Source: Macrostomum lignano | Taxonomy: Eukaryota | Assembly: GCA_002269645.1 (NCBI GenBank) | Contig: NIVC01000326.1 | Span: forward strand, 248,001-312,000 | DNA length: 64,000 nt | Reading direction: 5' to 3' | Shown here: in pieces, positions 1-64,000 of the stretch | How positions within the stretch are numbered: the stretch's first letter is position 1 | How the letters are laid out: every line of letters begins with the position of its first letter | Made by a program: the position numbers and the translations under genes | The notes under the pieces: model-generated | Told to the model about the DNA's origin: nothing | The model's input: only the letters and a program-made list of their open reading frames with translations | Database searches by the model: none

Positions 1-999
1 GCCGGCCGGCCTAACGGCGAGGCCGACGTGGACTTTGGCAGCGCTCAGGAAGCTGAGGAGGCGATGAAGCGGGACAAGGCCCATATCGGGTCGCGCTACA
101 TCGACCTGTTCCTGCACCCCGACAAGGCTGATGCGGCTAAACGGCAGAACGGCGTGCGGCTGCGCGGCCTTCCCGACGGCGTCACTGAGGCCGACATTAA
201 GCAATTCTTCCAGCCCAGCGTGCCGGCCAGGATCTGCCTGCAGGCCGGCGGCGAGGCCGAGGCCTTCTTTGACAGCGCCGAGGACCAGCAGCGGGCGATC
301 ACTCTCAGTGGCGAGAAAATCGGTGAGATTGATGAAGATACCGGTTTGGGGAGACTGGATGGGAGATAAGGATAATTGGGGAGACTGGATGGGAAATGGG
401 ATGATTGGGGACTGGAAAAGATGGGGGTAATTGGGGAGACTAAAGGGGAGATGAGGATAAATGAAAAACTGTGGGGAGATGGGGAGACTGTGTGGGAGAT
501 AAGGATAATTGGGGAGACTGGGTGGGAGATGAGGATAATTGGGGAGACTGGGTGGGAGATGAGGATAATTGGGGAGACTGGGTGGGAGATAAGGATAATT
601 GGGGAGACTGGGTGGGAGATAAGGATAATTGGGGAGACTGGGTGGGAGATGAGGATAATTGGGGAGACTGGGTAGGAGATAAGGATAATTGGGGAGACTG
701 GGTGGGAGATAAGGATAATTGGGGAGACTGGGTAGGAGATAAGGATAATTGGGGAGACTGGGTGGGAGATGAGGATAATTGGGGAGACTGGGTGGGAGAT
801 GAGGATAATTGGGGAGACTGGGTGGGAGATGGGGATAATTGGGAAGACTGGAGGGGAGATAGGGATAATTAGGTAGACTGGAGGGGAGATGAGGATAATT
901 GGGGAGACTGAGCGAAGGATAATTGGGGAGACTCACAGCTGCAGCCGCCGCCCCACCGCAATTCCAGGCGAGCGCTGCATCAATGTCTTCCTGCGGTGA
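1..999 (+). CDS. 3' end of hnRNP F/H / GRSF1-like quasi-RRM RNA-binding protein (5' part outside window)
   Basis: Exon <1-322 (GEADVDF..HIGSRYIDLF; VRLRGLP..DIKQFF) ends G|GTGAG. Exon 968-999 (after TTCCAG) gives IGERCINVFLR*, a second qRRM IGxRYIxxF motif. Phases match and there is an AATAAA near 1244. The CG|GTGAG at 995 could alternatively be a donor. Confidence 0.85.
372..930. repeat. 30-bp intronic minisatellite (GGAGATGAGGATAATTGGGGAGACTGGGTG)
   Basis: Tandem units visible inside intron 323-967. Confidence 0.95.
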
Positions 1000-2297
1000 G
1001 CTGCCAGCCAGCTCAGTGCGTGCTCATTTCCCCGTTTAGTTTTTGTACCAGATTTAGCGCAGACGCCCCTTCTCTCTGCCTCCGCCCCGGCTCTCTTCAT
1101 CACATTTCTTTTCAGGCAAGATTATTTATATGTGTATATTTATAACACTATTCTCGTTAGTAGGAACCCGAATCAAATTACTAATTTCATTATTGCGGTA
1201 TCAATTTCCCACTTTGTTTATAAATGATAACCATTCGGGCCCCAATAAATAGTTGAATGCGTAAAACCTGTGCTCGCTGAAGCCCAGAGCTGCCGTTCTA
1301 TCTGTATATTTCTACCTGCCACTGTTGCTAACCGAACTTGATGCGCTGCATTTCCCAGTCACTCCATTGCCGCCTCCAACAAAGCTGTTTGTTTCATCAA
1401 CTGCTGGTTAATTGATTGGTTTTCATTTGCAGACTAATAACACTGGCATCATTTTGTTATAATTGACGCGTATGTTTAAAATTAATAGGGTAAAAAAGCT
1501 GTGTACTAATCATCAGCTGTCTAATTATGAATTTGTCTAAAGTGCAACATGTACCTGCAAATGCTTGCGTTGAAAATTCTGTATCATAATAAAATATCTG
1601 AGCAAATGTGCTGCCGTGTTCATTCATTAACTTTTTCTTACGGCACCACTGTGTCTGAATGCGGCCCCATTCCTCACTGCTCAGGCCAGGCCCCGACCGC
1701 CCGGATCTCTGTACGCCCCGTCTGGATTAGCGAATTTGCTTTGTCAATAATTTTTTTCTCCTTGCTATTTCCTGTTCATTAAAGCGAATTCAATACTAAC
1801 TCTATATATACTACTGTTAGTAAGTTTACTAGCTTGGGATTCCCGTGTGTTTCTCTTATTTTCATTTTGTTAATATGTATGCGTGCGTCAGTAGTCTGTA
1901 TGGGATATTTATTCAGCCGCGACGCTCTGCTAGAAAGCTTCTCTACATTATTGCATCTGGTTGATAAGCCCAATGCTGCCCGCCTTTGTTTGTCTGGGCC
2001 CTTTTTATACAGTAATTAACCCTATTTAGTGCACTTTTGTATTGCTATAATATAGTAAGCAGATGCTCGGTATGATTTTTTGGCCCCTCCCAGTGTTGCT
2101 CTGTACTAAACTATGGCAAGTCCCCAGGCAAAAATAGCACTGAAAATTAATTAACAGTGAATAAAACAAAACTATCAATTAATTACTTAATTAGCGAATA
2201 CACATAAACTGCCGGCAGCACTGCATTCTGCCTGTCACCTCTTTTTTGTGACAAATCTGTGAATTTGGCTTCGTTATTGATTTATGCTTGTCATCGG

Positions 2298-2850
2298 ATA
2301 TTATCCCCACAGCCAGAGATTTTCCCCACAGCCAAAGATTATCCCCACAGCCAAAGATTATCCCCACAGCCAGAGATTATTCCCACAGCTAGAGATTATC
2401 CCCACAGCCAGTGATTATCCCCACAGCCAGAGATTATCCCCAAGGTCAAGAGATTATCCCCACAGCCAGAGATTATCCCCACAGCCAGTGATTATCCCCA
2501 CGGTCAAGAGATTATCCTCACAGCCAGAGATTATCCCCACAGCCAGTGATTATCCGCACAGCCAGAGATTATCCCCACAGCTATAGATTATCCCCACAGC
2601 CAGAGATTATCCCCACAGCTATAGATTATCCCCACAGCCAGAGATTATCCCCACAGCCAGAGATTATCCCCAAGGTCAAGAGATTATCCCCACAGCCAGA
2701 GATTATCTCAACAGCCAGGTAATATCCCCACAGCTAGAGATTATCCCCAAGGTCAAGAGATTATCCCCACAGCCAGTGATTATCCCAACAGCCAGAGATT
2801 ATCCCCACAGCCAGTGATTATCCCAACAGCCAGAGATTATCCCCACAGCC
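2298..2850. repeat. ~19-bp minisatellite (AGAGATTATCCCCACAGCC) directly upstream of TBC1D24
   Basis: Tandem units visible. Confidence 0.95.
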
Positions 2851-2889
2851 AGTGATTATGGACAGCCGCCACCTCCGCACCGCAGCCAC

Positions 2890-4529
2890 ATGTCCAGCAC
2901 GCAAGGCGGCGGCACAGGCGAGTTCTTGGACCAATCAGCGCTCCGAGCTGCCTGTCAGCGAGCCGCAGTGGCAGCCAACACTGGCGGCGGCGCGGCAGCC
3001 GCTCCACTTCCCGCTGACGCTTCGGACTCCGAGCAGCAGCAGTCGGCAGCCGCGGCGGAATCGGCGGCGGCTTTGAAGCGGCTGGCCAGGTCGCAGCAGC
3101 GGCCGGCACTGGCCAACTTGGCCGCCAGGCGAGCTCTCTGGCGAAAGCTGATCGCTGCGTCTGGTGAGGGGCACATGATCCCATGGTTGCTAAGGCGAAC
3201 TGGTGTTGATCCCATGGTTGCTAAGGCGAACTGGTGTCGATCCCATGGTTGCTAAGGCGAACTGGTGTCGATCACATGGTTGCTAATGAGGACTGATATC
3301 GATCCCACGGTTGCTAAGGGGGACCGGTATCGATCCCATGGTTGCTAAGGGGAACCGGTATCAATCCCATGGTTGCTAAGGGGAACCGGTATTGATCCCA
3401 TGGTTGCTAAGGGGAACCGGTATCGATCCCACGGTTGCTAAGGTGGGCCGGTATCGATCACATGGTTGCCAAGGGAGACCAGTATCGATCCCATGGTCGC
3501 TAAGTGGAACCGGTATCGATCACATGGTCGCTATAGAGAGCGGGTATCAATTTTTATAGTTGTCAAAGGGAAGTTTCGGTTTCAATGGTTGCTATAGAAC
3601 AGAGAAGGTCATAGTTATAGTTGCTATGTAGCATCGATATCGATGCCATGGTGCTAGGGGAAACCGATACGAATTACATGTCATGGTTACTATAAAGTAG
3701 TGAACAGTTTCTACTCAATGGAAAGGATCTCAAACAATGGCACCCCACCTGCAGGCTCCGAACCCGCGCCCCAGTGCGCAGTGGCCGAAGGCGTCGAGTG
3801 GCCCTCCTGGTGCCTGGCCGACTATCGCCACTTCTACTGCCTGAACCCGGCCGGCCAGGCCGCCCTCAACCGCATCTGCCGCCGCCTGACCCTCTGCCGG
3901 CACGACCTGTTCGCCCCCTGCCTGCTGCCCATCGGAGCCCTGCTGCTGCACTGCCTGACTGAGGCGGAGACCCTCGCCTGCCTTCATTCCCTGCTGGGAA
4001 AGTGAGTTTCAGATGATCCCCTATGTGATCCCCAATGCAGATCTGTGATCCCCAATGCAGATCTGTGATACCCAATGCAGATCTGTGATCCCCTAGATCA
4101 AGCTCGCATGACCGCAAGCTAGTAGCTAGCAGTAGTATTTCAGCATGTGTGCTGCAACGCTCAGCAGCTCATGTCCCGTCCGCTGGCCCGCAGGGAGGAC
4201 CGCGGTCTGTGGCGACTGCCAGACAGCCTGCTTCGCTACGCCAAGTGCGAGCGCCTTCTCGAGCACCTGGTCGGCCGGTTCGCCATCAAGTTCAGCCGCT
4301 CTTTGCCCACCTTTCCCAACTATACCGATCACCTGCGCCGCTGGTTTCAGTACCTGTGGCGAATGCCCATCGACTTCCTGCTGCCTCTGATTGACAGCTT
4401 CCTGGTTGAGGGATTCAAGGTGCCAGATTGCTGATTTATGTTCTGGGACACACGGATGGATGAATAGATCGATAGATAGATCGATAGATCGATAGATAGA
4501 TAGATAGATAGTTAGATAGATAGATAGAC

Positions 4530-4582
<53 letters not shown>

Positions 4583-4732
4583 CATAGATAGATAGATAGA
4601 TAGATACATAGATAGATAGATAGATAGATAGACAGATAGATAGACAGATAGATAGGTACATAGATAGATAGATAGATACACAGATACATAGATAGATAGA
4701 TAGATAGATAGATACATAGATACATAGATAGT

Positions 4733-4767
<35 letters not shown>

Positions 4768-4872
4768 GTAGATAGATAGATAGATAGTTAGATAGATGGA
4801 TAGATAGTTAGATAGATAGATAGATAGATAGGTAGATAGGTAGAGAGATAGATAGATAGATAGTTAGATAGT

Positions 4873-4911
<39 letters not shown>

Positions 4912-4912
4912 T

Positions 4913-4955
<43 letters not shown>

Positions 4956-7049
4956 GCAGACAGGCAGACAGACAGGTTGGACATTCCAAACGCTCCCTTT
5001 TCAGGTGCTGGTCCGCGCCGGCCTGGCGCTGTGCCGCCTGTCCTTCAAGAAGCGAATCCGCCAGCGCTCCTCGTCCGGCTCTGCCGCCCTGGCCGGCCTG
5101 GACGACAGCCTGGGGGCGACGCTGAGTGAAACAGCGCAGGGCCTGGGCGTGTACGTGTCGGTGGAGCAGTTCACGAGGGCCATGTTCCAGATCCGCAACC
5201 TGCAGTCCGCCGACGTGGTGACCGCCGCCAACGCCGTGCCCAACCAGACACTGCTGGCCGAGCTGCCGACTGGACTTCGCGCGGCCAGGTGAGGAAGGCT
5301 TGTGGCGCGATGCTCTGGTGTTCAATGCAATAATTGATTTTCGGGTTTTCGGCTGATTGCTGTTTTTGTACGTAACAAATTCCTAGTTTCTGACACAAAT
5401 TCCTAGGACCTGACAAATCTATAGGATCTGACACGAAGTTCTAGAACCTGACAGAAATCTATAGGATCTGACACGAATTCCTAGGACCTGACACAAATCT
5501 ATAGGATCTGACACGAATTCCTAGGACCTGACAGAAATCTATAGGATCTTACACGAATTCCTAGAACCTGACAGAAATCTATAGGATCTTACACGAATTC
5601 CTAGAACCTGACAGAAATCTATAGGATCTGACACGAATTCCTAGGACCTGACAGAAATCTATAGAATCTGACACGAATTCCTAGGACCTGACAGAAATCT
5701 ATAGAATCTGACACGAATTCCTAGGACCTGACAAAAATCTATATGATCTGACACGAAGTCCTAGGGCCTGATACGAATCTAAAGGATCTGACACGAATTC
5801 CTAGAACCTGACACGAATCTTTAGGACCCTATAAATAGCTCGTACAGACCTACACAGAGGCAAAGGTTATTGAGATTATTTAATCGCCCATCCGCAGGAG
5901 CGCCACAGACGACTGGCTTCTCTGCCTTCCCCTGAGCAGCCCCAGCGCCCTGCTAACTGAGAAGCAGCTGCGCCAGTTGCTGCGCCACGTGCCGGCCCGT
6001 CACGCCATCAAGCCGCTGGCCTCGCTGTTCTCCACAGCCTCGGCCGGCTTCAACTTGCAGACGCTGTACTCAGCCGCCGGCAAGAACTCTCCGCTGCTCC
6101 TGCTTGTGAGAAGCGGCTCCGTTAGCGGCACTTTCGGCGCCTACCTGTGCACCGCCCTGAGCGATAGGGAGCAGCACCCGGCCGCCTTCTTCGGCACCGG
6201 CGAGACTTTCTTGTTCACCACAGTGGGAGAGCGAGACGGAGATGTCCGAGTTTACACCTGGGTGGGGCATCGGCAACAGGTGATGCTTCTGGTCATTCTG
6301 ACCGGCCTTTAATCTGCTAGGGTTGCTATAGCACCTGCCTGCATTGGGTAGCGATGTAGGACTAAGGTCCTGTCTGATGACGTGTCTGTAGGACTGAGTA
6401 CCTGTCTAATGACGTGTCTGTAGGACTGAGGACCTGTCTGATGACGTGTCTGTAGAACTGAGGACCTATCTGATGACGTGTCTGTAGAACTGAGGACCTA
6501 TCTGATGACATGTCTGTAGGACTGAGGACCTGTCTGATGACGTGTCTGTAGGACTGAGGACCTGTCTGATGACGTGTCTGTAGGACTGAGGACCTGTCTG
6601 ATGACGTGTCTGTAGGACTGAGGACCTGTCTGTAGGACTGAGGACCTGTCTGTAGGACTGAGGACCTGTCTGTAGGACTGAGGACCTGTCTGTAGGACTG
6701 AGGACCTGTCTGTAGGACTGAGGACCTGTCTGTAGGACTGAGTACCTTTTCAGGGGCTCAGTGGAGACCGCGAATCGCATTCATCTAACAAACTCAGAAT
6801 TCATCCTGCCAGCAGCAACAGCAACAACAGCAGCAGCATACGGAGGCCTTGTTCATCATGGCGGAGCCGAACTCGCTGGTGATTGGCGGTGGCGGCGGCG
6901 GCTTCGGTCTCAGCCTCAACCGCGAACTGAGCGAAGGCTTCAGCCAGCGCTGCGCCACGTTCGACTCTCAGCCGCTGCTGCCGGGTGCTGAGTGTCGATT
7001 CGCTGTGCAGGCTGTGGAGCTGCTGGGCTTTGATGAGCGAGGCGACTGA
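2890..7049 (+). CDS. TBC1D24: TBC1 domain family member 24-like (TBC + TLDc), ~554 aa
   Basis: Phase-consistent GT-AG exons 2890-3163, 3755-4001, 4194-4419, 5005-5288, 5898-6279, 6798-7049 (1665 nt). Motifs YCLNPAG, DSFLVEGFKVLVRAGLAL (cf. DVFLVEGYKVLYRVALA), FFGTGETFLF and LVIGGGGGG..CATFDSQPL..VQAVELLGF. Confidence 0.9.
3175..3545. repeat. 31-bp minisatellite in TBC1D24 intron 1
   Basis: Unit GATCCCATGGTTGCTAAGGGGAACCGGTATC. Confidence 0.9.
4462..4955. repeat. (GATA)n microsatellite in TBC1D24 intron 3
   Basis: About 490 bp of GATA units. Confidence 0.98.
5385..5830. repeat. 20/40-bp minisatellite in TBC1D24 intron 4
   Basis: Alternating CTGACACGAATTCCTAGGAC and CTGACAGAAATCTATAGGAT units. 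Confidence 0.9.
6350..6745. repeat. 30-bp then 20-bp minisatellite in TBC1D24 intron 5
   Basis: GTCTGTAGGACTGAGGACCT with or without GTCTGATGAC. Confidence 0.9.
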
Positions 7050-7069
7050 ACTGCTGGCTGTAACTGGTA

Positions 7070-8175
7070 GGCCTGTCATTTCCTGTTCCTTCAGGCCTGT
7101 CATTTCCTGTTCCTTCAGACCTGTTATTTCCTGTTCCTTCAGACATGTCATTTCCTGTTCCCTCAGGCCTGTCATTTCCTGTTCCTTCAGGCCTGTCATT
7201 TCCTGTTCCCTCAGGCCTGTCATTTCCTGTTCCCTCAGGCCTGTCATTTCCTGTTCCTTCAGACATGTCATTTCCTGTTCCTTCAGACCTGTTATTTCCT
7301 GTTCCTTCAGACCTGTCATTTCCTGTTCCTTCAGGCCTGTCATTTCCTGTTCCTTCAGGCCTGTTATTTCCTGTTCCTTCAGACCTGTTATTTCCTGTTC
7401 CTTCAGGCCTGTCATTTCATGTTCCTTTAGGCCTGTCATTTCCTGTTCCTTCAAGCCTGTTATTTCCTGTTCCTTCAGGCCTGTCATTTCCTGTTCCTTC
7501 AGACATGTCATTTCCTGTTCCTTCAGGCCTGTCATTTCCTGTTCCTTCAGGCCTGTTATTTCCTGTTCCTTCAGACATGTCATTTCCTGTTCCTTCAGGC
7601 CTGTCATTTCCTGTTCCTTCAGGCCTGTTATTTCCTGTTCCTTCAGGCCTGTCATTTCCTGTTCCTTCAGGCCTGTTATTTCCTGTTCCTTCAGGCCTGT
7701 TATTTCCTGTTCCTTCAGGCCTGTCATTTCCTGTTCCTTCAGGCCTGTCATTTCCTGTTCCTTCAGGCCTGTTATTTCCTGTTCCTTCAGACATGTCATT
7801 TCCTGTTCCTTCAGACATGTTATTTCCTGTTCCTTCAGGTCTGTCATTTCCTGTTCCTTCAAGCCTGTCATTTCCTGTTCCTTCAGGCCTGTCATTTCCT
7901 GTTCAGGCCTGTCATTTCCTGTTCAGGCCTGTCATTTCCTGTTCCTTCAGGCCTGTCATTTCCTGTTCCTTCAGGCCTGTCATTTCCTGTTCCTTCAGAC
8001 ATGTCATTTCCTGTTCCTTCAGACCTGTCATTTCCTGTTCAGGCCTGTCATTTCCTGTTCCTTCAGGCCTGTCATTTCCTGTTCTTTCAGGCCTGTCATT
8101 TCCTGTTCCTTCAGGCCTGTCATTTCCTGTTCCTTCAGGCCTGTCATTTCCTGTTCCTTCAGGCCTGTCATTTCC
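7070..8175. repeat. 24-bp minisatellite after the TBC1D24 stop
   Basis: CCTGTCATTTCCTGTTCCTTCAGG, roughly 45 copies. Confidence 0.95.
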
Positions 8176-9049
8176 AATAGCAAATAAGTCATCCCATACT
8201 GAAATTTCACTTGCAGAAGCCAAAACCTGGAACCAATGAGGCGGCAAGGTCGCTCCGAAGACTTTTGCAGCAATTCTTCGCCAGAGCCGCCCAGTCGCTC
8301 TCGCAGTTCACATGCGCAATATATTCTACTAGCAACTTTTAACCATAAGTAGAAATTATTTTCATTGCTTTGTTTATTTCCCGTCGTAACCAATGCTTTG
8401 CAGGCGTACGCACTGTGCATAATGCCTAGTCATCAGAAGTTTCTTTTCAATTGGAAATATCTACCTAACTTGCCATGCTCTGCAAGTTTTAGCTCTATAT
8501 ATATCCCAAACAGAGATGAAATTCTCTTCTTACTACTGCCAGTAGAGCAATTCTCGCTTTGCAAAGCCTGTGTTAGGTTAAAAGTAGTTTAGCGGCTTAT
8601 TGTTTATGATTTATTGATTATTCGCTGGAAGGAGAATTTTTTACTTGCATTGCTACTCTCGCTGCTCCACTTAGCAGTTTTATCGCAGATGTTGGTAATT
8701 CGCGTTTTTCATTATCGCTGCACCATTTTTATGTAAAAGTATGAGCTGCTTTACATTTCGGACCTTTTAATTACAATTCCTAGTTCATTTAGCGCACCTG
8801 GCGTCTCAGTCTGTCAAGCTATGCATAATATATACATACTTGTTCCCTGAAATTTTGTTAATTATATCTTATCGAATCTGTCCGATGTTTTATTGTTATT
8901 CTTATCGATTTTTTGTTTATTAGCTTCGCTATTTAATCGCCTCGAGTATTGGTCCTGTTGGGTCACACTGCGCTTATAGTCTGTAATAAACGATCATTGT
9001 AAAACGACTGCGCATCATCTGCCTTTGACTTCCGTGTTTTCTAAACTCA

Positions 9050-10035
9050 CTCTTTTGCTAGCCAAACCCTGTCCAATGTACACTCACTGCTAGCCAACCC
9101 TTGTCCAATGTACACTCACTGCTAGCCAAACCCTGTCCAATGTACACTCACTGCTAGCCAACCCCTGTCCAATGTACACTCACTGCTAGCCAACCCCTGT
9201 CCAATGTACACTCACTGCTAGCCAACCCCTGTCTAATGTACACTCACTGCTAGCCAAACCCTGTCCAATGTACACTCACTGCTAGCCAACCCCTGTCCAA
9301 TGTACACTCACTGCTAGCCAACCCCTGTCCAATGTACACTCACTGCTAGCCAACCCCTGTCCAATGTACACTCAGTGCAAGCCAGCCAATGTACACTCAG
9401 TGAGATCCAGCCCTATGTACATCCACTGCGACCCAACCCCAACCAATGTACAGTCAGCACAAGCCAGCCTAATGTACACTCAGTGCAATCCAGCTAATGT
9501 ACACTCAGCACAAGCCAGCACAATTTACAGTCAGCACAATCCAGCCAATGTACACTCACTGCTAGCCAACCCCTGTCCAATGTACACTCACTGCTAGCCA
9601 ACCCCTGTCCAATGTACACTCACTGCTAGCCAACCTCTGTCCAATTTACACTCACTGCTAGCCAACCCCCTGTTCAATGTACACTCACTGCTAGCCAACC
9701 CCCTGTCCAATGTACACTCACTGCTAGCCAACCCCTGTCCAATGTAGACTTACTGCTAGCCAACCCCTGTCCAATGTACACTCAGTGCAAGCCAGCCAAT
9801 GTACACTCAGTGAGATCCAGCCCTATGTACACCCACTGCGACCCAACCCCAACCAATGTACAGTCAGCACAAGCCAACCTAATGTACACTCAGTGCAATC
9901 CAGCTAATGTACACTCAGCACAAGCCAGCACAATTTACATTCAGCACAATCCAGCCAATGTACACTCACTGCTAGCCAACCCAATGTACACTCAGTGCAA
10001 GCCAGCCAGATGTACAGTCAGCACAATCCAGCCAA
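9050..10035. repeat. 31-32-bp minisatellite (CCAATGTACACTCACTGCTAGCCAACCCCTGT) upstream of CerS copy 1
   Basis: Tandem units. Related arrays lie at 15484-16175 and 21623-22315. Confidence 0.95.
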
Positions 10036-10122
10036 CACTCCCAGTTTCAGCGCCCCGGAGCCCCGCAAAGAATCGGGTGAACAGACTGCGCCAGACTTGC
10101 CGCCGCCCCCAAACCCGATAGC

Positions 10123-13100
10123 ATGGACGCCCTGCTGAGCGAGGAGATGTGGCTGCCAGCCAACATCAGCTGGGCTCGCCTATACGCCTCCAGACCTGAC
10201 GGCCGGCTGACGCCGCGGCCAGTTCACCTGACAATGTCGCTGGCGTGCGGCCTGGCGTTCTGCCTACTGCGCTACCTGGTTGAGACCTTCCTGCTGTTCC
10301 CCTGGGCAGGCGCTGGGGCCTCGCCGATGCACCGAAGGATGCCTTCAGGCCGGTGACGCCAAACAAGCGACTTGACGCCGTTTTTAGACTGAACCGGCGG
10401 CCGACAGTCGATCAGATGTCGGCTCTGTCCGGCGAGCTGGGCTGGTCGGACAAATCGGTCGCTAACTGGTTTCGGAGGAAGCGAAATCAGCTGAAGTCTT
10501 CCACGCTGAGGAAGTTTGTGGAGAGCGCGTGGTTCTTCCTGCACTACAGCTGCATTCTGGTGTATGGCTTCGCCGTTCTCGTTGGTGCGTTTGGGGCCTG
10601 ATCTGCCCCCGATTTATGTACTGTTGCACTATTTACAAGAGAAGGAAATGCAATTTTTCATTGGTCAAAACTGGATGCGGCTGAATTTTTCTGCCAACTA
10701 TTGTTCATTAATAAAGAAATATTGGTGTGTAGTTCGGAATAAGCTGCTTGGCGAGTCGATGCCGCCAACTGAGGCGCTTCATTGCAATGCACCAGCTAAA
10801 GGCACCTCCTTGTCAATCATAGGGAAGCAAATACTGAATCGAATGCTTACATGGCATCAGTCTTGGTCATGAAGTAGTTGGTGCTGGAGGCATGACTTGA
10901 TTGTAAGCAAGGAACATGTTTTCGTTGCCTCACTTCGTCTGTAAACTTGATTAAGGCCGATCGTGATGTTCTCGATTTCATGCTGTACAGAGTCCAGGTG
11001 CTGCGACAGCCTTGAGTCCGGGGGTCAAGGTTGCAAAAGCCCATTGTGCATGTACTTTCCGAGCTGGGTATAATTTTTTACTTGACGCGTCGGTAGCAGT
11101 CTCAGTAAAGCGCTTGTATCTGCCGATAGCTTTTTTATCAACTTGCAGCTGACGTTTATTAACATAAAATATTTATTGGCGTCGATTCAGTCAGAACTAA
11201 GACACTTTCCTCCGTTTTCATTTCACCTATAGTTGGTGTGTAGAAAGAGTTCAAAATCATGAGATGGGTCTTCCATTTTGTAAGCTTTGGCAACAAAATA
11301 ATATATTTGTCTCTTGTTCAAACAGCAAACGTTTATCTTGGCTTTGAACTACGATTCCTAATGCATTCGGGCTGTAATCTCATCTTTCTGGGCATTGAGT
11401 AATCTCAGAAATCGCAATAAACCGTATCCATCGAGCCAAATAGACCCGTACATCAAAGATAAACAACGTCCTATCGATCAATCCATCGTTCATTGCTACC
11501 TCTGACATCCAAGCGTTCTACGAGCGTATGTCCGGTACTTCAAGCAGGTTTCACAATGCACTTTTCCGGCAACCTCTGCTTGCTCAGTGTGAAAATCTGA
11601 TTCTAAACGTTCTTTCACGCAACGCATTGCACTGAAGCTGCTTTGCGTCTCCCAGTACACTGTTGAACGCGAATTCGCGATGCCATTGTTATGCCCTTGA
11701 TAGAAGTATTAGACTCTCAAAGAGTTTTTTGCGCTCACCGTTACTCCGTCTGGCATACGAGAAGCAGGCTCGGCCATAAGTGTAACAGTGAAATCAACTG
11801 AATTCCACTTTGCTGTGAGAATCAAAAACTCCGTCTGGCACACGAGAAGCAGGCTCGGCCATAAGTGTAACAGTGAAATCAACTGAATTCCACTTTGCTG
11901 TGAGAATCAAAAACTCCGTCTGGCACACGAGAAGCAGGCTCGGCCATAAGTGTAACAGTGAAATCAACTGAATTCCACTTTGCTGTGAGAATCAAAAACT
12001 CCGTCTGGCACACGAGAAGCAGGCTCGGCCAAAAGTGTAACAGTGAAATCAATTGAATTCCACTGCTGTGAGAATCAAAAACTCCGTCTGGCACACGAGA
12101 AGCAGGCTCGGCCATAAGTGTAACAGTGAAATCAACTGAATTCCACTTTGCTGTGAGAATCAAAAACTCCGTCTGGCACACGAGAAGCAGGCTCGGCCAT
12201 AAGTGTAACAGTGAAATCAACTGAATTCCACTTTGCTGTGAGAATCAAAAACTCCGTCTGGCACACGAGAAGCAGGCTCGGCCATAGGTGTAACAGTGAA
12301 ATCAACTGAATTCCACTTTGCTGTGAGAATCAAAAACTCCGTCTGGCACACGAGAAGCAGGCTCGGCCATAAGTGTAACAGTGAAATCAACTGAATTCCA
12401 CTTTGCTGTGAGAATCAAAAACTCCGTCTGGCACACGAGAAGCAGGCTCGGCCATAAGTGTAACAGTGAAATCAACTGAATTCCACTTTGCTGTGAGAAT
12501 CAAAAACTCCGTCTGGCACACGAGAAGCAGGCTCGGCCATAGGTGTAACAGTGAAATCAACTGAATTCCACTTTGCTGTGAGAATCAAAAACTCCGTCTA
12601 ACACACGAGAAGCAGGCTCGGCCATAGGTGTAACAGTGAAATCAACTGAATTCCACTTTGCTGTGAGAATCAAAAACTCCGTCTAACACACGAGAAGCAG
12701 GCTCGGCCATAGGTGTAACAGTGAAATCAACTGAATTCCACTTTGCTGTGAGAATCAAAAACTCCGTCTAACACACGAGAAGCAGGCTCGGCCAAAAGTG
12801 TAACAGTGAAATCAATTGAATTCCACTGCTGTGAGAATCAAGAAACGCCACCACCCAGCACATCTATTTCCTTGGGACACTGAAATCTCCCCCTGACCTT
12901 GATATCTCCCTCTCTACGCAGGCAAGGACTACTTCTGGGATGCCCGGTACTGCTGGATTGGCTGGCCGGACCAAGCAGTGGACGCAGACATCTACTGGTA
13001 TTACATGATCTCCCTGGGCTACTACTGGTCCGCCATGTACTACATTTTCACCGACGTCAAGCACAAGGATTTTGCGGAGATGCTGATCCATCACGTGGTC

Positions 13101-13547
13101 ACTGTGTGCCTGATGTCCTTCAGCTGGTGCTTAAACTATGTCCGCATCGGAGCTCTCGTTCTTCTTGTACACGACGTGGTTGATCCGTTCATGCACCTGA
13201 CCAAGTGTTTGTCCTATGCTAGCAGCAACACCTGTCTTCGAGACATGATGTTTGTGGTGTTCATGGTCTGCTGGATCGTCACCAGGCTGACCATCTACCC
13301 GTTCTGGGTTGTCTACAGTGCCATGTTCCACAGCTGGGCCATTATTGGACCCTACAGATCGTGGTACATGTTTAATGGTTGCCTGCTTGTTCTACAGGTG
13401 CTGCACGTGATCTGGTTCTACTTTATCCTTCGCATCGCCCTATCCGTGGTCACTCAGGACCCCGACGCTAAGGATAGTCGCAGCGATTCAGAGATGTCCG
13501 CCACTGAAGACGTTCTAGACGATGGAGTCGACTTCAAGAATAAATAA
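10123..13547 (+). CDS. CERS: Ceramide synthase (Hox + TLC/Lag1p), copy 1; 1-nt frameshift (pseudogene or sequencing error)
   Basis: Exons 10123-10584 and 12922-13547. The C-run at 10299-10302 has 4 C versus 5 C in copies 2 and 3, which breaks the frame. Hox-like VANWFRRKRN and Lag1p HKDFAEMLIHH..HDVVD motifs are present. Confidence 0.85.
11743..12840. repeat. 85-bp tandem repeat (~13 copies) in CerS copy-1 intron
   Basis: Period 85 (ACTCCGTC at 11828, 11913, 11998); no unique spacers. Confidence 0.95.
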
Positions 13548-13609
13548 GGGTTTTGAAATTCCACCTTCTAACTGTCAGCTCATTATGGTGAATAGTAACG
13601 CTGTCTATC

Positions 13610-13880
13610 AGGGGATTCCCATGCTCGATTCTGTGAGCAGATTCCCATGCTCAGATCTGCAAGGGGATTCCTATGCTCGATTCTGTGAGTAGATTCCCAT
13701 GCTCAGATGCTCAGATCTGCAAGGGGATTCCTATGCTCGATTCTGTGAGTAGATTCCCATGCTCAGATGTCAGATCTGCAAGGGGATTCCTATGCTCGAT
13801 TCTGTGAGTAGATTCCCATGCTCAGATCTGCAAGGGGATTCCTATGCTCGATTCTGTGAATAGATTCCCATGCTCAGGTC
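13610..13880. repeat. ~50-bp repeat with TCCCATGCTCAGAT core, 3' of CerS copy 1 (duplicated at 19750-20020)
   Basis: Tandem units visible. Confidence 0.85.
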
Positions 13881-16261
13881 CGCGATAGAATTCCGCTGTT
13901 CTCTTGGGTCACTTGTGAAACTCACTAAGCCAATCCTAACATTTGAAAGAATTGTTTAGTAATTTCATTTTTGTGAAATAGGGATAGATTTGGGGTGTGG
14001 AGTGTTTCTAAGCATTGTGGAGACTGTTAGTTGATGCTGCATAGAAAGTCGGTCTGTATGGGGTGTACAACAATTAATTAACAATAGTAATACCAAAACA
14101 TTTCCGCTCGTCGAACTACCGGGGGTAAGCAAGTCGTCTGCCCTCCGGACCGTCGAGATGTTCAATGATTCTGTCAAAAGCTCTGATTTTTTCTATAAGC
14201 ACTGGTGTATTCAGTACAGTCTGACAGTCTGAAATTCGACATAGTTACAACAGGGCGTCCATAGTCGCATTGTGCCACCCGTTGAAGGTGCTGATGGCAT
14301 CAGGGTGATGACGGAATGCTTAAGAGATTCGCTGAGGATGTACAGGAGTTAAGGTTTGCCCACTGTCGGAGCTTGATCAGCGAAAATAGATAAAATCGCA
14401 AGAGGGTTCCACAGTCACCTGGTGCCACCTGTTGAAGGTCCAGAAGCTCTGAGTGAAGAGCAGTGCGTGCTGATGAAATATATCTTGACGGTCTGGAGGG
14501 CTGGCGACTTGTTTCTTGGTTTAGATGGTGCGCAACGAAAAGTTGGGCCGTGTTCTCACATTCCGTGTGCCTGCGTTGCTCCGTTCCAGCGCAGCAAAGA
14601 AAAATTCTCGGGAATCCCCCGTGGTAGTTCTACTGTTTAACACGCTATTTATTACTCCCTCTCATAATAAATTTGTCGTCGCTTATTCGACAATTTTTTT
14701 TAGATTTCCTTATTATGATAAAACATTCCGAATAATAAATTATATTTTGCTCAATTAGTACATGAAATTTGCCTAACCAAAACACAACTTCTGTCTCTGG
14801 TGTTCGCAACCTGCAATCCTTAAAACTTTTTTATCCGATTTTTTGCATAAATCTGTGCACTCGGACTGCACTCCCTTATCTAGTCTGCTTAGTGCCTGTC
14901 TCAGTCATTTGGCAGCTGTTTGTATGTCTTGGCTTTTTATTCTTTCAACTGAATTTGTGGCGTTTTTTTACTATTTTTACCTCTTCACTTACCCAAAATG
15001 TGTCAGTGAGACTACAAGCTGCAGGCTGTCTGTCAGCTGCAGGCTGTCCGTGTCAGCTGCAGGCTGTCTGTGTCAGCTGCAAGCTGTCTGTGTCAGCTGC
15101 AGGCTGTATCAACTGCACGCTGTCTGTGTCAACTGCAGGCTGTATCAACTGCACGCTGTCTGTGTCAACTGCTGGCTGTCAGCTGTAGGCTGTCAGATGC
15201 AGTTAGAATTTCCACCCGACTGTCAAAATCGGCATTATTCAGCCAGCCCAGCCGCTCCAGTCCGTCCTCGCCGCTGTCAACAATTAGCCATGTTTATTTT
15301 AGAATCCTGTTTACTAAAACCGCTGATCGATAATAATTTTTTACGGTATTGCCGGCTCCCAATACAGCATTGACACATTTTTCATGCTGGTTAAGGCCAG
15401 TAACTTTATAAAGTACTATGAGAAGTCGCAGTGGTTGCTTCAAAATATTTTACGTAATTTGATATGTAGAGATTTCTTAATATAGCCAACCCCCTGTCCA
15501 ATGTACACTCACTGCTAGCCAACCCCCTGCCCAATGACACTCACTGCTAGCCAACCCCTGTCCAATGTACATGTACACTCACTGCTAGCCAACCCCCTGC
15601 CCAATGTACACTCACTGCTAGCCAACCTCTGTCCAATTTACACTCACTGCTAGCCAACCCCCTGCCCAATGTACACTCACTGCTAGCCAACCTCTGTCCA
15701 ATTTACACTCACTGCTAGCCAACCCCTGTCCAATGTACACTCACTGCTAGCCAACCTCTGTCCAATGTACACTCACTGCTAGCCAACCCCTGTCCAATGT
15801 ACACTCACTGCTAGCCAACCTCTGTCCAATTTACACTCACTGCTAGCCAACCCCTGTACAATGTACACTCACTGCTAGCCAACCTCAGCCTAATGTACAG
15901 TTAGCACAATCCAGCCAACGTACACTCAGCACAAGCCAGCCCAATGTACACTCAGTGCAATCCAGCTAATGTGCACTCAGCACAAGCCAGCCCAATGTAC
16001 AGTCAGCACAAGCCAGCCCAATGTACAGTCAGCACAAGCCAGCCCAATGTACACTCAGCACAATCCAGCTAATGTGCACTCAGCACAATCCAGCCAATGT
16101 ACACTCACTGCTAGCCAACCCAATGTACACTCAGTGCAAGCCAGCCAGATGTACAGTCAGCACAATCCAGCCAACACTCCCAGTTGCAGCGCCCCGGAGC
16201 CCCGCAAAGAATCGGGTGAACAGACTGCGCCAGACTTGCCGCCGCCCCCAAACCCGATAGC

Positions 16262-19200
16262 ATGGACGCCCTGCTGAGCGAGGAGATGTGGCTGCCAGCC
16301 AACATCAGCTGGGCTCGCCTATACGCCTCCAGACCTGACGGCCGGCTGACGCCGCGGCCAGTTCACCTGACAATGTCGCTGGCGTGCGGCCTGGCGTTCT
16401 GCCTACTGCGCTACCTGGTTGAGACCTTCCTGCTGTTCCCCCTGGGCAGGCGCTGGGGCCTCGCCGATGCACCGAAGGATGCCTTCAGGCCGGTGACGCC
16501 AAACAAGCGACTTGACGCCGTTTTTAGACTGAACCGGCGGCCGACAGTCGATCAGATGTCGGCTCTGTCCGGCGAGCTGGGCTGGTCGGACAAATCGGTC
16601 GCTAACTGGTTTCGGAGGAAGCGAAATCAGCTGAAGTCTTCCACGCTGAGGAAGTTTGTGGAGAGCGCGTGGTTCTTCCTGCACTACAGCTGCATTCTGG
16701 TGTATGGCTTCGCCGTTCTCGTTGGTGCGTTTGGGGCCTGATCTGCCCCGATTTATGTACTGTTGCACTATTTACAAGAGAAGGAAATGCAATTTTTCAT
16801 TGGTCAAAACTGGATGCGGCTGAATTTTTCTGCCAACTATTGTTCATTAATAAAGAAATATTGGTGTGTAGTTCGGAATAAGCTGCTTGGCGAGTCGATG
16901 CCGCCAACTGAGGCGCTTCATTGCAATGCACCAGCTAAAGGCACCTCCTTGTCAATCATAGGGAAGCAAATACTGAATCGAATGCTTACATGGCATCAGT
17001 CTTGGTCATGAAGTAGTTGGTGCTGGAGGCATGACTTGATTGTAAGCAAGGAACATGTTTTCGTTGCCTCACTTCGTCTGTAAACTTGATTAAGGCCGAT
17101 CGTGATGTTCTCGATTTCATGCTGTACAGAGTCCAGGTGCTGCGACAGCCTTGAGTCCGGGGGTCAAGGTTGCAAAAGCCCATTGTGCATGTACTTTCCG
17201 AGCTGGGTATAATTTTTTACTTGACGCGTCGGTAGCAGTCTCAGTAAAGCGCTTGTATCTGCCGATAGCTTTTTTATCAACTTGCAGCTGACGTTTATTA
17301 ACATAAAATATTTATTGGCGTCGATTCAGTCAGAACTAAGACACTTTCCTCCGTTTTCATTTCACCTATAGTTGGTGTGTAGAAAGAGTTCAAAATCATG
17401 AGATGGGTCTTCCATTTTGTAAGCTTTGGCAACAAAATAATATATTTGTCTCTTGTTCAAACAGCAAACGTTTATCTTGGCTTTGAACTACGATTCCTAA
17501 TGCATTCGGGCTGTAATCTCATCTTTCTGGGCATTGAGTAATCTCAGAAATCGCAATAAACCGTATCCATCGAGCCAAATAGACCCGTACATCAAAGATA
17601 AACAACGTCCTATCGATCAATCCATCGTTCATTGCTACCTCTGACATCCAAGCGTTCTACGAGCGTATGTCCGGTACTTCAAGCAGGTTTCACAATGCAC
17701 TTTTCCGGCAACCTCTGCTTGCTCAGTGTGAAAATCTGATTCTAAACGTTCTTTCACGCAACGCATTGCACTGAAGCTGCTTTGCGTCTCCCAGTACACT
17801 GTTGAACGCGAATTCGCGATGCCATTGTTATGCCCTTGATAGAAGTATTAGACTCTCAAAGAGTTTTTTGCGCTCACCGTTACTCCGTCTGGCATACGAG
17901 AAGCAGGCTCGGCCATAAGTGTAACAGTGAAATCAACTGAATTCCACTTTGCTGTGAGAATCAAAAACTCCGTCTGGCACACGAGAAGCAGGCTCGGCCA
18001 TAAGTGTAACAGTGAAATCAACTGAATTCCACTTTGCTGTGAGAATCAAAAACTCCGTCTGGCACACGAGAAGCAGGCTCGGCCATAAGTGTAACAGTGA
18101 AATCAACTGAATTCCACTTTGCTGTGAGAATCAAAAACTCCGTCTGGCACACGAGAAGCAGGCTCGGCCAAAAGTGTAACAGTGAAATCAATTGAATTCC
18201 ACTGCTGTGAGAATCAAAAACTCCGTCTGGCACACGAGAAGCAGGCTCGGCCATAAGTGTAACAGTGAAATCAACTGAATTCCACTTTGCTGTGAGAATC
18301 AAAAACTCCGTCTGGCACACGAGAAGCAGGCTCGGCCATAAGTGTAACAGTGAAATCAACTGAATTCCACTTTGCTGTGAGAATCAAAAACTCCGTCTGG
18401 CACACGAGAAGCAGGCTCGGCCATAGGTGTAACAGTGAAATCAACTGAATTCCACTTTGCTGTGAGAATCAAAAACTCCGTCTGGCACACGAGAAGCAGG
18501 CTCGGCCATAAGTGTAACAGTGAAATCAACTGAATTCCACTTTGCTGTGAGAATCAAAAACTCCGTCTGGCACACGAGAAGCAGGCTCGGCCATAAGTGT
18601 AACAGTGAAATCAACTGAATTCCACTTTGCTGTGAGAATCAAAAACTCCGTCTGGCACACGAGAAGCAGGCTCGGCCATAGGTGTAACAGTGAAATCAAC
18701 TGAATTCCACTTTGCTGTGAGAATCAAAAACTCCGTCTAACACACGAGAAGCAGGCTCGGCCATAGGTGTAACAGTGAAATCAACTGAATTCCACTTTGC
18801 TGTGAGAATCAAAAACTCCGTCTAACACACGAGAAGCAGGCTCGGCCATAGGTGTAACAGTGAAATCAACTGAATTCCACTTTGCTGTGAGAATCAAAAA
18901 CTCCGTCTAACACACGAGAAGCAGGCTCGGCCAAAAGTGTAACAGTGAAATCAATTGAATTCCACTGCTGTGAGAATCAAGAAACGCCACCACCCAGCAC
19001 ATCTATTTCCTTGGGACACTGAAATCTCCCCCTGACCTTGATATCTCCCTCTCTACGCAGGCAAGGACTACTTCTGGGATGCCCGGTACTGCTGGATTGG
19101 CTGGCCGGACCAAGCAGTGGACGCAGACATCTACTGGTATTACATGATCTCCCTGGGCTACTACTGGTCCGCCATGTACTACATTTTCACCGACGTCAAG

Positions 19201-19686
19201 CACAAGGATTTTGCGGAGATGCTGATCCATCACGTGGTCACTGTGTGCCTGATGTCCTTCAGCTGGTGCTTAAACTATGTCCGCATCGGAGCTCTCGTTC
19301 TTCTTGTACACGACGTGGTTGATCCGTTCATGCACCTGACCAAGTGTTTGTCCTATGCTAGCAGCAACACCTGTCTTCGAGACATGATGTTTGTGGTGTT
19401 CATGGTCTGCTGGATCGTCACCAGGCTGACCATCTACCCGTTCTGGGTTGTCTACAGTGCCATGTTCCACAGCTGGGCCATTATTGGACCCTACAGATCG
19501 TGGTACATGTTTAATGGTTGCCTGCTTGTTCTACAGGTGCTGCACGTGATCTGGTTCTACTTTATCCTTCGCATCGCCCTATCCGTGGTCACTCAGGACC
19601 CCGACGCTAAGGATAGTCGCAGCGATTCAGAGATGTCCGCCACTGAAGACGTTCTAGACGATGGAGTCGACTTCAAGAATAAATAA
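16262..19686 (+). CDS. CERS: Ceramide synthase (Hox + TLC), copy 2, 362 aa, intact
   Basis: Exons 16262-16724 and 19061-19686 (phase 1, GT-AG, 2336-bp intron); Lag1p motif. Confidence 0.92.
17882..18979. repeat. 85-bp tandem repeat in CerS copy-2 intron
   Basis: Copy of 11743-12840. Confidence 0.95.
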
Positions 19687-22400
19687 GGGTTTTGAAATTC
19701 CACCTTCTAACTGTCAGCTCATTATGGTGAATAGTAACGCTGTCTATCAGGGGATTCCCATGCTCGATTCTGTGAGCAGATTCCCATGCTCAGATCTGCA
19801 AGGGGATTCCTATGCTCGATTCTGTGAGTAGATTCCCATGCTCAGATGCTCAGATCTGCAAGGGGATTCCTATGCTCGATTCTGTGAGTAGATTCCCATG
19901 CTCAGATGTCAGATCTGCAAGGGGATTCCTATGCTCGATTCTGTGAGTAGATTCCCATGCTCAGATCTGCAAGGGGATTCCTATGCTCGATTCTGTGAAT
20001 AGATTCCCATGCTCAGGTCCGCGATAGAATTCCGCTGTTCTCTTGGGTCACTTGTGAAACTCACTAAGCCAATCCTAACATTTGAAAGAATTGTTTAGTA
20101 ATTTCATTTTTGTGAAATAGGGATAGATTTGGGGTGTGGAGTGTTTCTAAGCATTGTGGAGACTGTTAGTTGATGCTGCATAGAAAGTCGGTCTGTATGG
20201 GGTGTACAACAATTAATTAACAATAGTAATACCAAAACATTTCCGCTCGTCGAACTACCGGGGGTAAGCAAGTCGTCTGCCCTCCGGACCGTCGAGATGT
20301 TCAATGATTCTGTCAAAAGCTCTGATTTTTTCTATAAGCACTGGTGTATTCAGTACAGTCTGACAGTCTGAAATTCGACATAGTTACAACAGGGCGTCCA
20401 TAGTCGCATTGTGCCACCCGTTGAAGGTGCTGATGGCATCAGGGTGATGACGGAATGCTTAAGAGATTCGCTGAGGATGTACAGGAGTTAAGGTTTGCCC
20501 ACTGTCGGAGCTTGATCAGCGAAAATAGATAAAATCGCAAGAGGGTATCCACAGTCACCTGGTGCCACCTGTTGAAGGTCCAGAAGCTCTGAGTGAAGAG
20601 CAGTGCGTGCTGATGAAATATATCTTGACGGTCTGGAGGGCTGGCGACTTGTTTCTTGGTTTAGATGGTGCGCAACGAAAAGTTGGGCCGTGTTCTCACA
20701 TTCCGTGTGCCTGCGTTGCTCCGTTCCAGCGCAGCAAAGAAAAATTCTCGGAATCCCCCGTGGTAGTTCTACTGTTTAACACGCTATTTATTACTCCCTC
20801 TCATAATAAATTTGTCGTCGCTTATTCGACAATTTTTTTTAGATTTCCTTATTATGATAAAACATTCCGAATAATAAATTATATTTTGCTCAATTAGTAC
20901 ATGAAATTTGCCTAACCAAAACACAACTTCTGTCTCTGGTGTTCGCAACCTGCAATCCTTAAAACTTTTTTATCCGATTTTTTGCATAAATCTGTGCACT
21001 CGGACTGCACTCCCTTATCTAGTCTGCTTAGTGCCTGTCTCAGTCATTTGGCAGCTGTTTGTATGTCTTGGCTTTTTATTCTTTCAACTGAATTTGTGGC
21101 GTTTTTTTACTATTTTTACCTCTTCACTTACCCAAAATGTGTCAGTGAGACTACAAGCTGCAGGCTGTCTGTCAGCTGCAGGCTGTCCGTGTCAGCTGCA
21201 GGCTGTCTGTGTCAGCTGCAAGCTGTCTGTGTCAGCTGCAGGCTGTATCAACTGCACGCTGTCTGTGTCAACTGCAGGCTGTATCAACTGCACGCTGTCT
21301 GTGTCAACTGCTGGCTGTCAGCTGTAGGCTGTCAGATGCAGTTAGAATTTCCACCCGACTGTCAAAATCGGCATTATTCAGCCAGCCCAGCCGCTCCAGT
21401 CCGTCCTCGCCGCTGTCAACAATTAGCCATGTTTATTTTAGAATCCTGTTTACTAAAACCGCTGATCGATAATAATTTTTTACGGTATTGCCGGCTCCCA
21501 ATACAGCATTGACACATTTTTCATGCTGGTTAAGGCCAGTAACTTTATAAAGTACTATGAGAAGTCGCAGTGGTTGCTTCAAAATATTTTACGTAATTTG
21601 ATATGTAGAGATTTCTTAATATAGCCAACCCCCTGTCCAATGTACACTCACTGCTAGCCAACCCCCTGCCCAATGACACTCACTGCTAGCCAACCCCTGT
21701 CCAATGTACATGTACACTCACTGCTAGCCAACCCCCTGCCCAATGTACACTCACTGCTAGCCAACCTCTGTCCAATTTACACTCACTGCTAGCCAACCCC
21801 CTGCCCAATGTACACTCACTGCTAGCCAACCTCTGTCCAATTTACACTCACTGCTAGCCAACCCCCTGCCCAATGTACACTCACTGCTAGCCAACCTCTG
21901 TCCAATGTACACTCACTGCTAGCCAACCCCTGTCCAATGTACACTCACTGCTAGCCAACCTCTGTCCAATTTACACTCACTGCTAGCCAACCCCTGTACA
22001 ATGTACACTCACTGCTAGCCAACCTCAGCCTAATGTACAGTTAGCACAATCCAGCCAACGTACACTCAGCACAAGCCAGCCCAATGTACACTCAGTGCAA
22101 TCCAGCTAATGTGCACTCAGCACAAGCCAGCCCAATGTACAGTCAGCACAAGCCAGCCCAATGTACAGTCAGCACAAGCCAGCCCAATGTACACTCAGCA
22201 CAATCCAGCTAATGTGCACTCAGCACAATCCAGCCAATGTACACTCACTGCTAGCCAACCCAATGTACACTCAGTGCAAGCCAGCCAGATGTACAGTCAG
22301 CACAATCCAGCCAACACTCCCAGTTGCAGCGCCCCGGAGCCCCGCAAAGAATCGGTGAACAGACTGCGCCAGACTTGCCGCCGCCCCCAAACCCGATAGC

Positions 22401-23660
22401 ATGGACGCCCTGCTGAGCGAGGAGATGTGGCTGCCAGCCAACATCAGCTGGGCTCGCCTATACGCCTCCAGACCTGACGGCCGGCTGACGCCGCGGCCAG
22501 TTCACCTGACAATGTCGCTGGCGTGCGGCCTGGCGTTCTGCCTACTGCGCTACCTGGTTGAGACCTTCCTGCTGTTCCCCCTGGGCAGGCGCTGGGGCCT
22601 CGCCGATGCACCGAAGGATGCCTTCAGGCCGGTGACGCCAAACAAGCGACTTGACGCCGTTTTTAGACTGAACCGGCGGCCGACAGTCGATCAGATGTCG
22701 GCTCTGTCCGGCGAGCTGGGCTGGTCGGACAAATCGGTCGCTAACTGGTTTCGGAGGAAGCGAAATCAGCTGAAGTCTTCCACGCTGAGGAAGTTTGTGG
22801 AGAGCGCGTGGTTCTTCCTGCACTACAGCTGCATTCTGGTGTATGGCTTCGCCGTCCTCGTTGGTGCGTTTGGGGCCGTGCTCGGGTTCGAATCCGCCTA
22901 CTGCTGCATTTGCTTGCCGTATCCTTGTAGCTTCCCTCCCAAACCTCCAGACTCTATCCTGACTCCCTCTCTTGCTAGAACGCTTTAATCTCTACCACTT
23001 ATTGCATGAAACCCTCTCTACGCAGGCAAGGACTACTTCTGGGATGCCCGGTACTGCTGGATTGGCTGGCCGGACCAGGCAGTGGACGCGGACATCTACT
23101 GGTATTACATGATCTCCCTGGGCTACTACTGGTCCGCCATGTACTATATTTTCACCGACGTCAAGCACAAGGATTTTGCGGAGATGCTGATCCATCACGT
23201 GGTCACTGTGTGCCTGATGTCATTCAGCTGGTGCTTGAACTATGTCCGCATTGGAGCTCTGGTCGTGCTAATTCACGACGTGGTTGATCCGTTCATGCAC
23301 CTGACCAAGTGCTTGACCTATGCTAGCAGCAACACCCGTCTTCGAGACATCATGTTTGTAGTGTTCATGGTCTGCTGGATTGTCACCAGGCTGACCATCT
23401 ACCCGTTCTGGGTTGTCTACAGTGCCATGTTCCACAGCTGGACCATTATTGGACCCTTCAGATCGTGGTACATGTTTAATGGTTGCCTGCTTGTTCTACA
23501 GGTGCTGCATGTGATCTGGTTCTACTTTATCCTTCGCATCGCCCTATCCGTGGTCACCCAGGACCCCAATACAAAGGACAGTCGCAGTGATTCAGAGATG
23601 TCCGCCGCTGAAGACGGTCCAGACAATAAAGGCGACTCGCAGCTTAAGAAGGGGCTGTGA
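22401..23660 (+). CDS. CERS: Ceramide synthase (Hox + TLC), copy 3, 365 aa, short intron and diverged exon 2
   Basis: Exons 22401-22863 and 23026-23660 (162-bp intron). C-terminus EDGPDNKGDSQLKKGL differs from copies 1 and 2. Confidence 0.92.
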
Positions 23661-23729
23661 AATTACTTCAATGGTGTCTACGGTTAGTAACATAGGAGCG
23701 CATCGTTTTGATGCGGATTTTTAAAAGTT

Positions 23730-24140
23730 GGAATTCCCATACTTAGATGTTCGTAGGGAATTCCCATGCTCAGATGTACGTAGGCATTTCCAATGCTCAG
23801 ATGTACATATCTGAGATGTACATACATATCTGAAATCCCCATGCTTGTGTACGCAGGGATTTCCTATGCTCAAATTTATGTAGGGATTTCCCATACTCAG
23901 ATGTACGTAGGGATTTTCCATGCTCAGATGTACGTAGGGATTTTCCATGCTTAGATGTACGTAGGGATTTCCAATGCTCAGATGTACTTAGGGATTTCCC
24001 ATGCTCAGATGTACTTAGGGATTTCCCATGCTCAGATGTACTTAGGGATTTCCCATGCTCAGATGTAGTTAGGGATTTTCCATGCTCAGATGTACGTTGG
24101 GAATTCCCATGCTCAGATATACGTTGGGAATTCCCGTGCT
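23730..24140. repeat. 27-bp minisatellite (GGGATTTCCCATGCTCAGATGTACTTA) 3' of CerS copy 3
   Basis: Tandem units. Confidence 0.9.
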
Positions 24141-25114
24141 CAACTTTCCGCAATAAGTAATGTTGCCGTGATCATTAGCGGTTTAATGTTTACCCTGTGT
24201 GTAGAATCTATCTTAACTTTGACTGTTGCGGCTTCCAGCTTATCCCGTTTTGGAGATTCCCGCGAATTTGTTTTTTACGGTGTGTTTTCACAGTTTTTAT
24301 ACTCTTATACGGATTAATATCTCTTAACAAATTTTGCTTTTTTAACACAGCACTCGCTATATAGTTTTATGGTGTCAGCACTATTCATTAGTAAGCATTC
24401 CATATTTATATGCAGACATTAAACTGAGTTGACCTTGTCTGAACTTGACCGAATTTGTGCCTCGGGTGCTTGCGTACTTTTTGTGTGTCTTTCTCGGTCT
24501 GACTTATTGTCATTATGTTCGCGCAGGGCCACTCAGTTTTAAACCAAATTCACACTAGCTTTGCTTGGACTGTGCTCCTGCTTGCCAGGCTTTGTCATGC
24601 GCTGCTCACTGCCCTTGTTCTCACCCCGTGCGTCACATTATGTTTATATATATATATACTCGTATATACGTTTATAACCTTTCTATCTTATTTTGTACTT
24701 TTTTAAGAATTGTAAGATGGTCAATTTTATTAGCTTTAACATTTTGATAGGACACTGATTTTTGTCCGTGTCAGCTGTAAGCTGTGTCAGCTGTAAGCTG
24801 TGTCAGCTGTAAGCTGTGTCAGCTGTAAGCTGTGTCAGCTGTGTTGTCCGTGTGACACTTCAATTTCGGTCAGTCATGATTCCACCCCCTACTACGAGTG
24901 TACTTCTTCCTGCAAAAGTTTATGGCTTAAATAATAATTCCAATTTGCAGCTCTTAAAACGCAACCAGCTTTAATAAACACCGCTTCTTGCACTGTCACT
25001 TTTTGCACACTTGACCGCCTTCGTGCCTTCTTTGATAGTTAATTTTCAATCTCGTGAGAGCAGCTATAGATGAAAATATGAAAATAGACAGATCATTGCA
25101 GGTTTTCCCACAGG

Positions 25115-26330
25115 CAGTCACATGGGTTTTGTCACAGACAGTCACATGGAGTTTGTCACAGAGAGTCACATGAGGTTGGTCACTGACAGTCACATGGAGT
25201 TTGTCACAGAGAGTCACATGGAGTTTTTCACAGAGAGTCACATGAGGTTGGTCACAGACAGTCACATGGAGTTTTTCACAGAGAGTCACATGAGGTTGGT
25301 CACTGACAGTCACATGGGTTTTGTCACAGACAGTCACATGGAGTTTGTCACAGAGAGTCACATGGAGTTTTTCACAGAGAGTCACATGAGGTTGGTCACT
25401 GACAGTCACATGGGTTTTGTCACAGACAGTCACATGGAGTTTGTCACAGAGAGTCACATGGAGTTTTTCACAGAGAGTCACATGAGGTTGGTCACAGACA
25501 GTCACATGGAGTTTGTCACAGAGAGTCACATGGAGTTTTTCACAGAGAGTCACATGAGGTTGGTCACAGACAGTCACATGGAGTTTTTCACAGAGAGTCA
25601 CATGAGGTTGGTCACTGACAGTCACATGGGTTTTGTCACAGACAGTCACATGGAGTTTGTCACAGAGAGTCACATGGAGTTTTTCACAGAGAGTCACATG
25701 AGGTTGGTCACAGACAGTCACATGGAGTTTTTCACAGAGAGTCACATGAGGTTGGTCACTGACAGTCACATGGGGCTTGCCACTGACAGTCACATAGGGT
25801 TTGTCACTGACAGTCACATGGGGCTTGCCACTGACAGTCACATGTGGTTTGTCACTGACAGTCACATGGGGCTTGCCACTGACAGTCACATGTGGTTTGT
25901 CACAGACAGTCACATGTGGTTGGTCACGGACAGTCACATGGGGCTTGTCACTGACAGTCACATGTGGTTGGTCACTGACAGTCACATGTGGTTTGTCACA
26001 GACAGTCACATGTGGTTGGTCACGGACAGTCACATGGGGCTTGTCACTGACAGTCACATGTGGTTGGTCACTGACAGTCACATGGGGCTTGCCACTGACA
26101 GTCACATGTGGTTTGTCACAGACAGTCACATGATGAGGTTTGTCACTGACAGTCACATAGGGTTTGTCACTGACAGTCACATAGGGTTTGTCACTGACAG
26201 TCACATAGGGTTTGTCACAGACAGTCACATGATGAGGTTTGTCACAGACAGTCACATGATGAGGTTTGTCACTGACAGTCACATGGGGCTTGTCACTGAC
26301 AGTCACATGTGGTTTGTCACAGACAGTCAC
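25115..26330. repeat. 24-bp minisatellite (GTCACATGGAGTTTGTCACAGAGA family)
   Basis: Tandem units; explains the 407-aa and 444-aa pseudo-ORFs. Confidence 0.95.
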
Positions 26331-26506
26331 AGAAGAATCTATTGATCCTCATTGACCCCCATTTAAAAAAAATCAGCACCCCTAAGCAGCCCATTGAGTA
26401 GCTCCAAATGGATCTGTAATTCCAGGTGAGAAAGAGTGCGGATTAGACACATCTCAGCGGCGCACTTAGAGCAGATTCGTACTTGAGAACTTGTGCCGCA
26501 GGTCGC

Positions 26507-27710
26507 ATGGCCTCCGAGAGTTCGGCAGCGGCCAGTGGGGACGGCTCGTCCATTGCGGCGGCGCTGCGGCTGCCCTCCGAGCTGCCCTGCCACCTGTGCC
26601 GCCGGCCAGCCGAGTGCAAGCGCTGCGGCGGCTGCAGCGGCGTCTGGTACTGCGGCCGCGACTGCCAGCGGAGCGACTGGCAGCGGCACCGGCCGCACTG
26701 CCACCGGCTGCAGGACATCCGGCGTTGGGCCGCGTTCGCCGAGCATCTGGGCACTCAGTTTAGCCAGGCCGATGACATGGCCTATGCCAAGGCGCCTAGG
26801 GATCTCAGCAGCTTGCCAACTCTGCCTCATCTGGTGCTGGGAACTGTGGGCAGCTCGACAAGTGGACAGGCGAGTGTTCAAAATTTACGAATTCACTGTG
26901 AATGCGTGAAGATAAAGATTATTATATATTAAATTCACTTGACTCTGTGTGAACTCGCTGCGCATGTCAATTAGATTAGTGAATATTCGTGTGAATGCGC
27001 GTGAATCATGTGTGAATGCGCGTGAATCATGTGTGAATGCGCGTGAATCATGTGTGAATGCGCGTGAATCCTGTGTGAATGCGCATGAATCCTGTTTAAG
27101 TGCGCGTGAATCCTGTGTGAATGCGTGTGAATCCTGTGTGAATGCGCGTGAATCCTGTGTGAATGCACGTGAATCCTGTGTGAATGCGTGTGAATTCTTT
27201 GTGAATACACGTGAATCCTGTGTGAATGCGCGTGAATCCTGTATGAATGCGCGTGAATCCTGTCTGAATGCGCGTGAATCATGCGTGAATGCACGTGAAT
27301 CCTGTGTGAATGCGCGTAAATCCTGTGTGAATGCGCGTGAATCGTATGTAAATTAACTCGCCCACTCGCGTCCGATTCGATCCCAGGCTCACCTGAACAC
27401 GTGTCGCTTCAGCCACGAGCGGCCGAGCACCATCCCCATGTTCATCATGAGCGAGGACCTGCGTTCTGTTGAATCCAATCCCAGGATCCTCGACGACAGC
27501 TTTCGCAACCTGTTCGGTGGCAAGTCCCTGGAGGCAGCGGCCAAGGCCGGCCTCCCGATTGCTGTGAAGCGGTCTTGCCTGCACGAGCCCGGCTTCCAGC
27601 TGCCCTCCATCATTCACACTAGCAAGGCCAACTCGCCATTTGGCTCCGAGCAGTGCGTCTTCGTCCTGCCCTCCCCTGCCGCCGCATCGGCTGCTGGCAA
27701 AAGTAAATGA
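26507..27710 (+). CDS. MYND-type zinc-finger protein, ~228 aa
   Basis: CHLC..CGGCSGVWYCGRDCQRSDWQRHRPHC is a MYND finger. Exons 26507-26869 and 27387-27710 join in phase 0 through a CAG|GCGAGT (GC-AG) intron. Confidence 0.8.
26988..27350. repeat. 21-bp minisatellite in the MYND gene intron
   Basis: GTGTGAATGCGCGTGAATCCT units. Confidence 0.92.
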
Positions 27711-27829
27711 CCTGTCAGTACTGTTCAGATGACGAGGCACTTTGTGTACAAAGTACGCAAATAGTTGCTCTCGCCGTTTGCCTATTTTCTTTGTTAATGA
27801 AGGTTGCTTTCATAATCCTATGATTTCCA

Positions 27830-28060
27830 AAATGCCCCGAAACTTCCAAATCCCCTAAAACTCCCCAATCCCCCAAAACTCCCCAAATCCCCTTAAAACT
27901 CCTAATTCCCTAAAACTCCCCAATCCCCTAAAACTCCCCAATCCCCAAAACTTCCCAAATCCCCTAAAACTCCCCTATCCCCCAAAACTTCCCAAATCCC
28001 CAAAACTTCCCAAATCCCCAAAACTCCTTAAATCCCCGAAACTTTTCAAATCGTCGCAAC
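27830..28060. repeat. C/A-rich degenerate ~18-bp repeat
   Basis: CCCCAAAACTTCCCAAAT units. Confidence 0.8.
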
Positions 28061-28489
28061 CTCCCAAATCATCCCCAATATTATTTGGGTCCGTTTGTGC
28101 CAAACTGAGTGTAGGTCGTCCTGGGTTCGAGCGCCGACGGACTCGAGATTTAATCAATAAATCCATATGCTAAAAATATTGCCTAATTGCTTGAGATCAT
28201 GTCGCAGAAGGTTCAGGTGCCAGTTTTTGTCCTATCATAAATCATGATTTCTTTCCTGTCATTAAAATACTACTTATTAGTAGTGTGGCAATTCAAATTT
28301 TTGACGCTCTCGTATTATAAATTAATAAAGTTTTTGGAATTTCACCGTTCTGCCCATTCCACTCAGCCGCGGGACTCTCGTAGCTGCCATGCAATTTTTT
28401 TTCGTATTTGTCAATCTTCATCGATATTTACCGCTTTTGATTCAATTTTCACTCCCGTTTTCGTTCGGCTATTTTACTAATTGACTCCC

Positions 28490-29670
28490 TTAGAGATTCA
28501 GTAGGTCAGCACCCTGGAGATGCAGTGGGTCAGCACCCTGGAGATGCAGTGGGTCAGCACCCTGGAGATGCAGTGGGTCAGCACCCTGGAGATGCAGTGG
28601 GTCAGCACCCTGGAGATGCAGTGGGTCAGCACCCTGGAGATACAGTGGGTCAGCACCCTGGATATGCAGTGGGTCAGCACCCTGGAGATGCAGTGGGTCA
28701 GCACCCTGGAGATTCAGTAGGTCAGCACCCTGGAGATGCAGTGGGTCAGCACCCTGGAGATGCAGTGGGTCAGCACCCTGGAGATTCAGTAGGTCAGCAC
28801 CCTGGAGATGCAGTGGGTCAGCACCCTGGATATGCAGTAGGTCAGCACCCTGGAGATGCAGTGGGTCAGCACCCTGGAGATTCAGTAGGTCAGCACCCTG
28901 AAGATTCAGTAGGTCAGCACCCTGGATATGCAGTGGGTCAGCACCCTGGAGATGCAGTGGGTCAGCACAGCACCCTGGAGATTCAGTAGGTCAGCACCCT
29001 GGAGATGCAGTGGGTCAGCACCCTGAAGATTCAGTAGGTCAGCACCCTGGATATGCAGTGGGTCAGCACCCTGGAGACGCAGTGGGTCAGCACCCTGAAG
29101 ATTCAGTGGGTCAGCACTCCGGAGATTCAGTGGGCCAGCACCCTGGATACGCAGTGGGCCAGCACCCTGAAGATTCAGTGGGTCAGCACTCCGGAGATTC
29201 AGTGGGTCAGCACTCCGGAGATTCAGTGGGTCAGCACTCCGGAGATTCAGTGGGTCCGAACCCTGGATATGCAGTGGGCCAGCACCTTGGAGATGCAGTG
29301 GGCCAGCACCCTGGAGATTCGGTGGGTCAGCACCCTGGAGATTCAGTGGGTCAGCACCCTGGAGATTCGGTGGGTCAGCACCCTGGAGATACAGTGGGTC
29401 AGCACCCTGGAGATTCAGTGGGTCAGCACCCTGGATATGCAGTGGGTCAGCACCCTGGAGATTCAGTGGGTCAGCACCCTGGAGATTCGGTGGGTCAGCA
29501 CCCTGGATATGCAGTGGGTCAGCACCCTGGATATGCAGTGGGTCAGCACCCTGGAGATACAGTGGGTCAGCACCCTGGAGATTCAGTGGGTCAGCACCCT
29601 GGATATGCAGTGGGTCAGCACCCTGGATATGCAGTGGGTCAGCACCCTGGGTATGCAGTGGGTCAGCACC
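28490..29670. repeat. 24-bp minisatellite upstream of VPS37
   Basis: TGCAGTGGGTCAGCACCCTGGAGA units. Confidence 0.95.
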
Positions 29671-29725
29671 TTGAAGAGGCACATCTGTCAGCACCAGCAG
29701 CCACTCCGGCACCCAGCCCGCAGCC

Positions 29726-31326
29726 ATGTACCCGAACTACAGTCTGTACGGTGGTCAGCCCCAGTCCCAGCAGCAGCCGCCGCCTGCCTACGAAGTTGGC
29801 GCCGTTGCTTGCGGCGGTGGCAGCGGCCTCGACAGCCTCCTGGCTCAGCTGAAGCGCATGGACAAGGAGGAGCTGCAGAAGCTGCTGGACTCGGATGACA
29901 AGGTGGCCGAGATGACCTCCGGTAGCGGCGAGGTGAGAGCCCCGAATTCTCCGCCCAGACTCACCTAAACTCACATAGACTCACATAGATTCACCTAGAC
30001 ACCCAGATTCACCTAGACACCCAGATTCACCTAGACACCCAGATTCACCTAGACACCCAGATTCACCTAGACTCACATAGACTCACATATATTCACCTAA
30101 CCTAGACTCACATAGACTCACATAGATTCACCTAGACACCAGATTCACCTAGACTCACATAGACTCACATAGATTCACCTAGACACCCAGATTCACCTAG
30201 ACTCACATAGACTCACATAGATTCACCTAGACACCCAGATTCACCTAGACTCACCCAGACTCACCTAGACTCACCCAGACTCACCTAGACTTACCCAGAC
30301 TCTCACCCAGACTCACCCAGACTCATCGAGACTTACCCAGACTCTCACCCAGACTCACCCAGACTCACCTAGACTCTCACCCAGACTCTCACCCAGAGTC
30401 CCAGACTCACCCAGACTCTCACCTAGACTCACCCAGACTCTCACCTAGACTCTCACCCAGACTCACCTAGACTTACCTAGACTCTCACCCAGACTCTCAC
30501 CCAGAGTCCCAGACTCACCCAGACTCACCCAGACTCTCACCTAGACTCACCCAGACTCTCACCTAGACTCACCCAGACTCTCGCCTAGACTCACCCTGAC
30601 TCTCGCCCAGACTCACCTAGACTCTCGCCCAGACTCACCTAGACTCTCGCCCAGACTCACCTAGACTCTCGCCCAGACTCACCTAGACTCTCGCCCAGAC
30701 TCACCTAGACTCTCGCCCAGACTCACCTAGACTCTCGCCCAGACTCACCTAGACTCTCGCCCAGACTCACCTAGACTCTCGCCCAGACTCACCTAGACTC
30801 TCGCCCAGACTCACCTAGACTCTCGCCCAGACTCACCTAGACTCTCGCCCAGACTCACCTAGACTCTCGCCCAGACTCACCTAGACTCTCATCTAGCGAG
30901 TCTCAGCCAGAGATCTCACTGAGACCCCGGCCGCCCCCGCAGTTGCAGCAACTCGGCCAGGCCAAGCAGGCAGCCATGGCGGCCAACCGGCAGATGGCCG
31001 AGCTGAATTTCGCCCTGGGGCCGCGCATCGAGGAGAGCCGGCGCCGCTTGGCCGCGCTGTCGGACGAGGCCGACGCTCAGCGCGCCGTTTTCTTAGAAAC
31101 GCGCAGCCGGCTGGAGTCGCTGAACTCGGCGGCCAGCCCGGACACGCTGCTCACCCTGCTGGAGGCCGCCTGCATGGAGGCGGACGAGCAGGCAGAGTCG
31201 CTGGCCGAGGCTCTGGCCACTGGCGGCCTGGACATGGCCGGCTTTGTCCGGCAGTACTCGGAGGCCAGGCAGCTGTACCACCTGCGCCGGGCCAAGGTGG
31301 ACTGGCTGGCCAAGGAGACTCACTGA
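29726..31326 (+). CDS. VPS37: ESCRT-I subunit VPS37-like (Mod(r) domain), ~196 aa
   Basis: Exons 29726-29932 and 30943-31326 (phase 0). C-terminal AESLAEAL..GGLDMAGFVRQYSEARQLYHLRRAKVD is typical of the VPS37 C-terminal domain. Confidence 0.88.
29960..30895. repeat. 10/22-bp minisatellite (ACTCACCTAG / ACTCTCGCCCAG) in the VPS37 intron
   Basis: Tandem units. Confidence 0.93.
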
Positions 31327-31444
31327 GAACTTGGGGGTTGCGATTTTGGTAGACATTTGCCCCTAAACTGCTTTGTTGCAGCCTGTCCGTTGCTGGCTGG
31401 CGTTCTTCGTTTAATTGTGACTCACATTATCTTTATTTCGCGTT

Positions 31445-32060
31445 CCAGCTTCATCATCCCCGAGCTTCATCATCTCCCAGTTTCATCACCCCCAAGCTTC
31501 ATTATCCCCAAGCTTCATCACCCAGCTTCATCATCACCCAGCTTCATCATCCCCAAGCATCATCACACAGCTTCATCATCCCCAAGCATCATCACACAGC
31601 TTCATCATCCCCAAGCATCATCACACAGCTTCATCATCCCCAAGCATCATCACACAGCTCCATCGTCCCTGAGCATCATCACCCAGCTTCATCCCCAAGC
31701 ATCATCACACAGCTTCATCGTCCCCAAGCATCATCACACAGCTTCATCGTCCCCAAGCATCATCACACAGCTTCATCGTCCCCAAGCATCATCACACAGC
31801 TTCATCGTCCCCAAGCATCATCACACAGCTTCATCGTCCCCAAGCATCATCACACAGCTTCATCGTCCCCAAGCATCATCACACAGCTTCATCGTCCCCA
31901 AGCATCATCACACAGCTTCATCGTCCCCAAGCATCATCACCCAGCTTCATCATCCCCAAGCATCATCACCCAGCTTCATCATCCCCAAGCTTCATCATCT
32001 CCCAGCTTCATCACCCCCAAGCATCATCATCCCCAATCATCATCACCCAGCTTCAATCCA
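31445..32060. repeat. CATCATCCCCAAGCATCATCACACAGCTT-type minisatellite 3' of VPS37
   Basis: Tandem units. Confidence 0.9.
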
Positions 32061-32764
32061 TCTAAGCTTCCCCGTCCCATAACATTATTACTCTTCACTC
32101 AGTCTTCAGCTAGATTCCAAACCTCATCATTCCCTAGATTCTCTAAAAATAATATTAATCTTTTTTGCAAAATGTAGCAAATTAAACTTCGTAGAGAGTA
32201 CATGATAAACGGGATTGAATCTCAGTGATTTATTGCCCTTATTACTGTCAGATCTGGTCACAACTGCTTGACTGGCATTGCAAATTTGTACAAAAATTTG
32301 TTCAAATTTATAAATTTCGGTTGCTAATTCGTTTGACTACTCATTTCCCCTATTCAGTAGTATGATTGCTGACGGGTAGAATTTTGTGTTTTATTGAGAT
32401 CAATTTGCAATTTATTTACATGCCCGCCTTGACCTTGAATAATACACAGCCTGTTATTTGTGCTTATCCTGTTTCAATTCTAGTCTTTGTTATTGCAAAA
32501 ATTTGACTAATATAATTATTAGCGAAATTTAATTGTGTACCAGCTGTGCTAATTTGATTCTGGTTAGCTGTGCAATAGAAAATATCCTGGCTGCTTCCTC
32601 TATGCAGCTTATCTCTGAGCTCTCTTAACTTTCCCAATAATTGGAGACCTCTGACGGCTGAGCTGGTTCAGGTAGTCTCCGATATGTATCGATAACAACT
32701 TTCTAGTGTTACTGATCAACTCTCCTGTTGATGCAAAATCTAGTTAATGGCTCAGAAAGGCTGG

Positions 32765-33245
32765 GAAATGCTCTGGTTGGGACTTGAGGTTGGGACTGAG
32801 GGATTCGGACTGATGGGTTGGGATTCAGGGGACTGGGGGTTGGGACTGATGTGTTGGGATTCAGGGGACTGGGGGTTGGGACTGATGTGTTGGGATTCAG
32901 GGGACTGGGGGTTGGGACTGATGTGTTGGGATTCAGGGGACTGGGGGTTGGGACTGATGTGTTGGGATTCAGGGGACTGGGGGTTGGGACTGATGTGTTG
33001 GGATTCAGGGGACTGGGGGTTGGGACTGATGTGTTGGGATTCAGGGGACTGGGGGTTGGGACTGATGTGTTGGGATTCAAGGGACTGGGGTTGGGACTGA
33101 TGTGTTGGGATTCAGGGGACTGGGGGTTGGGACTGATGTGTTGGGATTCAGGGGACTGGGGGTTGGGACTGATGTGTTGGGATTCAGGGGACTGGGGGTT
33201 GGGACTGATGTGTTGGGATTCAGGGGACTGGGGGTTGGGACTGAG
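32765..33245. repeat. 36-bp minisatellite
   Basis: GGGTTGGGACTGATGTGTTGGGATTCAGGGGACTGG units. Confidence 0.95.
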
Positions 33246-33666
33246 AGACTTGTTTAGTTACTAGTGCTTGTCTCTTATCACTATAGTAGTCACTACAAGT
33301 TGCAATCGTCTATAAAGCACGCAAGCCTTTATAGTCACTTTACAAGTTACGAGCCAAAAGGCCAAGTTCCGGACTCCTAGACAATTTGTTGAGCTTGATC
33401 ACACGAGTCAATCGAAAGTCGTTCTGTCATTAACGGCTAGTTTAGCTCTGCTCTGCTGGACCTCATTCTGCTATTGTACTCAAGCCAGTTGTGTATCTTC
33501 GCTCCGAGCCAATTACGAGAATACGAGTATCAAAGCTCATTTAAAAGCTCACGCTTTCAAATATGCCTATGGCGACCCTCTGCTCACTCAACTCACTCAA
33601 GCACTGAGTCAGTCTGTGGCAAGTACAGCTGGGCATAAAACTGTCTGCGGAGAAACTCTGAGACAG

Positions 33667-33900
33667 ATGAACTGGCGACTCGCTGCCGCCCTGCTGCTGC
33701 TGCAGCTTCTGTCAAGTCCGGCTCTGGCCGAGGTCTGGGCGCCCGACCAGGAGCTCGCAGACGGCGCTGCGCCACTGCCTGATGACCAGCCGGTGGCAGG
33801 AGACTGGACTCCAGATGAGGAAGACCTCGAAGATGCTGGACCTGAGGCCAAGTTTCCCGGGCGGCCTCCTCCAGTGTATCGAAACCGTTATATTAACTGA
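33667..33900 (+). CDS. Small secreted prepropeptide 1 (77 aa: signal, acidic pro-region, cationic 15-mer FPGRPPPVYRNRYIN)
   Basis: Leu-rich signal ending SPALA; homology to 35658-35888; AATAAA at 33929. Confidence 0.75.
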   Translation: MNWRLAAALLLLQLLSSPALAEVWAPDQELADGAAPLPDDQPVAGDWTPDEEDLEDAGPEAKFPGRPPPVYRNRYIN

Positions 33901-34009
33901 TCGACTTTCTTTTGCCTAAGCTTTGACTAATAAATACATAAATATATACACTGTTGCTGACTAGCCAAACAATTGATTAGAGCTTTTTTCACCAGGTCTT
34001 TGTTTCTTC

Positions 34010-35000
34010 TACCTCCCGCTGCCCCTTCCACTCTGCCTCCTGTTTCCCTCTGCTGCCCCCCTCTACCTCCTTCTGTTTCACTCTACCCCCCTCTACCTTC
34101 TGTTTCCCTCTGCTGCCCCCCTCTACCTCCTTCTGTTTCACTCTACCCCCCTCTACCTTCTGTTTCCCTCTGCTGCCCCCCTCTACCTCCTTCTGTTTCA
34201 CTCTACCCCCCCCCTCTACCTCCTGTTTCCCTCTGCTGCCCCCTCTACCTCCTTCTGTTTCACTCTACCCCCCTCTACCTCCTGTTTCCCTCTGCTGCCC
34301 CCTCTACCTTCTTCTGTTTCCCTCTGCTGCCCCCCCCCTCTACCTCCTTCTGTTTCCCTCTGCTGCCCCCTCTACCTCCTTCTGTTTCCCTCTGCTGCCC
34401 CCCCTCTACCTCCTTCTGTTTCCCTCTGCTGCCCCCTCTATCTCCTGTTTCCCTCTACCCCCCTCTACCTCCTTCTGTTTCCCTCTACCCCCTCTACCTC
34501 CTGTTTCCCTCTACCCCCCTCTACCTCCTTCTGTTTCCCTCTGCTGCCCCCTCTACCTCCTTCTGTTTCCCTCTACCCCCCTCTACCTCCTTCTGTTTCC
34601 CTCTGCTGCCCCCCTCTACTTCCTGTTTCCCTCTGCTGCCCCCCTCTACCTCCTTCTGTTTCCCTCTGCTGCCCCCCTCTACCTCCTTCTGTTTCCCTCT
34701 ACCCCCCTCTACCTCCTTCTGTTTCCCTCTACCCCCCTGTACCTCCTGTTTCCCTCTACCCCCCCTCTACCTCCTTCTGTTTCCCTCTGCTGCCCCCCTC
34801 TACCTCCTTCTGTTTCCCTCTACCCCCCTCTACCTCCTTCTGTTTCCCTCTACCCCCCTGTACCTCCTGTTTCCCTTTACCCCCCCCTACCTCCTTCTCT
34901 TTCCCTCTGCTGCCCCCCTCTACCTCCATCTGCCTCCCACTGCCATCCTTCTGCCTCCTTTATGTTTCCATCTGCCTCCCACTGCCTCCCTTGCCTCCCT
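34010..35000. repeat. C/T-rich minisatellite (CTCTACCTCCTTCTGTTTCCCTCTGCTGCCCC family)
   Basis: Tandem degenerate units; I see no AG dinucleotide on + between 33996 and 35172. Confidence 0.9.
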
Positions 35001-35657
35001 CTGCCCCCCTTATGCCTCCCTCTGCCCCCCTTATGTCTCCCTGTGCCTCCGCTCTGCCTCTCCCCTCTTAACTCTCCTGTTACCTTTCCATCTCAACCTC
35101 CCCACTTCCATCTCTCGCTATCTACCTCCCTCCTCTCTCCGCTTGTGCTGACCCTCATTATTCTCTTGTCGCAGCTGTTGTGTTTACTGCTGAAGCTTTT
35201 TTCGAACCGAGAAAACTCAGTTGCATTTTGCAAATACTTTAAGACCGCAGCAATGTGAGCTCACTACTGTGCCTGAACTCACGTGTTTTGCCCCGCTGCC
35301 GCCAGGTGCCTGGGGTCGCTGTTTACAGCCTCCAAAGCCTCCATCTTCAATTGAAGCGAGTCCCATCGTGCCGCTCAAAAGATGCGCCCACCAAAGCCAG
35401 GCACAATGCAGCAATTCTTGCCTCGAGGCTTAAGAAGTCATTGTGCGATAAGCAAAGACGTCTAGTCAGCTGACCTGGACTGGAGACCGCCAATGCTTCG
35501 TCTCAGCCACATGAATTGCCAGTCCAAGTGTTTACAACCAGCAGTCCCCGGCTTCGCGCTCGTTTTCAGCCACGTGAGGTGAATGAAAAAAAATTGCGCT
35601 TCTATAAAGTTCAGGTGCGCGAGGCTGCAGCTCGCAGCTCCCAGCTCAGATCTCAGC

Positions 35658-35888
35658 ATGAAGCTCGCTTGGTACCTGTGCACCGCCGCCGTCGCCGCGT
35701 TTCTGCTGGCGGACCTGTCGCTGGCCGACGTCTGGGCGCCCGACCAGCTGGAGGACGCGGCGCCGCTGCCCGAGGCCGGCCAGCAGCAGCCGGAGGAGGC
35801 CATGGCCGAGGAGGACATGGACCTCGGGCCCGAGGCCAAGGCACCTGGGAAGCCGGGTCCGGCAAGTTATCGAGTTTACCGCTGGTAG
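35658..35888 (+). CDS. Small secreted prepropeptide 2 (76 aa: signal, acidic pro-region, cationic 15-mer APGKPGPASYRVYRW)
   Basis: Signal ending LSLA; shares VWAPDQ, AAPLP and GPEAK with 33667-33900; GC-rich codon usage. Confidence 0.78.
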   Translation: MKLAWYLCTAAVAAFLLADLSLADVWAPDQLEDAAPLPEAGQQQPEEAMAEEDMDLGPEAKAPGKPGPASYRVYRW

Positions 35889-36177
35889 CCTCTGACAGCG
35901 CACCTCTGGGCTGTACTCCACTCTGTGTTCCTTTTGCACTTTTAATGAATATGCATAAATCTATCAGGTTATTCTGTTTGCCAGTGTTGTATCGCGTGTT
36001 TACTTGTCAAGCGAATTTTACTACTGACAAGTCTGCAAGCGAGCTTTGCTACTCACTGATCAGTAGGGTGTGCGCGCACACGCACCCAATGACTACTGTA
36101 GTACATGTATAGCAGGATGTACGCTCGTAAGTGTCAAAGATTGGATCGTTTTTGGAGGCCAATTTTCCGGAAAAATA

Positions 36178-36457
36178 CACTGTGGTGATAGGAGAAATCG
36201 TATTTTTCATCACATATAGACCATGATTGCATTTGATCTGGGATAGAGAAGATTACCTTTTCTTCAATTAGAGTTGTAAATACTCGCAAGTGGCATTAAC
36301 TTCAAGATGGAAAATAAAACAAAAAGTCGGGCTCATAACATAAAACGAACAATATTAAAAGATAGGTAATCTTCACTAGCTTAGATTCATGCAATTCATG
36401 CAGCAAATCGGCCTCTGAAAAATTACACGATCTTTGAGTTTCACGTCCTTGACAGTG
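36178..36457. mobile_element. Degenerate foldback / MITE-like element (~280 bp)
   Basis: Ends CACTGT...ACAGTG. Nested inverted matches include GAAGATTACCT/AGGTAATCTTC and CATGATTGCAT versus ATGCAATTCATG. No clean TSD. Confidence 0.45.
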
Positions 36458-36953
36458 GTCCTTGAATTTGCCAACATTTCACAACACAAAGTGCGCGCAT
36501 GTTTGAAAAATGAACAGTCTTTATCATAACTCCTGTAACCCTCTCACTTTGTTTCTGCTCCATTGCTTATGCTCAACTACTCAACTCCCAGCTGTTAACT
36601 AAAGCAGGATGGCTCGTTCACGCAGTTGGTGGGCTGCAGGACAGCTCAGTGCCGACTGCTTCGTACGCGGTCACTTATGTTGTCATGCTGTCAGGAATGA
36701 TTGCTGCAACACGTGATTCAAAGGTGGTTCTGGGTTAACGACTCTGTATTTGTCAACTTTTTCAACAGATCTCAAATAAAACCGCTGCTGGTCGATAAAC
36801 TCGCTATGGGAAAATTCAAACAACAAATTTTGACCTTCCGGCATCCAGCAAACAAAACACGGCGTTTGTTTAAACAATTGCACAGTTCCGCAACAATTCA
36901 AATAAAACACTTGAAGAACTCTCTAGTATTGCATCATCGATTCTTTTGCTCCA

Positions 36954-37985
36954 TTAGAAAACGAGCATTTCAAACTCCTTCAGTGAGTAGTAATGGCCGA
37001 ACGGATGTTTCCAAATAACACCCTGAGCGTACGGGCCGCCAATGGCTGAAGATAAGTCTCTGTACCGTCCGTTGGGGTGGGTGGCGAAGCAGCTGGAGAA
37101 CCACCAGGCGCCAATGAAGGTAGTCGCGCAGCTTCCGCTCCCGTCAAAATGCGTATCGTGATCGGCGTCCTTGGTGCTGAACTGCATGCCGCTCTGGGGA
37201 GACATCGCGTCGCCGATGCCGGCGCTGCTGGAGAAGCCGGACACGCTCAGCCGGTAGCTGTCCGACTCGGGACCCACGGAGAAGCTGGAGTACTCAGCCC
37301 AGTGCTCAGAGTCGTTCCACGTCTTCATCAGGATCCTCAGCTTCCGAGGACCAGAAGCAGTGAGAGCGTGGAGAGAGTTTAGGCCTGGGAAGATGCGGAT
37401 GTCATGGCGGTCTTTGTCATTGAAGTCCGAGTTGGAAAAGGAAGCGAATGGAGCAGATCTGGGATGCACTCACCGATCCAGTAGTTTCCGTCGGGTCCCT
37501 CGCCGAACTCGCTCTGGTACTGAGTCCAGTTGCGGTAAAAGTCCACTGAGCCGGACACCCTGTGCTGCACGGTGGTCCAGCAGTCACTGCCGGCTGTCTG
37601 CAAGGTGACACACAGGTGTGCCAGGTTACCACGCGTTAAATTGTGGTAGTGATGCTACACATCTAACAGAGTGACTCACCCACACTCGCTGAGCTCCCTT
37701 GCTCGCATTGCGGCACTTCCTGCAGTGGCTCAGGCCCAGGCGACACCTGAAGTGAGTGCACAGGCCGGAACTGGCGCTGAACGCCACCAGCTGCACAGCG
37801 GGGTTCGAGCCTGCAGTTGCCATGCAGTCGATGTCGCTCAGTGCCGGAAACGAAGAAGCAGCCTCATAGTCGGCCAGGCCGTCTCGGCTCAGCCGCCACG
37901 TTCTCTCAGCTGGCACGTTTCCGGCGAGAGGATGGAGGGCAGCGAGCAGCAGGATGGCCGCTTTGAGCACACTTACAGAGCACAT
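36954..37985 (-). CDS. Secreted fibrinogen-related (FReD) protein with N-terminal PAN/apple-like region, ~286 aa
   Basis: Exons 37985-37680, 37597-37474 and 37384-36954 (82- and 89-bp GT-AG introns, 861 nt). Motifs [40 protein letters not shown] and GAWWFSSC; signal peptide present. Confidence 0.9.
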
Positions 37986-39640
37986 CGTAAGTCTTTTTGT
38001 CTTCTGAGAGGTTGGAGAGAGGAGTGAGGTGATCTGCAGTTGATCTCCATCAAAATTTTATCCTTTATCTATAGCTTTTTCTTCCTTTGTTCAGCCCTCA
38101 AATCCAATCGCTTCTGCTTATTTTCCTGCTCGGTTTCCCTAGCAACCAGAGTTGACTCGCTCTATTGACGCAGTTAAAATTATTCAAATACGATATTAGC
38201 GCATTCGACGTGGCAAATCGTCTCGCGGGTTGGGGAGTGCCATGGCAAATATTCCAGCAGTTTTTTAAATACTGTGTCAATAATATTGCATTAACCCGGG
38301 CCTGCAGGTTAGGCAGCATTTCTTTCTGCTATTCTTGGCATGGTAGATGGCGCCTTATTTACTCTTCTCAGATTGCAAATCAGCTGAAGACGCCTGCAGC
38401 TTTCAGTCTTTGTTGGTAGCCGCCGCGAAGAACCTGCTTGAACGCATATTGACGGATTTCGGGGGATTTTCGATTCTCCTCTCTTCTGTCTTCTGCCTTC
38501 CCTATCCCTTCTGCCTCCCCTCTCCCATGCCTACCCTAAGTGGTCCAGCATCAAAGCAGTTTCGCTTTCGCCACCTCAGGTGGCACTGGCACCTTGCTCA
38601 GACCGGCTGGTGCTGGAAAAATGGCTGAGAGCAAAATAGCGTGCTGTGCTCCCTCCCTCACCACGCCCTGGTTGGGCCAGGCACAGATACTGGAATAACT
38701 AGATGGGCCACTCAGCACATTTGCGTGTAAACTACTTTCAGTTCAGTAGTAAGTTAGGCAGAAGCATTTTAATGTATATATTTTTAAAGCCAAAGCTCAT
38801 TCATTGGTCTTACCTCACAGCATAAACTCCAACCGCGCCTTTTCACTCTACCCCCCCGCCCCAATTTTTTATTGCCTTTCTCGGAATTCCAGCCAAAAGC
38901 TGCCATGTACATTTCAGTGGACTGGCTAATGCATATTATTGGTGAAACCAATTAGAAAGCTGTTTACGCCTGCAAACTTGGGCTTCTAAACTAATCAAAG
39001 TCATTTCAGCTGTCTTTATTTTAAAAATAGCTCATGTATTCTTCTTTGCTACTGAACTGAAAGTAGAAAGCTGTTTTACTAAGTATATGCTTGAGTGGCC
39101 CATCCAGTTATTTTAGAATCTGTGGGCCAGGCCGGGTTTGGGGGCTTAATTGCCTTTTTTGCGCTCCGCCAACGCTCTTCTCCGCCCTGTTGCCCCTCCC
39201 CGTCGGCGGTTTGTGATTGGCTGGCCGGCGGGGTGGGGTTGTCGTCCGCTGGTTGCCCGCCCCCCCTGTCCCTTCCCCCTTCTGCCTTTCCCCCAAATCC
39301 GGAATTTCCATCTCGCCCTTTTCTCTTTCTCTCTCTCCTGCACTCGGGCGACCGTGCAAAACTTTGTGCAGTAGCATATGCGTATATTTGCTTTATTTTT
39401 ATGTCAAAATGATGGCAAATGACGGCATTATAATACGCGTCGTAATTACAAGTTTTTAATGTTCTTCTTTGTCACACTTGCAATGCACAAGAAATAGAGC
39501 TTAAGGGTTTGCTGAATGAATATAAATAATATTTCGTTACTAAATATACTAGTAACATTAAAGTGGAAAGTCAAATAATTGCCTTGCAACTGACAAATAC
39601 ACAATTGAATTCTGATAGACTTTAGAAAAACCTCAGAAAC

Positions 39641-42384
39641 TCAGGAGCCTCTTAGAAACAGCGACAAATAGACAGCAGTCAGTCCGCTGGTGTGGGACGA
39701 GCAGGCTCCTGAAAAAGTACAGTGAGTCCTATTTGCGTTTTGAATTTGAAACCGATTAACAAAATGACACAAAGAACGAGTTCAATTTCTATGGATCTAT
39801 GGACTGTTAATGACTGTCATTAATTGTGGACTCAGGAATCAGGACTCGCCTGATTCGGGACTCATGATTCGGGACTCGGGACTCATGATTCAGGACTCAG
39901 GACTCGGGACTCAGGAGTCGCGACTCAGGACTCAGGACTCGGGACTCAGGAGTCGCGACTCAGGACTCAGGTCTCGGGACTCAGGACTCGGGACTCAGGA
40001 CTCGGGACTCAGGACTCGGGACTCAGGACTCGGGACTCAGGAGTCGCGACTCAGGACTCAGGACTCGGGACTCAGGACTCAGGACTCGGGACTCACCATC
40101 AAGCATCACTTCGTGCATGAGCTTCCGTCCAGTGGGAGCCGTCTGCCGAGTGCTGAGCGAGTTGAGCTCCTCAGGGATGCAGCCCAGCCCCTCGTCCTGC
40201 AGCCGGCGCAGGTGCAGCAGAGTGGAGTCGGTGAAGAAGTCTCGGTAGCCCAGAGAGCCGCAGATGAAAGCTGCAACACGGCGAAGCAATAAAGATAATT
40301 TTTATATTTTCATAATGCCGACAACTTCTTCAACAGTTCCTAAAGCATCTGGTAGCTGAAGTTCTTCGTGATTTCAGTTTTCGTGTTTGAAGAAGTCGTT
40401 TTTTTCTAAAATCGATCACACACACATACCTACCTACCGACGAACCATTTATATGGAAGTTAGTAAAACTGAGGAATGTCAATGCCATGCCTACTCGGCA
40501 ACATGCTCATACAGAGTGTCACAGTAGCCCTGGCTCTCCCATCGTCAGTTAAAAATTACAACCGCCAACAGTGTTCCAGGTCTCAAGCAGAGGTGTCGCC
40601 ATGAACTTTATGGTGGGGGGGGGCGAAGCCAAGAATTCAACATGTGCATGTACATGACTAAATTCCTACATGTCCATTACTTTGAGAATCGGTGTTGTCA
40701 GCGCATTTTAGCGCTGGAACTCATTTTAGCGCCGCAGGTACTCATTTTAGCGCCACAGGCACTCATTTTAGCGCCGCAGGAACTCATTTTAGCGCCGCAG
40801 GAACTCATTTTAGCACCACAGGCACTCATTTTAGCGCCGCGGTCACTCATTTTAGCGCCGCGGGCACTCATTTTAGCGCCACAGGCACTCATTTTAGCGC
40901 CGCGGGCACTCATTTTAGCACCACAGGCACTCATTTTGGCACCAATGACGCTATATTTTGGCGCCTGAAAGAAAAATTATTGATTGCCACAACGGGTCAC
41001 AAGGTGGGGTGGAGAGACAAAGCATTCGCATGTCCCCCTTAGCTTTTACTGGGGGTCCCCCCCGGTGGCGATGCGCCTGGTCTCAAGTGTGCTCACCCTG
41101 CTCCAATGCCAGGTCAATCATGTCGATGCCAGCCGAAGTCAAGGCCAGAATTTTCCGGTGCTCAGCCAGGGCAGACCGACAGGCCTCGGCGGCCACAGAC
41201 TGGTCCACTGACCGGCCGTTGGACAGTCTGAGGTGGCAGGAGCGCTGCAGTGCGGGGCATTCCGAGATCGCTGCAATATGCATGTGGAAATCCTAGGCTA
41301 TGGAAACGGGACCATGATAAAGAGTCTGGCTCACATCGATGGCGGCGGCCCAGTAGATCAGCTGGTGCGTCAGGGCGTAGCCCATGCTTCGCTCAGTGCT
41401 GAGAAACAGCCAGCTGCATGCTGGCGGAGGCTGGCAGGGCGATGAGCGGCTGAAGCGAATCATTAATATTTTTGCAAGGGCTTTAGATAATTCTGTATTC
41501 CACGCTATTTTTGGATGCAGCGACCATTGCTGAATCTACAGTCGCATCTCATGTTCCACACAACTCGAAATGTACCTTCTTTAGACCTCTTGAACTTAAG
41601 GCTGTTGGGACATTTTGAAGTTGCAACATTCGAGAAGGTTTGGCAGAAAGCTGCATAAAAAATCCAAGCATCTACAAACCTGAAGTTCAAGCAGTTGAAA
41701 TCAAACATTTTCGGCTCTTGCAGTTAATACTGCCGGGGTCAAACTCCTGATCACCCTTCATCTTGACAGGTCGCTGAAGACTCACCTTTTGCTTGGACTG
41801 TCCAACAATCTGTTGAAGCAGGCATCGCCCACCGTATCATTGTACTTCATCACCAATCTTTCAACGGACTTCAGCCAAGCCTGAGCCTGCTTAGCGTCTA
41901 CCGCAGCTCCGTGATGTCCCGAGTCTTCAAGCCAGCGCCAGCGAAACCGCCTCTGACTGAGCAGCCGCCGCATCACAGCCTCCATAGGCCGGCAAATGCC
42001 CCAGTAGGTTTCAACATCATAGTCTCCACCGCTTCTCGACTTCTTCCCGCCTACTCGAGCTCGAAAATCGACCAGCACTTGTCGAAGCTGATCGACAGCT
42101 CGACGCAGCTCGGCGGCCTGAGCGTCGCCGCACAGATCTGCAACTCGACGCTCCGTAGCGCTGGCGCTGGTGGGCGCCGAGTCGAAGGTCAGGAAGGCGA
42201 TAGCGGCTCCAAAGTAGCCGTCGGCGTCGATCTTCAGCGAGTTCCTGGCGAAGAGCTCAGCCAGCCGAGACAGCGAGTCAGCTGCTGCACAAATCATGCC
42301 AGAATTCTCAACGCTGGCGGCTGCAGTTCGATAGGTTGGCAACAGAAGAAGAGTCAGAAGTTGCAGGATCTCCCAATAGTGCAT
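39641..42384 (-). CDS. C16orf89: UPF0764 / C16orf89-like secreted protein, paralogue A, ~383 aa
   Basis: Exons 42384-41786, 41449-41335, 41292-41097, 40270-40097, 39708-39641 (1152 nt, phases consistent, one 42-bp intron). Motifs GYALTHQLIYW, DLALEQAFICGSLGY, QDEGLGC and ACSSHTSG match C16orf89 (GYSLSHQLLY, DLFMENIMLCG, WQ..EGCF, GCSSHNTA). Confidence 0.85.
39830..40092. repeat. 7/14-bp repeat (ACTCAGG / ACTCGGG) in C16orf89-A intron 4
   Basis: Array starts inside the donor site GTGAGTCCCGAGTCC (- strand). Confidence 0.92.
40588..41079. mobile_element. hAT-type MITE (492 bp) with an internal 21-bp tandem array, in C16orf89-A intron 3
   Basis: Perfect 8-bp TSD GTCTCAAG (40580-40587 and 41080-41087). 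Imperfect TIRs CAGAGGTGTCGCCA / CAGGCGCATCGCCA (10 of 14 match). Array ACTCATTTTAGCGCCGCAGG at ~40700-40945. Confidence 0.8.
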
Positions 42385-42813
42385 GCCTGCTGTGCAATGC
42401 CTGCTGCCTCTTTTCTGGCTGCGCTCCCAACGCTGTGTGAGTGGTGCTGGTCTGCTCTCAAGGTCTCAAGGAATCCTCTATGGTCGCTTGCCAGGGGTTG
42501 TTTTGTATACCTTTTCAAACTCGAATGTGACACAAGTAACTTCAAATGTGGCTTTTTCGACTGTGACTGGGTGGAAGCATGCGAAATATATGCGAAATGT
42601 CTGTTGCCTCAACCCATCCCCCAATCTAGGGAAAGTCCCCCGCTTCTATTACACTGGCTGAGGGAATCTATAAATATGCCCAATTTATCATAGCCAGAAA
42701 CTATCAAGCCGTAGCTGCTCATGCTGACAGTGGATAATCGTCTCCCTCCCATTCATCTCCAGTGCTTAGAAATTTAATTGTTCTCTGACAATTAATTTTA
42801 CATGTACTATTAA

Positions 42814-43125
42814 ATGCCAAAGCGCCACTGTGCTGCTCTAGATTGCAAGTCAAAGACAGGAGACAGAAATGAAGACGATAGTCCAGTCAGCTTCTTTTCA
42901 TTTCCTGTCATGTTTCCTGAGCACACCAGTGCATGGTTATTGCGCACCAAAACGTTCATTCTAACACGAATCACTTTTGTCTCCTGCGACAGACACTTTT
43001 CTGCGGACGCGTACAGACTGGTTTCAAATGGATCAAACGCCTCTGGCAACAGAAAGAGGCGAAAACTAGGCGCTGCTCCAATGAGCCAATCGATGCAACC
43101 ACGAAGTGCTTCTGATCAGCACTGA
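42814..43125 (+). mobile_element. THAP zinc-finger ORF, probably a P-element-like transposon relic
   Basis: M..HCAALDC..SFFSFP..W..CDRHF..Y pattern of the THAP C2CH domain; no downstream transposase found. Confidence 0.65.
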
Positions 43126-43189
43126 CCACAGCGTGCCACTAATCCAACTGAATGATCGGAGAGGACTGTGCAAGCCATACTTTGCAGCA

Positions 43190-43720
43190 TGACTTACTTG
43201 ACTTAGTTGTGGGACATTCCGCCAGCCCCTGAAGGCCCGCAGACAGGCAGAGGCGTGGGCCCGGTCAGGGTGCTCCGCCGATCCGTCCGTCCTGCAGCGT
43301 GTTCTTCCGCAGGGAAGAAACTGGCTCGTCTTGTCGCCCGAAGGAACTGAATGAGCCGTGGGATGCTGTCGGGCTGGCAGACCTCGTCAATGGACAGGTT
43401 CGGCCCGAGGTAGCGTAGCCGGTCTCTGGTGGTAAAGAAAGGGCAGTGACAAACATTGTGCAGAGCATCTTCATTGTCGTAATCGCAAAAAGGGCAAAGT
43501 TCACTCTCGAGGTCGCCTCGGAGGAAGCAGTGTCTGGCGAGGTAGCCATGGCCGGTAAAGGGCATGACATGGGTTCGAATATCCTTCCGACTTTGGTTCA
43601 GAAGGACTTGCAGCATTCCAGCAGGATGTTGCCGCGGGAGAGTTTTCAGGCTTGTAGTATGAGATCAGAACCAGTGAAAACCACTGGTATTTCTTGCTGA
43701 AAACCATCGTGAAGCACAGC
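43190..43720 (-). mobile_element. 3' fragment of a non-LTR retrotransposon (post-RT CCHC region)
   Basis: FTGHGYLARH..CPFC..EDALHNVCHCPFF, followed on - by short TAAG-containing repeats. Confidence 0.7.
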
Positions 43721-44149
43721 ATTCAACTCCGGCTGAAGCACACGGCAAAGCTGAAACCGGAAGGTCGTTCGGTCCTCAGTATGAAAATACTACTATTGTT
43801 GGACAGTGACATTCCCCGTCTATTCATACTAGTAACAATTGGACTTCACTAAATCATGGGTGAAATAAACCGTGCGTACACAAAATTGCTGAAAGTATTT
43901 GAGCAGCTTGACACTATCCGTTCGCTACGATAATGCCCATACTCCTCCTTCTGTTTCTTCTCCAGCTACCGTTGCTCTCTGCATTACAGACTCACTCAGC
44001 CAATGCAATTAAAGCGGGGGACTGTCCTAAGATTCGATGTGGGTAGGAGCCAGAGACATGTCGCAGGTGAGCAATCCATGATATTCCTTCATCCATGTCT
44101 AAGAGTGACAACCTACATGTGAATGCGTTTCATCGCTGAATACGTGTGA

Positions 44150-44880
44150 AAAAGCGATTAGCTGCAAGCTGTACTATTTGTTCCGAATGCACACCGGTAC
44201 GCGCTACCAAGAAGAGAAGCGAGACATCATCGGCTGACTCCGATCATGAAGGAGCACATAATCAAGAAGCTAAATGCGAACTTTCAAATGACCTCTGTCA
44301 AATGCACTCTGCAAGATTTTCCGGAGTTGCCAAACATCGTGACATCTTGACGGTTTCCCAAGCACTTGATGGACAGCTTTCTCTATGAAACTTCTTCGCG
44401 AGACGCTGACATTCCTGAAGCATCGAAAGTCTAATTGGATGGTAAATTTACCGGATGCGACTCACTCAGGTTTATCTGGATGACCTTGGACTACTTGGCT
44501 ACTTGGACTCGGTGCAGTAAGGGAAGGAGTCTGCGCGGAGCTAGAGAGAGACGCGCCATGCTCACCCAGAGAAGTCCATCACTGAATCTTGTCATGTCCA
44601 CATCGCCTTTGCTGACGAAGTTTGCGAACACGCTGTGTGAGCAGGTTGCTGCAAATATGGACGAGAATCAATTGTGCATCGTTTTGCTGGATGGTGTTCG
44701 ATTTCATCACGGATTGCAGGTGCCCAACGAGTTCGCTGGTCGCATTGAACTGAAGACTGTCTCTTGACTCGCCTTTCCTGAACCCTGTCGAACTGGCCCA
44801 CAGTGCCTTCAAGTTAGCGGTCAAGAGGCAGCTGTCCAATCCAGAAAGAAGTACAGCGAGAAGTCGCATCCCCACCGCCT
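44150..44880 (+). mobile_element. Degenerate Tc1/IS630-like DDE transposase relic
   Basis: FIW..WTRCSKGRSLRG (first-D region), IVLLDGVRFHH (cf. MDNARFH) and, after a frameshift at ~44768, SPFLNPVELAHSAFKLAVKRQL (cf. YSPxLNPIE). Confidence 0.6.
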
Positions 44881-45596
44881 GGATTGACTGCAGTTGAATG
44901 GAGGCTGATGGTCCTTCACAGATGCGGAGAAACCGCGATGGATGACGTGTCTCCAAATAAGTGATTGCAATGGTTCCAGCACACCCTCCGCTTCATCCCG
45001 GGCTTTTTGAAACAGATTTTTGAAACAAATGCGTGTACTTTGTAGATTGTGAGTTTGAATTCGTCAATCAACGACAAATTCCCTAAAAATAGCAGGTCCA
45101 CTTTTCGAGCCTTTTCAGCCTATGTTACTTCTATCGATTTTAAACGATTTGATTAACGTGTGCTACAAATTAATCTGCCAAGTGATAGCTGAACACCGAC
45201 TTCTGTTGCTAGCCCCAAGTTCTGGTGCTGCAGTCAACTGAAGGTCCTCATTACAGTCGTATAGTCTTACAGAAAATGTTGTCAAAACAAAAAACAAAAC
45301 CAACAAAATTTGCTCGTTAAAGATCTAACTTGATCATTTCTGTTTATTCAAATTGATATTAAAATTTTATCCCTCGGATCGCAATCGAGATTACGGATTT
45401 GAGTAGCATTCATTAATTTTGGCCTCGCACGATTGTTTGGTTCAACCTGCTCATTACTTTAATATTGAAGTGCAGCTATGGATAAGCTTCTCATAACTTT
45501 TGAAACGGAGACCTAACTTAACAGCAAACTTGAAATTTTCAGAGGAAAATCATCAGTTTTGTCCCGAGACCAATTAGTTAGCCTCTTAATTCCGAC

Positions 45597-48500
45597 TCAG
45601 CACTGTGGAATGTTGCACGTTTCCCATCTCCTCGACGTCCTGGTGTAGCACCACGGACGCTTCTCGCTGCTGGCAGTGGTGATGCGGCAGGTGTTTCCGA
45701 TCAGACGGGCCAGCTTCAGAGCAGTGTTGGGCACGTGGCAGGTTTTCCCCACTGTGCCGCTGGGGCAGCTCTTGATCTCCCAGCCCTGGCACGGCTTGCC
45801 GCTCCGGGTCACAGCGATGCCCGACACGAAGTTCTTCGTGCCTTTCTTGTAGCACTCGCGCAGTCCTGCAACACAGATTAAAAGACTAAAAGAACTGCCG
45901 AACATGATCTCTAATCTATTGTACTTAGCGAACGGAGGTTCTATTTGTACGAGCCAGTCTTTTTTTATTAGAGGCAGGGGGTTTGTGTGCACCCTGGCGC
46001 ACTTTAAGCGACATAGGCACACAACCGGCGAGAGGCATTACTGCTCATCCCGCCGACTCCCCTGAGCAGGCAGACAAGCGCGCGGATACGTACGCAGGCA
46101 CACACTCACACAGGAGTGTACAGCGGCCCTAACTTTACTTTATCGTTAGGCATGTACACTTCACTGCGCCTTGGGGGGTTGGCTCTCAAGGCCATTAATT
46201 GCACGAGCAGAGCCAAGCCGAAATTCCAATTCAGCCCCAAACTAATGTGACTGCACTTGGAATCGAGCCTGGGTCGCTGGCACACCACAGCTTGCGCTAG
46301 ACCGCTGGGCTACGCCCCCCCCCCTACGAGCTAGTCTACTGAAACCCTTATTTGCAATTGTCAGCGTCATAGCCAATCAGATAGCCAATGCTCAAGATTC
46401 AAGCTTCGCTTACTGACCTCCAACGTTCATTTCTCCTTTTTGATGCTAGCAATCGGCAGTCCATATCGGCAGCCTGATAATGATTGCTACAGGAATAGAA
46501 AGCGATATATGTGTTGCGCACTCACACGCGCTCACACAGGGTGTACAGCGGCCCTGACTTGCTAATCGTCAGATTGTACACTCTCTGTGCCTTGGGGGTT
46601 GGCCCTCATGTACAAACTAGCTGGCCACTATGATGTACTCACTGGGTCCGCAAAGAGGAATGTTGCAAGTTTCCCATCGAGTCGAAGTCTTCGTGTAACA
46701 CCACGGCTTGTTCGAGCCGCCTTGCTCCGTGAAGGTTCGGCACGTGTTGCCAGTGGATTGGGACGCTTTCACAGTAAGGTTGGGGACGTGGCAGGTCCTT
46801 TTCAGCGTATGCCAGGAACAATAACGAACCGTCCAGCTCTGGCACAGCCTGGAGCTCTTTGTTCGGCTCACTGAAGTACTGACAAAGTTCTTATTAGCGA
46901 AGTAGCACTCGCCAAACTCTGTGGGATGCAGGAGACGACCAACAAGAGCGATTAGAAACGTAACTTATGATTTGAGGGGTGCGTGAACTTCTTGGTGCAC
47001 ACCAGTAGGTTAACTTCTTCAATGCTTCCATAACACGTCTAACGCGTCGCGTAATAGTCTGTACACTCACAAGGCGCACGCTTATTGTGTAAATGCACTA
47101 CAAAAGCCAACGTTCTGTATGAAAATCGTTATTGCTAAAAACAACAAAATTCTTGAAGTTGAATTTCGGTTTGAAAAATGGCTATAATAAATATTCCCCA
47201 TTGGCAGCACTAGCCATAGTAGCTACCCATTGGCAGCACTAGCCATAGTAGCTACCCATTGGCAGCACTAGCCATAGTAGCTACCCATTGGCAGCACTAG
47301 CCATAGTAGCTAGCTACCCATTGGCGCAATCCTTTCTTGATTCTGAAAATAAGCAAACACAAGACACCAAAACTTACTGTAGCACTTGGTTCGCTGAGCG
47401 TTCGTAGCGATGGACCCGTACGGACACTTCATACAACGACTCGATCCTGATGACGGAGCGTAGTAGCCCAGAGAGCATTGCGTGCATCTCGACGAGCCGG
47501 CATTCGAAAACGAGCCTGCAGAACAAGGCCTGCAGTTTCTCGAACCTCGGCCGGGCGCGAATGTGCCAGCCTTGCACTTGCTGCAGGAAGCCGCTCCGGT
47601 AGACGAAATGTAGGTTCCGGGTGAGCAGTACTGGCAAGAGCCGCTGGAGTGGGCGTAGGATCCCGCTGGGCAGCTGGCACACCTTGTGGAGCCGGTTTTG
47701 GCCGTGACGCTACCGGCACTGCACTTTCTGCACTTGGAGGACCCACTTGATGAAGCGAAATAGTTTTTCTGACAAGGCAGGCAAGCGGAACTACTCGACT
47801 GACGAACTTTCGCGTTATAATGTCCGGCGGGACACTTTATGGGTCTTATAGAGCCTTTATTTGAAACATAGGTCCCCTGTGGTGCAATTTTACAGACCGC
47901 AGATCCTTCATTCGGCGCGTAGGTGCCCAGGTCGCAATGCTTGCATCCTTTCATCCCTTCGACTGGAGCATATTGACCCTTGGGACATCTCGAACAAGCT
48001 CGGGAACCAGAGCCTGGCGAAAACTGACCAACTGGACATTTTTTACAGCTAGTTGCCGAGCTGCTGAAGGTTCCAGCAGGACACTTTCGACAGGCAGAGC
48101 TGTTCGCCTGTCCTACTTGAGAGTTGACTGTACCAGCAGGGCAGCTTTGGTAACTTTTTGCTCCTCTTTGTGATACATACGTGCCTTTTGGAGCTTTGAT
48201 GCAAACAGACTGCCCCCATTCGGCTGGTATGAACCTGGGGCGCACTGCGAGCACTTCATCGAGCCCGCACTCTCGGAGAATGTACCTGGAGAGCACTTTT
48301 TGCATGGTTGACCTTTCGCGGGACTATACTCGCCTTTTTTGCACGAGTTGCTGCAAGTCCTGGAGCCCTCCACACTTGACGTACCGGCAGGACACTTGGT
48401 GCACTTTACCTGGCCCCTCTTTGCAGCCGAGAAGCCTCTGGAGCACGGCTTGCACTGCTTCAGCCCTTGCGAGTCTCCGTAGTGACCGTAAGGACACGGC

Positions 48501-64000: not shown

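Follow-up and report, generated by a model that had tools for sequence, protein, structure and literature searches.

The A and B gene pair

The sequence of Macrostomum lignano contig NIVC01000326.1 was examined over a 64-kb window (the whole stretch of DNA analysed, in which all coordinates below are given), and two small neighbouring intronless paralogues, designated A and B, were found on the forward strand. Gene A (coordinates 33667 to 33900) encodes a 77 aa protein made up of MNWRLAAALLLLQLLSSPALA, then EVWAPDQELADGAAPLPDDQPVAGDWTPDEEDLEDAGPEAK, then FPGRPPPVYRNRYIN, followed by the stop codon, and gene B (coordinates 35658 to 35888, with the ATG at 35658) encodes a 76 aa protein made up of MKLAWYLCTAAVAAFLLADLSLA, then DVWAPDQLEDAAPLPEAGQQQPEEAMAEEDMDLGPEAK, then APGKPGPASYRVYRW, also followed by a stop. 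Each is a pre-pro-protein of ~8 kDa. A tblastn comparison of A with B within the window gave E = 3e-10, a relationship far above chance. No third paralogue was detected when a profile of A and B was compared with the six-frame translation of the window (hmmsearch, tblastn), and a weak match at 41142 to 41297 was rejected as its sequence is unrelated.

The signal peptides were called using the n/h/c-region pattern, hydropathy and the -3/-1 rule rather than a trained predictor. In both proteins, a basic n-region is followed by a hydrophobic core of 11-15 residues and by A-x-A (A) or S-x-A (B) at -3/-1. The predicted signal peptide of A (MNWRLAAALLLLQLLSSPALA; coordinates 33667 to 33729) is 21 aa in length with a hydrophobic core and small -3/-1 residues, and cleavage is predicted between ALA and E, while that of B (MKLAWYLCTAAVAAFLLADLSLA; coordinates 35658 to 35726) is 23 aa with cleavage predicted between SLA and D. 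The chain remaining after predicted signal-peptide removal would be 53-56 aa (6.2 kDa for A and 5.8 kDa for B), cysteine-free, and composed of an acidic body (net charge -11 to -13) and a basic Pro/Tyr/Arg tail. In A, the acidic pro-region (33730 to 33852; 41 aa, net ~-13) includes the motifs EVWAPDQ (33730 to 33750), AAPLP (33766 to 33780) and GPEAK (33838 to 33852), and the basic tail FPGRPPPVYRNRYIN (33853 to 33897; 15 aa, +3, ~1846 Da) directly precedes the stop codon at 33898 to 33900. The acidic pro-region of B (35727 to 35840; 38 aa, net ~-11) likewise includes DVWAPDQ (35727 to 35747), AAPLP (35757 to 35771) and GPEAK (35826 to 35840), and is followed by the basic tail APGKPGPASYRVYRW (35841 to 35885; 15 aa, +3, ~1705 Da) and the stop at 35886 to 35888. 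An AF2 model had a mean pLDDT of 59.7 and a pTM of 0.21, with a stable helix over the signal peptide alone, and the protein therefore looks intrinsically disordered.

Both tails consist of 15 residues, none acidic and three basic, and begin X-Pro-Gly-(R/K)-Pro. Four prolines are present in the A tail and three in the B tail, with one (R/K)P unit in each, and the hydrophobic moments at 100 degrees (0.15 and 0.39) give no signal of an amphipathic helix. At the sister locus L003, the A tail ends in RYFN and the B tail is APGKPLPASYRVYRW. The original prediction had described two single-exon ORFs sharing this layout, with 18 identical nucleotides coding for VWAPDQ and 15-residue tails carrying three basic and no acidic residues after an X-Pro-Gly start, and all of these elements were found in the sequence. 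Two structural classes considered for the proteins were rejected, namely a collagen-like protein, as the G-X-Y register around GPEAKAPGKPGP breaks, and a mussel-foot or eggshell DOPA-type structural protein, as the proteins lack repeats and each has just one short tail.

The locus is present in three genomic copies, with both ORFs intact in each (six gene copies), and the gene order Mod_r gene, A, B is common to all three. GenBank gene models for the locus copies are available (accession numbers PAA66257.1, PAA55513.1 and PAA66256.1), of which PAA66257.1 is a complete 77 aa CDS at the sister locus that agrees with a single exon. The sole basis of the Mlig_3_7 annotation is RNA-seq data and transcriptome assemblies (PMC5730564). 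A CT-rich minisatellite (34036 to 35024, with no strand assigned; period ~30 nt, ~31 copies) takes up the greater part of the A-B spacer and varies in length between the three locus copies. A fibrinogen-related-domain gene and a MACPF gene are located no more than 15 kb from the pair.

A TATA-like element, TTTAAAA (33540 to 33546), is located ~20-30 nt upstream of the annotated partial-CDS 5' ends of gene A, where the annotated partial proteins begin AYGDPLL or DPLLTQ (~33562 to 33574), and a polyadenylation signal, AATAAA (33929 to 33934), found 29 nt past the stop codon is conserved in all three loci. The TATA box of gene B (35603 to 35608) lies inside TCTATAAAG, with annotated 5' ends at ~35625 to 35647, and over the pair the TATA-type elements precede the annotated 5' ends by ~25-35 nt. 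In gene B, the stretch between 35561 and the ATG, which holds the core promoter and 5'UTR, shows no difference across the three loci (97 of 97 nt). The only promoter motif common to A and B was the TATA-type 9-mer TCTATAAAG, which is no more than is found in shuffled sequence, and in gene A it sits at -358, outside the proximal promoter. The GC3 values of the two genes are 0.60 and 0.87.

Conservation and distribution of the family

The A and B coding sequences have diverged to a dS of ~1.2, at which silent sites are saturated, and of the 35 residues that A and B share, 16 are encoded by different codons, among them three of five in AAPLP and two of five in GPEAK. The 18 nt that code for VWAPDQ are identical in A and B, and the agreement is 26 of 27 nt once the three codons before them are included. 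The acidic pro-region shares ~63% identity (dN/dS ~0.29), compared with six of 15 identical residues in the tail (dN/dS ~0.55), and the signal peptide is poorly conserved (dN/dS ~0.7). Three indels separate the pro-regions, yet both tails are exactly 15 residues. Between homeologous copies, two of 30 tail residues were changed versus one of 79 in the pro-region. The five synonymous changes and six replaced codons between locus copies are too few for a meaningful dN/dS.

The dN/dS of ~0.3 indicates that the acidic part is under purifying selection, and conservation is lower in the tail. This would suit a fast-evolving effector, but suits just as well a protein whose main function lies outside the tail.

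It is very improbable that the ORFs are non-coding, i.e. chance ORFs in a GC-rich duplicated segment or portions of non-coding transcripts. They are very short and have no homologues outside the species, and GC-rich sequence gives long antisense ORFs too. However, the paralogues have kept a common frame, signal peptide, set of motifs and tail length despite saturated silent sites, and six of six copies are intact. The CDSs are also better conserved than their flanks when compared with the diverged copy L003 (97.4% and 96.5% identity versus 91.7-93.8%), with eight of the 14 CDS differences at third codon positions, and the GenBank models come from an annotation based on RNA-seq and transcriptome data. 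The sequence supports A and B being real paralogous genes for predicted secreted proteins with a bipartite charge layout.

No Pfam-A family was found for either protein using hmmscan at E values up to 10. Word-indexed single-sequence and profile searches of 5.8 billion proteins recovered only the pair's own two paralogue clusters, and no real relative was identified when 1.84 billion representatives were searched exhaustively with a profile, the three bacterial extras being FG-GAP/VCBS-like repeat proteins in which PVAGDW-type repeats match 'DQPVAGDW' by chance. The peptide strings and the gene identifiers Mlig023285, Mlig020697 and Mlig020052 had no match in the searchable main texts of the literature, and the identifiers were not among the rows listed in the supplements of PMC5730564, PMC5816591, PMC7336406 and PMC12896417, an absence that is uninformative. 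On these comparisons, A and B are a previously undescribed orphan family that is lineage-restricted and has two members at each haploid locus. That the family is new, as put forward in the original prediction, is borne out by the lack of relatives in Pfam and in both protein collections.

Proposed processing and possible roles

A and B are best explained as transcribed, intronless and TATA-driven M. lignano genes, arranged in tandem, whose products would be bipartite precursors cut after GPEAK; this explanation, taken as a whole, is favoured at a little under even probability. The A or B protein would enter the secretory pathway, where the signal peptide would be cut between ALA and E (A) or SLA and D (B), and a further cut after the single invariant Lys of GPEAK would give an acidic 38-41-mer starting (E/D)VWAPDQ and a cationic 15-mer starting X-Pro-Gly-(R/K)-Pro. 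Bipartite precursors with such a logic are known among taxon-restricted peptides of host defence and secretion. Peptides with an X-Pro N-terminus are typically resistant to aminopeptidases, and this N-terminus is common in stable bioactive peptides.

The one feature that points to release of the 15-mers is the conserved GPEAK. Cleavage there is plausible, and would be non-canonical. The context of the GPEAK Lys for a prohormone convertase includes no basic residue, with Pro at P4, Ala (A) or Leu (B) at P6 and Glu (A) or Met (B) at P8, and neither precursor contains a dibasic KR/RR site or a C-terminal amidation Gly. The conserved block GPEAK-x-PG-(R/K)-P spans the sole Lys of the acidic part and, as the tail is less conserved and the site is non-canonical, this block could be a binding motif in an uncleaved protein.

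A somewhat less favoured alternative is that A and B are unprocessed small secreted acidic disordered proteins, with the 53-56 aa chain as the final product. Such a chain might be a component of a gland secretion, e.g. of mucus, rhabdites, or the pharyngeal, reproductive or adhesive-organ glands, and VWAPDQ, AAPLP and GPEAK-xPG(R/K)P might then be interaction motifs, with the tail as an electrostatic anchor or self-neutralising segment. It is consistent with such a product that the acidic part and not the tail is the most constrained, that the putative cleavage site is non-canonical with the conserved block continuing across it, and that the chain is disordered and cysteine-free. Compact, TATA-driven intronless genes with high GC3 would also be compatible with abundant gland products. 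However, the equal length of the tails and the sharp charge switch at the invariant Lys are left unexplained, though neither contradicts such a product. In a rough split of roles, somewhat less than half of the weight falls on other gland or secretory cargo, a minor share on a neuro-endocrine signal and a slightly smaller one on host defence, with the remainder unassigned.

For the duo-gland adhesive organ of M. lignano, Wunderer et al. (2019) postulated a 'small negatively charged' releasing factor by which Mlig-ap1, a cationic cohesion protein, would be detached (PMC6410801). It is conceivable that the acidic product of 38-41 residues (net -11 to -13, ~4.1-4.4 kDa) is this factor, a highly speculative identification that is given very little credence and for which only expression in the tail plate or releasing gland would be needed. 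In such a case, the factor would be held in a condensed or inert state by the basic tail, inside the granules of the releasing gland, up to its cleavage at GPEAK.

Were the A and B products processed and active, they would represent a new flatworm-specific family of secreted peptides in a genetically tractable model with routine protocols for RNAi, transgenesis and in situ hybridisation. The literature yielded no description of a Macrostomum host-defence peptide family, and a releasing factor has been postulated for its reversible adhesive, so that the orphan pair, ordinary as it looks, offers two concrete, cheap hypotheses. If the products are instead unprocessed gland cargo, they would be a routine case of taxon-restricted secretory genes.

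Comparison with known precursors

Bilaterian and flatworm neuropeptide prohormones (NPF, FLPs) are, like A and B, small secretory precursors with a single C-terminal candidate peptide. A and B might be neuropeptide or hormone precursors, expressed in neurons or neurosecretory cells, from which a non-amidated C-terminal 15-mer or an N-terminal VWAPDQ peptide would act on a receptor, but this is unlikely. Precursors of the class are typically small and carry a signal peptide and one peptide, the X-Pro N-terminus is frequent among stable bioactive peptides, and motifs have been kept between old paralogues. However, the KR/RR sites, Gly amidation donor and RF/RY-amide of such prohormones are all absent, and conservation of the candidate peptide falls below that of the spacer, with the dN/dS of the tail about twice that of the pro-region, which is the opposite of the usual neuropeptide pattern. 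The Pfam and protein database searches matched no known neuropeptide family, and the sequences were not found in the main texts of the literature. The start FPGRP and end RYIN of tail A presumably resemble the two ends of vertebrate NPY/PP, though the defining RxRF/Y-amide C-terminus is absent. A truncated NPY/PP was rejected on the lack of an RxRY-amide end. NPY/NPF peptides have ~36-40 aa directly after the signal peptide and end RxR(F/Y)-Gly-(K/R), whereas the A and B tails end in NRYIN and VYRW before the stop and do not directly adjoin the signal peptide.

The main reading of the original prediction was that the cationic 15-mers are host-defence (antimicrobial) peptides held inactive by the anionic pro-piece. 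This is improbable, and the candidate analogues are Hydra arminins, amphibian skin peptides and insect Pro-rich antimicrobial peptides. It draws on the bipartite architecture, the taxon-restricted tandem pair and a tail whose evolution outpaces that of the prepro part, a pattern seen in many families of toxins and antimicrobial peptides, and on the nearby fibrinogen-related-domain and MACPF genes. Such genes are often immune-related, although proximity counts for little in an animal genome. Against it, the tails are short with a charge of only +3 and no amphipathic helix signal, and there is no similarity to known antimicrobial peptide families. There are also two members only, in contrast to the usual expansion of effector families, and the literature search turned up nothing on antimicrobial peptides of Macrostomum.

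The acidic pro-piece of promelittin is rich in Pro and Ala, as in A and B. However, the strict X-(Pro/Ala) periodicity that allows its stepwise removal by dipeptidyl peptidase is missing. The even positions of the A pro-piece start V, A, D, E, A, G, A, L, D, Q, after which more residues other than Pro or Ala follow, and B likewise fails, so that the melittin-type processing invoked in the original prediction was rejected. The likeness to Pro-rich antimicrobial peptides drawn there is only a loose one, in the 3-4 prolines and net charge of +3. Such peptides (Bac7 type included) act on bacteria through the ribosome or DnaK. Their repeated PRP or PxP-Arg units, high charge and length of usually at least 18 aa were not found in the tails, and compared with apidaecin, pyrrhocoricin and drosocin the tails lack repeated PRP units, have a lower charge and show no homology. 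The GRPPPVYRNRY of tail A is presumably a loose echo of the PRPxY/IYNRN segments of pyrrhocoricin and oncocin.

Amphibian skin peptide (dermaseptin-superfamily) precursors have, like A and B, a signal peptide, an acidic spacer, a basic cleavage point and a C-terminal peptide, and in both the mature (or candidate) peptide has changed more than the prepro part. They are not homologous. The amphibian precursors use Lys-Arg and have a highly conserved signal peptide, whereas A and B have a lone Lys and a poorly conserved signal. Dermaseptin-superfamily peptides are also usually helical, amphipathic and often amidated, whereas the A and B tails are Pro-rich and non-helical.

The cationic C-terminal part of arminins is ~31 aa in length and much more basic than the A and B tails, which are 15 aa with a charge of +3. 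No sequence similarity to the Hydra precursors was found, and the A and B family has two members, not 9-28. The hallmarks of Hydra antimicrobial peptide families are bipartite charge, tandem paralogues and taxon restriction, and arminin/periculin-type precursors share with A and B a signal peptide, an anionic N-terminal part, a cationic C-terminal part and an origin in genus-restricted tandem orphan genes (PMC10945409). With charges of -13/-11 versus +3 in an orphan tandem pair, A and B have an arminin-like architecture, a likeness of architecture and not of homology.

Structure and probable expression of genes A and B

Two paralogous open reading frames, gene A (33667–33900; 77 aa) and gene B (35658–35888; 76 aa), were found on the plus strand of the window. 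Their products share a hydrophobic predicted signal peptide with small residues at −3/−1 (ALA before E in A; SLA before D in B), followed by (E/D)VWAPDQ, AAPLP, an acidic stretch, GPEAK and a tail, and every feature of the common layout described in the original prediction was found. The 18 identical nucleotides claimed for VWAPDQ were confirmed, with 26 of 27 identical when the three preceding codons are included. As had also been claimed, each tail (FPGRPPPVYRNRYIN in A and APGKPGPASYRVYRW in B) consists of exactly 15 residues that include three Arg/Lys and no Asp or Glu. The two proteins are 49% identical (E = 3e-10 by tblastn inside the window), and no third paralogue was detected when a profile of both was compared with the six-frame translation of the window.

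Once the signal peptide is removed, the predicted chains are 56 aa (6.2 kDa) for A and 53 aa (5.8 kDa) for B, with no cysteines and net charges of about −10 and −8, made up of −13 (A) and −11 (B) before the GPEAK lysine and +3 in each tail. The low-confidence AlphaFold2 model (mean pLDDT 59.7, pTM 0.21), in which a stable helix covers only the signal peptide, is consistent with an intrinsically disordered chain.

The gene order in the window (Mod_r-domain gene, A, B) was also seen in two other assembly copies of the locus, L002 (NIVC01002741.1), which is nearly identical to the window, and L003 (NIVC01001574.1), which has diverged, and all six A and B reading frames are intact. The coding sequences of the two genes share 97.4% and 96.5% identity with those in L003, compared with 91.7–93.8% for unique flanking and intergenic DNA, and the 97 nt 5′ of the gene B ATG, including the TATA box, are unchanged. 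GenBank models are available (PAA66257.1, PAA55513.1 and PAA66256.1), and the annotation was derived from the RNA-seq transcriptome Mlig_RNA_3_7_DV1.v1.coregenes with no ab initio prediction (PMC5730564), which is therefore indirect evidence that assembled transcripts exist for these models. The partial CDS annotated for A and B begin at ~33562–33574 and ~35625–35647, 20–35 nt downstream of TTTAAAA (33540) and TATAAA (35603), respectively. An AATAAA is located 29 nt 3′ of the gene A stop codon, and only variant hexamers were found for gene B. It is very probable that A and B encode a real secreted protein.

The exact 9-mer that forms the gene B TATA box, TCTATAAAG, recurs at 33309–33317, 358 nt 5′ of the gene A ATG and within a frame open from 33316, and this second copy might provide gene A with an alternative distal promoter. 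The spacer between the genes is filled by a CT-rich minisatellite (34036–35024; period ~30 nt, ~31 copies, higher-order period ~121) that generates long spurious ORFs on both strands and varies in length and unit variants across the three locus copies.

Selection and relatives

Since silent sites are saturated between A and B (dS ~1.2), the duplication is old. Different codons are used at 16 of the 35 identical aligned residues, including three of five in AAPLP and two of five in GPEAK, showing that protein-level selection rather than recent gene conversion keeps these residues identical. The LA-VWAPDQ block is the exception, where conversion or codon bias may account for the match at 26 of 27 nt. 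The acidic part gave a dN/dS of ~0.29, compared with ~0.72 in the signal peptide and ~0.55 in the tail, the last being unreliable because it is based on only 15 codons at saturation. The replacements among homeologous copies (N2K, W3C, D31N and I76F in gene A; V to T in the signal peptide and G to L in the tail of gene B) affect 2 of 30 tail residues and 1 of 79 pro-region residues, and agree in direction with the regional dN/dS values. On both counts, the tail is the more variable half of the proteins, though it retains its length and charge, a pair of Tyr residues and the frame xPG(R/K)PxP...YR.

No Pfam family was found for A or B at E up to 10, and a word-indexed search of 5.8 billion proteins, using a single sequence and a four-sequence profile, recovered only their own two clusters. 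Sister-contig members of these 90% clusters are named 'hypothetical protein BOX15_Mlig... [Macrostomum lignano]'. An exhaustive profile search of 1.84 billion representatives added only three bacterial repeat proteins, aligned at PVAGDW-type repeats and regarded as chance matches, though HMMER at this protein length is blind to very distant relatives in such large libraries. The peptide strings do not occur in the searchable literature. M. lignano is a free-living macrostomorph flatworm, and transcriptomes of other Macrostomum species do not seem to form part of the libraries; 'orphan' here means only that there is no relative among annotated proteins and says nothing on spread inside Macrostomorpha.

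The source of the sole non-self matches was 'PVAGDWTPD' in the acidic part of gene A (33793–33816; residues 43–50), which mimics the PVAGDW(N/D)GDG core of bacterial FG-GAP/VCBS repeats. It is missing from gene B, so the likeness is probably coincidental.

Other features of the window

An exact match to the protein encoded at 33574–33900 places the window on contig NIVC01000326.1 of assembly GCA_002269645.1. The window (50% GC) contains ~30 separate minisatellite arrays (periods 10–85 nt) that occupy much of the 64 kb and give rise to most of its long mechanical ORFs. This load fits the repeat-rich genome of M. lignano. A ceramide-synthase gene (TLC domain and homeodomain exons) occurs three times in 9056–23660. 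Two copies (12978–13547 and 19117–19686) encode identical proteins exactly 6139 bp apart, with flanking ORF and satellite coordinates shifted by the same distance, and could be explained by recent tandem duplication or by misassembly; the third (23082–23660) has diverged. An exon with a fibrinogen C-terminal (FReD) domain (36954–37469, minus strand; Pfam E = 2e-30) lies ~1 kb downstream of gene B. A very long frame of 1291 aa with an overlapping 331-aa ORF (47310–51988, minus strand) encodes a MACPF/perforin domain with numerous ephrin-receptor-like/TNFR-like Cys repeats after it, and its product is possibly a pore-forming immune effector. Two paralogous minus-strand ORFs of ~195–200 aa (41782–42384 and 61121–61708) are almost identical over a long central block (…SLSRLAELFARNSLKIDADGYFGAAIAFLTFDSAPTS… onward), and the second has a signal-like N-terminus. 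No Pfam family was found for either ORF, and in the annotation of the contig a 251-aa gene (L001 17720–18811, minus strand) at the position of the first has a weak DUF4735 match.

Processing and possible roles

Architecture, motifs, charge polarity and constraint are the directly observed part of the proposed mechanism, in which the product would be secreted and then cleaved C-terminal of the GPEAK lysine. Such cleavage is quite possible but falls somewhat short of probable. The acidic part has a single Lys, at which the five invariant residues end, a conserved xPG(R/K)P comes immediately after it, tail length is equal in A and B despite three upstream indels, and the candidate 15-mer would have the X-Pro N-terminus typical of stable peptides. 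However, basic residues are absent from P4, P6 and P8, so the site departs from the usual monobasic rule, neither a dibasic site nor an amidation signal is present, and one uncleaved binding motif could instead explain the conserved block. The melittin-like dipeptidyl route in the original prediction is excluded because the pro-piece lacks Pro/Ala at alternate positions. That interpretation is partly supported. A and B are real, hitherto undescribed genes for small secretory proteins, form a lineage-restricted pair and have a prepropeptide-like design of bipartite charge.

The same missing processing and amidation signals count against A and B being neuropeptide precursors, as does a candidate peptide less conserved than its spacer. 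A and B fit an unprocessed secretory protein of gland cells equally well. The M. lignano adhesion model postulates a small, negatively charged releasing factor (PMC6410801), and the candidate acidic peptide (4 kDa, −11 to −13) would match this description, a speculative connection that would require expression in the tail plate or releasing gland.

The design is familiar in kind and the sequence new. In their conserved pro-part, faster tail, orphan status and tandem arrangement, A and B resemble taxon-restricted effector families such as the antimicrobial peptides of Hydra (PMC10945409). However, the tails, at net +3, are short, not amphipathic and, unlike Pro-rich antimicrobial peptides, without repeated PRP units, which argues against a role in host defence.
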